This document shows positions 1-64,000 of a stretch of DNA of 64,000 nucleotides, piece after piece. Both the position numbers and the translations under genes were made by a program. The notes beneath the pieces are model-generated. The model did no database searches, was not told the origin of the DNA, and saw nothing but the letters and a program-made list of their open reading frames with translations. The stretch spans positions 310,001 to 374,000 of the forward strand of contig CAWKCK010000017.1 of assembly GCA_963848135.1 (NCBI GenBank), written 5' to 3'. The DNA comes from an uncultured delta proteobacterium (GTDB lineage: Bacteria > Desulfobacterota > Desulfobacteria > Desulfobacterales > SG8-13). Position 1 is the first letter of the stretch. The number at the start of each line of letters is the position of its first letter.

Positions 1-328
1 CTTCAAGAGTTGACCAAATTTTATTGGGAATTGTCGGGTAGAGAATATCCTCGGAATCCTCGTACAAACTGATCGTGTTGCCCACGGCTTCAGACTCCAT
101 GGTCATGTCGTAGGGTATAACCACACAGTCGAAGTTCATCATCTTGGCCGACCAGATGGCTGATTGGGCCATGCGCTCGGCGTCGGTATGAACGGTAGCA
201 AACTTTAAATTGGCCTTTTCGATACCCGGCATTACCACCATTCCCATACCGCTGAAAAATGGCATGGTGTCGATCGGTTCCTTACGCAGAAGACGCATGA
301 CGCGTTCCTTGGGTGTCAGTTCCGCCAT
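1..328 (-). CDS. MtaA/CmuA (UroD-fold) corrinoid methyltransferase, 3' end beyond window edge
   Basis: Manual translation from ATG at 328: MAELTPKERVMRLLRKEPIDTMPFFSGMGM...DILYPTIPNKIW; GGAG RBS upstream; close paralog of 3029-4081. Confidence 0.85.
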   Translation of the reverse strand, partial: MAELTPKERVMRLLRKEPIDTMPFFSGMGMVVMPGIEKANLKFATVHTDAERMAQSAIWSAKMMNFDCVVIPYDMTMESEAVGNTISLYEDSEDILYPTIPNKIWSTLE

Positions 329-382
329 AATGTGACTCCTTTCTCAATGGTACCCAAACGTATAAGTGGGTTAAAACCAGGT

Positions 383-1339
383 TTAGGCCAATGACTTCAG
401 TTGTTCCACGAAATCGGGAAACAGTTTGAACAGTGGGTGATTCGGGTCCTTGGGCAGCTTCTTGGTTTCAGCAAAAGCTGCCGTGGCCAGAAAGGCATCA
501 GCCTCGGCGACTGCCGGCAGGATGCGTGTGGCACCCGCCATGGGGCCCGAAAATATCATGTCATGAAAGAAGAAGGCTGAAAGGGATTCTAAGGCCGCAT
601 CGGTAGCCGACCATCCCTTGAAGTCCCACATGTCCTTAAAACGTTTCAAATCCATGTAGGAACCATTGCTCGGAGCGCTGGCCGTCGGAAAGCCCCATTT
701 CTCTTTGACCATCCGATTGGCGATACCGCAAAACGCCGTGGCCGGCCCATTCATCACCGAGGTGTCGACAAAAATACTTTCGAACTTGGCGCCCACTTTA
801 TCGATGGCGTCCAGCAGTCTCTGGGTGCCAGTGACGCGTCCGCTCGGCATCTGATCTTCCTGGTCGAATGCCACCAGGAGCACGTGTTTGACGCCGATAT
901 CGGCAATTTCCTTGATTTCGGTTTCCAGATCCTTCTCCCAGACCGTCAGGCTGTTGTAAAACATACGGTCGAGCAACCCCTTTTCGGCACAATATGCCGC
1001 GCCCGCCAATTTGGGCTTCATCACCCAGGCGTCGATACAAAAAGGCATGCTGCTGACCTCACTGACGAAATCGATAAATGCTTTGAACTCATCACCCGTG
1101 TTGGCGACGATATCCGCCATTCCTGGTACGCCTGTTTCAGCCGTCAGGCGTTCCTGGGTCTTGAGGAGTTCCTCCGCCCGCTTTTCATCGAATCCTTCCT
1201 TGCGCTTGCCGGTAAACACCTTGTCGCCTTTCTGAAAAATCGAGCTGACGCATACGCAGGGGTACTCGCCGGGCTGCCCGCCAAATTTTACCCCACCAAC
1301 CTCGCAAACCTTTTGCTCGGTGCCGATTTGAAACATCAT
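383..1339 (-). CDS. MtrH-like methylcobamide:tetrahydrofolate/pterin methyltransferase (MtrH/MtgA/CmuB family)
   Basis: N-terminal GVKFGGQPGEYP motif typical of MtrH; 318 aa; GGAGG RBS. Confidence 0.85.
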   Translation of the reverse strand: MMFQIGTEQKVCEVGGVKFGGQPGEYPCVCVSSIFQKGDKVFTGKRKEGFDEKRAEELLKTQERLTAETGVPGMADIVANTGDEFKAFIDFVSEVSSMPFCIDAWVMKPKLAGAAYCAEKGLLDRMFYNSLTVWEKDLETEIKEIADIGVKHVLLVAFDQEDQMPSGRVTGTQRLLDAIDKVGAKFESIFVDTSVMNGPATAFCGIANRMVKEKWGFPTASAPSNGSYMDLKRFKDMWDFKGWSATDAALESLSAFFFHDMIFSGPMAGATRILPAVAEADAFLATAAFAETKKLPKDPNHPLFKLFPDFVEQLKSLA

Positions 1340-1736
1340 TTACCTCCTCTGTTCAAAATTTATTACACCTTCCCTACCACGGGAATAAACACTTCGGTCA
1401 TTATGGTAATATTGACAACATCCTTTTATATGAACGGACAGGAGCTGAACATAGTCCAATAGACGATTTTTCATGGGATCACAGATGATTTTGGTCACCT
1501 GGTATGGCCACACTGTAAAACTCTTTTATTGGGCGTGATAATGTTCTATGATGCTTGCAATAAGGGAATTCAACAGCCTGGATTAATTATTTATTTGATT
1601 TGTTTTATCGGTATATTGGGCGATACTCAAAGGTCCCAAATGCCATAGAACGATTCGCGGACTAAACCACAACCTTAGCTATGTAAAAGATAAATTAAAT
1701 AATAACAGATTTTTAAGTTTCAAAAGGTAATGTATT

Positions 1737-2243
1737 ATGAAAGAAAAATTTGCCCACTTGGTCGACAAAGCCATTGAACTGGGTGCCACCGATGCCAAAC
1801 AGATACCGGTCAGCAGCATCGTTTTCGATTCCAGGTCCTATTTGAAATGCCGCTTCGGTTGCAACCGGTGGGGTAAATACTGGACCTGTCCGCCCCATCT
1901 CGAAATTACGCCGGAACGGTTCATGGATGCCTTCGCTCAATACCACCAGGCGATCGTCATCAAATCCTCAGATCCCAAAATCGGGCAGGATGTCAGTGTG
2001 GCTATCGAAAAAGAGGCCATGTTGACATTGGGGTGCACGTTCGCCTTTGCCATGGTTCTCTGCGTCGAATGCGAAGACTGCGCTTACCCCGACCCGTGCC
2101 GCTATCCCCATCTGGCCCGCCCATCGATGGACGCTTACGGTATCGATATCGGCAAGACACTGGCGCCACTGGGCTTCCAGGTGGAACTCGATGCCGGGGG
2201 CCAACTCCTTCCGGCCTGGTACAGCATGGTCCTGATCGATTGA
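1737..2243 (+). CDS. DUF2284-like Cys-rich metal-binding protein
   Basis: CRFGCNRWGKYWTCPP, CVECEDC..PCRYP..ARPSMDAYGID pattern. Confidence 0.8.
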   Translation: MKEKFAHLVDKAIELGATDAKQIPVSSIVFDSRSYLKCRFGCNRWGKYWTCPPHLEITPERFMDAFAQYHQAIVIKSSDPKIGQDVSVAIEKEAMLTLGCTFAFAMVLCVECEDCAYPDPCRYPHLARPSMDAYGIDIGKTLAPLGFQVELDAGGQLLPAWYSMVLID

Positions 2244-2257
2244 AACGGAGGGAAACC

Positions 2258-2869
2258 ATGTCGATCGGCGTTATCTGCTGCCGCGTGCTTGAACGAGAGA
2301 TACGTGCTGTCACCGCTGATATACCGGAGGTCACTCACCTGGAAGTCATGGATTGGGGGCTGCATGTTCAGCCCGAACGGTTGCACAACCGGATATGCAA
2401 GAGGATCAGAGAATTACAGGATCGCGTGGATGCCATCGTGCTGGGCTATGGCCGATGCCAGACTATGGATAAGCTATCGGGTAATTTTTCGGTCCCCATT
2501 TTCTATCCACCCGCCGAAGACTGTATCGGCGTCCTTTTGGGTCAAGAGCGATATGAAAAAGAGCTCGGTCGTGAACCCGGTACGTGGTTTTTGACCCCAG
2601 GCTGGACCGAACTCGGCATGGCGTTCGTGTTTCACGAACTGCAGGTGCAGCATATGGCCGAAAAGGGGATCGATCCCCTGCGTGTTGCCCGGCGAATGCT
2701 CGATGGTTTTACACGAGCCTTACTGATAGATTCGGGATTAAACGATGGAATGGCCCTTGATCAAAAGGCTGAGGCAATAGCCGCTGAATTCGGTTGGCGG
2801 TTGGAGAAAACCGAAGGGACGCTGGCCAATTTGCGGAAAACCATTCAGCAAGCTTTATCCCTAAAATAA
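2258..2869 (+). CDS. DUF1638-like protein (corrinoid methyltransferase-associated)
   Basis: GGAGG RBS before ATG 2258; ICCRVLEREI, GLHVQPERL, LGYGRC, DCIGVLLG, TWFLTPGW motifs. Confidence 0.8.
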   Translation: MSIGVICCRVLEREIRAVTADIPEVTHLEVMDWGLHVQPERLHNRICKRIRELQDRVDAIVLGYGRCQTMDKLSGNFSVPIFYPPAEDCIGVLLGQERYEKELGREPGTWFLTPGWTELGMAFVFHELQVQHMAEKGIDPLRVARRMLDGFTRALLIDSGLNDGMALDQKAEAIAAEFGWRLEKTEGTLANLRKTIQQALSLK

Positions 2870-2900
2870 TAGTAATGAAGACAAATACCATAATTTGTTA

Positions 2901-2935
2901 TGGCGGCCCGTAAAGAGAGGCTTTACGGGCCGCCA
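2901..2935. terminator. Hairpin between convergent genes, probable terminator
   Basis: Perfect 15-bp inverted repeat tggcggcccgtaaag / ctttacgggccgcca with 5-nt loop. Confidence 0.7.
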
Positions 2936-3028
2936 ACCATTTATTGATCACCTGCGGGCCACAAACACTCTTTGTGTCCCAAATGAATCTTGTTCCTTGA
3001 TCACTTTAGCGTATGCGTCACAATAAGC

Positions 3029-4081
3029 CTAAAGACGTGCCAGCGCCGGGCTCGGTTTGCGTCCGTATTCCCTGGCGGTTTTTACGATAGCGCGCATGTT
3101 ATCCTCTTTGATATCTGGCCACAGGTCGCAACCGGGCCAGATGGCGTCTATACCGCCGTCGATGTTGGCCTTGATACCGGCCACGGCCTCATCAACCGTT
3201 GTCTCTTCCTTGCATGGCAGCGCAAACACATCGAAATTGCCGAATATTAGGGCATCGTTGCCCAGTTTTTCACGCGAAGCCGCAAGATTATTTTTGATGT
3301 CGACACTAACGGCGTCTGCTCCGCAGTCGTTCATCATTTCGATGATCAGATCTGTTGCGCCGCAAATGTGCAGTACTTTGGGAGCGTCCCACGCAGCCAG
3401 GATGCGCTGCATACGCGGCTGGATGACGGTCTTCCACGTACGCGGGCTAATCAGGTCCGAGCCAGTGCCCATTTCCCGCAGGGTAATGAAATCGGCCCCT
3501 GCTGCCAGGTAAGCCTGCCCGATCTTGATGATCATATCCGAGACTTTATCCAGGGTTTCTTCCACCATATCTTTTTGCTTAAAAATCCCCTTGAGCAGCA
3601 GATCGAGCTCCAGTAACTGCCCACACATGGTAAAGGGACCCAGTTGCCATGCGCCGAGGGCCAACTCCGGTGCTTCCTTCACACATATTTTCATGGCTTC
3701 GATCACCATGGGCATACGACTTAATTCCATAATATTTTCCGGAATAACGACCTCGTCCATGCTCTTCCACATCTTGTTGGGAATGGTCGGATAGAGGATG
3801 TCCATGGCGTCATCATAGAGGCTGATCTCGTTGCCGCAGGCCTGCGATTCGCAAGTCATGTCAAACGGTACGACCACTGAGTCGAAACCATACATTCGGC
3901 TGCTCAAAATGGCCGCTTTCGCCATTTTCTCGGCGTCGCTGTGAATCTGCGGAAACTTGTAGCCCAACTCTTTAATGGCCGGTAATAGCACCATTCCCAT
4001 GCCACTGAAAAAGGGCATCGTATCCACAGGCTCTTTACGGAAACACTTCATAACACGTTCTTTAGGGGTTAATTCTGCCAT
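3029..4081 (-). CDS. MtaA/CmuA-family corrinoid methyltransferase (UroD fold)
   Basis: 350 aa; GPFT motif, HxC zinc motif (VLHICG), GNFD, PGCD. Confidence 0.88.
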   Translation of the reverse strand: MAELTPKERVMKCFRKEPVDTMPFFSGMGMVLLPAIKELGYKFPQIHSDAEKMAKAAILSSRMYGFDSVVVPFDMTCESQACGNEISLYDDAMDILYPTIPNKMWKSMDEVVIPENIMELSRMPMVIEAMKICVKEAPELALGAWQLGPFTMCGQLLELDLLLKGIFKQKDMVEETLDKVSDMIIKIGQAYLAAGADFITLREMGTGSDLISPRTWKTVIQPRMQRILAAWDAPKVLHICGATDLIIEMMNDCGADAVSVDIKNNLAASREKLGNDALIFGNFDVFALPCKEETTVDEAVAGIKANIDGGIDAIWPGCDLWPDIKEDNMRAIVKTAREYGRKPSPALARL

Positions 4082-4424
4082 TAAACTGACTCTCCTTTCT
4101 TAATTGTTGCTTATTAGATAGTGTACGCGTTGTTGCGCGTGAAAAAGCCGTTGCATCGCCCCGGGCGGGCCTATATCCAGTTGGGCGGGCCGTCATACCC
4201 GGTATGCTTCGGTTTCAACGAATAAAGCGGAGTGTCTATGAACCACAATAGGCCGGATTAAGTCAATCAACCGATGGATGATTTTACCCCCATAATCAGT
4301 CGGTTTTCAACCACAGGCCACCGACACTGCTGGCTATATAAGCGGGAATTTTCTATGAAGGGATTGCTTCTATCGGAATCGGCGCCCGGTGGTGGAAGAA
4401 CAGTGGTTAAATAGCGCTGCGACT

Positions 4425-5090
4425 TTAAAGATCCGGATCGACCAATCCCAATTGAATGGCAAAGTGGATCAATTTGACCGGCGAGTCGATGTTGAGCTTT
4501 TCCAGAATATTGGCGCGGTGGGTTTTGATCGTGCTGATGCTGACGCACAGCATGTCGGCAATTTCGCGGGTGGAGTGCCCCTCGCCGATTAGCTGGAACA
4601 CCTCGCGCTCACGATTGGAGAGCTGATTGTAGCGTTCGGCGATGGACGAGCATTTTCGCCGCGGAGACCGATAGGTATCGACCAGAACTTTGGAGATGGT
4701 GGGACTCAGAAACGTCTCGTTTCGCATGGCGGAATGGATGGCGTTGATGATATCGCGACCGCTGGCATCTTTGAGCAGATAGCCGGAGACACCGGTTTCC
4801 ATGAGTTCGTGAATATAGTGCTCATGGGAGTACATCGACAGAATCAGGATTTTCGTCTTCGGCAAATGCTTCCGTATTCTCTTGGCAGCCTCGATGCCGT
4901 TCATCCGCGGCATGGCGATATCCATAATCACGATGTCCGGTTTGAGGGACAGGGCCTGATCCACTGCCCCCTGTCCATTGGTGGCTTCACCGACGATCTT
5001 GAGATCCGCCTGCTCTTCCAACAGGCGGGCCAGGCCCTGTCGCACGATTGTGTGGTCATCGGCGAGCAATATGCGTACGGGCTCATTCAC
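4425..5090 (-). CDS. NarL/LuxR-family response regulator
   Basis: ILLADDH, DIVIMDIAMP receiver; LSNREREV...STIKTHRANILEKL HTH; GTG start overlaps the kinase stop. Confidence 0.93.
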   Translation of the reverse strand: MNEPVRILLADDHTIVRQGLARLLEEQADLKIVGEATNGQGAVDQALSLKPDIVIMDIAMPRMNGIEAAKRIRKHLPKTKILILSMYSHEHYIHELMETGVSGYLLKDASGRDIINAIHSAMRNETFLSPTISKVLVDTYRSPRRKCSSIAERYNQLSNREREVFQLIGEGHSTREIADMLCVSISTIKTHRANILEKLNIDSPVKLIHFAIQLGLVDPDL

Positions 5091-7338
5091 AATGTAACTC
5101 CTCTTCCAAAGGAATTTCGATTCGGATCCGGGTACCATCCCCGGGTGTACTGCGCAACTGAAAGGTGCCTTTCAACAGGGAGGCCCGCTCCCGCATACCG
5201 AGAAGCCCGAGGCTGCGCTTGTCTTTTCCGATGATCTCTGCATTGAATCCAATCCCGTCATCTTCGGCCAAAAAAATGATCCGCGGGTAGCTCTTGATAA
5301 TGGATAAATTGAAATTTTCGGCACCGGAATATTTTAGCGCGTTGGTGAGGGTCTCCTGACTGAAGCGATACAAGACCGTTTCGATGTCAGGATCCAATCG
5401 GCGGTCAAATCCGATGGTCTGAAAATCGATATCCAGATCGGAATGTTTTCTGATTTCCTCGAGGTAGAGATTCAGAGCCGGCTCGAGCCCGAGGTCGCTG
5501 AGCAGCGTGGGGTGCAAATGGTAGGACATGCGCCGTATCTCGGCCGAGGTGCGCTGAACCATCTGTCGGATCTCTCCGATTTCGTTATTGAGTAAAGCGT
5601 TGGCCCCGTGTTTTTCCTCTAGACGATCCAAACCGAGTTTCACCGCCGTCAAGGATTGGCCGGCCTCGTCATGCAGTTCACGGGCAATACGGCGCCGCTC
5701 TTCTTCCTGGCTCTGGAACAATTTTTCGGTCAGTCGCCGCAGCTCCTGACGGTGCCGCCGGATCGTTCCCATCATCTGGATATTTTCGATGGCACCACCG
5801 AGGAAATTACCCAGGGAACCCATCAGGTGTATTTCATGGGCGCTCAAAACCCGCTTCGAAGGGATACTGAGTCCGAAAAAACCGACGGCTTTGCCTTTGA
5901 ATGTAATTAAAAAACAGGTCAACCAGAGGTTGGTCTGCCCCCCGGTTGCGCGATAACGAATTTGAAATGAGGGAAACGACGCTTCGGGAGGCAAACCGAC
6001 ATCTTTCTCGATCAGATGCTGCATCAGGAGCGCATCGTTGAAAACCACCTCGTCGGTCTCTTCGGCGACGGCCTCGGGTATATTGTATCTGGCCCGAAGC
6101 AAGACCTTTTTGGTCTCATGATCGATAAGAAAAAGGCCGCCTCTTTCCAGTCGCAACACCTGAATGACCTTTTCGAGCGTCACCTTGAGAATCTGGTCGA
6201 AATTCATGGTGTGGTTCAACGCCACGGCAATGCTGTTGACAATCGAGAGCTCCCGGTTGCGCTGACTGATGACCTCCTCGCTCTGTTTGCGCCGGGTGAT
6301 GTCTTTGATGATACCTTCGAACTCGATTTCGCCGGATGATGCATTCTCATACATACGGCTCGATATGAGTACATGCAGAAGGGAGCCGTCTCTCTTTTTG
6401 AACTCGGCTTCAAAATCTTTGACAAAACCCCTGTGGGTGATAATCGAAAGGAACCTGTTGCGGCCCGCGGGGTCACGATACAGATCCTCGGCCGTCAGAC
6501 ATGCCAGCAGCTCCGATTTGGATTTAAATCCCATCAGTTCGACACCAGCCTGATTGATGTCAATTATCTGTCCATCCAGGTTGGTGGCATAGATCATGTC
6601 GTGACTGCCTTCGAACACCCGGCGATACTTCTTTTCCCGCTTGGCAATCTCTTCCTGGAGTCGCCTGATTTCGGTAATATCTTTGAAGATTTCGAGCCCG
6701 CCTGTGATCCTTCCCGATTCATCCTGAAACGCTGAAGTGGAACAGATGATCGGAATTTGGTGGCCGTCTATATTGCTAATCTCATATTCGCGGTTGTGAA
6801 TATCCCGGCCTTCATCCACCGCTCGCTTCAGGGCGCAATCGGTCTCGCAGATGGTATTCTTGAATACATCCTTACAGTACATGCCCACGGCATCCCGGGC
6901 CGAAAAACCGGTTATTTTTTCGGCTGCCGGGTTAAAATAGGTAATTCGCCATTCGTGGTCGGTGGTAAAAAGACCATCTGGCAAACGATTGAGGATCTCA
7001 ACGAAGCTCTCCTCTTTTTGATAGATTCTTTCCAAGACACTGCTATGGTAACGCTGAAGCTGTTCGGCGATGAATGCGTCCGGCCCTTTGCTGAAGGCTT
7101 CACTCCGGACAATAAAACACGAACAGGTCAGGCAGGCGGCTATTTTATGAAAAAAACCCTCACCGATAGTTTCTGTACAATGGGTCTTAGGAACCAGCCA
7201 GCATGCCATGATTCGCTTTTCATGAACCGGACATAGGACGTTTTTACACCGGATCAATTCCCAGCACGGTTGCCTCTCCGCCAAGGCCCTGTTTTGCCGG
7301 GCTATGCTAATGCGGTGATTTTCGAGCAATGAACTCAC
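5083..7338 (-). CDS. PAS-PAS-GAF sensor histidine kinase (HisKA_3 type) with Cys-rich N-terminus
   Basis: EERRRIARELHDEAGQSL H-box; DDGIGF, GLLGMRER; two PAS domains. Confidence 0.92.
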   Translation of the reverse strand: MSSLLENHRISIARQNRALAERQPCWELIRCKNVLCPVHEKRIMACWLVPKTHCTETIGEGFFHKIAACLTCSCFIVRSEAFSKGPDAFIAEQLQRYHSSVLERIYQKEESFVEILNRLPDGLFTTDHEWRITYFNPAAEKITGFSARDAVGMYCKDVFKNTICETDCALKRAVDEGRDIHNREYEISNIDGHQIPIICSTSAFQDESGRITGGLEIFKDITEIRRLQEEIAKREKKYRRVFEGSHDMIYATNLDGQIIDINQAGVELMGFKSKSELLACLTAEDLYRDPAGRNRFLSIITHRGFVKDFEAEFKKRDGSLLHVLISSRMYENASSGEIEFEGIIKDITRRKQSEEVISQRNRELSIVNSIAVALNHTMNFDQILKVTLEKVIQVLRLERGGLFLIDHETKKVLLRARYNIPEAVAEETDEVVFNDALLMQHLIEKDVGLPPEASFPSFQIRYRATGGQTNLWLTCFLITFKGKAVGFFGLSIPSKRVLSAHEIHLMGSLGNFLGGAIENIQMMGTIRRHRQELRRLTEKLFQSQEEERRRIARELHDEAGQSLTAVKLGLDRLEEKHGANALLNNEIGEIRQMVQRTSAEIRRMSYHLHPTLLSDLGLEPALNLYLEEIRKHSDLDIDFQTIGFDRRLDPDIETVLYRFSQETLTNALKYSGAENFNLSIIKSYPRIIFLAEDDGIGFNAEIIGKDKRSLGLLGMRERASLLKGTFQLRSTPGDGTRIRIEIPLEEELHCE

Positions 7339-7909
7339 AGTACGAATCTCCCTTTGCCCGGCAAACCGGTTCCGTTGCCAGAAAGGTGAAACACCCTCCC
7401 GGATAATCTTCGCCGTAAATCAAATCCATGAATGCCCCCGCCACCCCGCGGAGCATGTAGCACCTACCTTTGCGGGCTTGCCCATAGTCCTGCTGATATC
7501 CTTCGGCCTCATAGGAATCACTGACGCGCATAACAAGTTTTTCTTCGGGGATGAGTTCCTTTACCGCCAGATCCCCCCAGCCGAAAGCCGTGGCCACTGC
7601 GGCAAAACCCATAATCTGGTCTTCTTTACGCTCGATCATCGGTTGCACGATTTCATCCCATTCCCACGAATTGCGAATGCCCTGGAAGGTGGCATAACCG
7701 CATTCCTGGGCGGCTTTGATCAGAAGATTTTCAGCTTCGGTTTGACGCGATGATCCGATTTTTTTCTCGAAATCAAAGCTGAGCCGGTTATAGTAGCGCA
7801 CCGAAAAAAGCGAGAGATAGACCCCAAAGAGCGGAATGATCCCTTTCGATTCCCTGATCCGGCTGCCCTCCATAACGGCATGGACAATTTTAGCTCCGTC
7901 AATGGCCAC
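7307..7909 (-). CDS. V4R (4-vinyl reductase/hydrocarbon-binding) domain protein
   Basis: FGWG, CYMLRG, EPVCRAKGDSYCEF motifs. Confidence 0.8.
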   Translation of the reverse strand: MAIDGAKIVHAVMEGSRIRESKGIIPLFGVYLSLFSVRYYNRLSFDFEKKIGSSRQTEAENLLIKAAQECGYATFQGIRNSWEWDEIVQPMIERKEDQIMGFAAVATAFGWGDLAVKELIPEEKLVMRVSDSYEAEGYQQDYGQARKGRCYMLRGVAGAFMDLIYGEDYPGGCFTFLATEPVCRAKGDSYCEFIARKSPH

Positions 7910-8434
7910 TTAACGTACCTCCACCTGAAAAACACATTCATCATCACGCATCATCTTGCATCGGGTTTCCATTACCTTATAATGGCCGATCGGTCTGTCA
8001 CACACCGCTTCCAGCGCACCGGCGATCCAGCCTCGGGAAAAATGGCACCCGGGGCTGTGGCGTCTGCCATGCTTGGCCAGCCAACCGGTAACATGGTGGC
8101 TCGATGAGCTGACAATTTCCCCCCCGTCTATATCGATGTCCAGCGGATGAATGATGCCCAGACCACAATTCTGGTACATGATGGCCGCCATTTCCATTTT
8201 GGACTTGATCGTCCGCATCTCGTGGTATGTCGCGAGCATTGTCTTAAGGTCGTGATATGTGGCCTCCTCGGCCGCGCGGTAAATCAAGCGGACCCCTTCG
8301 TCACCCATCGTTTCCTCCAGGGTCCGCTGAAGGTTGATGTTGTAGTGGTGGCAATGAATGGTGATGGGTTGACCTGAAAGGACGATCCGATGATCATGCC
8401 GGTCAAGCTCTCGTTTCCAGTCGAATGGAGTCAT
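7910..8434 (-). CDS. V4R domain protein
   Basis: HCHHYN, GLG, CHFSRGWIAG, ETRCKMMRDDECVF; probable start MTPFDW at 8434. Confidence 0.8.
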   Translation of the reverse strand: MTPFDWKRELDRHDHRIVLSGQPITIHCHHYNINLQRTLEETMGDEGVRLIYRAAEEATYHDLKTMLATYHEMRTIKSKMEMAAIMYQNCGLGIIHPLDIDIDGGEIVSSSSHHVTGWLAKHGRRHSPGCHFSRGWIAGALEAVCDRPIGHYKVMETRCKMMRDDECVFQVEVR

Positions 8435-8655
8435 GGGTAACCTGCGTATAAACTGATTCGAAGTCGTTTGCACCTGTTGGGTGAAAATCAATAACCGAAT
8501 AATGGAACCCGCTTGGAAGCGGTATAGCACAGTTAAAGAACCATGTTAACCTTCAGGTTGGCAGGCCATCAAAAGCGCGGAGCATGTCCCCTTGCGAAGA
8601 TGAATAGACTTACCAGATATTGTCGTCAAGAGACTGTGCACGGGCCTATTCCGAA

Positions 8656-8684
8656 TTGACAACATCATCCCCCAGATATACTAT
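8656..8684 (+). promoter_or_regulatory. sigma70-type promoter upstream of CobW gene
   Basis: TTGACA-17 nt-TACTAT about 40 nt upstream of ATG 8724. Confidence 0.6.
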
Positions 8685-8723
8685 TTCAGCCACTTAACCA
8701 TCGTTTGCAAAGGATATCATCGA

Positions 8724-9713
8724 ATGAATCAACCAACGAAACAACGCTCTGATCGTAAGACCGATGTACTGCTGCTCTCCGGCTTTCTCGGTGCCGGTAA
8801 AACCACACTGTTAAAACGCATTCTCGCTTGGGAAACGGACCTATCCGATACGGTGGTCCTGGTTAACGAATTCGGTGATGTGGGTATCGACGGAGCGCTC
8901 CTCAAAAGCGCCGGTTCCGATGTGGTCGAACTCACCAGCGGCTGCATCTGCTGTACGTTGAGCAACGACCTGAGACAGTCCCTGATTCGCATCCGGCAGG
9001 ATTTCACGCCCCGGCGTATTTTCATCGAGTCCTCCGGGGTTGCCGACCCCACCGCTGTATTGCCTGTGTTAAGCAGTTCGCCACTATCCGAAACAATGAG
9101 ACTGGATAAAATCGTTACCGTCCTGGACGCGGATTTCTGGGAAGCCCGTGAAATTTTCGGGCGATTATTTTACAATCAACTCGAAACCGCCAACCTGATA
9201 CTGCTGAACAAAGTCGACCTTGTTGCCGATGCTGATATTCCCCAATTTCTTAAGGAGATCCATGACACTTTCCCGGACTGCCAAGTAATACCCACTGTGC
9301 GCTGCGGCATCGATCCGGCAGCGCTCTGGACCCCGGCAAGCCCCAAGAGCGTCATGCTCAAGCCGATACATGTGTTCGACGATATCACAACCGGCGTGCA
9401 TGAACACGATGATCACCAGGAAGAATGCATTCCGGTAAAGGCAACCCGCTTTGTGACCTTCTCGTTTCGTGAATCCCGAAAGTTGGATGAGGCATGCTTC
9501 AATCAGTTTGTCGCAGCACTACCACCGGAAGTCTTCCGAGTGAAAGGGCCGGTTCGCTTCATTGATCGAAGCATCATGCTCAACCACGTTGGGGGAAAAA
9601 GCGAGATCTTACCGTGGTCAGAGGATGGCGAAACCACTCTGGCTTTCATCGGCTGGAACATTGCGGCAGAGCAAATCCTCGATCGACTGCGTGGGTGCAT
9701 CACCGGAAAGTGA
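8724..9713 (+). CDS. CobW/COG0523-family metallochaperone GTPase
   Basis: SGFLGAGKTT, VNEFG, GCICC, ESSGVADP, NKVD, His/acidic stretch, RVKG. Confidence 0.93.
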   Translation: MNQPTKQRSDRKTDVLLLSGFLGAGKTTLLKRILAWETDLSDTVVLVNEFGDVGIDGALLKSAGSDVVELTSGCICCTLSNDLRQSLIRIRQDFTPRRIFIESSGVADPTAVLPVLSSSPLSETMRLDKIVTVLDADFWEAREIFGRLFYNQLETANLILLNKVDLVADADIPQFLKEIHDTFPDCQVIPTVRCGIDPAALWTPASPKSVMLKPIHVFDDITTGVHEHDDHQEECIPVKATRFVTFSFRESRKLDEACFNQFVAALPPEVFRVKGPVRFIDRSIMLNHVGGKSEILPWSEDGETTLAFIGWNIAAEQILDRLRGCITGK

Positions 9714-9721
9714 TTAAAACC

Positions 9722-10756
9722 ATGCGGGCAACACCTCCTCTGACCAAAGAACGTTTTTTGAAAAACCTCGAAAAGGCCTTGCGGCTTCTGATCTGCGATC
9801 GGCTCAACGCCAACGCCGACGATGACACCCGTAAGGCGCTGGCATCCGATGTCACCGGTTTCGTCCGTCAAAACGCCGCGGAGTACTCGCTGGAAGAACT
9901 GGTGGAGACATTTTCCTCCTATGATGCCACCATCGGTCTGTTCTACGAGTTTCAGGAAGCCAAACGGTTGGTCAACCAAACGCCTGTATCCCTTCAGGAG
10001 CCGTCGCTAAAGTCCGGGCCTCGAAATTCAGCCGACCGCTGGCAGGAATCGCTTACCGGAATGGTGTTCGTCTGGGTGCCCGGCGGATCATTCGAGATGG
10101 GCAGCGGAGACTGGGACGATGAAGGGCTGGCCGATGAACAACCGGTTCACGAGGTATGGCTCGATGGTTTCTGGATGGCACAAACGCCGGTGACTGCGGC
10201 GCAGTACCGCTGTTTTACCGGAGCCAATCCGGACCACCTTTCAATGCACGCCTCTGCTGAAGCAGAAGCCAACGGTGACGATTTTCCTGTGGTGGGTGTT
10301 TCCTGGTTGGATGCCGCAGCATTTTCCCGCTGGCTGTCGCAACGATCCGGCAAACAGTTTCGGCTACCCAGTGAGGCCCAATGGGAATATGCGGCGCGCA
10401 GCGGCGGCCGGGCCGAAAAATACGCCGGAGGCGACACCGCCGGTGAAGTGGCCTGGTATGCGGATAACAGCCAGGACCGCATTCATCGCATCGCGCGTAA
10501 AAAACCCAATGGGCTGGATATCCACGACATGTGCGGAAACGTCTGTGAGTGGTGTTTGGACCACTACACCAGATCCGCCTACCGCGATCACGACGGCCAC
10601 AATCCTATTATTCAGTTAGATGACGATACCGTCCGGGTGGTACGCGGTGGAAGCTGGCGATACGGCGCAAGAGACGTGCGCTGCGCGGACCGGGGGCTAT
10701 TGGTTGCCGACCGTCGGGAAATCGACGTGGGCTTCCGGTTGATACGCTTCGCTTGA
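9722..10756 (+). CDS. Formylglycine-generating enzyme (FGE-sulfatase/SUMF1) domain protein with unknown N-terminal domain
   Basis: FEMGS, PVVGVSW, RLPSEAQWEYAAR, DMCGNVCEW, RGGSW, GFRL; start 9710 or 9722. Confidence 0.88.
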   Translation: MRATPPLTKERFLKNLEKALRLLICDRLNANADDDTRKALASDVTGFVRQNAAEYSLEELVETFSSYDATIGLFYEFQEAKRLVNQTPVSLQEPSLKSGPRNSADRWQESLTGMVFVWVPGGSFEMGSGDWDDEGLADEQPVHEVWLDGFWMAQTPVTAAQYRCFTGANPDHLSMHASAEAEANGDDFPVVGVSWLDAAAFSRWLSQRSGKQFRLPSEAQWEYAARSGGRAEKYAGGDTAGEVAWYADNSQDRIHRIARKKPNGLDIHDMCGNVCEWCLDHYTRSAYRDHDGHNPIIQLDDDTVRVVRGGSWRYGARDVRCADRGLLVADRREIDVGFRLIRFA

Positions 10757-10907
10757 ACGGGGGTTTCGCATCGATTCCGGCCATTGAGGCCGAAGCCAAG
10801 TCGTACACCCGCTGATGGTTGCCGATAAAAATACGGCATGGAACCTCTCGGAACAACGAGTTACATATGTTCGCTATGCCGTAAACGCGCACGGTACTGA
10901 TTGCGTA

Positions 10908-11468
10908 TCAACGCTGCCGCCGAGCGGCAATACCGACCCACAGGTCCCGGCGGTCCTTGTGAACGAGATCGAAACCCGCTCGGGCCAACCCGGCCTCGAC
11001 CCGGTGGGTGTTTCCAAGAATCATACCGGAACACAGCAAGAGGCCACCCGGTCGCAGTATGTCGAACAGGTCGTTGAGCAATGCGAGGATCACCCCCGGC
11101 AGAATGTTCACGGCTGCAATGTCGACCCGCCACTTCAGCGGCGCAAGCGAATCGGCGACAAAAACGGTGCCCCGGTCCGAAGGGACCCCGTTGGTCTTGA
11201 GATTGCCCCGTGCAACTCCGGCGACGGAGAAATATTTGTCGAATCCAACCGCCGTTTCAGCACCCAACCGGGCGGCAACGATCATGAGTATACCGCTACC
11301 GGTACCAACATCCAAAAAACGATCTCCCGGTTTCAGGTACCGCTGCAGCATGTCGAGGCACAATTTGGTTGTGGGATGCGCGCCAGAGCCGAAGGCCGCG
11401 TCGGTGCTCAAACACAGGTTTGCAAGTTGGATGCGGGGGGGACCGGCTTCTCCAGGATTCATTACCAT
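10908..11468 (-). CDS. PrmA-like class I SAM methyltransferase (short form)
   Basis: AFGSGAHPTT, LDVGTGSGIL, SGMI motifs; lacks the PrmA N-terminal domain. Confidence 0.8.
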   Translation of the reverse strand: MVMNPGEAGPPRIQLANLCLSTDAAFGSGAHPTTKLCLDMLQRYLKPGDRFLDVGTGSGILMIVAARLGAETAVGFDKYFSVAGVARGNLKTNGVPSDRGTVFVADSLAPLKWRVDIAAVNILPGVILALLNDLFDILRPGGLLLCSGMILGNTHRVEAGLARAGFDLVHKDRRDLWVGIAARRQR

Positions 11469-11514
11469 AGGGATTCAATCCCCCGATTCAATGACCTCCG
11501 GCAAAACTGGAGGT

Positions 11515-12336
11515 TTACCGTTGATCATTTTTAAAAACCTTTGACAGAGTCCGCTCGCCCACTTGCAAGACAAACTTTTGCAGTCGCCGTTCGGTACCCA
11601 TCTCGGCGATCTCCTTGATAACGGCTATTTTGGCCAAAACGGACTTTCGCGCCCCGAACAGCGCGGCCATCAAAAAATAGCTGAAATCCGAGTGATAGTG
11701 TTTTTCGAAAAGGTCGCGCCAATGCCCCAAGGGCTCGTCCAGGGCGTATACCTCCGACAGCACGTTCATGATCGCTTTGTCTGAAGGCGGGTGATCGGCA
11801 TCGCTGTGCACCCGGGTGCAGTAATCCATTTCAAAAGCCACAGCACCGGCAGGAACCTGGATGCCAAGATCATGCCAGTTGCGGATAAGGGCCTTTTTGC
11901 CGTCACGGTGCTGTCGTGTTTTAGCCTTTCCAGCCGCAGCACTCCAAAGCCCGTAAGCCCTACAGGCAAAGGGTCTATGGTGGTAGACGCTACACTCCCC
12001 CGCCTCCAGAAATGGACAACCAGGCTGTTGCAAGGGTGTGACCAGGTAAAACGCTACGAACCGGCGTGTCAGTGCCACACGGTGATCCTCCGGCAGACCG
12101 GCCAGAACATCGATCCACTGCAAAGCCTCCAAAAGCGTCATCTCCGGCATGAAGCGGCAGCAGATTCCGGGGGTTGGGCAATCGCATCGGGTCGACGGCA
12201 ACCGAAGGTACAACCCCTGGAGGGCATCAAAGGAGCCCCTCCCCGGGTCAAGGGCGCTCTGAATGTCAGCATGTGTCAACATGGGAATTCCATTGGTGTG
12301 GGTAACAAAGAGGTCACTGTCGCACGGATCCGCCAT
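11515..12336 (-). CDS. YkgJ/FliB-like cysteine-cluster (putative Fe-S/Zn) protein
   Basis: CDCPTPGICC...CPFL...CSVYHHRPFACRAYG; start may be 12282. Confidence 0.8.
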   Translation of the reverse strand: MADPCDSDLFVTHTNGIPMLTHADIQSALDPGRGSFDALQGLYLRLPSTRCDCPTPGICCRFMPEMTLLEALQWIDVLAGLPEDHRVALTRRFVAFYLVTPLQQPGCPFLEAGECSVYHHRPFACRAYGLWSAAAGKAKTRQHRDGKKALIRNWHDLGIQVPAGAVAFEMDYCTRVHSDADHPPSDKAIMNVLSEVYALDEPLGHWRDLFEKHYHSDFSYFLMAALFGARKSVLAKIAVIKEIAEMGTERRLQKFVLQVGERTLSKVFKNDQR

Positions 12337-12375
12337 GCGGGATAAGAAGGCCGTTCGGAAGGTTCCATCCAGGAC

Positions 12376-13356
12376 TCAGCAGCATTTGTAAAGCCGCAGC
12401 AGACGCTCATCCATCACAAAGTAGAATTTCATAAAGGACGAGCCGTCCCAGCGTGTCCGCACACCGTGCAGGGTATCGGCCAATTCGATGGTGCTCCGCA
12501 GATGGGTTATCATTATCAGTTGGGTATTGGCGGCCACATCCTTCAGAAAGGCCTGCATCGACTTGTGGTGGCTGTAATCCAACGACGGCTCGACTTCGTC
12601 CAACAGATAAAACGGGTTGTCCAGCTGGTTGAATACGGCCAATTTCAAGGCGAGGCTCGTGATCGCTTTTTCACCGCCGGACAACTGGTGAGCCCGGCGA
12701 ACGCGGTTACCCGGCAGTGTGACCTCGATATCAAGGCCTTTACGCCCATTATGCGCCGGCAGCTCGAGTCGTACTTCAGCCAGCGGAATGAGATATTGCA
12801 TATAGCGCCGCAGACAATCGGCAATGGCGTCTCGCATATGCTCTGAAAAATCCGTCGTGGAATCCAAATCCAGCAAGGCACAGATTCTCTCGAAACGCAT
12901 GGCAGGATCGAGAAGCAGGATATCGTTTATTTGCTCCTGTCTGATGATGGTTTTAAGCGCATGATTCAGTTTGTAGGTCGATAGTATCTGGCGGTATTCG
13001 GACAAGCGATAACATTGGTCTCCGACATAGCAACGGTTTCCACCGTCCCGGTCAAATTCCCGCCGAAGCTTGAGTTTTGTGGCGTCTTCTTCTTTTCCTT
13101 GTTTGAATGTCAAATTCACCGCAATCCGGTCGGCTGGCGGATAGTCCTTGCTTCCAGCGAAAAACAGTTCTTTGTCGTCGTAACAGCGGACGCGATCAAG
13201 CTCATTTTCACCCAGAGCCCAGACGATGGCATCCAGAATGTTCGATTTACCGACCCCGTTGTTTCCAATAATAACGCTGATTCCGGGCTGAAAGCCCATA
13301 TTGGTATTTTCGGAGAAAGACTTAAAGCCTTCGATATTCACATCTTCAAGATACAT
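12376..13356 (-). CDS. Short SMC-head-like ABC ATPase without coiled coil or hinge
   Basis: IEGFKSF, Walker A GNNGVGKSN, Q-loop IIRQ, LSGGEK, LLDEVE, ITH in only 326 aa; ends KCC. Confidence 0.85.
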   Translation of the reverse strand: MYLEDVNIEGFKSFSENTNMGFQPGISVIIGNNGVGKSNILDAIVWALGENELDRVRCYDDKELFFAGSKDYPPADRIAVNLTFKQGKEEDATKLKLRREFDRDGGNRCYVGDQCYRLSEYRQILSTYKLNHALKTIIRQEQINDILLLDPAMRFERICALLDLDSTTDFSEHMRDAIADCLRRYMQYLIPLAEVRLELPAHNGRKGLDIEVTLPGNRVRRAHQLSGGEKAITSLALKLAVFNQLDNPFYLLDEVEPSLDYSHHKSMQAFLKDVAANTQLIMITHLRSTIELADTLHGVRTRWDGSSFMKFYFVMDERLLRLYKCC

Positions 13357-13654
13357 TACAGCTGCCTTTATTTTTGTTCCCGTAACGTCGTTGGATATCC
13401 GCAATCAACTCTTCCTGCATAGGAATCAGGGATTCGTAGACCAGCTCACCGTCCAAGGCGACGCTCGGCAACGATTTGGCTTTCAGTTCCCTGAAGCGCT
13501 GCACCCCTTCGCGCGTGCGCATGTCCCACTCGTGAACCTCGATAATCTTCTGTATTTCTTCCGGTAAAACCTTTACCGACTCCGCCATGTAGACGCAGGC
13601 CACTCACTGGTTGAAATCGGTCAAAAGGACATCTACAATAACCGGTTGGGTCAT
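13346..13654 (-). CDS. Probable selenoprotein: small thioredoxin-fold protein with UxxC motif
   Basis: GGAGG RBS, ATG 13654, MTQPVIVDVLLTDFNQ-TGA(13606-13604)-VACVYMAE...LPSVALDGEL, all in one frame. Confidence 0.82.
13562..13578 (-). promoter_or_regulatory. Putative bacterial SECIS apical hairpin
   Basis: mRNA CGGUAAA-GGU-UUUACCG stem-loop, loop about 32 nt 3' of the in-frame UGA. Confidence 0.6.
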
Positions 13655-13852
13655 GTCCCCTCCAGAAAACTCTTTCGTTCCCATTCACAAACGGTTGATA
13701 GCGCTTCAGAGCGCCCTTCGCATCAATGGGTTTATCTCTGTTTATGCCGCAGAACAAATAATGGCGGCTGCAACGAACTGAATGGCGCCGCAGCCGGCAA
13801 TTTTCAGAGAATACGGCCCAGTGGAGACACCCTCATTGGTGGTTGAACACTA

Positions 13853-14767
13853 TTATACCTGTATGACTTCGAACCGGGCATTACCATCGATGGATTCCAG
13901 CAATCCCCAGTTCAATCCATTCTGGTCGACAGCGGGACCGACACTGAGAAAATCCTTGCCGCCCACCGGCCAATGCCCCCACTGCCTGATCTGGCTGAAT
14001 ATAACGATATCCCCCTGGAATTGGGGAATCATGGCTTCAAGGGCAGGAAAAACCGATTCATCCTGCATGAAATCCGTCAGGTTGCATACCATATTCATCT
14101 CAAGCGCAAAAGGCTCGAAATCGGAGAAGCCGGGCAGTCTCAGAAGGTAATCACCAAAAAAAGCGATGCTTATTTTCGTGCCGAGATGGAACGTCAGCAC
14201 CTGTGGAAGTTGGATCAGCCAGTCCTGAATCTTCCGATCGGAAAAAGTCCAGTCATTCTCCCCCTGAATGGCCACGACTTCGTGCTTCCGAACCAAATTG
14301 ACCAATCGCTTGATATCGTTCCGTGTCGCATCCCCCGTCAGGTTGCCAAGAGAATAAATGGCTTCCACTCCGGCATCGGACATGTTGTCTATGATTTGTT
14401 CGAAAGCATCCGGGTTGCCGACCAAATCCCCTATGAGACCGACACGATATCGGGTTGATGGGTCGTTAAAAAGACGGAATGATTCAGCGGGGGCCATCCG
14501 TCCATCCATAGCCGCTGTGATAGCGACGGCCAGTTGATCCGGGCACGACGTCCCATTGCGACACTCTATTCCCCCAATGAACTGCAGGACGTCATCAATG
14601 GGGCGGCCGCGCAACAACCGGGCGACCAACTGAGCGTTTCCGGGGCAACCGCCACCCACGAAACGGAGGTCAGTCAAAATATCTTGCTGCAATTGAAAAT
14701 GAATCTCGGGTGGGCAGACACCAGTGGTTTTGAATATGAAACGTTGAAGTTTCGGGCTTTCACTCAT
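13853..14767 (-). CDS. TSCPD (TIGR03905-like) domain fused to degenerate metallophosphoesterase domain
   Basis: GVC..EI, GGGCPGN, GIECRNGTSCPDQLA; then IGDLVGN, LGNLTG, QGEND. Confidence 0.78.
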   Translation of the reverse strand: MSESPKLQRFIFKTTGVCPPEIHFQLQQDILTDLRFVGGGCPGNAQLVARLLRGRPIDDVLQFIGGIECRNGTSCPDQLAVAITAAMDGRMAPAESFRLFNDPSTRYRVGLIGDLVGNPDAFEQIIDNMSDAGVEAIYSLGNLTGDATRNDIKRLVNLVRKHEVVAIQGENDWTFSDRKIQDWLIQLPQVLTFHLGTKISIAFFGDYLLRLPGFSDFEPFALEMNMVCNLTDFMQDESVFPALEAMIPQFQGDIVIFSQIRQWGHWPVGGKDFLSVGPAVDQNGLNWGLLESIDGNARFEVIQV

Positions 14768-15224
14768 CTCAGTGCGAATTCTTCACAGTGTTCAGGGTGG
14801 ATCTCAGCAAACTGTAAGCCCCGAGTTGAACCGGGCGGGTGAATATCATCGTGCTGGCAGTTATATGAGATATTGATCCAATATACATATTACCTAAAAT
14901 TTGAAACCCGTCGGGATTGCCGATCTTTATCCGCCTCTGGAGGGTTGCCGCATCTACGGCGTCATATGCCGTACCGAATAACTGACTATAGCGGAACGAC
15001 ATCTTCCTTGTACCTGCGGCAACCTCGACAATCGCTCAAATTAGTTATTAGTTACTACAGGCGTGCAATAATTAAAATCGTCCAAAAGTTGATTTTTTTA
15101 TCGGTTGAAATCCGTTTAAAATTGAAGCCGGACAAAAGGGGTCGTTTTTTTACACAGGATGTTGCATGGTACTTTTCGACTGGCATTCGACAGGGTTATA
15201 GAAGAACCAGCCCCCCATATTGTA

Positions 15225-15253
15225 TTGACAAAATCAAAGAGTTTCATTACTTT
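15225..15253 (+). promoter_or_regulatory. Possible sigma70 promoter
   Basis: TTGACA-17 nt-TACTTT upstream of the 15518 gene. Confidence 0.4.
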
Positions 15254-15517
15254 ATAGTCACAATACTAAAGTGTTAGCTCTTCTCGAAAACGAATTGTAC
15301 AGGACACTTCTCTTCTGGCATGAATTCTTGGTTTATCTCTATTTCAATCTCGTGTACTCGTTCAAAATTGTATGAGCGATAGATCTTTCGCTGGCCGCAT
15401 TGTGCTCCCCAATTGTCTACTTACTCAAGCTGCTCCGCCGGCTTTTGTTTTACAACCTACATCACGGTTTTGATATGATTGGCAGTGAATATTATCTGTG
15501 AAAGGAGGGGGTTAAAG

Positions 15518-16177
15518 ATGGCGGTCAAATTTAATCAATATTGGCGGCTAAACAGGGAGGCCATTGGGGATTACGAAAAGTTTCTTCTCAAGGAATTTGT
15601 CCCGGGTATGAACAAGCTTGGCATACACGTTGTGGCCGGTTGGTCGGTATTGGTTGGTGGCTACAGTGAATTTCTCGTTGAAGGTGTCAGCAGTGACTTG
15701 CACGATCTGGAAGTGGCCTTGAAAAGCCCTAAATACCGAGAACTTAACACTCAATTGCTCAATCATGTCAACACCTACAAAACCAAGGTTCTGATCCAAG
15801 ATGGAGCAAAAGATACGTACACCACCGAATACAGGGAAAACACGGTTAAATTCACGCAGATGTGGGATATCATCAGCCGGAAGAAAACCGACTACAAAAA
15901 TTTTGTCACCGGAAGCTTCGGCCCCTTGCTGGAATCTCTGGGAATCCACATTGCCGGGGAGTGGGAAGTTCTCATCGGAGACGGGCCCCGGATCATTTAT
16001 GAAGGCAGAGCCCACGATATGGGTTCATTGATCGGGAACTTGCAAAGCGACAAGTTTCGAGCCGCGAAAAAAGAGCTCAAACATTACATTGAGAACTATG
16101 AAAGCCGCCTACTGACCTTCCACCTTCAAAAAATGAAAGGATACAAATCCGCCAGCTATCGCTTGATCTCATTTTGA
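15518..16177 (+). CDS. Hypothetical protein with two tandem NIPSNAP-like repeats
   Basis: AAGGAGG RBS; internal duplication VKFNQYW..LGIHVVAGW / VKFTQMW..LGIHIAGEW. Confidence 0.7.
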   Translation: MAVKFNQYWRLNREAIGDYEKFLLKEFVPGMNKLGIHVVAGWSVLVGGYSEFLVEGVSSDLHDLEVALKSPKYRELNTQLLNHVNTYKTKVLIQDGAKDTYTTEYRENTVKFTQMWDIISRKKTDYKNFVTGSFGPLLESLGIHIAGEWEVLIGDGPRIIYEGRAHDMGSLIGNLQSDKFRAAKKELKHYIENYESRLLTFHLQKMKGYKSASYRLISF

Positions 16178-16373
16178 CGAACGAATTTTTTCTAAACCAT
16201 TTGACGCAACAATTAGAAGCTATCTCAAAAAAGTTTTTTCCCCCAATCTCCGTGTTGAATCCGAGTTTCAAGTCCTCGACATACTTCAGTATGCCTGCGG
16301 GCTGAAACTCGGATCCGCCTTGACCTTGGACCAAAATCCTAATTTTGAGATGGCTTCTCGTACAATGATAGCG

Positions 16374-16955
16374 CTAGAACAAATCTTCTTTTCCGCCGCA
16401 CAGTATGATCAGGTGGGAAAAGGCCCGGGCAATTTTTTCTCCCTGCCCTTTTGAAAATTTGATACTGATTGCGTCTACCGCCCGGCTGTCGGTGGTCCAT
16501 TTCCCCTTGGCATCTTTGCGATACTTTGCGTCCAGCGTAACATCCAGCCCGTCATTTGATGTAAATATTATCAACCGATCGGCAGCGGTCTTTATATTCG
16601 ATGGATTCAGTTTGGCAATCGGCACCGTCAGGGTCTTATCCAGTACCTTGTCTTCATTTTCCATCTTTGTCTCTTTAATCGTCATAACGCAGTCTTTGAT
16701 GGTGGCGTTTTGAACGTGGCTCACGTTTAACTTTATCATTTTCGACTCGGTGCGTATCGACATTGAACTGGTTTTTAAATTGACATCATTGATACGCTCG
16801 AGAAGGTATTCTATCGTTCGATCCTTTGATGGCTCGGTTTGGTCAGTTGGCGGCTCGGCTTGGTCCTGTGATGACGCGGCGCCTGACGGTATAACGAGAA
16901 AAACAAAGAAAAGAAACAGGATAGCAATCAACTCTCTGCGGCACATCTTACCCAT
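16374..16955 (-). CDS. Hypothetical exported protein
   Basis: Signal-peptide-like hydrophobic N-terminus; about 193 aa. Confidence 0.6.
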   Translation of the reverse strand: MGKMCRRELIAILFLFFVFLVIPSGAASSQDQAEPPTDQTEPSKDRTIEYLLERINDVNLKTSSMSIRTESKMIKLNVSHVQNATIKDCVMTIKETKMENEDKVLDKTLTVPIAKLNPSNIKTAADRLIIFTSNDGLDVTLDAKYRKDAKGKWTTDSRAVDAISIKFSKGQGEKIARAFSHLIILCGGKEDLF

Positions 16956-17165
16956 GAGCACCCCCCATGCACGTTTTTTCCTGCGTTCGAGTTCCGGATC
17001 CTCTGCCCGAGTTATCGATTCAAATTTTCAAATCCGGGGTTGTATGTCAACCAATTTAACCGAGCGGAATGGATAACCTTCTCATAACGGAAGGTTTTTG
17101 GACAACCACTCAAGCACGGAAATTGAAAGTACCATCAGCAAGAGCAAAAACCGCTATGGCCGTAT

Positions 17166-18404
17166 TCAAGGCAGCCTACGGCGGCGCTGAATGGCTCCGG
17201 CCACCACATACCACAACCAGGTGAGTCCCTGGGCGACGAGCATGACCATAAAGGCCGCCCGATATCCTTCCGGTGCGTAACCGCCGCCCGCAGTAACCGG
17301 CCAAACCTCGATCACAGAGCCGATTCCCCACTGGGCCGTAAATGCGACCACAAAGACCAGCAGGTTAAGAGCCGTGTTGACTCGACCGGAAAGGTGGGCG
17401 GGAAAGCTCTGAGACAACACCGCATAAGGTAAGATTCCGGAGGTACCGAAGAATCCAAAAAGCACCCACAGCGGAACTGAGGCCACAGTGAATTCGAAGA
17501 TGAGCAGCAGCAAAACCATCATGAATAGCGACATCCCGGCAATGGCAACCGTGATTGGCTTGATTCCGCAGCGGCTCAGGCGCTCAGCGATTGCCCCTAG
17601 AAGAATAAAACCGGCAACCATGGCGGTGGCTACCAGGAAAAGGGTGCCGGCAACGTTCGATCGATCGAATCCCGCCACATCACGCAACCAGGGACCCGCC
17701 CACAGCCCCTGTATCGATAGAAAGGTCGCCTGAGAGAGGGTAGTCAACGGTGCAATTCTCCAGAATACCAGACTGGAGAACACGCTTTTTGTCCCGCGAA
17801 TTTGATCTGAGAATTTTATAGGTCCACCCGCAACGGGCTTTTCAGGCACAATAAAGTACACGGCAGCGGCAATGACAAGGGTCAAAACCGCCAGCCCCGT
17901 AAAAACACCGCGCCAGTCCGTCAACACCAGGGCCGCTTCAACCGGAGCCGTTGCTGCCAGGGCACCCAATCCGCCGGCCGCCATCTGGAACCCGTTGATC
18001 AGCGGCAGTTGTTCCCGCGGGTACCACATCACATAGGCTTTGAAGGCTGCCATCAAACAGGCCGACACACCGAAGCCAATAAAGGCCCGCCCGATAATGA
18101 GCCCGGTAAGGCTACCAGCCGATGCGAACAACCATGCGCCAACACTGGCGAAAATCAATAGAAAAGCTTCAATCTTACGGGGACCGTATCGGTCGAGAAG
18201 AACACCCAGAGGCAATTGAAAAGCGGCAAAGGTAATGAAATACGCTGAGGTAAGCAAACCCAGTTCGGAAGGATCGACACCGATATCGGCCACCAGATCC
18301 GGGGCGATAACAGAGTTCACGACGCGGTAAAGGTAGGAGAGAAAATACCCCAGCGCAAACGGGATAAAAACCCGCAGCTGGCTGCCGATGCTATATTTTT
18401 TCAC
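17166..18404 (-). CDS. MFS transporter
   Basis: About 12 hydrophobic segments; GVLLDRYGPRK motif A. Confidence 0.92.
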   Translation of the reverse strand: MKKYSIGSQLRVFIPFALGYFLSYLYRVVNSVIAPDLVADIGVDPSELGLLTSAYFITFAAFQLPLGVLLDRYGPRKIEAFLLIFASVGAWLFASAGSLTGLIIGRAFIGFGVSACLMAAFKAYVMWYPREQLPLINGFQMAAGGLGALAATAPVEAALVLTDWRGVFTGLAVLTLVIAAAVYFIVPEKPVAGGPIKFSDQIRGTKSVFSSLVFWRIAPLTTLSQATFLSIQGLWAGPWLRDVAGFDRSNVAGTLFLVATAMVAGFILLGAIAERLSRCGIKPITVAIAGMSLFMMVLLLLIFEFTVASVPLWVLFGFFGTSGILPYAVLSQSFPAHLSGRVNTALNLLVFVVAFTAQWGIGSVIEVWPVTAGGGYAPEGYRAAFMVMLVAQGLTWLWYVVAGAIQRRRRLP

Positions 18405-18817
18405 ATCCAGCTCCAGGGTTTACCGGTATCAGAATACATTGGCCACATGTCTTTTCCGCAATCGTCGGTCAGCCGAAGGTTTGGTATAGTTAATTCAGGC
18501 AAATATCCGGCAAACGATCCAGCCCCATTCCAGCCGGGAACGATCGCCACCCCGGAAGGTTAAGCCTCCGGCACCAAGGTGGCGGTCGGAAGGCAGATCA
18601 ATGAGGGTAGTTATCAGAAGGCGGCACCGACGGCAAGATCCATGTTACCCTTGGATTATTAGGAATGTTGTCAGCACAACAATGGATCCGAGCGGTTTTC
18701 TGATTTGACAGGGTTACAATAATAATCTACGTATCCATGCATCCATCGACTGAATCCGGTTCGCCTGTTTGTCGCCACGCCACGCCGGATCCTCGTCGCA
18801 TACGTTTACAGTATGGC

Positions 18818-19744
18818 ATGAACATCACACCGATCAAAGAACCAACAGATGGTTTCGTCTCCACACCCGACGGGCAGATCCACTACCTGGATTGGGGAGG
18901 CAGTGGACATCAGGTTCATTTCCTCCATGGAAACGGATTTTGTGCCGGAACATATACGCCGTTTCTTAAATTCCTGATGGCGGATTTTCGGTTATTTGCC
19001 AGCGATGTTCGTGGACATGGTCAATCGAACTTTCATGGTTTGCGTCGCATTCACCACTGGGAAATCTTTGCCGATGATTTGAAGCACGTCATCGAAAACG
19101 CCATGTCTCCGCCGGTCACGGGCATGGGTCACTCATTGGGGGCTGTCACCACTCTCATTGCCGCGGCAAAATTCCCGGAACTTTTCACCGACCTTATCCT
19201 GATCGATCCGGTCATTTTCTCCAAGGAACGACTCTGGCTCATCGCGATGATTAAAAATCTGGGTCTGCGGGGCAAGCTACCGATGGTTCGTTCCGCCCGT
19301 AAAAGAAAGAAGGTATTTACGGACAAGCAATCGGCTCTCAAACGATTTGCCGCCGGCAGGGGCGTCTTTAAATCCTGGTCAAAAGAATTCATCGAAGCTT
19401 ATCTCGATTGCGGCCTTCTGAAAAAGGATGCGGAATCGGCGATACTGAAATGCGATCCGGAGCTGGAAGCCCAAATTTATGAATCGGTACCGTTGAATGT
19501 TTGGTCTTACGCCAAAAAGATCTCGTGCCCTGTGCTGGCCATTCGGGGGGCGTCCTCAGACACTTTCGTTCCTGCCGCCGCCCGAAAATTGCAGGCCCTT
19601 GTGCCGGGTTTCAAGCTGGTGGAGATTCCTCGATCCGGCCATTTCGTTACCATGGAGCAGCCCTGGGCCTGTTCCCGGGCCATAAAAGCCTTTCTGGACC
19701 GGTTGCAGATTGCTGAAAAACCACCCGCTCCCAATGACCACTGA
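18818..19744 (+). CDS. Alpha/beta hydrolase
   Basis: HGNG, DVRGHG, GHSLG nucleophile elbow, C-terminal GHF. Confidence 0.9.
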   Translation: MNITPIKEPTDGFVSTPDGQIHYLDWGGSGHQVHFLHGNGFCAGTYTPFLKFLMADFRLFASDVRGHGQSNFHGLRRIHHWEIFADDLKHVIENAMSPPVTGMGHSLGAVTTLIAAAKFPELFTDLILIDPVIFSKERLWLIAMIKNLGLRGKLPMVRSARKRKKVFTDKQSALKRFAAGRGVFKSWSKEFIEAYLDCGLLKKDAESAILKCDPELEAQIYESVPLNVWSYAKKISCPVLAIRGASSDTFVPAAARKLQALVPGFKLVEIPRSGHFVTMEQPWACSRAIKAFLDRLQIAEKPPAPNDH

Positions 19745-19935
19745 TCTTCAGAAGGTGATATTCTATCCAATGTTCGTTCGTATGGAATGTGCGTGTGAAT
19801 CTTCACACTTGGGGCGCGTCGGAGACACCCACAGACGGCGTTTTTATAATGGCGGATAGATGAATTGTCGGGGCCGACAAACTCCCGGAATATTTACAGT
19901 CTGATGACTCCCATTCTCAGAAAGGACAGATAACC

Positions 19936-21711
19936 ATGCACCAAGAGCCTCAAGCCCCGTACGGTCCTGAGAAGGATATCCGGCAGTTGATGCGCGTGGC
20001 TCTCGGCCAGGATGCAGCCGATATGGCCGTGGTCAATGGCCGCCTGCTAAATGTCTATACCGGTGAGATCCTCGATGGTCTCTCGGTCTGCACCAAAGGT
20101 CCCTGGATTGCTTATGTCGGTAACAATGTCGATCAGAAAATAGATGACCATACCAAGGTTGTCGACGCCGCTGGCCGCCTGCTCATTCCGGGCCTGATCG
20201 ACGGGCACACCCATCTGGCATGGATGGGCAGTGTCTATGCCTTCATCGAACCACTCATGGCTGGCGGAACCACCGCTATCGTCACTGAAAGCATGGAAGT
20301 CTATCCTGTCGCCGGTTTGGACGGTATCGTCGACTTCCTGGACGCCCTGGCCGATCAACCGATCAAGATATTCGCCACGGCGCCTTTCATGGCCTCCATC
20401 AGCCGGACCGCTCGCGGCATCCCAGTCGGAGTGCTGCGCAAACTGTTGGCCCGCAAGGACATCGTCGGGCTGGGAGAATCTTACTGGCAGGCCGTGCTGC
20501 AGGAACCGGATACCGCTGCCGGCGCCCTGGAAGAAACGCGCCACTGGGGTAAGACCCTGGAAGGGCACACGGCCGGGGCACGCGGAGACAAGCTGGCTGC
20601 CTATTTGGCCACCGGTATATCTTCCTGCCACGAGCCGATTCAGGCCGAAGAGGTCCTGGAACGCCTGCGGTTGGGTATTTACGTCATGATCCGTGAAGGC
20701 AGTATCCGCCGGGATCTGGAGACCATTTCATCGATAAAGGATACCGGAATAGATACACGCCGGCTGATACTGGTAACCGACGGTCTGTCCCCACGCGACC
20801 TAATCGAAAAGGGCGGCATGGAATATGTGGTCCAGAAAGCCATCGACTGCGGCTTCGACCCCGTAGCTGCCATCCGGATGGCCACCCTGAACGTGGCCGA
20901 ACACTTCCGTCTTGATAGGATCATCGGCGGTATTGCCCCGGGACGGTGTGCTGATATTCTCATCATTCCAGACCTTCGTACGATCAGGGCTGAAACCGTC
21001 ATAAGCAACGGAAAGGTGGCCGCCGAGACAGGTCGTGTAATCATCAAGCCGCGGCGCCACCGCTTTCGGTCAGAAAACCTCAACACCATCAGACTTCCGG
21101 GCGACGTGCAACCGGAAGACTTTCAGATACAAGTCAGCGGCGTCAGCCACGTAAAGGCGAGGGTTATCGAAATGGTGACCGACCTGGTCACCCGGGAAAG
21201 CGTTCTGACGTTGCCTGTTAATGACGGCCGAGTCCGGGCGGATGCCGACCACGATCTGGCCATAATCGCCGCCATCGACCGCACCCACAACCCCGGTAAG
21301 ACCAGCATCGGACTAATTAATGGTTTCGGATTGAAAACCGGCGCATTGGCCTGCAGTGCGGCTTGGGATACCTCGGATATCATCGTGGTCGGGATTTCGC
21401 ATCGCGACATGGCCCTTGCAGTCAACCGCATCCGAATGCTGCAGGGCGGTGTGGTGGTTTGCAGTGCCGGTGATATCCAGGCCCAGATGGCGTTGCCGAT
21501 ATTTGGGCTCATGTCGGAAGAATCTCTGGAAGGCATTGCAGACAAGCTTGATGCCGTCAGAAATGCGGTTAATCGCCTCGGGTGCGCGTTTCCGGACCCC
21601 ATTTTATCGCTGAACACCCTTACCGGTGCCGCCATCCCTTACCTGCGCATCTGTGAGGAAGGTCTGGTAAACCTGAAAGACGGGAAGACGGTCAGCCTGT
21701 TTGTGGATTAG
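19936..21711 (+). CDS. ade: Adenine deaminase family amidohydrolase
   Basis: PGLIDGHTH, EGH, SCHE, IREGS, VTD, ATLNVAEHF, GGIAPG; 591 aa. Confidence 0.85.
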   Translation: MHQEPQAPYGPEKDIRQLMRVALGQDAADMAVVNGRLLNVYTGEILDGLSVCTKGPWIAYVGNNVDQKIDDHTKVVDAAGRLLIPGLIDGHTHLAWMGSVYAFIEPLMAGGTTAIVTESMEVYPVAGLDGIVDFLDALADQPIKIFATAPFMASISRTARGIPVGVLRKLLARKDIVGLGESYWQAVLQEPDTAAGALEETRHWGKTLEGHTAGARGDKLAAYLATGISSCHEPIQAEEVLERLRLGIYVMIREGSIRRDLETISSIKDTGIDTRRLILVTDGLSPRDLIEKGGMEYVVQKAIDCGFDPVAAIRMATLNVAEHFRLDRIIGGIAPGRCADILIIPDLRTIRAETVISNGKVAAETGRVIIKPRRHRFRSENLNTIRLPGDVQPEDFQIQVSGVSHVKARVIEMVTDLVTRESVLTLPVNDGRVRADADHDLAIIAAIDRTHNPGKTSIGLINGFGLKTGALACSAAWDTSDIIVVGISHRDMALAVNRIRMLQGGVVVCSAGDIQAQMALPIFGLMSEESLEGIADKLDAVRNAVNRLGCAFPDPILSLNTLTGAAIPYLRICEEGLVNLKDGKTVSLFVD

Positions 21712-21880
21712 ACATCTTTCACGATTCGCGATTGTCTGTTTGAAAGACGGCCGTGGCGGCAGCGCCGCAAATGCATATGCCGGCATTTCTCGCCGTCATG
21801 CGAATGGGCGGACCGCGATGTTCGTAAAAGATCATGCGTTCCTTGCCAACCGGCCGGGATCTTGCTCCAGGAGGTGATGA

Positions 21881-22303
21881 ATGGATTGCCGGATAAAAGA
21901 CGCCATCGTCGATGCCGTCATGAAGGAGCCGTTTGCCAAACTTTTCGACATGCAGCTGGTCGAATTGGATACTGGGCATTCGGTGGTGGAAATGACGTAT
22001 AACCCACTGACGGCAGATAATATTTATGAGCGTGCCCATGGTGGCGCAATTTACGGCCTGATCGACGAGGCGTTTGAGACGGCTGGTCAAACCGACGGAA
22101 CGGTCGCTGTGGCGCTCAACGTCAATGTGACCTATATCAGGAGCCCGGAAAAGAATACCCGGTTGCGGGCTGAAGCCAGGCAGGTCAGTCAAACCAAAAA
22201 AACTGCAGCATACGACATCAGAGTCACCGACACCGGCGGCGGCCTGATCGCCACCTGCACGGCACTGGCCTATCGCACCGGGAAACCGATACCGTTTCTT
22301 TGA
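21881..22303 (+). CDS. PaaI-family hotdog thioesterase
   Basis: N...AHGGAIYGLIDEA motif; 140 aa. Confidence 0.88.
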   Translation: MDCRIKDAIVDAVMKEPFAKLFDMQLVELDTGHSVVEMTYNPLTADNIYERAHGGAIYGLIDEAFETAGQTDGTVAVALNVNVTYIRSPEKNTRLRAEARQVSQTKKTAAYDIRVTDTGGGLIATCTALAYRTGKPIPFL

Positions 22304-22334
22304 AAGATATCAGATAGTATAGTATAATATTTCT

Positions 22335-23180
22335 ATGGAAACGAATTACAGACTGTCAATACTCCATCCCGCAGACCCTACCGAGATCGGTCAGGCGGCT
22401 TTCGCTCATGCCCTTAAGGTCGCGCTGGCCTTCGGGGCGAAATTGTGTATTCTCCGCAGCAAAACAGCCGCACCCCCAGACAATGGGCGGCCAAAGATGC
22501 CACCTGTTCGAAAAACCCTGGAACAATGGAAACTGCTCAGAGAAGGCAGTGGACAGCCAGACGTTTCTAAGGAACTGGGGCTTTCGGTTAAGAAAATCGA
22601 TCATAGTCAAATGAGTCCTGGGGCGGCCATCGCCTATCACCTGGAAAGTCACAACGTCGACCTGATCGTTTTCTCCGCCCAATTGCACAACGGTCTGAAG
22701 CCGGAATCTGTATACAAATTTATGCGGCAAGTGATGCAAGCGACCGGTGCCCAAATACTTTATATCCCCGACAGAGCACGCGGCTTTGTTTCCGACGGAG
22801 ACGGCACCGTCACCCTGAAGAAAATTCTGGTGCCCGTCGTTCGGGAACCACACCCCGAGTCGGCGCTTAAAGATGCGGTGGCACTCGGTTGCACCATGGG
22901 GGGACGGGGAGTGACGATCTCCCTCGTGCACGTAGGAGATCCGAATGAGATTCCAGCTGTTCGGATTCCCGAGAACAGCCTATGCGCGTGGAATATGATT
23001 GTGCGTCAGGGAGATGCGGCCGATGAGATCAACGCTCTGGCTTACATTCTGCCTGCAGATCTGATGGTCATCACAACCCGGAACCGCAATGACCTCAGCC
23101 CAACAGGTCAAGACAGCGTAACGGCACGTGTACTAACGAAAGCGCCCTGCCCGATCCTGATCATTCCCTCTTCTAAGTAA
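22335..23180 (+). CDS. Tandem-domain universal stress protein
   Basis: ILHPAD..AFAHAL, KILVPV, SVTARVLTKAPCPILII. Confidence 0.85.
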   Translation: METNYRLSILHPADPTEIGQAAFAHALKVALAFGAKLCILRSKTAAPPDNGRPKMPPVRKTLEQWKLLREGSGQPDVSKELGLSVKKIDHSQMSPGAAIAYHLESHNVDLIVFSAQLHNGLKPESVYKFMRQVMQATGAQILYIPDRARGFVSDGDGTVTLKKILVPVVREPHPESALKDAVALGCTMGGRGVTISLVHVGDPNEIPAVRIPENSLCAWNMIVRQGDAADEINALAYILPADLMVITTRNRNDLSPTGQDSVTARVLTKAPCPILIIPSSK

Positions 23181-23205
23181 TCGAGCACTCGGGAAATCTT
23201 TTTAT

Positions 23206-23256
23206 AGTGGTTGTAAAAAAAATGTCCGTCCGGCGAACGTTTTTTCACCAACCATT
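23206..23256. terminator. Imperfect hairpin between convergent genes
   Basis: tggttg-aaaaaa...tttttt-caacca arms. Confidence 0.35.
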
Positions 23257-23396
23257 GATACGGCCTTTTTGTATTTCGAAATTTATTATTGAAAAACGTT
23301 ATAAATCAGGAGTGCAAGGGCTGATTAGCAACTTTAGAGACGGCGTAAGATATCGTAAATATTGAATAAGTTTCCCTATGACAGGTAAGGTTCGAT

Positions 23397-23945
23397 CTAC
23401 TCGATGGTTTCTAACGGCAGTGGTGATCCGGTTCCCCCGAGGCGGCCGGTCTGCGTTTCGGTATCAATCGGACCAAAAAGCTCGACCTCTTCGGTATTGG
23501 GAAGCGGCTCTGCAGATGGTACCGGTGGCTCCTTTTTTCTTTCGGCAGCCGGTGCGAGATAGCTGATTGGCAATGGCGCACGCGTTATCAAAAGCATTTC
23601 GGGAATTAGAATGGCATCACCGATTCTGATTCGTCTGGGATCGATTGACGGATTGGCTTCAACGATGCGTAGCCAGTTTTTCCCTGTACCAGTATACCAG
23701 CGGGAGATCCGGATCAGATTCTCTCCCGGCCATTTAATCTTGTGGGTGAAGTATTTTACTTCAGGCGCTGAAGGGGGGGCGACCTCCTCTTGTAGATCCT
23801 TCGGCGGTGGTTCCACTGTATAGGGTACCGGTGCCGGCGGCGGCTTTTCTTCGGGTGTGATGTGTTGAATCAGGCTGCAGCCAAAAGACCAGAAAATACT
23901 GACAACCAATACCCAGCAGACAACTGCCGATCTGATTACTTTCAT
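23397..23945 (-). CDS. LysM-domain putative lipoprotein
   Basis: SFGC lipobox-like, Pro-rich linker, GENLIRISRWYTG..NW..I..ANP..IRIGD; TAATG overlap with upstream gene. Confidence 0.8.
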   Translation of the reverse strand: MKVIRSAVVCWVLVVSIFWSFGCSLIQHITPEEKPPPAPVPYTVEPPPKDLQEEVAPPSAPEVKYFTHKIKWPGENLIRISRWYTGTGKNWLRIVEANPSIDPRRIRIGDAILIPEMLLITRAPLPISYLAPAAERKKEPPVPSAEPLPNTEEVELFGPIDTETQTGRLGGTGSPLPLETIE

Positions 23946-25978
23946 TATCGGGGCTCCTCCACAACACCCAAAAGCTGCTCCAGGTAGCTTTGGGCTTTTT
24001 GATTCTCCGGCTTGATCATTACCGCCATTTGCAAATTTGCCAGGCACTCTTCCTTTTTGCCCAATTTTTCCTGAATTACAGCAAGGTTAAAAAGCGCTTT
24101 GTCAAGATACGTGGGTTCCAGTTGAATGACGCGCGTATACAGTTTTTCTGCATCTTCATACATACCGGTTGTTGCATAAATGAAACCAAGGTTGAAAAAC
24201 GCGTCTGATAATTTCGGATTCAGCGTGACGGCATCCTGGTAAGCATCGATCGCCAGCGCGTAGTCTTTGGATCGGGTGTAGATTTTGCCCAGGTTGAAAT
24301 GGGCGTCGATATTTTTGGAATTGACTTCGATGGCTTTACGCAGCAAGGTTTCGGCTTCAGCCGGGGAGGTGGCCAATACCTGGTCGGCGCGGCCAACAAG
24401 AGCTCTAGAATATATCTCCCTGGCCATTAGATAACTTTCGGTATCGCGACTCCGGTCAGCTTCAATCAAATCAATTGCCGTTTGAAAATTATTCTGTTCC
24501 AGAGCGGTGGAAGCCAACTCGAAAGTTGTCGGTTGCGGGAGCTTGGGGGGATCCACCTCAACGATTTCGGCTGTTTGAGGTGGTGCTGATTGCTGCCCCG
24601 CCCGGGGCGCAGAATCAGGTACAGGAGATTTTTCACTCGGCAGGGCTGTGGCTGTCACGGTCGCCGGTTTTGCCACGGTATTTTCTTTTTCCGGCTTCAT
24701 GACCAAATCCTGTTTCAGGGTTTGCGACGCCTCTTTCGCGACTTCGGGAGTCGGTCTGTCAGAAACCGGCTGAGTGCTATTATGAGGTATCTGAGACACT
24801 GCCGGTGCATCCTGGCGAATCGGCACGTCCACCTCTTTGTCAGCAACCGTCCGGTCAAGCTCTGTCGACGCCTCTTTGGGATTGCGAGGTTCTGTATGCA
24901 TGCCAATTCCCACTGCGACGGCGATAAGGGCAATAAGTCCTGCCAGACCGATCGGTATCAACTTGCGGCGGTTTCTCATCACGAAGGGGCCAGCCATTTG
25001 ACGTGCGGTATCTTTAATATTTTTGGCCATGAGGCTTATATTTTCAAGGGTCTCTTCCCCTCGAGAGTGTTTATCTTTAAAAGCCGTCGTTTGCGCCCGC
25101 AACCTATCCATCAAAGGGCGTCCCCAACTTGAAAATCTATCGATCTGATTGGTCAGAATTGTCGATGCTTTCGGATCGAGAAAGCTGATTTCCCGGGTAC
25201 ACTCCACAACGATATCCGCATCGATCTTTATTTGCTCCTTGACAAAGCCTGTCAATAGTGCGCGATCGCAAAGGATGTTGATCAGACGGGGATACCCCTT
25301 TGTAAAATTATGGATCTCGTGGATGGCTGCCGGTGTAAACAATGGTTCACTGGTACCGGCAACGCTCAGGCGGTGGCACACATATGCCATCGTCTCGTCT
25401 TCAGACAGGGGTTCGATGTCATAAAAAAGTGTAATCCTCTGACGCAGCGCACGACACTGCGGGCACAGAACAACATCTTTTAATTCATTCTGGCCGACAA
25501 AAAAAATATTGATGAGCTTAATGCCCGACTGCTCCATATTGGACAGCAGGCGAATTTCCTCCAGGAGTTCCTTTGATAGGCGGTGGGCCTCGTCGATGAC
25601 GAGAAGGACGACTTTGCCTTCGGCATACGATTTTTGTAGGAAAGAATTAAAAAAAAATAAAAAATCGGTCTTGCTGGTAATTTCGGCCGACGCATCGTAG
25701 GTTTTGGCCACGAGGTTGAAAAATTCGACGGTGTCGAGCGTGGGGTGGTTGATTTTGGCGACGAGCACGTTCTCGTTCAACGTCTCAATGAGCGCATTCA
25801 CCAACGTGGTTTTACCCGTTCCAACGTCCCCCGTCAGGACAACATAGCCATTGGCTTCCAGCAAACCGTACTTGAGGTTGGCCAAGGCCTCCTGATGTTT
25901 TTCCCCACACCAGAGAAACCGGGGATCCGTGCTGATATTAAAGGGCTTTTCCGATAGTTTGTAGAACGAAAGGTACAT
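23945..25978 (-). CDS. ExeA/GspA-family AAA ATPase with TM segment and C-terminal TPRs
   Basis: PFNISTDPRF, GDVGTGKT, IDEAH, GQNEL, GYPRLINILCD; TPR repeats at C-terminus. Confidence 0.9.
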   Translation of the reverse strand: MYLSFYKLSEKPFNISTDPRFLWCGEKHQEALANLKYGLLEANGYVVLTGDVGTGKTTLVNALIETLNENVLVAKINHPTLDTVEFFNLVAKTYDASAEITSKTDFLFFFNSFLQKSYAEGKVVLLVIDEAHRLSKELLEEIRLLSNMEQSGIKLINIFFVGQNELKDVVLCPQCRALRQRITLFYDIEPLSEDETMAYVCHRLSVAGTSEPLFTPAAIHEIHNFTKGYPRLINILCDRALLTGFVKEQIKIDADIVVECTREISFLDPKASTILTNQIDRFSSWGRPLMDRLRAQTTAFKDKHSRGEETLENISLMAKNIKDTARQMAGPFVMRNRRKLIPIGLAGLIALIAVAVGIGMHTEPRNPKEASTELDRTVADKEVDVPIRQDAPAVSQIPHNSTQPVSDRPTPEVAKEASQTLKQDLVMKPEKENTVAKPATVTATALPSEKSPVPDSAPRAGQQSAPPQTAEIVEVDPPKLPQPTTFELASTALEQNNFQTAIDLIEADRSRDTESYLMAREIYSRALVGRADQVLATSPAEAETLLRKAIEVNSKNIDAHFNLGKIYTRSKDYALAIDAYQDAVTLNPKLSDAFFNLGFIYATTGMYEDAEKLYTRVIQLEPTYLDKALFNLAVIQEKLGKKEECLANLQMAVMIKPENQKAQSYLEQLLGVVEEPR

Positions 25979-27124
25979 ATCCGGTCTTTCCTCTTCCCGG
26001 GTCTGTTGCGCCCTTGAAGCTAAGCCAAGATGGTATCGGCTCTGACTGAAAAACTTATCATTTTCACGATTTTACATCTGCAGTATAAACCATGTGGTGC
26101 CCACTTTCAATCCTTGTTGCCCACGGGCATACCATTATAGAAAATAATAATCGATTACTGTTAAGGACGTTGCTGCCCTCGGGTATTGAAATAAAAAGAC
26201 CGGAAAATCATCGTTCCCCGGCCTTTCTTATTGATCGTGTGTGCATACGCTCAACAATTGGTGCACATTTTGGGTTGCATGTCGTGTGGCAAATGGACCG
26301 GTCCATTGTGGGAATGACCGACAGAGAAAGTCGACATTAGTTTTTTTACATCTCCCTAACATATCGGTCAGTTAACCTGACTATCAACCCGCATGACCAT
26401 CTTGTCGAACGTATATGAGCACGTTTCACAATTAAATTCATACAAAGGCATATGTCACCTCTATTTTTGTATTTTCAGACAAAATAAGCTTTCTTTGAAT
26501 ATCCTGCAAGTCGACACAACGTCTATCCCTACCTGCCCCGTGGCATCCATGAGCCATCCAAGAGCTCGCTGTATAAACTTTAATAAGGCATAGGGCAATG
26601 GGATCGATCTGCGGATTAGTCAAACTTTGAGGAACCTCCCCGGTATAGCGGGGCGGTAAAGCGAAAGTATATATTATCAGAGTTAATGCGGTGGCACCGA
26701 ATTTACGGAAAGAATCCTGGTGCAATGATGGTGAAAAATTATACTACCCCGATTAGCGGCCGGTTGGGAAATCGTCGATTCCAGATTTTTATCACGACAA
26801 AAAAGCTAGTTTAAGCCGAGAGTATTTAGAACTCTCCGGGTGGAAGAAATGTATATCGAATTTGTGGATATTGTTACATCAGGACCCGAGTATCCTCGAC
26901 CGATTTTCGCTTTACACTCTATGATTTTACTACCAGTCGACCCGACGGCGTCGCCTGTTGGCCCCGACAATTGATGACCAGAAGTAGCTTTTAAAGGAAG
27001 CCAGTCCTTTCCAGGTGCATCGCCACATCCCGAAGCTACGTTTAAGCCAGGATATACCGGATTCGATACCGGCGCGGCATCGATAAAAGCGATTGTACAC
27101 ATGGTGACTGCGCTCATATCGGTG

Positions 27125-28110
27125 ACTTTCAGGCCGCGTTGTTTACAAAACACACGTCCTTGACGCCGCTGGTTTTGGCATTCTGAAGATTGTCTTTGGA
27201 TGCAAAACCACCGTCCAGAGCGGCCTTGAGCGGATAACGTCCATAAATTTGCCGCTGACGATCGAGCATCGTCTGGGGCAGCGTACTGTCGGCGGGATTG
27301 CCTTCGACAATTAGACAATCAAGGATCAGATTCGTTCCGCCGCCAGTCAGACAGATTTTATGCCCGAAGAACGTGTCGCGGTTGTCTTTGACAATGATGT
27401 CGGTATGTGGCTCGAAGATCGAGACAATTTTCTCGGCCGGCGGTAACTTCTCGCCGGCAATCACCCGGCGATAGCGATGACGGACCACCCGTCGGCCAGA
27501 TCGGCATAATTACCGCCACTCTGCGGCGATTGCGAGAATGCTGACATCGATGCTCTGCTGCTCGATACACTCGATGGCTCGGCGGCTGTAGCCGAGGGTG
27601 TTTCGGGTAACCTTGAGCAGGTCCAGATACTTGCTTTTTCGGACTTGGGCCCTGCGAGCATACTGAATGGCCAGCATCCGGCGTTTGGCCCAATGGAAGT
27701 GACCCTAAAATCGGGGACCCGCCCCGGAGGGCTTTTGGTAGCGGCAAGCAGCCGGGTGAGCACCCGTACTATATCAAAGAGCAGGCTCGAATCGCTGGGC
27801 ACATGAATGTTTTTTTCGACCAATGTGTTCTCGATGGACCTCCGGGCGTATCCATTTTCTTCAGCAGCGGCCTGAGCCAGAAGCTTGCGGTTGATCTGCT
27901 CCCAGGTGGTTGCTGACAATGCCTTTATGGTCTTGTTTAGAACCGACTTTTTGAAGCCCTTGTCGGCAAAATGGATTATCCAAGACCGGATGGCCCCGCA
28001 TCTGACGTTGTGGAACGCTTCTGAGAAGTACCAAAGTGCTCTTTACCGCGAAACAATACTGTCTGGACATCATAATCCTGGCCGCCCGGGACAATTCCCA
28101 GGAAAGTCCA
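27125..28110 (-). pseudogene. Degenerate DDE transposase (ISNCY/IS5-like), multiple frameshifts
   Basis: Fragments in different frames: WEQINRKLL, NIHVPSDSSLLFDIVRVLTRLL, EKIVSIFEPHTDIIVK..FGHK..GNPADS, ALDGGFAS. Confidence 0.8.
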
Positions 28111-28460
28111 GAGAGACACACAAATAGGGTGCATGCACACACGCATTTCAATTTCAGCATGATGTGACCTCCTCGGGCAGAAGATCTCAACCGCCAGAAG
28201 ACGCTAGCGGTTGCCGGTAATGCCGGGTGAAGCGGAGCGCTGGATCGGACGGAGAAAGAAAGGAGGGGCAACTCTGCAGCAAAAATGTCAGCCGGTATAC
28301 ATCCCCGCCGGACTATTTTTGACGACAGGGCCCGGCCCCGCAGAAAATTTTTGAATGGCATTGTTGACCGATAGAACACGCGCAACAAAAGGCGATGTAG
28401 ATATTGCAATCTCTGACAGCCGCCTGGGATAGCGCGAAGGAATGATTTTATCCGGTCGGA

Positions 28461-28857
28461 TTACTTTCCTCCAACACCATTATCACTCTGGCTGTTAATG
28501 AGGACAATCGTCTCGGGATCCTCATCGCGCAAATCGCAAAATCCTTCCAACTGTTCCAGCGTCACCCGCTGATAGTTGACCCAGTTGCGGTCCAGCACGA
28601 CCCTGTTCAATTCACCAATGGCGATATTTTGATCGCCGGTGACGGCCAATACGTCTTCCTTGAACGTCTTTACCGTCTTGCTCCAGGCGTTTTTCATACT
28701 GGTAAGTATGCGCGCCGATGGCGATGAAAGCCCCAAAGGAAACCAAAAGCACGCAAGTGAAAAGAACCAGGTTCAACCTCTCCGACCATTTGACCCTTTT
28801 TATCAGGCTTTCGTAATTTCCGATGGGTATCCAGTCTCCATCAATTCGGTTTCGCAT
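28461..28857 (-). pseudogene. Possible frameshifted small membrane-protein gene of unknown origin
   Basis: GAGGT RBS + ATG 28857, TM segment; protein-like sequence continues in the overlapping frame to 28461. Confidence 0.3.
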
Positions 28858-29343
28858 GAATTACCTCGTTCGATCGTGCCAGCCTTGGCATGATGCGTTA
28901 TTTGGTGGCGACGATAGTCTCATCGCTGTTTCAATCATTTCAAGCGTTCCAAGTATATAGTGGTTGTCAAAAAACATTCGGTTATTCGAAAGTTTTTTCA
29001 ACACCCACCCATACCAGCCTTCCGTATTTTGAAATGAATTTTTGAAAAGCAATATAAGTCATATATTGCGTATGACTAACGCAAAAACTGGGCCATCTTC
29101 GACCCTTTTTTCGGATACAATTAAAATTTAGATGGTTAGATTGAATTAAGGACACATGCAGGAGTTACCAACGGGGGCCAAAACCCTGAATTTGTGAACC
29201 GGAGTAAATAACACCTGTGGAATTCTTTAGACATTCGGCGCCTGAAACATGCCACGGGTTGCCGATCTACGCACATATCTGCCGGCACGCGACTTGATCT
29301 GAGACTTCACATTGCCGGCCGAACGACTGTGTTCGCATGCTTA

Positions 29344-30246
29344 TTACGACATTTTATATTTGCGTGCCAATCGGTCGAGTTCCTGCAAATAAATCCTGCG
29401 ATTGGCCAACCCCATCTGATTTCTGATATCCTGGGAAGCGGCCTTTATGTGCGGCCTGATATCGATACCTAAGGAGTTCAGCTGCTCGTCATTCGCCCGA
29501 TCAAGAAACATGACGCTGTAATAGTAGGTCAGTAATCGTATCTTGGAATTTCGGCGCAGCAAATAACTCCTTCCTGAAATCGTTTCGAGAAAAAAGCTGG
29601 CGTATGTATAAGAGATTTTCAGTTCCGGCCGACCGGCCGGTTTCTCTTTTGATTTTTCTTCGGTTGTGTACCAGAGATAGAAGGTCCGCATAACCGATTC
29701 CATGATTTGGAATTCGTTTGCGAGCACATCTTTTATGATCTTAATCCGATCTTTCCCTAAAACTCTATAGAAATGGGCCATGTTTTTATATAATCGATGC
29801 AGGCTGTCAGTTTCACCGACGGTAACCGGTTGGTTTTGGGAAAGTCGTTCAACAATCAGAAGATACTGTTGATAGGCTCCGCCTTCCAAATTCTGGTCAG
29901 CAATATACGGTTGGTTGTCGAGGTAGGCAAAAAAGGCCATGATCTGCGCATTAACATCCGCAAAGGTTAACAACTTTTCGTTTTGAATCCTGTCTGCGAA
30001 GGTTTGGCCCAGAGCCTCTGAAACTTTTTCCCTGGGCTCGGCCGGCTCTGCGGTCTCGGACAATTGCTGTTCAAGACCGGCGATTTTCGTCTCCAATCCT
30101 TCGGTTTTTTCCTGCCAAACTTTTCTTTCAACGGTTCTTGCTTTGGTGACGCCTTTTTTATACCAATTCATAATATTTATGTAGATCAGGACACCAATGG
30201 CGGCAGCAATTGCGATTCCGATGACGATTTTGGCATTTTTTCCCAT
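29344..30246 (-). CDS. Hypothetical membrane-anchored protein with coiled coil
   Basis: 300-aa ORF, N-terminal TM helix. Confidence 0.75.
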   Translation of the reverse strand: MGKNAKIVIGIAIAAAIGVLIYINIMNWYKKGVTKARTVERKVWQEKTEGLETKIAGLEQQLSETAEPAEPREKVSEALGQTFADRIQNEKLLTFADVNAQIMAFFAYLDNQPYIADQNLEGGAYQQYLLIVERLSQNQPVTVGETDSLHRLYKNMAHFYRVLGKDRIKIIKDVLANEFQIMESVMRTFYLWYTTEEKSKEKPAGRPELKISYTYASFFLETISGRSYLLRRNSKIRLLTYYYSVMFLDRANDEQLNSLGIDIRPHIKAASQDIRNQMGLANRRIYLQELDRLARKYKMS

Positions 30247-30704
30247 TCGTTTATGGACCTCTTGTAACGGGGTGAATATTGCACGAATAAGAAATTCTGT
30301 CAGTCCGCCGGTGGTTTGTTTTTCTCCGCCGGACTGCGGCGGTCTAACTGGTGACGCGGAATGATCACGGGGTACTTTTCACCGTCGCCCGGACTTTTAA
30401 ACAAAAGGGAAGAGTAACGTTTGACAAACCTTATCCGGCGCCCTTTTCCGACGCTGTGCGATCCGTTTGGTCTGCGATTGAATCCGCCGGCCACTGAACC
30501 TATCATTACAAACCGGCTACGGCAAAAAAAGTCAAGTCTTATATGGCCATTTATTTGCATTGGTCGTCAGGCACCGGCCTCAAAAACAGTCGCCTTCGCG
30601 TTGGCCGAAACCACTGGTTGAAATCGGCCTAAAGATATGGCAAGTTCGAGGACAACTGTAGTCAAACAATAAACCGCACCGTCATTCTCAAGGAATTCGC
30701 GGCA

Positions 30705-31439
30705 ATGAAACCTCTGATCGGAATCACATGCTCGCGAACTATCGGCGGCAGCTGGAGTGTTTACTCGCCAGGACATTTCATGGACTATACCTTCGATGAA
30801 TACAGCCGCGTCATTCTTTACTGCGGCGGCGCACCTGTCCTGCTGCCGGTCGCCCAGGACCAGAGTACCATCGGCACTATACTAAAGCGCCTCGATGGGC
30901 TCCTGCTGAGCGGTGGCCCAGATATCAATCCGCGCCAATACAACGAGCAACCTCTGAAAGGGTTGGGAGAAATCGATGCGGATCTCGACCGGATGGAACT
31001 GGCCGCCGCCCGTGAAGCGTATCGACTGAACCTGCCGGTTCTGGCCGTCTGTCGCGGTATCCAGACCCTGAATGTCAGCCTTGGCGGCAACCTTTACCAG
31101 GACATCGCTCTCCAAGTGAGCGGGAGCATCAACCACGCCCAGAAAGCCGCAAAATCAGTTAGCACCCACACCGTAACCGTAACACCCGGCACAAGTCTGG
31201 CCGAAATCTTCAAAGAAAAGCATGTTTGGGTAAACGGCAGGCACCATCAGGCCATTAAAGATCCGGCCCCCGGGCTGGTGGTTAGTGCCACGGCAGCAGA
31301 CGGCATCATCGAAGCTGTCGAAGATCTTTCGAAACGGTTTGTTGTCGGTGTGCAGTGGCACCCGGAAGGAACGTGGCAAAACGATCCACATTCCAAACGT
31401 CTTTTTAAAGCCTTTGTGGCCGCATCCGGTACCAAATAG
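30705..31439 (+). CDS. Peptidase C26 / gamma-glutamyl-gamma-aminobutyrate hydrolase family
   Basis: KPLIGIT, LSGGPDI, VCRGIQ, HHQAI, GVQWHPE. Confidence 0.92.
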   Translation: MKPLIGITCSRTIGGSWSVYSPGHFMDYTFDEYSRVILYCGGAPVLLPVAQDQSTIGTILKRLDGLLLSGGPDINPRQYNEQPLKGLGEIDADLDRMELAAAREAYRLNLPVLAVCRGIQTLNVSLGGNLYQDIALQVSGSINHAQKAAKSVSTHTVTVTPGTSLAEIFKEKHVWVNGRHHQAIKDPAPGLVVSATAADGIIEAVEDLSKRFVVGVQWHPEGTWQNDPHSKRLFKAFVAASGTK

Positions 31440-31678
31440 TTCAGGAGTCAGAGAGTTTTTCCCGCAAATGCTGAACCAGAGCGGGGGGACTGATCAGCAG
31501 CGAAAGCGGGTCCCGCCATGGCGGGATCTGAATGTATTAGGCAGCCGTGGGAAAGAACAGTGGTCACCCCGGCTCTCAGATTCAGACCCCAAATTGTGAA
31601 TAGGGCTGAATAATTCTATATTATATGGTTCGGATTTTATTTTTGAAAAGTGGGATTTTCGCGTTAATCGCGAACGAA

Positions 31679-32233
31679 TCAAATCCCTTTCCCAAGAATC
31701 CGCTCATCGTGTTTGAGCCGTTCTTGGATCCCCTTGCTCACCTGATAAGTACGGCTGAACTCGGACCAGAATTCCTGATCCTTCGCTTGCCAATCCGGTC
31801 CAAAACGTTCGTTGAAGTAGTTTCCCAGCTTATCGAATAACAGCTTCCACGGAGGTTGCCCCTGTTCATGGGCGGTGAGCAAATCTTCCAACAGAAGGTC
31901 CAGATCCGTCAATGTTTCCTTAGGCAAGTAGGATATGGCACCCTTGCGGATCGATTCCATCAGTGTCTGGGGGTTGATGGCGTGGGCGGTCAGCATGACA
32001 GCCGGAATGCCGCGTTCAACCGCTTCCTCGAGAAGTTTGAGACCGTTAACACCCATGATATCCAGAATCGTCAGGTCATAGCGGGTCTGTTTGAGCTTTC
32101 TGGACGCGGTCTCATAGTCGCTGGCCGTATCGAGATCGGCAGTATCGAGTATATCTTCGATCGTTTCCAGAATGTCGACCTCGTCGTCCACAGCCAGAAT
32201 ATGCTTGCCTTTCAATTTGGACTCCGTCGCCAT
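31679..32233 (-). CDS. Response regulator receiver with short non-HTH C-terminal domain
   Basis: ILAVDDE, ILDIMGVNG, MLTA, YLPK. Confidence 0.88.
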   Translation of the reverse strand: MATESKLKGKHILAVDDEVDILETIEDILDTADLDTASDYETASRKLKQTRYDLTILDIMGVNGLKLLEEAVERGIPAVMLTAHAINPQTLMESIRKGAISYLPKETLTDLDLLLEDLLTAHEQGQPPWKLLFDKLGNYFNERFGPDWQAKDQEFWSEFSRTYQVSKGIQERLKHDERILGKGI

Positions 32234-32320
32234 TCGCGTTCCTCCTTCATTTGTTTTTCGGTTTCCACAAACCTGAAAAGAAATTTATTTCCGCCTGTGG
32301 CTATGTGCCGTCTGTTATTA

Positions 32321-33157
32321 TCATGCCGTTGTTCCGGCGATATCACTGTTGAAGGTTACCGGCAGTTTTAGATGGAAAGTGGCCCCCATGCCCCTGGTGC
32401 TTTCCAATTCGATATCGCCACCCAGACAACGGGCCATGATCTGGGCGCCGGCAAGACCGAGCCCGTGCCCGTTGCGCGGGGTAATCGTGCATTCCTTAAC
32501 CTGCCTGTATCGTTCGAAAACCATACGGTGGTGGGCCGGATCGATTCCCGGGCCGTCATCGGTTACATCGACAAAGAAATAATCCTGGTCCACATCCAAT
32601 CGGATCTCCACCTGCGCCTTACGAAAGTGTAATGCATTCTTGGCAAGGTTTCCAACGATCTGCCGGTATTTGGTCTCATCCTGTTGCACTTCCACATTTT
32701 CAAGGGTCGGGGATATATTGAGCACGATACCTTTCTGTGAAAGGAACTCAATGGCTGCTTTGGCTTCTTGTCCTGAATAACTTCCCGGCCGATCTGAAAT
32801 GTCCTCGTACAGGCCATCCAGCACCTCCAGCAATACGCTGTAGGTCACCTTAACCGGCTGAAACCGGCAGCAGATTGTACAACCGGCCTCGGACCGGCCG
32901 ATTTCCAGAAGGCTGTTCAACATGCCCCGCGCCTTGTAAGAGTTTCGCAATGTGCGCTTTAAAATTTTCTCCTGCCGTGGAGTCAGGGGACCAAATTTCT
33001 CTTTTTTCTCCAAAAGTGTGCGGAGACCGGTCTCGATGACCGCAACCGGGTCTTTGAGCTCGTGAATCAAAAATTCAATTTCGACCTCTCGGAAAAACCG
33101 TCTGTCTTCACCACATTCCGGGCATCGGTCATCGATCTGGCTATGGTTGGTCTTCAT
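32321..33157 (-). CDS. Cytoplasmic histidine kinase lacking an obvious sensor domain
   Basis: HELKDP, NLAKNA, DDGPGI, GHGLGL. Confidence 0.88.
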   Translation of the reverse strand: MKTNHSQIDDRCPECGEDRRFFREVEIEFLIHELKDPVAVIETGLRTLLEKKEKFGPLTPRQEKILKRTLRNSYKARGMLNSLLEIGRSEAGCTICCRFQPVKVTYSVLLEVLDGLYEDISDRPGSYSGQEAKAAIEFLSQKGIVLNISPTLENVEVQQDETKYRQIVGNLAKNALHFRKAQVEIRLDVDQDYFFVDVTDDGPGIDPAHHRMVFERYRQVKECTITPRNGHGLGLAGAQIMARCLGGDIELESTRGMGATFHLKLPVTFNSDIAGTTA

Positions 33158-33203
33158 TGGTAACGGCCTCGATAGATTTTTTATTTATATGCTCACTCAC
33201 CCG

Positions 33204-35534
33204 TCAGATCATCAACTCGGCAGCAGGCGGAAATTCAACGGTGACCGTCGTACCGCCGCTTCCTAAGCAATCTTCCGCAGCACTGCAGTGCGGACAGTCA
33301 TCAACCGCCCCCGAGCAAAGATCGCTGTCCCCCTCAAGGTGGCGACAGCGATGGGATGTCATGTCAATCCTGAAATGATACCGTTCCGAAAAAATCTTCA
33401 TCCGCAGCAGATCGAACCCCCTTCCACCGGCGCCGAAATCGTAAGGCCGACGCGTAGAATAGTTTATCACCTCGGCTGCCGAAAAGTAACTCTCGAAAAT
33501 GAGGCGTTGATTTTCCTTAGATATACCAACGCCAAGGTCCTTGACTTCAAGCTCCGGTCCGTTCTTGCCGCTGCGGACCGTAACGATGATCCGGCTTCCG
33601 TCGGGTGTATTCTCGACGGCATTGCGAATCAGTCCCTCGGCAATCTTCGAAAGGACTTCCGCCGGAATCCATACCGGTCCGGTTAAATCGAAGCGGGTGG
33701 TCAGCTCGCATTTTCGGTGCGCGAATTTTGGTCGTAATCGTTCAACGGTGTTGGCGATGAAGTCGGCCAATTGGATTTCTTCCGGTATTGCGTCGCGGCG
33801 GCCGAAAAGTTCCTCAATACGGGCACGGAGACGGTCGATCAAGCCTTCATCGTCCGTTTCGCGGAATACCAATGATTCAAATTCGTCCGTGCAGGCGTCC
33901 AGTAAAGTGATGAGCAGTTGGTGGGCCCGGTAATCGCGTTCCTGGAGGATGTCTTCAATTTCATACTGCATGTCGAGCAATCGTTGGAGGTTGCGCCGGC
34001 TGCGTTCGATAATGCGATGGATGGATTTGTTTTCACTTCCGGGGTATTTGTTTCTGATCAGGTCCAGTGACGCCGAGAGAACCGAAATTGGTGTTTTCAA
34101 TTCATGCGATAGTCGGTGAATCACCTGATCCTTGGCGCGATTGAGAGTTTTAACCTCTTCGTACGATTTCTGGAGTGCCTCGTTGATCCGTGCGTTCTCG
34201 ATCGGCAGTGCCACCGTGCCGGCCACGGTACTGAGCAATTCGACATCACTGCGGTCGAACGCCCCGTTTTTCTTGTTGACCACACACAGCACACCGATCA
34301 TGCGGTCCTGGATACGGATGGGGACATCCAGCATGTTGCGGGTGTGGAAACCGGCCTTGTCATCCACTTGCTTGAAGAAATAGGGACTGTCCGCAGTATC
34401 CGGCACGATTAACGGTTCACCGGACTTGTAAACGTAACCGGCGACGCCCTTGTCGGCCGGAAACCGGATTTCTCTGAATTTATTGCCTGTTTCCGTATCG
34501 TCGTGATGGACGGCAGAGAAATAGAACTCCTGCCGGTCTTCATCCAACAAAATAACCGAAGCACTTTCGATCTCCATCAAATCCTGGATTTCCCTGGTAA
34601 TAAATGCCAGCAGGTCGTCCACGCCTCTGTAATGCGGAATGGCCTTGGTAATTCGAAACAACGTCCGGTTGATGCGGGCCGTACGCTTTTCGCGGGTGAT
34701 ATCACGAAGTGTGACAACCTGCCCGGCCGGCTGGCCGTCTTCGTCAAAAAACATGGCCCCATCGATGACAATATCGAGCAAGCGGCCGTCTTTGGTCAAC
34801 CGCTTGGTCTCGAAATTGTGTAGTGTATTCTCACGAAAAAGGCGGGCGACACCTTCTCTGGTCTGAGCCTTGTGAGATTCGGGCACAAAGGGAATGCGCT
34901 TACCCGCGAGTTCTTTCAACGTCCACCCGAAGACTTTTTCGAAAGCCGGATTCAGGTAAGACACACTGCCATCGAGGTTGAACACAAAAACCGGATCCGG
35001 CAGAAAGTTAAGAAAGGCCCGGTAACGCCGCTCGGCCCGCCGGCTGGCTTCATACTGACACTGAGCCAGTTCCTCGGACTTCAATGCCTTTTTCTGGGCC
35101 AAATGCTTTTCCGTCACGTCACGGGCGATACCCCGGAATCCGGTTTTCTTACCGGAGGCGTCGGCAATGAGATTGGCCGAGAGTTCGATAATACGTCGTT
35201 GTCCATCTTTGCGGATGATCTCCCAGATAATATCGGTGATGCCGATCCCAGTTTTATAGATATCGTTGAACCGTTTGAAGGCCGAGGCGGCATTCTCGTC
35301 ATCCATGAAATCCCGAAAGTTACTCCCTTCGATCCGGGCACCCGAGTATCCGAAAAGCCGGCACAGAGCGTCATTGAAATATCTGAAGGTTCCTCTCAAA
35401 TCGGTTTCATAAAAACCGTCAGCGACATCTTCAACGAACACGCGATAGCGTTCACGCTGAATATCCCGATGATCCGCAGGCGTTTTTTTATCAGTGTTGC
35501 TCAAAGCTGTACGCTCTTTCGTCATGTTGAACAT
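33204..35534 (-). CDS. PAS-PAS-GAF histidine kinase
   Basis: Two PAS, GAF (GVAGYV, GVLCVVNK), SHELKTP, NAVENTP, DLGVGI; start uncertain (35525-35591). Confidence 0.9.
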   Translation of the reverse strand: MFNMTKERTALSNTDKKTPADHRDIQRERYRVFVEDVADGFYETDLRGTFRYFNDALCRLFGYSGARIEGSNFRDFMDDENAASAFKRFNDIYKTGIGITDIIWEIIRKDGQRRIIELSANLIADASGKKTGFRGIARDVTEKHLAQKKALKSEELAQCQYEASRRAERRYRAFLNFLPDPVFVFNLDGSVSYLNPAFEKVFGWTLKELAGKRIPFVPESHKAQTREGVARLFRENTLHNFETKRLTKDGRLLDIVIDGAMFFDEDGQPAGQVVTLRDITREKRTARINRTLFRITKAIPHYRGVDDLLAFITREIQDLMEIESASVILLDEDRQEFYFSAVHHDDTETGNKFREIRFPADKGVAGYVYKSGEPLIVPDTADSPYFFKQVDDKAGFHTRNMLDVPIRIQDRMIGVLCVVNKKNGAFDRSDVELLSTVAGTVALPIENARINEALQKSYEEVKTLNRAKDQVIHRLSHELKTPISVLSASLDLIRNKYPGSENKSIHRIIERSRRNLQRLLDMQYEIEDILQERDYRAHQLLITLLDACTDEFESLVFRETDDEGLIDRLRARIEELFGRRDAIPEEIQLADFIANTVERLRPKFAHRKCELTTRFDLTGPVWIPAEVLSKIAEGLIRNAVENTPDGSRIIVTVRSGKNGPELEVKDLGVGISKENQRLIFESYFSAAEVINYSTRRPYDFGAGGRGFDLLRMKIFSERYHFRIDMTSHRCRHLEGDSDLCSGAVDDCPHCSAAEDCLGSGGTTVTVEFPPAAELMI

Positions 35535-35693
35535 CCGCTGTGGTCTCTCGCTATTCCAGGTGGGATTATGCTTCCGCAAGCCGGGTGCCATGGATAGGGG
35601 GCCATTGAATGCAATTCTTACGCCCTGCTTGCAACGCCAGCTGGTCGATGAAGTCTATCAAATCACAGATGGGCAATCATGCTGTCAAACGGA

Positions 35694-36149
35694 TTACTTT
35701 TCCATTTCGAGGATGCCGAAAGTTTCAGCATCGAGCATCTGGTACCCCACCTTGCTCAAAACCTCTATGGCAAGGTCATTGTCACTAAACCGGAAAACCA
35801 TTATCGCTTTTCCGGCCGTTCTTCCAATGAAAGCATACATGTAAAGGACATTAATATTGACATCCCGCAGGGGCCCGAGAAGCTTGGCCAGGCTGCCGGG
35901 CGTATCTTCGATTTCGGCGGCAATAACCTCATTGACAAAAGCCGATATGTGCATTTCCATCAGAATCTGTCGCGCTCGAACCACATCGGATACCAGCAGG
36001 CGCAATTGCCCGAACGCCCCCGTATCGACCAGGTTCAGCGCTCTGAGATTGATTCCGGCTTTCCCGAGAGCTTCCGTTACCTCCAACAGCCGCCCGGGGG
36101 AATTTTCGATCGATACGACAATTTGTTTTAGTTTCATCTGCGCCTCCAT
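35694..36149 (-). CDS. Tandem ACT-domain protein
   Basis: QIVVSIENSPGRL and IEDTPGSL ACT repeats. Confidence 0.9.
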   Translation of the reverse strand: MEAQMKLKQIVVSIENSPGRLLEVTEALGKAGINLRALNLVDTGAFGQLRLLVSDVVRARQILMEMHISAFVNEVIAAEIEDTPGSLAKLLGPLRDVNINVLYMYAFIGRTAGKAIMVFRFSDNDLAIEVLSKVGYQMLDAETFGILEMEK

Positions 36150-36269
36150 ATTCCGTATTTGTGTTCATTCTCCGCTGCCGCTAAGTAATGATATAAGAAA
36201 TGGCCTGTAGCGTGTCAAGCGACAGGTCGCCCCTCTGTCGATGCCTGACAGCTGAAAAGGGTCTTAGGA

Positions 36270-37556
36270 TTACTGTTCCTCTGGTACAAGGGTTTCCTCA
36301 ATGAAAAAACTGGCACCCAGAGCCACAACAGCACAGGCGAATAGAATCAGAAAGGCTTTTTCGTAACCGGCGAGGGTAAAATTTCCGTCAACCCTTCCGT
36401 AATGCTCCAGGGCAACGCCGAGAACGGGTTGAAAAATGGCGCCGCCAGCAAAAGGGAACAGGTTGACGATGCCCGTCGCCGTCCCGGCCATCTGGACCGG
36501 GAAAAGCTCTTTGTTGGCAGTAAATCCGATCACCACTATCGCACTCGAAAAAACACCCAGACCGAAACAGAGTGCATACAGACCGGGTATTGGTATCCGT
36601 TGAGTGAAAAAAGCCAATATAGCCGTCAAAGCCAGAACCACCATGCTCGATATCACCAGTCCTGGTTTGCGAGCCCGAAAAACGCTGTTGGAGACATAAC
36701 TCTGCAAAGGGCTTCCGACGATCATACCGATGGCCAACATGGACAGAATCTGCGCAGCCTGGCTTTTATCAAGGCCGTATACTTGCACCAGATACGGCCC
36801 GCCCCACAACCCACCGAAGGAAAAAAACACGGCAAAGTTAAAGAAAAACCAAGTGGCCAGAGGCCAAAAGGCCCCACAGGATAGCACTTTACGAACGCCC
36901 TCCGCGAGGCCTATCTGAGTTTGGGACAGACCGGCCTTCGAACTGCCCGAAGGTGACGGCCAACCCATGTCGATTGGCCGGTTACGAACGAAAATATAGA
37001 CCAGGACTGCCAAAATAAGCGTAAAAACACCCACGGCCACAAAACTGAAGCGCCAGCCGATCTGGGCGCTCAACCATGCCAGAGGGGTAGCGGCAATAAG
37101 TGATCCGACACCGCCGAGAGCCATTAATATGCCCGTCATCAGGGCAAATTCCCGGACATGAAACCATTCGGCCAGAATTTTCAGGGTTGGCACAAATAAC
37201 ATGGCTACCCCTAATCCCACCAAAGAACGCCCAATAATGGCCATTCGCACGGTGGGTGCCAACCCGAGAATCAAGGAACCGGCAAAGGCAACAAAAAAGA
37301 AAAGGGTGATTGTGTTACGGGCCCCCCAAGAGTCGGACAACAAGCCGGCCGGCAGTTGCATGAGCGCGTAGGGATAAAAATAAGCGGCCCCAAGCAGTCC
37401 GGTAAGCGTACCGGTGGCATGAAGGTCCCGCATCATGTCAACCGCCAATACCGCCGGGCAGAGACGATGGAAATAGACCAGCACATATCCGAACGCCAGG
37501 ATCGTAAAAATCACCCAACGGTACTTCTTGGCTTTGTCCAGAAGGTCGGTTTGCAT
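36270..37556 (-). CDS. MFS transporter
   Basis: GLLSDSWGAR motif A; GGAGG RBS before ATG 37556. Confidence 0.9.
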   Translation of the reverse strand: MQTDLLDKAKKYRWVIFTILAFGYVLVYFHRLCPAVLAVDMMRDLHATGTLTGLLGAAYFYPYALMQLPAGLLSDSWGARNTITLFFFVAFAGSLILGLAPTVRMAIIGRSLVGLGVAMLFVPTLKILAEWFHVREFALMTGILMALGGVGSLIAATPLAWLSAQIGWRFSFVAVGVFTLILAVLVYIFVRNRPIDMGWPSPSGSSKAGLSQTQIGLAEGVRKVLSCGAFWPLATWFFFNFAVFFSFGGLWGGPYLVQVYGLDKSQAAQILSMLAIGMIVGSPLQSYVSNSVFRARKPGLVISSMVVLALTAILAFFTQRIPIPGLYALCFGLGVFSSAIVVIGFTANKELFPVQMAGTATGIVNLFPFAGGAIFQPVLGVALEHYGRVDGNFTLAGYEKAFLILFACAVVALGASFFIEETLVPEEQ

Positions 37557-37880
37557 ACAGCCTCCGTCAACGCTCCGGCAGGGGATGCCGCAGGCGATAC
37601 GATTAGACGGCAGCGGTTCTTTGGTTGCCATCCACGTTGGTAACTTTCCAATTTAGCGTTATTCTGTACAACCGGGCCTGATATGCGTTCGCCTGCGGCT
37701 CGATTAACACCCTTTCTGGTAACGCTGGTCGTGCTGAACCCAATGGCCCTCACCCCCCTCTTGGTTCAGGTGAGTGAATATGCCGCCAACAGACCGTTGT
37801 TGGTCTCTAACTCACTAATTTAATGAATACTTGGCAGCGTGATTGAAAGGGCGGAAGCAACTGATGAAACGTTCGGGCCA

Positions 37881-39173
37881 TCAAAAAAAGCCCATCAATC
37901 TGGGCAACCACAGCACCGCATCAGGCATGTATGTAATAATGAGGAGAACCGTCATCTGGATAATCAGAAAGGGTATAACGGCCTTGCTAACGTATATGAG
38001 ATCCCGGTTGGCGATGGCACCGGTTATATATAGACTCACCCCCATTGGCGGCGTACAATACCCTATGGCCAGGTTGACGGTCATTATCAGGCCGAAATGC
38101 ATCATATTGATGTCGAACGCTTCGAGCATAGGCAAAAATACTGGGCCCAGAATCATAGTGGCCGAGATAATGTCCATGAACATCCCGACAAACAAAAGCA
38201 ATATGTTCATGGCGAGCAGGAATGTAAATGGCGACTGAATGGCGGACAGGACTGTTTCTGTGATCTTTCCCGGAATGCTTTCAAGCGTAAGCAAGCGTCC
38301 AAAGCAGGTCGCACCGGCCACGATGATCAGTAGTGTGGCCGATGTCACCGCAGAGCTGACGGTAATTTTTTTGACGGCCGATAACTTCATCGAACGGTGG
38401 ATGAACAACTCCACGATAAAGGCATAAACACAAGCGACTACTGCCGCTTCATTGGCTGTAAAAGCCCCTGAGAAAATACCGCCGAAAATAATCACCGGCA
38501 GCATCAAGGACCAGAAGCCGTCCTTTATAGCTGCCAACACTTCAAGAGGTGTAGGAATCGGCTTGCGAACGATCTCGACCCGCTTGCGAAAGACGAAAAA
38601 CGAATATAAGCAGGCCCCGAGCATAATCAGGACCCCGGGCAGAAATCCGGTCAGAAACAGCCCTTCCAACGAGACGTTGCTGATCATGCTGTAAAGGATC
38701 ATGCCGATACTGGGGGGAATGATTACCCCGAGGTTCGGCGATGTGGTCATCAATCCGATGGTATACTTTTCAGGGTAACCGTTATCTAACAGAGCCGGAA
38801 TCATGAACCCACCCAGAGCGACGACGGTGGCCACGGTCGAACCGGAAATGGCGCCAAAAAGTCCGCAGGCAAGGACGCCGGCCATGCCGAGTCCGCCCGG
38901 CAACCAGCTTACCAAAGCATTGGCAACCTTAATGAGTTTGTCGACAATGGAGCCGGCCGTCATGATGTTGCCGCACAAAATAAAAAACAGAACCACGACG
39001 AGAGCGAAGTTGTCCATGCTGCGGAATATCGTCTGAGCCAGAAGCAGCAGTGGCAGGTCGGTGAATAAAATGAAACCCAGCACAGAGGTGAAGAAAAGAC
39101 ACATGAACACCGGAATATAAGTGGCCATGCATCCCAGCAGGATCAACACAATAATAACGTGGCTGGTTTCCAT
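37881..39173 (-). CDS. dctM: TRAP transporter large permease
   Basis: FGAISGS, IIPPSI, TPPMG motifs. Confidence 0.93.
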   Translation of the reverse strand: METSHVIIVLILLGCMATYIPVFMCLFFTSVLGFILFTDLPLLLLAQTIFRSMDNFALVVVLFFILCGNIMTAGSIVDKLIKVANALVSWLPGGLGMAGVLACGLFGAISGSTVATVVALGGFMIPALLDNGYPEKYTIGLMTTSPNLGVIIPPSIGMILYSMISNVSLEGLFLTGFLPGVLIMLGACLYSFFVFRKRVEIVRKPIPTPLEVLAAIKDGFWSLMLPVIIFGGIFSGAFTANEAAVVACVYAFIVELFIHRSMKLSAVKKITVSSAVTSATLLIIVAGATCFGRLLTLESIPGKITETVLSAIQSPFTFLLAMNILLLFVGMFMDIISATMILGPVFLPMLEAFDINMMHFGLIMTVNLAIGYCTPPMGVSLYITGAIANRDLIYVSKAVIPFLIIQMTVLLIITYMPDAVLWLPRLMGFF

Positions 39174-39231
39174 CAATTGATCTCCTTGTCGCTTGTGGCC
39201 CAGAATCGGTCTGGTATTTTTCCAGAAAGCA

Positions 39232-39735
39232 TCACTGCTGGTTCTTTTTCGATCTGAGTTCTAAAACGTCCTGGTAGATAACCTGCACGGCACGGATCAG
39301 CATCATCGTCCCCATCAACGGCAATACGGCATACAGGTAAACCAGCGGGATCTGCATAATGATGGTCTTCTGGTGGGTGCGAAGCTGGAGGGCGGCCATC
39401 AACCAGCCGTAGTATATCATCATGGCGGCAAAAACCATGATCATGAAATTGCTGAAAAATGTGAGCGGAACTTTCAATTTCGGCAACAGCTGAACGCTTG
39501 CGTCGATCTTGATCATGGAGCGGTTCTTAACCGCAGCGCTGCAACCGATGAAAGTCGTATAAATAATGACCTCTCGGACCAGTTCCTCGGACCATGCCAA
39601 AGAGTAATTGAAACCGTAGCGCAAAACGACATTAATGAACAATGCCAGCAGCGCCACAAAAACAGAGATGAACAGCGTCCAATCTTCGAAAAAGGATAGA
39701 ATTTTGTCGAAGAAAGCGAGAATTTTACCAAACAT
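39232..39735 (-). CDS. dctQ: TRAP transporter small permease
   Basis: 4 TM; VVLRY...WSEEL. Confidence 0.9.
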   Translation of the reverse strand: MFGKILAFFDKILSFFEDWTLFISVFVALLALFINVVLRYGFNYSLAWSEELVREVIIYTTFIGCSAAVKNRSMIKIDASVQLLPKLKVPLTFFSNFMIMVFAAMMIYYGWLMAALQLRTHQKTIIMQIPLVYLYAVLPLMGTMMLIRAVQVIYQDVLELRSKKNQQ

Positions 39736-39767
39736 TTCCGGGAGTTAACCTCAACGTTTTGGAATTG

Positions 39768-39800
39768 ATAAAAGGGGCCCTGGTCAATCCAGGACCCCCT
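39768..39800 (-). terminator. Hairpin after dctP (terminator or mRNA stabiliser)
   Basis: gggg-c-cctgg / ccagg-a-cccc stem followed by a T-run on the minus strand. Confidence 0.55.
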
Positions 39801-39827
39801 CTTGTTTATCCACGAATATACGATAGC

Positions 39828-41039
39828 CTATTTCGAATACCCCATGTAAGCCTGAACTTCTTCGAGGTAATTTTCAGGTCGATATGTATCTCCCGGATTG
39901 AGGTTATTAATTTCGGCAGCGAAAGCCTGATGGGTTTTGTCACCTTCCTGTTGCAGCGTTGCCATTTCCGTATCCGATAATATAAAGAATTCGATGCCGG
40001 CCGCCTTGGCCTTTTCAATTTGGTCGATTTCCTGTTGTATGGTTTCGGTACGGATTTTAGCACAGACATCATGAACCGTTTCCGCAAACGTTTTCTGCAG
40101 ATCCGGCGGCAGGCTGTTAAACCAGGCTTTGTTGAAAATCCATATAAAGAGGCCCTGGGCGTAATTCAGTTGGGTGAAATACTTGGCCACTTCAAATTTC
40201 TTAGTGATGTTGCAAACCATCGGGGTGTGATCCAAACCGTCGATAACGCCCTGCTTCAACGCCACCGGCACGTCCGGCCATGGCATGACCACAGGATTGA
40301 ATCCCCAATTGCTGTAGTTGAGTTTATTTACGGCCGCTTCGGCGATACGGAATTTTACTTTTTTAGCGTCGGCGATCGTTTTCACCGGCGTGGTGGTGGC
40401 CCAGCCGTAGTTGCCATAGCCTGTAATATCCAAAGCCATAATGCCCTGGTGGTCCATGGCCATCAGAAAGTGGTCGAAAAGTTTACCACTGTTGACAAAC
40501 TTATCCAGTTTGTCGAAAGAATTGACAAGAAACGGCAGGTTGACGACACCGAAACGGGGACCCAAATTGGTCGCGGCCACCGAACTAACGCCCATGCCCT
40601 GTATGGCGCCCATTTGTAGCTGGTTCAGAACCTCCACCTCGCCACCAAGCATGGAAAATGGTTTGTAGTCGAGATACATCTGGCCGTCTGTTCGCTTCCA
40701 GAGTTCATCCCGGATCGCAAACCCAGTGTATACCCCCTTGAGCACCGGATGAGAAACGTTTGAGACGATGAATTTGTACTTGGCTCCTGAGGGGTCAAAT
40801 GCCGGCTTCCACTTATCGAGCGAAGGCCCCTTCTTCTTGGGTGCCGCAGCAACTGGTTTTTGTTCAGGTTCTGTCGGTTTCTCAGCTGGTTTCTCGACTT
40901 TTTCAACGGGTTCTTCAGCTTTCTGTTCAGGTTTCTCTGCTTCTCCGCACGAATAGAAAAGAAGGCCAACGCAAACCAGGGCAATCAGAGTAGTGAAAAA
41001 ATACCGTTTCATTTTAAAATGTTTAGGCTTTTTGTCCAT
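39828..41039 (-). CDS. dctP: TRAP substrate-binding protein, lipoprotein with charged linker
   Basis: LGGEVEVLNQLQMG, KFRI, ALKQGVIDG; FYSC lipobox-like. Confidence 0.9.
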   Translation of the reverse strand: MDKKPKHFKMKRYFFTTLIALVCVGLLFYSCGEAEKPEQKAEEPVEKVEKPAEKPTEPEQKPVAAAPKKKGPSLDKWKPAFDPSGAKYKFIVSNVSHPVLKGVYTGFAIRDELWKRTDGQMYLDYKPFSMLGGEVEVLNQLQMGAIQGMGVSSVAATNLGPRFGVVNLPFLVNSFDKLDKFVNSGKLFDHFLMAMDHQGIMALDITGYGNYGWATTTPVKTIADAKKVKFRIAEAAVNKLNYSNWGFNPVVMPWPDVPVALKQGVIDGLDHTPMVCNITKKFEVAKYFTQLNYAQGLFIWIFNKAWFNSLPPDLQKTFAETVHDVCAKIRTETIQQEIDQIEKAKAAGIEFFILSDTEMATLQQEGDKTHQAFAAEINNLNPGDTYRPENYLEEVQAYMGYSK

Positions 41040-41287
41040 GCCTCCTCCTTTGATATTAAGGTTATGAATAATATAGTATTATCCCGTGCCCACACTTTAC
41101 AGATCATGCAATTAATAAACAAAATTCATTAAACAAATGCCCTTTGGAAAGCTATATTGCAGCTATTTTTTCCTGTGTCAAGAAAAAAAGCATTCGCCTC
41201 TCGGATAAGTTCCCAAGTATGAGATATGTTGGAAATTGCCAGATTAATTACAATTATCTATTTCGAATACAACAGGGACATTCTTAT

Positions 41288-42442
41288 TCAAATTTTACCT
41301 GGGAAAGGGTCTTCGATTATTTCTTCTTCATTTTCGGGAATATTGTAAAATCTTTCGCTTGGATAGATACAATGACCTTGAGACAACGTTTTATCCAATG
41401 TGGCCTCATCAAGTGGACCAACGATTGATTTTCCCTTCGGAAAATCAATGACGAGCAGAAAACCGCCGTTTTCAAGCACTATACCGGATCCTGCATGTTT
41501 CCGTGCACATAAGGAGCCATGAACTCTAACACGTTTTATAAAAGTTTTGTATCCTCCTTTTTTTAAGAGAAACGCCCCGAACCGTGCGATAGAATACGCT
41601 GTCCCAGATTTATATTTAAAAATCAACTTAGGGTCTCGGTAGTTTTCGATTCCATAAAAATATTCGGACATAATGTAATAGTGAATGAGTTCCGGAGAAT
41701 TTATTCTATCAACAACATCTTCAAAATCATCCCACCTATTTTTGTGTTTGCTTAACTCATTATTAAATGGTTCGAATGTATAGGTAAACGAATACGGATA
41801 CTGTTCCGCTAGTGAAATTATATAATCTGTAGCGCCATTATTTTTTTTATAAAACTCAATTATGTTTGAGCGAAGGTCATCATCGACACAACTATTGAAT
41901 AATTTCTTCGCTTCTTCCGTTCTCCATTTCCATCGATTCAGGTGTTGGGTGTGTTTCAGTATCCACGCCGCATGTAAAAGATCTTTAAGTGTGTAATCTA
42001 AAACAATCGCTTTTGCTTCATCTATATCCTCGTCCAAAAACAACCAGAATAGTGCCTGCAAAGGAGCGTTAAAACGCCTAACATGAGGAAGGCCGATTTG
42101 ATTCATTTGATTAAATGTATAATTAAATTTTTGGGGATAACCGTCTAAAATCCCAATCAATTCTTCAAGTGCCCGTATTTCTTGGTTTGTTATTTTGTCT
42201 TGAAATTCAGGTAGTTTGCCCAACTCATATGCAAGTGTCGCATTATCAGAGGTTAGTAAAAACAGTAATTCTTTCAACCTTATAAAATTGGCATCACTTT
42301 TTATCTTTTTATTTGTAGAGTATTCTCTATCAATAATACTGATGTTGGGTTTTGTCGCAGTCGAACAACCAGTGACTAAATTCACCAATGTACCGCAGCA
42401 ATAGAAAAAAATAAAAATTTTAACGAACCCTTTTCCCATCAT
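41288..42442 (-). CDS. AT-rich hypothetical lipoprotein
   Basis: 384-aa ORF, LVTGC lipobox; visibly AT-rich. Confidence 0.7.
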   Translation of the reverse strand: MMGKGFVKIFIFFYCCGTLVNLVTGCSTATKPNISIIDREYSTNKKIKSDANFIRLKELLFLLTSDNATLAYELGKLPEFQDKITNQEIRALEELIGILDGYPQKFNYTFNQMNQIGLPHVRRFNAPLQALFWLFLDEDIDEAKAIVLDYTLKDLLHAAWILKHTQHLNRWKWRTEEAKKLFNSCVDDDLRSNIIEFYKKNNGATDYIISLAEQYPYSFTYTFEPFNNELSKHKNRWDDFEDVVDRINSPELIHYYIMSEYFYGIENYRDPKLIFKYKSGTAYSIARFGAFLLKKGGYKTFIKRVRVHGSLCARKHAGSGIVLENGGFLLVIDFPKGKSIVGPLDEATLDKTLSQGHCIYPSERFYNIPENEEEIIEDPFPGKI

Positions 42443-42451
42443 CTGCCTGAA

Positions 42452-43228
42452 TCACAGCCTTTTATTATTCGTCCAAAATCCGTTTGGATCATATCTTCTT
42501 AGAAATTCAATCTCAGTTTCGGAAGGTATGGGTGTTTGTGATAAATTTTCCGATATTTTGAGCGGCCAGTTGGTGTTCCTTTCCACCATTTCAACTGTAA
42601 TTCCAGGATGGACGGCTTTTAAAACGATCTCTGAAGTATTTGTATCAAAACCCATTATCCCTAAAGTGGTGATGACCGTCGCCGGTCCGCCTCGCGGCAA
42701 ACCGACTTTTTCCCGCCAACCACGTCCGTCGCCGTAGCCGGGGGAGGTAAGGAAATCCACTCGATCGACGAAGCGCCGTTTTTCGTGGGCCATGACAATG
42801 ACATGCCGTTTGGCCAGACTTGCCAGGTCACAGGCCCCGCCACTGCCCGGTAACCGGATTTCCGGTCTCGAGAGCGAACCGATATAGCTGGTATTCAGAT
42901 TACCGTAACGATCCAGTTGGGCGCCTCCGATGAAACTGGCGTCCACGACCCCCTGCTGAAGCAACCCCATGACGTCAGCCGAGTCCGCGCACCATTGGGC
43001 ACGGTATAGGTTCGGCAGATCCCCCATCGTCAGTATTGGCAACGGCGCCAGCGTATCCCTGATTATTCCCAGCTCATATATGCCGATTGCGTTAGGGGCA
43101 TGGGTGCTTTTGGCCAACAGGAATCCCAGCAACGGCAATCGCATGCCGACAAAAACGATTTCACCATCGGTAATTTCTCTTGCGGCAGCCGTGACCATCA
43201 GTTGTGGGAGTGTATACGGCAGCGACAA
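42452..43228 (-). CDS. Family I CoA-transferase beta subunit (glutaconate CoA-transferase-like)
   Basis: VFVGMRLP, YELG, GGAQLDRYGNLN, LPGSGG. Confidence 0.9.
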   Translation of the reverse strand: MSLPYTLPQLMVTAAAREITDGEIVFVGMRLPLLGFLLAKSTHAPNAIGIYELGIIRDTLAPLPILTMGDLPNLYRAQWCADSADVMGLLQQGVVDASFIGGAQLDRYGNLNTSYIGSLSRPEIRLPGSGGACDLASLAKRHVIVMAHEKRRFVDRVDFLTSPGYGDGRGWREKVGLPRGGPATVITTLGIMGFDTNTSEIVLKAVHPGITVEMVERNTNWPLKISENLSQTPIPSETEIEFLRRYDPNGFWTNNKRL

Positions 43229-43375
43229 ATTCTTCCTTTCTTCTATTCTTAATTTCTTATGTTCTGCTTTCTCTTAAACAGTACCCCTGTCAATCAACGA
43301 TATGGCCCATCCGCGAAAAGTAGATGGACACTAGATAACGCCCCAACATTTATCTCAGAGAAACTGACCGCCGGT

Positions 43376-44287
43376 TCAATAACCGTAATCCGCGGGTTCG
43401 GAGTATAAATGCCGGGACAGCTGCAGTTCGGTCCGGCGTGATTCCCCAATGATCCTCAGATAGTCACCCGGAGACTGCACAGCATCGATCCACTGCTTCC
43501 GCCATCTTGAATAGTCATCGGGAGTATGACTGGCGTCACGATAATCCAAAAACACCTGATGATCGCGGTTATAATACCCCGGCGCCGGTGACGGATGAGC
43601 GCCCCAAGGCGCGTGGACAATTGCCACCACCTTTAATCCCGGGGTCACTACCCTGTTTGGATCGCTACTGATAACTTCCGGCTCAACGATATCCTCGGCT
43701 GTGATTATCACTGAACGGCTGGCCAGGCAGGCCTCGCGCGTTATGCCCATGTTTCCCCAAACATGTGCGTTTCCAAACGCATCGGCCCGCTGGGCATGGA
43801 TAATGGTCACATCAGGGCAAATGGCCCGAACGACCGTCAGTTTGCGTCCGGTGAAAGGGCATGACAGTGTCTTCAGGGCAGTGTTGGTCCGATAAAGATC
43901 GCTGCCGAGTGCTGTCAGGGTCGGCATGAAAGGAACGCCCATCTTCCCTGCGGTCAGTGCGGCTGTCAAGGTCAAGATCGAGTGATCCTCGATGGCGATG
44001 ACCCCAGACTCAACCGCCCGGCGGAAGTTGTATCCCGAACCGGTGATGACGTTTCCGACCCAGGCCGCCCGCACTCTGCTGACACAACCGGCGCCGATCA
44101 TCTGATCAAAAAGAATATCCGATATCGGCCCGATGAGGGTTAAGTCGCGTTTACCCTGACGAATGATCTCGTGACCGGCAGCAAAAGGGATGAGCGTTTC
44201 CTGGGCCGTTCCGAGTGCAACAGCGCTGGCATCGGGAACGAATTTGGTAACGGCCTCCTGCAGGCTGATTAATTTGGATTCTGGCAT
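43376..44287 (-). CDS. Family I CoA-transferase alpha subunit (glutaconate CoA-transferase-like)
   Basis: HEIIRQG, GVPFMP, HAQRADAFGN, GAHPS. Confidence 0.9.
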   Translation of the reverse strand: MPESKLISLQEAVTKFVPDASAVALGTAQETLIPFAAGHEIIRQGKRDLTLIGPISDILFDQMIGAGCVSRVRAAWVGNVITGSGYNFRRAVESGVIAIEDHSILTLTAALTAGKMGVPFMPTLTALGSDLYRTNTALKTLSCPFTGRKLTVVRAICPDVTIIHAQRADAFGNAHVWGNMGITREACLASRSVIITAEDIVEPEVISSDPNRVVTPGLKVVAIVHAPWGAHPSPAPGYYNRDHQVFLDYRDASHTPDDYSRWRKQWIDAVQSPGDYLRIIGESRRTELQLSRHLYSEPADYGY

Positions 44288-44305
44288 GTTCGCATGAAAT
44301 TTATT

Positions 44306-44451
44306 TAGTGTCCGTCCAGAAATGATAGATTTCGGCCCCGACCAAGGTCGCAGCTATTTTGCAATCGTAGGCGTAGCAGCGCTACATCGAGGATTGCAAA
44401 GAGCGAGAACAACGGTCTGGGACGAAAGATGCCGTTTCTGGACGGACACTA
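44306..44451. mobile_element. 146-bp MITE-like element
   Basis: Perfect 17-bp terminal inverted repeats tagtgtccgtccagaaa / tttctggacggacacta, TA at both ends, inner IR tttgcaatc / gattgcaaa. Confidence 0.75.
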
Positions 44452-44620
44452 TTTTGCAGTGAGGTACTGATACCGATTCCATGAATGAATTTGCCGCCGA
44501 TGTCAAGCGCTCTGGTTGCAATCGATATTCACCAAACTGTGGCCGGTTTACCTGGAGCCACCCCTGTGATATGATCTTGCCCTCAAATCCACACCATCAA
44601 AATAGGGTTGTTAGAACGCT

Positions 44621-45586
44621 ATGACACCGTCGGAAGAAGCATTGATCAGAGGCCTTAACAGTGGCCTGTCACAGGAAATCACCGTTCGAATGCGATTGAC
44701 TGACGATCCCCGCAGCATCCGCATCATCGAATTCTGCAAAGATCTCGCCCGCCTCGTCCCCAAATTAAAAACCCGCCGCGAAGATGATTCGGCGGAAGGG
44801 CTCCCAGCGATCAGTATCGGGCCTCGAATTGACTATTGCGGTGTACCTTCCGGGAATGAAATAGCGCCATTTATCTATGCACTGACTGCTCTGGACAAGG
44901 GAACCGACAGCATTCCGCCAGACATTGTGCATCGGCTGCAAAATATCCACCCAGCATCAATGGTTACAATCTTCATCGCACCGTCCTGCCGGTTTTGTCC
45001 TGAGGCGCTGCACCAGATCATACCCCTGCCCATCGAAACTAAAGGGGTGCGTCTGACGATTATCGATACGACCCTTTTCAGTGATGTGGCCGAAATAAAT
45101 AATGTGCACTCGGTTCCGACCGTCATTGTTGACGGTCAATACCGCTGGACAGGAGGGGTTAGACTGTCGGAATTGTGCACAGCCATTGAAAATAGAGATC
45201 CGAGCAAACTCGACAGGGTCGCCCTTCAGCGACTGATAACAGAGGGTGGCGCATACGACCTGGCGCGAATGATGTTGAACAGCGGGATTTTATATCCAGC
45301 GTTTATCGATTTGCTGGTTGACGAAAATTTTACCGTGCGACTCGCAGCCATGGTGACCCTTGAGGAAATGGCAGCTGTAAATATCGCTGCCGCCCGGGCG
45401 GTCATCGACCCTCTCTGGAAGCGTTATCACAAATCAAACGATTCGGTAAAGGGCGATATTATGTACATCTTCGGAGAATTGAAGTCGCCAACGACTCTGG
45501 CCTATCTCCAATCGGCATTAAGCACCGAAACCAATCCCGAAATTAAAGCGGCCGCCCGGGAAGCCCTTGATATAATCGAGAAATAA
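44621..45586 (+). CDS. Thioredoxin-fold (AhpF N-terminal-like) protein with HEAT-like C-terminus
   Basis: YCGVPSGNE, CRFCP, SVPT; VRLAA and IKAAAREAL repeats. Confidence 0.75.
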   Translation: MTPSEEALIRGLNSGLSQEITVRMRLTDDPRSIRIIEFCKDLARLVPKLKTRREDDSAEGLPAISIGPRIDYCGVPSGNEIAPFIYALTALDKGTDSIPPDIVHRLQNIHPASMVTIFIAPSCRFCPEALHQIIPLPIETKGVRLTIIDTTLFSDVAEINNVHSVPTVIVDGQYRWTGGVRLSELCTAIENRDPSKLDRVALQRLITEGGAYDLARMMLNSGILYPAFIDLLVDENFTVRLAAMVTLEEMAAVNIAAARAVIDPLWKRYHKSNDSVKGDIMYIFGELKSPTTLAYLQSALSTETNPEIKAAAREALDIIEK

Positions 45587-46641
45587 TGACTGAAATGACT
45601 GATCTGAATAAGATACTGAATATCCTGCGACACAACGAGGAGATTGCACACCGTTTTTTCGAGATCGAAAAGCGGATTCTCAGGGTCTTGAATTTCACGG
45701 ATTTATTCGAAGTCCTATTGGCTGAAATCCGAAGACAATTCAAAGTGCCCTATGCCTGGTTAACACTAATTGATAACAGTGAAATCGAACAATTTATCCA
45801 AACATTAGAAATTTCGGATCAACTCAGGGCGCAGTTGAACATCGTTAACAGAAGTGCCTTTGAAGATCTGGTGGGAACGAGCATGACGCCACTTTTGGTC
45901 AACCAGGGCCTAAAGACTTACTCCCGCTTACTGCCTCGGGATCAAAAGTATGCCGTTAAATCGATTGCAATCGCTCCGATTTCGCTGGACGGGAAAATCA
46001 TCGGCAGTTTGAACCAGGCCGACATCTCTCAACGACGATTTCAACCAGGGATAGATACCAGCCTTCTCGAACAACTGGCAGTGAAGGTGTCCCTTTGTCT
46101 TTCCAACGTCACTGCCCACGAAAAATTACGGTTCCTGGCCTACCATGACCCCCTGACAGGACTTCTCAACCGCCGGGTCATGGAATCCGTCTTGATTAGG
46201 GAGTTTGACCGTTACCGGAGATATTCCGACAACCTATCGCTGGTGTTTCTGGACCTCGATCACTTCAAGCACGTCAATGATGTTTATGGGCACGATCGCG
46301 GCGATGAACTCCTCGTCTATGTTGCCCGGGGTCTACTACAGATGAGCCGCACGACTGATGTCGTATCCCGCTATGCCGGAGATGAATTCGTCATAATTTT
46401 GCCCCAGACCACAAAAGACAGTGCCTCCCAACTAATGCGGCGGGTTTGTGATGACTTTTCACAACATCCATTGAAATTAAAGAAAGGGCTGCCCATCCCG
46501 GTGTCAATAAGCTTCGGTATTGCCGCAGCCGACGACGACGGCGTGGCTGATCCGGCCTCATTGGTGAAAAAAGCCGACGAAAAACTTTATGAGGCAAAGA
46601 AGTCAAACCGGAAACCGCCACCGCTGCCGGGTTCTATGTAA
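45586..46641 (+). CDS. GAF/DUF484-like diguanylate cyclase
   Basis: HDPLTGLLNRR, DLDHFKHVND.YGH, RYAGDEF. Confidence 0.9.
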   Translation: MTEMTDLNKILNILRHNEEIAHRFFEIEKRILRVLNFTDLFEVLLAEIRRQFKVPYAWLTLIDNSEIEQFIQTLEISDQLRAQLNIVNRSAFEDLVGTSMTPLLVNQGLKTYSRLLPRDQKYAVKSIAIAPISLDGKIIGSLNQADISQRRFQPGIDTSLLEQLAVKVSLCLSNVTAHEKLRFLAYHDPLTGLLNRRVMESVLIREFDRYRRYSDNLSLVFLDLDHFKHVNDVYGHDRGDELLVYVARGLLQMSRTTDVVSRYAGDEFVIILPQTTKDSASQLMRRVCDDFSQHPLKLKKGLPIPVSISFGIAAADDDGVADPASLVKKADEKLYEAKKSNRKPPPLPGSM

Positions 46642-46850
46642 CATATATGAAAAACTAATTTGAGTTTTCCGGTAGATTCAGAGCAAAGATTGACGATATT
46701 TGGCGCCTGCTTTGTCTTTTGAGACGCCTCGTAGTGCAAATACGCTTATACTGGTTGTAGAAAAAAAGCTCTGTTATGCGAACTTTTCTTCTACAATAAC
46801 GAATACCATCCTCCCGTATATCGGTATCAATTTTGAAAAGCGCTACAACA

Positions 46851-46884
46851 GAAAAGCCCCGCCTTAGCAAAGGCAGGGCTTTCG
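46851..46884 (-). terminator. Rho-independent terminator of the alpha operon
   Basis: aaagccc-gcct / aggc-gggcttt stem with U-tract downstream of rplQ. Confidence 0.7.
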
Positions 46885-46924
46885 TATGCCAGAAACTATG
46901 GATGCACACCCCGGCGGTGGTGGC

Positions 46925-47545
46925 CTATTTGCTTTTCTCTGGGGACATATCCTCTTCCGGGACAGTGGGTGTATCTTTCAATTCTTCGGATTTTTTTTGA
47001 TCCGTCATTTTTTCTCCGGCTGCAGATTCGCGCGTAACTTCAGCGGCAGCCTGGTCTTTGCTCTCTTCCGCAGATTTAGCAGTTATCTCTTTCGCAGTCG
47101 CGGCTTTGCTTTTCGATGCCTTTTCTTCGGGCGCTGTAGTTGTTTCTTTCTTCTTGGCAGGCTTTTTCTTGGGTTTCCCAGCAATCGTTTCGGGGCTCAC
47201 GAGTTCAACAATCGAGACTCGGGCGGCGTCTCCCGCTCGCCGGCCTATTTTTATCACCCGTGTATAACCACCCGAAGTCTTGCCGAAACGGTTCTGCGCA
47301 TCTTCAAACAACTTGTGAACGATATCCTTCTCCCTGACGATGGCCAACGCCTGCCGTCTGGCGTGGAGATCGCCACGCTTTGCCAATGTAATCAGTCGAT
47401 CCGCCCAGCGTCGCAGCTCTTTTGCCTTTGCATCGGTTGTTTTAATCCGCTGATGCTTGAACAAAGAAGTAACCATGTTCCTGAACATGGCATCCCTGTG
47501 GCTCGCGGTACGATTTAACTTCAATCCAGTTTTCCGGTGTCTCAT
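46925..47545 (-). CDS. rplQ: 50S ribosomal protein L17 with long C-terminal extension
   Basis: [21 protein letters not shown]. Confidence 0.97.
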
Positions 47546-47554
47546 TGGAAACGT

Positions 47555-48577
47555 TTACTCCTCTTCTTCTTCAGTTACTTCTTCGGGGGGTTGGAAACCA
47601 TCCAGTTTCATTCCGAGTGAAAGCCCCATATCGCCGAGGACTTCCTTAATTTCATTCAGCGATTTCCGGCCGAAGTTTTTAGTCTTCAACATTTCGGCTT
47701 CGGTCTTCGATACCAGCTGGAAAATTTTGTGGATATCGGCATTTTTCAGACAATTCGCGCTGCGTACGGAAAGTTCCAGTTCATCGACAGTGCGGTACAG
47801 ATTATCATTCCAGGCCGGTTTGTCGTCGTCATCGCTTTCTGCCTCGGGGTCAGGCTCCAAATCTTCGTCAAAGTTGATAAAAATCGACATTTGATCTTTC
47901 ATTATTTTGGCTGCGTAAGCGACGCAGTCTTCCGGCTGGACGCTTCCGTCCGTCCAGACTTCGAGTGTCAATTTGTCGTAGTCCGTTCTCTGGCCGACAC
48001 GGGCGTTACCGACAACGTAGTTGACCCGCTTGACCGGAGAAAAAACCGCATCGATTGGTATTGTACCCACGGGTGCATCTTCGTCTTTATTGCTCTCGGC
48101 CAAACTGTAACCCTTACCCACCTTGACGGACATTTCCATCCTCAGTTTGCCCTTATCCGCAATGGTGGCAATGTGGTGATTCGGATTCAGGACCTCACAC
48201 TTGCCGTCATCACTGATAATATCGCCAGCGGTTACGGTACCCTCAACATCGGATTCGATTCTGATGGCGTGGGCTCCGACACCGTCAACCTTGAGCCGAA
48301 CCTCTTTCAGGTTGAGTATGATTTCGGATACATCTTCCAGCACTCCAGGAACAACGCTGAATTCGTGCATAACACCGTCAAATTTCACTGACGTTATCGC
48401 TGCGCCGTGAAGCGAAGATAAGATGACACGTCTGAGTGCGTTTCCGATCGTAATGCCGAAGCCCCTCTCAAGCGGCTCACACACGAACTTGCCATACGAA
48501 GGTTTGCTGGTTACCTGAACCTTTTCCGGCTTGATCATATCGCGCCAGTTGACGTACATGAGTTCATTTGGTGACAT
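47555..48577 (-). CDS. rpoA: RNA polymerase alpha subunit
   Basis: [35 protein letters not shown]. Confidence 0.98.
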
Positions 48578-48714
48578 ATTTACTTCTCCAGCCTTATTTG
48601 GGGTTTGGATCAACGAGGTGACCTTTAGAACACCAAGTCTTACGTTATCCTTCGCAGATATACTCCAAATACCGTAACGATCAGCCTCCGGCTATTGTCT
48701 GCGTTCAGACTCTG

Positions 48715-49344
48715 TTATTTGGAATAAAGTTCGACGATGAGCTGTTCCTGAATCGGCATCGTGAGGTCCTCACGTACCGGCAGATTCTTGATAACGCCTT
48801 TCATGTCTTCCTTTTCCAATTCCAGCCACTGGGGTATGCCTCTGCGGACAACGGCATCCAACGAATCGGTGATGGCTTGAACTTTGCGGCTTTTCTCGCG
48901 GACCTCAATAGCGTCACCAATGGAAACAAGGTATGAAGGAATATTCACCTTTTTGCCGTTGACGACAAAATGGTTGTGTCTGACGAAATGGCGACCTTGG
49001 GAGCGGGAATTGACGAATCCGAGCCGGTAAACCACATTGTCGAGCCTACGTTCTAGGCCGACCAGAAGGTTGGTACCTGTCACGCCTTTCTTTTGATCCG
49101 CCCGTTTGAAAAACAGTTTGAACTGTTTTTCAGAAAGGCCATACATTCTTTTGACTTTCTGCTTCTCTCTGAGTTGGATGCCAAAATCGGAAATTTTTCG
49201 CCCGCGGCGCTGGCCGTGTTCACCTGGAGGGTAGCTACGCCGATCGAAGGCGCACTTATCTGAAAAACACCGATCTCCCTTCAGGTAGAGTTTTAAATTT
49301 TCGCGCCGGCATATCCGGCATACAGAACCTGTGTAGCGTGCCAA
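48715..49344 (-). CDS. rpsD: 30S ribosomal protein S4
   Basis: MARYTG, QLREKQK, IVELYSK. Confidence 0.98.
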
Positions 49345-49458
49345 GATGTGTCCTCCTATTAATTGCCAATCGGCTTGGATGAGGTGTGGAACAGTCCCGC
49401 GAATTGCCGTAGCCAGTTCCTGCCGATTAGCGGATATACACTTTTACGAACCAAACGA

Positions 49459-49845
49459 TCAAACCCTGCGTCTTTTCGGTGGTCGGCAACCGTTGTGCGG
49501 GATGGGGGTAACGTCTTTAATGATGAGGACATTGAACCCGGTTGCCTGCAACGATCGCAGCGCCGACTCGCGGCCGGGGCCAGGCCCTTTGACGTAGACT
49601 TCCACATTTTTCATACCGTGTTCCATCGCTTTTTTAGCAGCGTCCGAGGCGGCTAACTGGGCCGCAAAGGGCGTCGACTTTCGCGATCCTTTAAAGCCTT
49701 GGGCTCCTGAGCTGGACCAAGCAACCACATTGCCGCCCGGATCGGTAATGGTGATGATAGTATTGTTGAAGGTTGATTGAATGTGGACGACACCATTCTG
49801 TATGTTCTTCTTTTCTTTCTTCTTCGTACGGGTTCTTTTTGCCAT
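49459..49845 (-). CDS. rpsK: 30S ribosomal protein S11
   Basis: [24 protein letters not shown]. Confidence 0.98.
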
Positions 49846-49871
49846 GAAACAAGCCTCGCCTGTCTAATAGA

Positions 49872-50255
49872 TTATTTTTTCTTTGCAGCACCCTTTTTCT
49901 TGACTGCAGCGCGTTTGGGTCCTTTCCGGGTTCGGGCGTTGGTACTTGTCCGTTGACCCCGGACCGGTAATCCTTTGCGATGTCGCAACCCACGATAGCT
50001 TCCCAGATCCATAAGCCGTTTGATGTTCATGGCGACTTCCGACCTGAGTTCACCTTCAACCTTGTACTCTCCGTCGATGATTTTGCGGATATCGTTGACT
50101 TGAGACTCGGTCAAATCATCGGTATTCGTATGGGGATCAATATTAAGCTTTGACAAAATTTCAAAGGAAGTACTTCGCCCGATACCGTAAATGTAGGTTA
50201 AAGCGATTTCCACACTTTTCTGCCTTGGTAAATCGACTCCAGCAATTCTAGCCAA
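49872..50255 (-). CDS. rpsM: 30S ribosomal protein S13
   Basis: [18 protein letters not shown]. Confidence 0.98.
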
Positions 50256-50267
50256 TTCCTGCCTCCT

Positions 50268-50381
50268 CTAACCTTGCCGTTGTTTATGCCGCTTGTTTAC
50301 GCAAATAACTCTGACGACCCCTTTTCTTTTGACGACCTTGCATTTGGGGCAAATCCTTTTCACCGATGCTCTGACTTTCAT
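50268..50381 (-). CDS. rpmJ: 50S ribosomal protein L36 (below ORF-track cutoff)
   Basis: Manual translation [37 protein letters not shown]. Confidence 0.97.
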
Positions 50382-50492
50382 TGAAAAACTCCTTATTCGG
50401 CACAGGCCGCGGAAAATTGGCTATCGAGCGCTTGGATCCTTTTTAGAATTTTCCTGTATTAACCAATCAAAGGTGATCCACGACCTGATCGG

Positions 50493-50711
50493 CTATTTCG
50501 ACCGATATGTAATTCTACCCCGACTCAGGTCATAGGGTGACAATTCTACCGTGACCTTGTCACCCGGAAGAATTTTGATGAAATGCATTCTCATCTTACC
50601 AGAAATATGCGCAAGAACCTGGTGCTTGTTGTCGAGTTCTACCTTGAACATTGCGTTGGGCAATGTCTCCAGAACTGTTCCTTCAACTTTTATGGCTTCT
50701 TCTTTCGCCAT
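50493..50711 (-). CDS. infA: Translation initiation factor IF-1
   Basis: [25 protein letters not shown]. Confidence 0.98.
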
Positions 50712-50963
50712 CGAGCCTCCCTGAGTGTTGCGTCATTGGCAACCCAGCGTTTATTAGAAGGCATCTCAAAAAGGTCTTTTCGCCCGATCTGCCAGAGGCG
50801 GACAAGTATCGGCGTTGAGCCCTTGTCTCATTCCTCGATATACGTGAGTATGCCCTCGGGTTGTGACCCACATGCCGTGTTGGATCAGATGGGAAATCCC
50901 GCACAGCGGGGATCTTCAGTCTCGCCTTGATCTCGACCGAAAGTCCAAGTTTTGAGATAACGT

Positions 50964-52259
50964 CTAGCGTCCTTTGACCTTGCCACCTGATTTTTTCAAG
51001 AATCCCTCGTAATGTCGGCTGAGCATATGTGATTCCATCTGCGCTACCGTATCGATAGCAACCCCGACGACGATCAACAGCGCCGTTCCGCCGAAATAGA
51101 AAGGAACGTTAAAACGTGTAATGAGAACAGACGGCAAGACGCAAACGATCGAAACATAAAGGGCGCCGCCAAGTGTTATCCGGGTAAGAACCCGGTCAAT
51201 GTAGTCGGCGGTTCTTTTCCCCGGTCGTATTCCGGGAATGTAACCGCCCTGCTTTTTCATATTATCGGCGACATCAACAGGGTTAAACGTAACGGCCGTA
51301 TAAAAATAGCAGAAAAAGAATATCATACCCACAAACAGAAATTCATAAACGGGGTTACCGGGTGTCAGCGCCGAAACGATGTTCTGAATCCACGGTATGG
51401 TAATGAAACTGGTAATCGTCGCCGGAAACATCATAATCGATGAAGCAAAAATCGGTGGAATAACTCCCGACATATTGATTTTCAACGGCAAATGAGTGCT
51501 CTGTCCACCGTACATCCGCCTTCCCACCACCCGCTTGGCATATTGCACCGGGATTCGCCGTTGCCCTTGTTCGACAAAAATAATGGCGGCGACGACGGCG
51601 ACCATCAGTACGACAAGGATGATAATCGGGAATATATTCATTGCGCCTGTTGAAACGAGTTGAAAGGTATTTCCTATCGCGGTTGGCACTCCGGCAACAA
51701 TACCGGCAAATATGATGAGAGAAATACCGTTTCCAATCCCTCTTTCTGTAATCTGTTCCCCAAGCCACATGATGAATGCGGTGCCAGCTGTCAGGGTGAG
51801 GACAGCCATGAAACGGAATCCCCAACCAGGGTCGACGACAGCTCCCATTCTTTCAAGGCCGACACTGATACCGAACCCCTGAATGATGCTGAGAATAACC
51901 GTCCCGTAGCGGGTGTACTGTGTGATTTTCTTACGCCCCTGCTCGCCTTCCTTTTTCAGTTGCTCCAAATGAGGAATGACAACCGTCATCAGCTGAAGGA
52001 TAATCGACGCGCTGATATAGGGCATGATACCCAGGGCAAACACCGACAACCTTTCAAGGGCACCACCGGAAAACATGTTGAATATTCCAAGGATCGTTCC
52101 CTTGGCACGATCGAAAATTTCCGCCAGGGCGACGGCGTCGATCCCCGGTACCGGGACATGCACTCCAATTCGGTAGACCACCAGAAGCGCAAGAGTATAT
52201 AAAATTCTACGCTTTAGCTCGGGAATTTTGAATATGTTGCCGAACCCTTTGCTGATCAT
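50964..52259 (-). CDS. secY: Preprotein translocase SecY
   Basis: [29 protein letters not shown]. Confidence 0.98.
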
Positions 52260-52261
52260 AA

Positions 52262-52702
52262 TTACAGAACCTCTACAGTACCGCCTGCTGATTCAATTTT
52301 ACCCCGGGCACTCCGGCTGATCATATGGATTTTAACTGTCAGAGGCATGTTGATTTCACCCCGTCCGAGGAGTTTTACACCGTCACGTTTTCCTTTGACC
52401 AGCCCGGCACGAACCAAGGCGGTTTCGTCGACAACACTGCCGCTTTCAAACTTAGTCAAATCCTGAATATTGACAATAGCGTATATTTTTTTGAAAATAT
52501 TCTTAAATCCGCGTTTCGGCAACCGCCGGTGTATCGGCATTTGACCGCCTTCATAACCCGGCCGGACACCGCCACCAGAGCGGCTGTTTTGGCCTTTCGA
52601 ACCCCTACCGGCGGTTTTGCCCCAGCCAGATCCGACGCCCCGCCCAACGCGCTTGCGACCCTTACGTGCACCGGGGGCTGGTGCCAAATCATTAAGCCTC
52701 AT
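52262..52702 (-). CDS. rplO: 50S ribosomal protein L15
   Basis: RVGRG, EGGQMP, RLPKRGF. Confidence 0.98.
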
Positions 52703-52886
52703 GGGTCACCTCCTCGGCCGTTACGAGATGCGATACCGCGTTGACCATTCCCCGTATTGCCGGTGTGTTTTCGCGCAACACACTCCTGTTTACCTTTTTC
52801 AATCCCAGGCCCCGCAAGACCAAGCGATGTTTCTCCGGCCTTCCGATCATACTTTTTACCAGTGTGATTCTCAGTTTCCCTGACAT
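52692..52886 (-). CDS. rpmD: 50S ribosomal protein L30
   Basis: [16 protein letters not shown]. Confidence 0.96.
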
Positions 52887-52953
52887 CGATCTAATCCCTT
52901 CCGGCCATAGTCGGGCGCTAACCTTTGGGAAAAGGTAGCGAATGAGCCGTTAA

Positions 52954-53448
52954 TTACAGTTCCTCGGCGTTGACGCCGCGGCGGTTGGCAACCTGCTCCC
53001 GGCTTTGAAGCTGCTGGAGGCCATCGATGGTAGCTTTAACCACATTGTGTGGATTGTGAGATCCCATACATTTGGTGAGAATATTCTGCACCCCTGCCGC
53101 TTCGAGAACGGCACGGACGGCACCACCGGCAATCAGCCCCGTACCCGCAGAAGCCGGCTTCAACATAACCTTTCCGGCGCCGAAGCGGCCCAGGGTTTCA
53201 TATGGAACTGTCCCGTCAACCAGTGGAATGTCGATCATATTCTTTTTGGCATTCTCCACGCCTTTCCGGATCGCCTCGGGCACCTCACCGGCTTTACCTA
53301 AACCAGCGCCAACACTACCGTTACCGTCACCGACGACAACGATGGCGCTGAAACTGAATCTTCGCCCACCCTTGACGACCTTTGCCACGCGATTGATGTG
53401 GACAACCTTATCTATCAATTGATATTCGTCTGTATCCTGTTTGTACAA
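52954..53448 (-). CDS. rpsE: 30S ribosomal protein S5
   Basis: [17 protein letters not shown] start after GGAGG. Confidence 0.97.
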
Positions 53449-53487
53449 GGACCCGCCTCCTTTATTCGCTCCCAAAGATAATCTGCT

Positions 53488-53856
53488 TTAGAGTACCAGA
53501 CCGCCTTCCCGCGCTCCTTCCGAAACCGCTTTAACACGGCCGTGGTAAAGAAATCCGTTGCGATCGAAGACGACCTTTTTGACGCCTTTTCCTATCGCCC
53601 GTTCCGCAATCAATTTACCAATCTGGTTGGCAACAGCAGACTTCTTCCCGACCTTGGAACCTTCCTTGAAGATTTTTTCGGCGCTGGAAGCCGCTACTAA
53701 GGTTCGACCGCTCAAATCGTCGATGACCTGGGCATAAATATGCCGGGCGCTTCGAAAAACACTCAACCGCGGTCTGTCTGTTGTTCCGAAGATTTTTTTT
53801 CTGATTCTTTTTTTTCGTTTTAATCGTGCCGCTTTTTTTGTATTTACCGAACCCAT
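53488..53856 (-). CDS. rplR: 50S ribosomal protein L18
   Basis: [18 protein letters not shown]. Confidence 0.98.
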
Positions 53857-53942
53857 CTCTAAGTATCCTGAGTGTTGTTTTTTCTGTATTTATGATTTAG
53901 TTAAAATTTCCCCGCGGCCACTCAACCAAAGCGGAGTCCAGG

Positions 53943-54482
53943 CTATTTGGTGCCTGTCTTCCCGGCCTTGCGCCGAATGAACTCCTCCGCGTATTTTATA
54001 CCCTTACCTTTATATGGCTCCGGTGGTCGCAACCGGCGAATGGACGCCGCGGTCTGGCCGAGCAGTTCCTTGTCGATTCCTGAAAGCTTAACCACATTGT
54101 TGCGTTCCACGCTGGCGGAAATACCCTCCGGCAGTTGAAAATCGATAGGATGAGAGTACCCCAAATTAAGCACAATCGCTTTTCCTTTAATTTCAGCACG
54201 ATAGCCGATACCATTAATTTCCAGAACCCGCTCGAAACCGGCGTCCACTCCGGTCACCATGTTCTGAATAAGACTGCGTGTCAGCCCGCGTAAGGCCTGG
54301 CTGTTCTTATCATCTTTCAATGGTTCCACGGCAATCACACCCTCTGTCATCTTCAGCGTTACCGCAGGATGAATGGATCGACTCAATTTGCCCTTCTGCC
54401 CCTGAACCGTCAATTCTCCACTTTGATAAGAGACTTTAACTTTTTCAGGTATCGAGATTGGTTTCTTGCCTACGCGCGACAT
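53943..54482 (-). CDS. rplF: 50S ribosomal protein L6
   Basis: MSRVGK, PEPYKGKG. Confidence 0.98.
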   Translation of the reverse strand: MSRVGKKPISIPEKVKVSYQSGELTVQGQKGKLSRSIHPAVTLKMTEGVIAVEPLKDDKNSQALRGLTRSLIQNMVTGVDAGFERVLEINGIGYRAEIKGKAIVLNLGYSHPIDFQLPEGISASVERNNVVKLSGIDKELLGQTAASIRRLRPPEPYKGKGIKYAEEFIRRKAGKTGTK

Positions 54483-54558
54483 ATATCAACTCCTTCATGC
54501 TGCCCAAAACCGTGTTACCGGTATTGAACAAAAACAACAAGCCACAAAAATCAAACGA

Positions 54559-54957
54559 TTACCAGAGATCGCAAATATGTTCACCGCCGACGTTTTCAGC
54601 CCGGGCTTGTTTATCTGTCATTAGGCCCTTCGAGGTGGAGAGAACCGAAAGCCCCATACCGTTCATAACGGGTTTTACGTCTTTGCTTCGCAGGTAGATG
54701 CGCCGACTCGGTTTGCTGACGCGCGAAAGGCCCAGAAAGACGCTTTCCTGATTCTGTCCGTACTTGAGGTATACCCGAAGAATGCCTTGTTTTCCGTCTT
54801 TGATGAATTTGTAGTTCCGAATGAAGCCCTCTGTTTTCATAATTTTGGCCAGTTCTGTCTTAACATTCGACCCGGGAATGTCAACGCTGTTGAACCTTGC
54901 TTTCGCAGCGTTTCTGATGCGTGTCAGCATGTCCGCTATCGGATCACTCATCGTCAT
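54559..54957 (-). CDS. rpsH: 30S ribosomal protein S8
   Basis: DPIADMLTRIRNA. Confidence 0.98.
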   Translation of the reverse strand: MTMSDPIADMLTRIRNAAKARFNSVDIPGSNVKTELAKIMKTEGFIRNYKFIKDGKQGILRVYLKYGQNQESVFLGLSRVSKPSRRIYLRSKDVKPVMNGMGLSVLSTSKGLMTDKQARAENVGGEHICDLW

Positions 54958-55115
54958 AATTTTATCTCCGCGAATACCGTCGTTTTTCTAATGATATTGG
55001 GTAAGTCAATCGAAGCTTGATTGAGTCCTGATTTTAAGCGCTTAAATAAACCGGGCAGCCGGGTGATACACTCTGCTGCCGGCGCTCAAGTATATATAGA
55101 ATTCCCCGTTCAACG

Positions 55116-55301
55116 CTACCAACTCGACTTGATAACCCCGGGAAGTTTTCCGTGGGAAGCAAAATCGCGAAAGCAAATCCTGCATAACCCAAATTTTCTC
55201 ATATAGGCACGCGGTCTACCACAAATGGGGCATCGGTTGTAAGCCCGCACATTGAACTTGGGTTTACGCATAGCTTTTATTTTTAGCGACTTTTTGGCCA
55301 A
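55116..55301 (-). CDS. rpsN: 30S ribosomal protein S14, short Zn-binding type
   Basis: RCPICGR..LCRICFR; TTG start, 61 aa. Confidence 0.97.
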
Positions 55302-55350
55302 ACCATCCTCCTTTAGCAACCAGGAACCGGAATCCCGGGTAAAAAATGTA

Positions 55351-55890
55351 TTAATTCCTGAACGGCATACCCAGAAGACGAAGCAACTCTCGGCCTTCCG
55401 CGTCGGTCCCGGCGGTGGTCACAATAGACACATTCAACCCTTTGATCTTATCAATTTTATCGTAATCGATCTCCGGGAAAATGATCTGTTCTTTTATCCC
55501 AAGGCTGTAATTCCCGGAGCCATCCATGGCTTTCGGCGAAAGACCCCGGAAATCCCTCACTCTCGGCAACGCGATGCCGACGAGTTTAGTGAAGAAGTCG
55601 TACATCCGATCGTGCCTCAATGTGACCATACAGCCGATCGGCATTCCGGTACGCAGCTTGAAGGCAGCAATCGATCGTCTGGAACGGGTGATAACCGGGC
55701 GCTGCCCGGCAATCGCCTGTAGTTCTTCAACCGCCGAATCAAGTATCTTAATGTTTTGGATCGCTTCCCCTAATCCCATATTCAACGTAATCTTGTCGAG
55801 TTTGGGAACCTGCATGATGTTACTGTACTTAAAGGCCTCTTTAAGCTGGGGTACGACCGTTTCATGATAGTATTGTTTGAGCTGGGGCAT
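55351..55890 (-). CDS. rplE: 50S ribosomal protein L5
   Basis: [15 protein letters not shown]. Confidence 0.98.
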
Positions 55891-55903
55891 CAATTTCCTC
55901 CAC

Positions 55904-56233
55904 TTAACTGTCGATAATCTCGTCGCACTTGCTGCAGGCCCGCACTTTTTTCCCGTTCTCTAGACGCTGCATTTTGACACGCGTCGGAGACATGCACTTG
56001 CTGCACATAAGCATCAGATTCGACCAGTGGATCGCTGCCTCACCTTCGACAATCCCGCCCTGTCGGTTCTGCGCGGATGGCCTTGCGTGCCGTTTTACCA
56101 TGTTTACATTTTCGACAAGGACCCTGTTTTTCTTATTGTTTACCTTCAAAACCTTGCCGATCTTGCCCTTGTCTTTTCCGGTAACGACCTTGACTTTGTC
56201 GTCTCTCTTCAATCTGCATTTGCTCGTGTTCAT
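55904..56233 (-). CDS. rplX: 50S ribosomal protein L24
   Basis: KOW motif [10 protein letters not shown]. Confidence 0.97.
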
Positions 56234-56263
56234 CAACGCTCTCTCCACCTGCTGACCCGATTT

Positions 56264-56632
56264 TTATATGACTTCAGGTGCCAACGAAATAATCTTCATA
56301 AATCTCTTGGCGCGCAGTTCTCTGGCAACCGGCCCGAATATGCGTGTGCCTATGGGTTCTTGGCTACCCGATATGAGCACGGCTGAATTGTCGTCGAAAC
56401 GGATAAAGGAACCGTCCGGTCGTTGTATTTCTTTCTTGGTACGCACGATCACCGCTTTGAGGACATCGCCCTTTTTGACCTTTGCGTTCGGTATTGCTTC
56501 CTTAACGGTCACGACTACGATATCCCCTATTCTGGCATAGCGCCTCCGCGTGCCCCCCAGGACCTTGATACAACTTAGTACCTTCGCACCGGAGTTATCC
56601 GCCACCGTCAGTCTCGTCTCTGTCTGGATCAT
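56264..56632 (-). CDS. rplN: 50S ribosomal protein L14
   Basis: [19 protein letters not shown]. Confidence 0.98.
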
Positions 56633-56653
56633 CGCTCTTAAGCCTCTCTAAAT

Positions 56654-56911
56654 TCAAACGGCCCTTTTCAGTATTTTGCTGACCTGCCACCGCTTGGTCC
56701 GACTTAGCGGGCGTGATTCAGTAATCAGCACTTTATCACCGGTACGGCACGAATTATCGGCGTCATGGGCGGCAAACTTGGATCGCCTCCGAATATACTT
56801 GTGGTACAATTGGTGTTTAACCAGTCTTTCCGTTTGTACGACGATAGTTTTTTCCATCTTGTCACTGACAACGATGCCGATCATCTGTCTTTTCATTCCA
56901 CGTTTTTTCAT
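56654..56911 (-). CDS. rpsQ: 30S ribosomal protein S17
   Basis: GIVVSDKMEKT, ESRPLS; start MKKRG. Confidence 0.96.
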   Translation of the reverse strand: MKKRGMKRQMIGIVVSDKMEKTIVVQTERLVKHQLYHKYIRRRSKFAAHDADNSCRTGDKVLITESRPLSRTKRWQVSKILKRAV

Positions 56912-56921
56912 GGCAGTTAGA

Positions 56922-57147
56922 CTACTTATCCGTTTGTTGGTTTTCGTTTTGGCGCTTGGACAGCTCTTCTTCCCGGATGATGGTCTGCACCCGTGCGATG
57001 TCACGTTTGGCCTGTTTGAGTTTCTGAGAGTTTTCGAGTTGCCCGGTTGCATGTTGAAATCTCAGGTTAAACAGCTCCTGTTTCAATTCGGTCGCTTTAC
57101 ACTTGCTTCTCGGACGGACTCATCCCTCTAATTTCACTGGCTTTCAT
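56922..57147 (-). pseudogene. rpmC: 50S ribosomal protein L29, frameshifted in this sequence (pseudogene or sequencing error)
   Basis: [16 protein letters not shown] then TAA (57099-57097); [23 protein letters not shown]...RDIARVQT continues in the +1 frame. Confidence 0.85.
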
Positions 57148-57560
57148 GCTACAAGGCTCCTTTCCACAAATTTCGTCTTAACCGCAAGCTTGTGCGCAGC
57201 CAGCCGGAAAGCCTCCATGGCGACTTCCCGTGAAACGCCTTCCATCTCATAAAGAATTCGACCGGGCCGAATGACGGCGACCCAACCTTCCGGAGCCCCC
57301 TTACCTTTACCCATGCGCACCTCGGCCGGTTTCTTGGTAATCGGTTTGTCCGGAAAAATTCGAATCCAGATTCTCGCCCCTCTTTTCACATGCCGCGTCA
57401 TCGCAATACGGGCAGCCTCAATCTGGCGCGAAGAAATCCAACCGCAATCGACAGCCTGCAAACCATATTGTCCGAAATTAAGATGACTGCCTCTGCGAGA
57501 GGTGCCCTTCATTCTGCCTTTCTGCTGTTTTCTGAATTTTACTTTCTTGGGGCTAAGCAT
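57144..57560 (-). CDS. rplP: 50S ribosomal protein L16
   Basis: MLSPKK, RMGKGKG. Confidence 0.98.
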
Positions 57561-57661
57561 TTGCTATGACTCCTGTTTCAGATGGGGCTTTCTGGGGCCC
57601 CGCCATCATCTTGTGTCGCTTTGAGGTATGCGCCGAACGGTAACTGCTGCTACCGATGCTC

Positions 57662-58315
57662 TTACTGATTGTCGTAATCTAGCTGGTCCTTCTTAAGGAC
57701 CTCGCCCTTGAATATAAATACCTTGACGCCGATGGCACCATATGTCGTTCGGGCAGTGGTAAACCCATAATCGATATCGGCCCGCAGGGTGTGCAACGGC
57801 ACACGGCCCTCCCTGTACCATTCACGCCTGGCCATTTCTGCACCACCCAATCGGCCGGCACATATCACCTTGACGCCTTGGGCGCCGAACCGCATGGCCG
57901 AAGATACACCACGTTTCATCGCCCGCCTGAAAGCCACCCGCCGCACGATCTGAAGCGCAATATTTTCAGCCACGAGTTGAGCGTCGATTTCGGGTTTTCG
58001 TATTTCCTGAATGTCGATCATCACCTCATGGTCGACCATCTTCTCAATTTCCTGTTTGAGAAGTGAAATCTCAGAACCCTTTTTCCCTATGACAATCCCC
58101 GGCCTGGAGGTAAAGATTCTCAGCCTGATGCGCTTGGAGGAGCGTTCGATTTCAATCCGGGAAACACCGGCGTGATAAAGCTTCTTTTTTACGAAGTCCC
58201 TGATCTTGTGATCTTCAAATATGTAATCGGCGTAGTTCTTGTCTGCGTACCAGCGTGATTCCCACGTTTTGACAATCCCTAATCTAAATCCGATCGGATT
58301 AACTTTCTGGCCCAA
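57662..58315 (-). CDS. rpsC: 30S ribosomal protein S3
   Basis: [23 protein letters not shown]. Confidence 0.98.
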
Positions 58316-58333
58316 GCTGTTACCTCCTCTGGC

Positions 58334-58675
58334 TTATCTCGCCGATTGCTCTGCCAAAATGACAGTGATATGACTGGTTCTCTTCAGTATCCGTGCTCCC
58401 CGTCCGCGTGCCCTTGCCCGGAAACGCTTCAGGGTTGGTCCCTGGTCGGCAAGGATGTTGCTCACCACAAGATTGTCTACATCTACGTCGGTGTTCTGAT
58501 CCGCGTTGGCAACAGCGCTCCGCAACGTTTTCTCGACAATGCCGGCCGCTTTCATCGGCATGAACTTCAGAGCGTTGATAGCCGCTTCCACCGGTTGCCC
58601 CTTAACGGCGTCAACCAGTATTCGGACCTTACTGGGAGAAATGCGTGCGTACTTTGTGACAGCTCTAAACTCCAT
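58334..58675 (-). CDS. rplV: 50S ribosomal protein L22
   Basis: SAVANA, RARGR, TSHITV. Confidence 0.98.
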
Positions 58676-58783
58676 AGTGCGACGCGTCCTTTAATATTTT
58701 TTCTGTCGTCCGATAACGACAAGGTGAATCCCAAGGGCTGCACTTTGTTACGACGATTGCAGCCGAAGCATGGCCAATTTTTT

Positions 58784-59062
58784 TTACCTCAGCGACGATT
58801 TTTTGGATCCTGCGTGGCCGTAAAACGTCCGGGTGGGTGAAAACTCTCCCAGCTTGTGACCGACCATGTTTTCGGAAATGAAAACCGGTACAAATTTTTT
58901 GCCATTGTGCACAGCCAAGGTGATACCGACCATCTCCGGTACGATCGTCGACCGACGAGACCAGGTCTTGATGACCCTGTTGCTCCGGCTGTTCTGGGCC
59001 TCAGCGACCTTGAGCATCAATTTCGGCTCGACATAAGGTCCTTTTTTCAACGAGCGTGGCAT
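58784..59062 (-). CDS. rpsS: 30S ribosomal protein S19
   Basis: RSLKKGP, GHKLGEF. Confidence 0.98.
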
Positions 59063-59184
59063 ATTCTCTCCTATCAGACTGTATGCCTGGCGTGACTTGA
59101 TAACTACGGCAGGCCGCGATGAATTTTTCTAAGTGTGATACTGCACCGCATGTCAGCGTAAGCGATCGCGGCTTTACAGACCTA

Positions 59185-60012
59185 TTATTTGTTGCGCCGT
59201 TTGACAATTAAACGGTTGCTGCGTTTGGTCCGTTTCCTGGTTTTGTATCCTTTTGTGGGCATGCCCCAGGGGCTGCAAGGATGTCGTCCTCCCGAAGACC
59301 GCCCTTCACCACCACCCATCGGATGGTCAACCGGATTCATGGCCACCCCTCGTACCCGGGGACGACGTCCGAGCCAGCGCGCCCGACCGGCCTTACCAGC
59401 GGAAATGTTTTCATGCTCAACGTTTCCGAGTTGACCAATCGTGGCCTGGCAATTCAAGAGAACCATACGCACTTCCCCGGAAGGGAGCTTTATCAGCGCA
59501 TAACGATCCTCTTTTGCCATTAACTGGGCAAAAGTTCCGGCACTGCGGACAACCTGCCCACCGCACCCGGCCCGTAACTCAACGTTATGGATATGAGTCC
59601 CCAGCGGGATATGGCGCAGCGGCAAAGCATTGCCGGGCTTTATGTCGGCTTCAGGACCTGATTCCACCATGTCGCCCACGTTCAGATTGAGCGGGGCTAA
59701 TATATATCGTTTTTCACCATCGACATAGTGCAGCAGCGCGATCCGTGCGCTCCGGTTCGGATCGTATTCAATCGTGGCGACCTTTGCCGGAATACCTATT
59801 TTATCACGTCTGAAATCGATAACGCGATAGTGCCGTTTGTGACCGCCACCACGATGCCGGCAAGTAATGCGTCCTCTGGCGTTGCGTCCGCCACTTTTTG
59901 ACAGAGGTCGCAGTAAACTTTTTTCGGGAGTGGTTCTGGAAATCTCCTCAAACCCAGAATATCCCTGGAACCGTCGCCCCGGTGATGTCGGTTTTACTTT
60001 TTTTACACCCAT
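59185..60012 (-). CDS. rplB: 50S ribosomal protein L2
   Basis: [19 protein letters not shown]. Confidence 0.98.
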
Positions 60013-60081
60013 GCCTTGCTCCTAAGACCGAAGACCAATTATCATTATTCCTATGGTTAAGACCGCCATTCTGGTCAGCGC

Positions 60082-60372
60082 TTAAACCCCTTCGAAAAAT
60101 TCGATCCGTTCACCGGGCTTCAAAGTCACAATGGCTTTCTTCCAATCCCGACGTTTACCGAGAGAGCGACCTCTGCGTTTGATCTTACCTTTAACCTGCA
60201 TGGTTCTCACATTTTCGACCTTGACGCTGAAAATCCGCTCAATCGCTCTTCGAATTTCTATCCGGTTCGCTTTTCGATCGACCTCAAAAGTGACCTGATT
60301 TGCAGCTTCCTTCTGAATATTCGTTTTTTCCGTGACCAGAGGCCTCCTGATGATGTCATATAGCATCGTCAT
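60082..60372 (-). CDS. rplW: 50S ribosomal protein L23
   Basis: [14 protein letters not shown]. Confidence 0.98.
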
Positions 60373-60992
60373 GTCAAAAGCCTCCCTTCGATGTCATTAA
60401 TTGCAGGCTCCACCAGAACCAGGTTTTTGTATTTGAGAATATCGTAAACATTCAGCCCTTCACTTCTGAGTACCTTTATGTTTGGTACATTCCGGGAAGA
60501 AAGCTCAAGTGTTTCGTTTTTTTGATCCGTCACTATCAACGCATTGTCGACTTTCAGCGCTTGGATAATATTGATGAAATCTTTGGTTTTCACCTGTGCC
60601 AGGTCAAATTTGTCAAGCACAACCAGCTCGTGGTCCTGCAGCTTGCACGTCAGGGCCATCTTCAGCGCCAGTCGTCTTACTTTTTTGGGAACCTTATAGG
60701 CATAGGATCTCGGTTTCGGGCCAAAAACCACTCCGCCGCCGCGCAATAGCGGAGACTTAATGTCACCGCGGCGGGCCCTGCCGGTCCCTTTCTGTCTGAA
60801 GAGCTTTCGCGTGCTGCCGCGAATTTCGCCACGCTGTTTTGTGGAAGCGCTACCCGCCCGTCGACCGGCAAGCTGTGCGATCACAACTTCGTGCAGCACT
60901 CCCGGCTTGGGCGGAACGCTGAAGAGGGCGTCAGAGAGTTCCCGTTCGGAAACCTTTTCCCCTTTACTATTCAACACATTTATCACTGCCAT
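60369..60992 (-). CDS. rplD: 50S ribosomal protein L4
   Basis: [19 protein letters not shown]. Confidence 0.98.
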
Positions 60993-61091
60993 GGTTATCC
61001 CCACTGAAGTTCCCTTGAACGACGGTCAGCCGCTTATAAAGGGGCCGGCCCCGGTCATTCGAGCGACCCGAACGGGAACCTCGTTATAGAA

Positions 61092-61733
61092 TCATGAATT
61101 CTTCACTGCGAATTTTAATTTTTTCACTATTACCGGGCTTGAAACACTTCCTGGTACTGCCCCTTTTAGAAAAATCAGATTCTCCTCGGGACGAATGTCG
61201 ACGATTTTGATGTTGCGCACGGTCTGCCTGTCCGTGCCATAGTGCCCCGGCATTTTTTTACCCTTGATGACCTTCGAAGGCGATGCGCTGCATCCGATCG
61301 ACCCGGGTGGTCTGACGTTTTTACTTCCATGACCGGCAGGGCCGCGGTGAAAGCCGTGACGCTTGATAACGCCTGCAAAACCCCGCCCTTTCGTCGTCCC
61401 AACGATATCCACTCGTTCACCTATGCTGAACAGATCCAGTGTTACCTGCTGGCCGAGAGTAAACTCTTCCGGCTTTTCCACTGAGACCTCACGCACAAAA
61501 GCAAAACCGTTAGCGCCACTGCCTTTCAAATGTCCACGCATTGGCTTATTGATGCGCTTGGCCTTCTTTTCGCCGAACCCGAGCTGAAGAGCATCATACC
61601 CATCCCTGGCTGCCGTCTTAATCTGAGTAACAACGCAGGGCCCCGCCTCCACTACCGTAACCGGTACCAACTCGCCTTCGGGGGTAAAAAACCCTGTCAT
61701 TCCCAGTTTTCTTCCCATCAATCCCTTGCACAT
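61092..61733 (-). CDS. rplC: 50S ribosomal protein L3
   Basis: KLGMT, KGRGFAG, KGAVPG. Confidence 0.98.
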   Translation of the reverse strand: MCKGLMGRKLGMTGFFTPEGELVPVTVVEAGPCVVTQIKTAARDGYDALQLGFGEKKAKRINKPMRGHLKGSGANGFAFVREVSVEKPEEFTLGQQVTLDLFSIGERVDIVGTTKGRGFAGVIKRHGFHRGPAGHGSKNVRPPGSIGCSASPSKVIKGKKMPGHYGTDRQTVRNIKIVDIRPEENLIFLKGAVPGSVSSPVIVKKLKFAVKNS

Positions 61734-61880
61734 ATGCTTGTCCAATCCTTCTGTACATCATTAACTGTCGTCCGGCGCATTCGGTAAACCGTGCGGCTGT
61801 CTGCAGCCCGACAGGTAATTCGTATCGGTCACAAAACGTTTGACTATCCGTGAACTGAGCCGATATTTTCAAAAATTTTA

Positions 61881-62192
61881 CTATAACTTGATTTCGACAT
61901 CCACACCTGGTGATAGGTCCAACTGCATGAGGGCATCCACCGTTTGCTGGGTCGGTTCAATAATATCCAACAAACGCTTATGGGTGCGCATTTCGAACTG
62001 CTCGCGGGACTTTTTGTCGATGTGAGGCGATCTCAAAACGCAAAACTTGTTAATTTGTGTCGGCAATGGAATTGGGCCGACAACTTTGGCCCCAGTTTTA
62101 TTGGCCGTGTCGACAATATCCGTGACGGATTGATCCAAAAGTTTGTGGTCGTACGCTTTCAATCTGATTCTTATTTTTGTGTTTGCTATCAT
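61881..62192 (-). CDS. rpsJ: 30S ribosomal protein S10
   Basis: [17 protein letters not shown]. Confidence 0.98.
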
Positions 62193-62219
62193 ATAGGTAA
62201 TCTTCCACCGCTAAGTCCG

Positions 62220-63413
<1,194 letters not shown>

Positions 63414-63507
63414 CTTTTCGTCCTCCCCTTAATGAATCGTAAAAAGCACAGTGCAAAGTGTTCGGTATAACAGGCAAAATTCACATTGCCGCCTTGCTCT
63501 CTGCCAT

Positions 63508-63981
<474 letters not shown>

Positions 63982-64000
63982 CTACACCATTGATTCGTCT

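Follow-up and report, generated by a model that had tools for sequence, protein, structure and literature searches.

In sulfate-reducing bacteria, a conserved cassette has at its core three genes, for a TSCPD/phosphoesterase protein whose esterase domain is apparently dead, a UxxC selenoprotein and an armless SMC-head ATPase, and no published description of it was found in the literature, in keeping with the first-pass annotation, which knew of no system so composed. The window, i.e. the whole stretch analysed, comprises 64,000 nt of contig CAWKCK010000017.1 of GCA_963848135.1 (positions 310,001-374,000; window coordinates are used below). On our preferred reading, given a probability of roughly 45%, the trio would be an optional module, powered by ATP and selenol/thiol chemistry, for servicing either the B12 cofactor or a metal site in a methyltransferase system consisting of MtrH, an MtaA-like enzyme, a corrinoid protein and RACo. 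The trio, the signals for its selenocysteine and two add-on genes are as follows.

13853..14767, minus strand: four-Cys TSCPD domain fused to a metallophosphoesterase-fold domain, apparently dead (304 aa; first trio gene)
13346..13654, minus strand: thioredoxin-fold selenoprotein, active site U17-V-A-C20 (102 aa, translated with TGA as U)
13604..13606, minus strand: UGA for selenocysteine, codon 17 (in-frame TGA, conserved)
13561..13579, minus strand: bacterial SECIS-like hairpin with an 8-bp stem and GGU loop, its apex 32 nt past the UGA
12376..13356, minus strand: armless SMC-head ABC-type ATPase with C-terminal Lys-Cys-Cys (326 aa from ATG 13356)
11515..12336, minus strand: CxxCxxCC (YkgJ-type) Cys-cluster protein (273 aa, downstream of the ATPase)
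10908..11468, minus strand: PrmA-like SAM methyltransferase, catalytic half only (186 aa)

All five open reading frames were recovered on the minus strand, co-oriented as originally described, with the 11-nt overlap between selenoprotein (stop 13346-13348) and ATPase (ATG 13354-13356), and with Cys/Sec motifs in four of them (TSCPD at residues 73-77, UVAC, the C-terminal KCC and CDC...CC). The proposal of a five-gene unit holds in that there is a real cassette rich in Cys and Sec, but only three of its genes are conserved. The core was found in 59 loci, each from a species-level genome, a recurrence far beyond chance, and it is the trio's order, not a five-gene order, that persists across them. 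The selenoprotein gene adjoins the TSCPD gene in 52/52 evaluable loci of the 59 surveyed, the ATPase gene comes next in 50 of those 52, and the order is kept in all 12 loci of relatives.

The two remaining genes are variable add-ons. The CxxCxxCC gene is present in 17/59 loci, on the trio's strand and within 3 kb in 16/16; its product scores 21.8 bits against PF03692 in the window (just below the cut-off of 23) and 26.3 bits in locus L023, and no PDB relative of it was found. The methyltransferase gene is lineage-specific (4/59 loci), and its PrmA match (131.4 bits, profile positions 131-295 of 296) covers the C-terminal methyltransferase half only.

That the three core genes stand together through common descent in a single clade, with no function in common, is highly improbable. 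All carriers do belong to one phylum, with many close kin among them, and two assemblies with the first two genes gave no ATPase match reaching E 1e-40, an observation that also sits uneasily with the servicing reading. Nevertheless, the gene order is retained even where protein identity has fallen to 43-55%, and the flanks are shuffled around a fixed trio order, with cobA upstream or downstream, CobW on either strand and, in locus L099, DUF1638 inserted between genes. Among 41 measured junctions between selenoprotein and ATPase genes, 24 have a start and stop that overlap or are separated by 1 nt.

Selenocysteine is obligate in the cassette. The reading frame at 13346-13603 extends through an in-frame TGA (NQ-U-VAC) to an ATG at 13654 preceded by a GGAGG ribosome binding site, and the TGA is retained in 56/56 trio copies as well as in 2 divergent loci. 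The same genome encodes selB (374 bits, cut-off 242) and selA (622 bits, cut-off 268). The hairpin past the UGA forms in the minimum free energy fold (-6.9 kcal/mol, z -2.15), and in codons 17-35 only 4/13 codons vary synonymously, as against 46/47 elsewhere. All 96 of 96 alignment cells are paired, with two compensatory pairs, both from the one lineage of L099, a result matched by 4/500 shuffles. In public databases the protein is unannotated, its entries being truncated 'hypothetical proteins' of 76-80 aa or versions with TGA read as W. Thioredoxin_3 reaches 14.8 bits (cut-off 24.8), while the AF2 model (beta-alpha-beta-alpha-beta-beta-alpha, pLDDT 84.1) matches thioredoxins nearly throughout the Foldseek matches listed (TM 0.5-0.69, best E 1.8e-3), with the arsenic metallochaperone ArsD at ranks 16 and 42.

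In the first protein, the TSCPD domain is assigned by Pfam (49.3 bits over residues 13-86, cut-off 22.8), with TIGR03905 at 64.1 bits, slightly below its cut-off of 67.7, and C18, C41, C69 and C75 are invariant across 36 sequences. The remainder is modelled as a metallophosphoesterase fold (pLDDT 85.8), with PH1004, SapH and Vps29 as top Foldseek matches. Relatives P0267 (TSCPD plus Metallophos_2 at 48.9 bits), P0284 and P0362 retain the ligand motifs DxH / GD / H / GHTH, where the window protein has D114-x-V116, N142, F204 and S258-Q259-x-R261. The loss of metal-ligand His residues already reported is thereby confirmed, and the domain is, judging from its residues, catalytically dead.

The ATPase has Walker A, Q-loop, LSGGE, Walker B and H-loop motifs, all invariant, and ends in KCC-COOH in 43/43 copies and also in a relative at 43% identity. 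SMC_N matches at 156.9 bits (cut-off 40), SMC_prok_B aligns with its N- and C-terminal stretches, and the best PDB match of its profile over positions 1-302 is the engineered T. maritima SMC head 1e69 (E 2e-51), in agreement with its description as armless; no coiled coil, hook or hinge is present in it. A full-length SMC of 1220 aa is encoded separately in the same genome.

An SMC-family ATPase paired with a phosphoesterase fold could be taken to signify a DNA-directed machine, whether for SbcCD/Mre11-Rad50-like repair or for phage defence based on an ABC ATPase, as in MADS, Gabija or Septu, and PADLOC does match mad3 to the ATPase (138 bits) and mad2 to the SAM-binding region of the methyltransferase (61 bits). 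There is very little likelihood of this. The ATPase scores better on true SMC models (195.6 bits) than on mad3, its Rad50 match (about 1e-18) is far weaker than that to SMC heads, and it lacks the coiled coil, hook and hinge. The esterase, without metal ligands, is of Metallophos_2/Vps29/SapH type, unlike Mre11/SbcD, neither of which is among the Foldseek matches listed. The initial analogy to SbcCD/Mre11-Rad50 is accordingly weak, and the accompanying opinion that DNA repair is unlikely, with a dead esterase and an armless ATPase, gains support. PADLOC yielded no match for the TSCPD/phosphoesterase protein, selenoprotein, CxxCxxCC protein or CobW, and the methyltransferase, as noted, is rare. 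MAD3 is paired with MAD4, an OLD-type nuclease, in the account of PMC13662399, and a gene for such a nuclease is absent here. The surroundings are those of a metabolic operon rather than a defence island, as the following neighbours illustrate.

8724..9713, plus strand: COG0523/CobW-family G3E metallochaperone GTPase with a GCICC motif (Pfam cobW 153.8 bits, plus CobW_C)
7910-8530 and 7307-7909, minus strand: two tandem V4R-domain proteins (weak Pfam V4R matches)
5083-7338, minus strand: PAS/GAF histidine kinase
4425-5138, minus strand: LuxR-type response regulator
3029..4081, minus strand: MtaA/CmuA-type (URO-D family) corrinoid methyltransferase (URO-D 196.7 bits, NF004889 236.9 bits)
2033-2869, plus strand: DUF1638 protein, the domain lying within these limits (profile search)
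1737-2243, plus strand: DUF2284 metal-binding protein (profile search)
383..1339, minus strand: MtrH-family methyl-corrinoid:pterin methyltransferase (MtrH 169.2 bits, NF002142 278.5 bits)

Three URO-D genes belong to the window's own cluster, along with genes for a corrinoid protein, RACo and CobW paralogues and a TrxR-like gene. With the orthologue of MtrH (383..1339) as marker, the predicted co-occurrence of trio and MtrH/MtaA system was borne out: among relatives, 10/11 trio carriers have the marker vs 2/29 non-carriers, and in a phylum sample 5/5 carriers vs 16/395 non-carriers have the system (Fisher p about 1e-6 to 1e-7, kin not being independent). The reverse does not hold. Of the 21 MtrH-carrying genomes in the phylum sample, 16 have the core of MtrH, URO-D, corrinoid protein and RACo without the trio (five of these 16 loci were inspected), so the trio is dispensable for the basic chemistry. 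Since RACo, a canonical corrinoid activase dependent on ATP, is already encoded in the cluster, classical reactivation of Co(II) to Co(I) requires no new ATPase, and the trio is thus an optional accessory, not the activase. Of the earlier suggestion that the trio maintains or reactivates neighbouring corrinoid methyltransferases, the linkage survives (MtrH, URO-D or DUF1638 is present in 30/34 loci of at least 15 kb) and the activase role does not. Two features fit the servicing reading poorly: in genome G027 trio and MtrH are about 1 Mb apart, and a general role in B12 metabolism would not predict limitation to one methyltransferase system.

Several recurrent neighbours concern B12. A genuine cobA (TIGR00708 191.7 bits, cut-off 167.75) occurs in 14 loci, within 3 kb in 13, always on the trio's strand and either upstream of the trio or immediately 3' of the ATPase gene. 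In loci other than that of the window, the trio is immediately preceded by DUF1638 (within 3 kb in 15/17), which in the single case of P0222 is fused in frame with TSCPD. According to 10.1101/192971, DUF1638 and a RamA-like protein are genetically required for B12-dependent methionine synthesis, and in PMC12478193 DUF1638 is predicted to be a partner when cobalamin is reductively recharged. Some loci also hold CbiM/CbiQO, corrinoid proteins and RACo. Against the servicing reading, a search for a cobalamin riboswitch found none, and no part of the cassette has a recognised B12-binding domain. An FNR-like reductase lies within 3 kb in 15/15 loci, and in 5 loci a TrxR-like gene is immediately upstream of the trio.

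A CobW-type GTPase usually accompanies the trio and is its most constant neighbour (32/34 loci of at least 15 kb; within 3 kb for 29/43 gene copies); it partly matches the ZigA and CobW models. This, the reductase genes adjoining the trio, and nearby URO-D genes, whose window representative has His-x-Cys...Cys zinc ligands (motifs HICG and PGCD), would suit repair of the zinc site of an MtaA-type methyltransferase: CobW would supply Zn(II), a selenoprotein/TSCPD relay would re-reduce oxidised Cys in the His-Cys-Cys site and the ATPase would open the target. We consider it unlikely, however. A URO-D gene is within 3 kb of the trio in only 2/21 gene copies, the recurring cobA, DUF1638 and CbiM neighbours are left unexplained, and the MtaA-type enzymes of the 16 trio-less genomes do without it.

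Somewhat less doubtful, though still improbable, is that the Cys-Cys tail, Sec-x-x-Cys and four-Cys TSCPD bind selenide, methyl-selenium, As(III), Hg(II) or a similar thiophilic species, given to or taken from corrinoid methyltransferases in an ATP-driven hand-off, with parallels in ArsD-ArsA, in HgcB of HgcAB and in the SAO system, which was defined by bioinformatics. Haft and Gwadz (10.1101/2022.07.06.499078) describe CC-COOH and UxxC/CxCC thioredoxin-like proteins (SaoC, SaoT, HgcB) as hallmarks of organometallic systems, and the cassette has both CC-COOH, invariant in the ATPase, and UxxC. The ArsD fold matches may point the same way, as do the closest NCBIfam relatives of DUF2284, ArsM/DUF2284 and MbdU metal-binding selenoproteins. 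The His-Cys-Cys ligand set of the window's URO-D enzyme is, in PMC10418091, linked to S- or Se-methyl substrates. Also pertinent, but rare (4/59 loci), is a MIP aquaporin gene. None of the five proteins had a match to a Sao, Mer, Ars or Hgc family model, and the most constant extra neighbours (cobA, DUF1638, CbiMQO, CobW) are specific to B12/cobalt rather than to metalloid resistance.

If the trio instead services a B12 cofactor or metal site, as we prefer, FNR-like, NfnB-like or TrxR-like flavoproteins encoded nearby could supply electrons to the selenoprotein, whose selenolate/thiolate pair would exchange with the four-Cys TSCPD domain. A like exchange takes place in B12-dependent ribonucleotide reductase, between thioredoxin and the enzyme's TSCPD tail. 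The phosphoesterase domain may be a scaffold, as Vps29 is. When two SMC heads engage, driven by ATP, their Cys-Cys tails would meet and so grip, then release, a soft ligand, most likely corrinoid cobalt or else a CobW-delivered metal, presumably during reduction, ligand removal, adenosylation (by CobA) or loading of the cofactor. These biochemical steps are all proposed, as is the redox or metal-handling function first suggested.

Regulatory genes accompany many of the loci. The V4R proteins, in a larger block shared with the sensor kinase, and the histidine kinase are each found in 21/34 large loci and the response regulator in 16/34. Among relatives, a V4R orthologue of at least 69% identity is present in 9/11 carriers vs 2/29 non-carriers.

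The five genes that a first-pass annotation had put forward as an undescribed system are co-oriented ORFs, and on ORF listing and family scans its observations of them were correct in every detail. In the direction of transcription, and with MPE standing for the metallophosphoesterase fold, they are:

13853-14767, minus strand: TSCPD/MPE gene, 304 aa, with a TSCPD domain at residues 13-86 (49.3 bits, cut-off 22.8) and residues 90-304 without a family match.
13346-13603 as listed (85 aa), extending through a TGA to an ATG at 13654, minus strand: selenoprotein gene, Thioredoxin_3 at 14.8 bits (cut-off 24.8).
12376-13404 as listed, 326 aa from the ATG at 13356, minus strand: ATPase gene, SMC_N at 156.9 bits, SMC_prok_B at both ends only.
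11515-12336, minus strand: CxxCxxCC gene, 273 aa, CxxCxxCC at 21.8 bits (cut-off 23).
10908-11468, minus strand: PrmA-like methyltransferase gene, 186 aa, PrmA at 131.4 bits, C-terminal catalytic half only.

The selenoprotein stop codon and the ATPase ATG overlap by 11 nt. Neither the window nor the 18 kb preceding it holds an Rfam match at gathering score, no cobalamin riboswitch was found there, and promoter- and terminator-like sites are not above shuffled expectation. A PDB sequence search with the CxxCxxCC protein gave no match.

It is the first three genes, here called the trio, that are shared more widely. Full-length ATPase orthologues are present in 11 of 40 related genomes, with the order TSCPD/MPE, selenoprotein, ATPase in 12/12 loci. 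Scanning a single genome for each species turned up 59 loci, and where at least 1400 nt of downstream sequence is available the selenoprotein gene follows the TSCPD gene (52/52) and the ATPase gene follows in turn in 50/52, the two remaining assemblies having no ATPase anywhere at E 1e-40 or better. That the three genes have no joint function, to be weighed beside this order and its two exceptions, is highly improbable. The CxxCxxCC gene is found in 17/59 loci, the PrmA-like methyltransferase gene in 4/59 and an FGE-sulfatase gene in 3/59; given the low counts of the first two, the five-gene unit is specific to near relatives of the window, so that of the system first proposed the order of the trio holds in other genomes but the unit of five does not. 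Carriers are nearly all titled Desulfobacterales, Desulfobacteraceae, Deltaproteobacteria or Thermodesulfobacteriota MAGs, among them the Olavius Delta 1 symbiont and one Desulfosarcina, with two labelled Gammaproteobacteria or Pseudomonadota. In an even phylum sample only 5 of 400 other genomes have the TSCPD/MPE gene, and a narrower profile of distant members found 4 loci, among which the full protein is confined to Desulfobacterota. A Desulfarculaceae MAG has a different arrangement (L099:1483-3972), TSCPD/MPE, DUF1638, selenoprotein, CobW, in which the CobW gene is on the same strand and overlaps the end of the selenoprotein gene, the ATPase gene being on another small contig (L108). One relative has the whole block twice (G008:C14 and G008:C18, loci L019 and L020); the ATPase of one copy is in two frames, and the MtrH gene of the other has internal stops (two TGA, one TAA).

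In the selenoprotein gene, an in-frame TGA at 13604-13606 joins the short ORF to the ATG at 13654, which is preceded by GGAGG, for a product of 102 aa. The motif is NQ-U-VAC in the window and NQ-U-[VIL]-A-C in the family. The TGA is at codon 17 in 13/13 sequences (the window and 12 related loci), the protein being conserved on both sides (residues 5-16 and 18-31), and it is retained in 56/56 trio copies from the 59 loci of species-level genomes and likewise in two further, divergent loci; none of these 58 copies has Cys in its place. A SECIS-like hairpin at 13561-13579, with an 8-bp stem, a GGU loop and its apex 32 nt after the UGA, has a folding energy on its own of -6.9 kcal/mol (z -2.15), and the whole 73-nt stretch after the UGA folds no better than shuffles (z -0.47). 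Synonymous variation is seen in 4 of 13 amino-acid-invariant degenerate codons within codons 17-35 and in 46 of 47 elsewhere in the gene (Fisher p 4e-7). In the stem 96/96 cells are paired and the Desulfarculaceae locus L099 has two compensatory changes, a result that 4 of 500 shuffles reach; compensatory support is therefore that of a single divergent lineage. The genome has selB (374 bits) and selA (622 bits), both above curated cut-offs. As far as sequence comparison goes the selenoprotein is real, its UGA being a predicted selenocysteine codon.

An AF2 model (pLDDT 84.1) has the order beta-alpha-beta-alpha-beta-beta-alpha, with U17 preceding the helix of residues 18-28, at the start of helix 1. 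Thioredoxins make up nearly all of its Foldseek matches, with TM values of 0.5-0.69 and a best E no stronger than 1.8e-3, and ArsD is matched too. The closest named thioredoxin-like selenoprotein family is HUIPC (NF047660), reportedly introduced by Haft and Tolstoy in 2025, but at 45 bits against a cut-off of 105, and with the differing motif NQUVAC, the trio selenoprotein is not a member. True HUIPC selenoproteins (HEGE-H/Q-U-IPC, TGA kept) are encoded between CxxCxxCC and TSCPD genes at three other loci (L050:5779-6030, L062:414-665 and L074:9679-9933), and a Cys paralogue (Q-C-AAC) is found between DUF2284 and CobW genes in five further loci (L068, L070, L077, L080 and L084). The family of the trio selenoprotein, so uncovered, has 1400 hits in public protein collections, where it appears as truncated ‘hypothetical proteins’ of 76-80 aa or as full-length calls with the TGA misread (as Trp in nine of 10 fetched, as Arg in the other). 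It is not listed in the available part of a survey of the Olavius symbionts (Zhang and Gladyshev 2007, PMC1976440).

The ATPase is predicted to be a naturally armless SMC head. When 14 orthologues are built into a profile, its positions 1-302 align with 1e69, an engineered SMC head from Thermotoga maritima (E 2e-51), and across 14 sequences there is no variation in Walker A, Q-loop, LSGGE, Walker B and H-loop. Like bacterial SMC (condensin) it thus has a full ABC-type head, aligned end to end with 1e69, but condensin SMC, with its coiled-coil arms and hinge, comes to about 1200 aa, whereas the 326-aa trio protein has neither arms nor hinge; TIGR02168 matches two end stretches only, for a total of 195.6 bits against a cut-off of 567. 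A separate SMC of 1220 aa is encoded elsewhere in the genome, and the ATPase is about 32% identical to its N-terminal lobe. Also different from condensin SMC are the placing of the gene in a metabolic operon, its overlap with the selenoprotein gene, and a family-specific C-terminal extension of 25 residues that ends Lys-Cys-Cys in 43/43 orthologues and also in a Desulfarculaceae relative at only 43% identity. No kleisin/ScpAB gene was found among Pfam-annotated neighbours or recurrent ORF clusters. Public names for the ATPase are limited to ‘AAA family ATPase’, ‘chromosome segregation protein’ and ‘DUF2813’.

The third partner has four invariant Cys in its TSCPD domain (C18, C41, C69 and C75). 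This domain also occurs as the tail of class II (B12-dependent) ribonucleotide reductase (RNR), where it is served by thioredoxin. With that tail, and with stand-alone TIGR03905, the trio shares the Pfam domain, the four Cys, a thioredoxin-fold gene beside it and a B12 context; what differs is that the domain is fused to a dead phosphoesterase, not to a reductase, and that it is partnered by an obligate selenoprotein. At 64.1 bits the TIGR03905 match falls slightly short of its cut-off (67.7), the protein being 304 aa and that family about 80. Stored homologues in the Atlas match only their own clusters and weak leads, under the automatic name ‘ribonucleoside-diphosphate reductase family’, which fits the place of the TSCPD domain on class II RNR. 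Resemblance of the domain to IscU/NifU is limited to weak PDB profile matches (E 0.014-0.06; hhalign probability 1.8%).

For the remainder of the window protein Pfam Metallophos gives no match, and the homology chain to the MPE family runs through a database homologue, P0267, that has TSCPD together with an above-threshold Metallophos_2 domain (48.9 bits). P0267 is one of about ten full-length clusters, formed at 50% identity, that HMMER found in the full library; two stand-alone phosphoesterases (P0284 and P0362) were matched as well. These two and P0267 retain DxH, GD, H and GHTH, where the window protein has D114-x-V116, N142, F204 and S258-Q259-x-R261, N142 and Q259 being family-invariant. 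The dinuclear metal site of calcineurin-like phosphoesterases is, on these substitutions, predicted to be lost and the domain catalytically dead. No locus of the active-site-retaining fusion P0267 was found in the genome contigs searched. One database protein has the end of DUF1638 fused in frame to TSCPD/MPE. An AF2 model (pLDDT 85.8, pTM 0.79) has 323 Foldseek matches at E <= 0.001, and all among the matches listed have the MPE fold, including PH1004, the Ap4A hydrolase SapH, many Vps29 chains, COG0622 proteins, Rv0805 and LpxH. Vps29, the inert retromer scaffold, is among the top fold matches, has weak profile matches and likewise has a degenerate active site, but its biology is unrelated and its identity to the trio protein is 12-18%.

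An SMC-superfamily ATPase gene next to a gene for a calcineurin-like phosphoesterase fold is also the arrangement of SbcCD / Mre11-Rad50, and this likeness is what a role in DNA repair would build on. The details differ, however. The ATPase is nearer SMC than Rad50 (its profile meets Rad50 heads at about 1e-18, and Rad50 models give 50-57 bits against cut-offs of 700-1087) and has no zinc-hook coiled coil, while the esterase is of Metallophos_2/Vps29/SapH type, with metal ligands lost and a TSCPD fusion, and a selenoprotein gene lies between the two. An Mre11/SbcD identity, which goes with intact DxH, GD, GNHD/E, H and GHxH, is rejected on the D-x-V, N, F and S-Q-x-R of the window protein, and neither Mre11 nor SbcD is among the Foldseek matches listed. 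MADS defence is rejected as well: of the mad1-mad8 set, which includes the MAD4 nuclease, only mad3 (138 bits) and a generic mad2 were matched, the other four proteins tested having no PADLOC match. DNA repair or defence is accordingly a very remote prospect as the function of the trio.

What surrounds the trio is of a different character. Neighbours in the window are MtrH, DUF2284, DUF1638, a URO-D enzyme of MtaA/CmuA type, a kinase/regulator pair, two V4R proteins and CobW, and the 18 kb upstream of it hold three more URO-D genes, a corrinoid protein, RACo, DUF6951, DUF2284, two CobW paralogues, a TrxR-like gene and MeaB. In loci of at least 15 kb CobW is present in 32/34, and any of MtrH, URO-D and DUF1638 in 30/34. 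The recurrent partners emerged when 956 ORFs of the 59 loci were clustered without bias. A true cobA adenosyltransferase gene is found in 14 loci, closer than 3 kb in 13, and without exception shares the strand of the trio, lying upstream of it or immediately behind the ATPase gene; an FNR-like flavin reductase gene adjoins the trio in all of its 15 loci; DUF1638 is present in 17 and adjacent in 15; and a TrxR-like gene is directly upstream of the trio in five. Corrinoid proteins (11 loci), RACo (6), CbiM/CbiQO (4-5) and an MIP channel (4) also recur. DUF1638 is genetically tied to RamA-like B12 reactivation in the available portions of two reports (10.1101/192971; PMC12478193).

The first-pass suggestion that co-occurrence with MtrH clusters be checked was borne out in one direction. 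Among the 40 relatives an MtrH orthologue is present in 10 of 11 trio carriers and in two of 29 non-carriers, both of these fragmented assemblies; in the phylum sample the figures are 5/5 and 16/395. A V4R orthologue (at least 69% identity) is found in 9/11 carriers and 2/29 non-carriers. Since kin are not independent, Fisher values overstate the association. The converse fails, in that 16 of the 21 MtrH-carrying genomes of the phylum sample are without the trio. Five trio-less loci were inspected: they have the core of MtrH, corrinoid protein and RACo (URO-D and corrinoid protein being detected in four of the five), no trio or V4R genes, and CobW-like hits in two. With the MtrH core present in its absence, the trio is thus an optional accessory of the MtrH system. 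Availability of Sec machinery does not account for trio absence, selA being present in the genomes of all five of these trio-less loci. The MtrH orthologue itself (window 383-1339) is 87-97% identical in most carrier genomes, which represent three families, and the ATPase 64-91% in the same genomes; the high MtrH conservation hints at strong constraint or at recent spread of the block.

B12- and cobalt-specific neighbours (cobA, DUF1638, CbiM, CobW), and flavoprotein reductases beside a Sec thioredoxin and a TSCPD domain, favour a cofactor-servicing role of the trio for the B12 methyltransferase system, a reading put tentatively at a rough probability of 0.45. On it, a selenol/thiol relay and an ATP-gated Cys-Cys clamp would handle corrinoid cobalt, or metal delivered by CobW, for the methyltransferases. 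The B12 service proteins known from elsewhere, RACo/RamA with DUF1638, CobA, and the G3E proteins CobW and MeaB, are exactly those beside whose genes the trio is encoded; RACo and MeaB couple nucleotide hydrolysis to a B12 enzyme system, and the trio would do likewise. It is not homologous to RACo (ASKHA fold) or to G3E GTPases, being composed of an ABC/SMC head, a Sec thioredoxin and a 4-Cys domain, and it is optional for the core. If cofactor servicing is the true role, the trio would be a new kind of accessory machine for B12-dependent methyl transfer in anaerobes, an activity that contributes to the cycling of sulfur, selenium and C1 compounds in sediments as well as in symbionts, the Olavius Delta 1 bacterium being one example, and the SMC head, the motor of chromosome organisers, would have been recruited to cofactor or metal handling. 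TSCPD/TIGR03905 and DUF1638, both orphan families with links to B12 enzymes, would also gain a testable set of partners. Searches of literature on TSCPD, TIGR03905/PF12637, SMC heads, selenoproteins and corrinoids found no published description of the trio.

It is doubtful that the ATPase is the first natural armless SMC head outside DNA biology, acting as an ATP-gated thiolate clamp in a new class of B12 chaperone or reactivase that uses selenium chemistry. Head engagement would pair two Cys-Cys-COOH tails; together with the Sec thioredoxin and an adaptor formed by the 4-Cys TSCPD/pseudo-phosphoesterase, the clamp would ligate corrinoid cobalt or CobW-delivered metal; and cofactor might then be stripped, reduced and loaded into a methyl-S/Se : tetrahydrofolate methyltransferase system. 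The window URO-D enzyme has His-x-Cys...Cys ligands, a set associated with S- or Se-methyl substrates in the available part of one report (PMC10418091). Repair of the MtaA zinc-thiolate site, instead of corrinoid handling, as the task of the trio is distinctly unlikely.

An unlikely explanation of a different kind is that the trio carries thiophilic species of Se, As or Hg, on the pattern of ArsD-ArsA, HgcB or the SAO system. ArsD, one of the fold matches of the selenoprotein, is a thioredoxin-fold protein with thiols at a helix start, paired with a dimerising ATPase, and that much is alike; there are, however, no ars genes at the trio, and ArsA belongs to a different ATPase class. With SAO and HgcB, as far as set out in the available part of Haft and Gwadz (10.1101/2022.07.06.499078), the theme of a Cys-Cys-COOH terminus and a UxxC thioredoxin-like selenoprotein is shared, and the SAO SECIS (7-8 bp stem, GGU loop) is like the trio hairpin, but the CC tail of the trio belongs to a cytosolic ATPase instead of a lipoprotein or ferredoxin, and there is no MerB-like lyase or ABC importer. 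SAO membership, which would bring SaoL (the MerB-like lyase), the SaoB/X/P/A importer, SaoC and SaoT, is rejected, no Sao or Hgc family model being among the NCBIfam hits of the five proteins (neighbours were scanned with Pfam only).

Attention is also drawn to some features of nearby genes. Just upstream of the window the RACo gene (L086:14295-16224, i.e. G000:C17 at about 306.3-308.2 kb) is in two overlapping ORFs in different frames, one with Fer2, the linker and half of the middle domain and the other with the rest of the middle domain and ASKHA, which could reflect a frameshift, assembly error or recoding. Two ORF listings are probably too long at the 5′ end. The FGE-sulfatase / SUMF1-like gene at 9614-10756 (plus strand), convergent to the operon, overlaps as listed the 3′ end of the CobW gene by 100 nt, and with its Pfam domain starting only at residue 152 the true start is probably later. 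The DUF2284 and DUF1638 ORFs at 1737-2869 (plus strand) overlap as listed by about 210 nt, and with the DUF1638 domain beginning at ORF residue 106 the start is probably downstream of 2243. Unrelated to the trio, 44621-45586 (plus strand) encodes a 321-aa protein with Thioredoxin_3 and HEAT repeats, beside a GGDEF protein.
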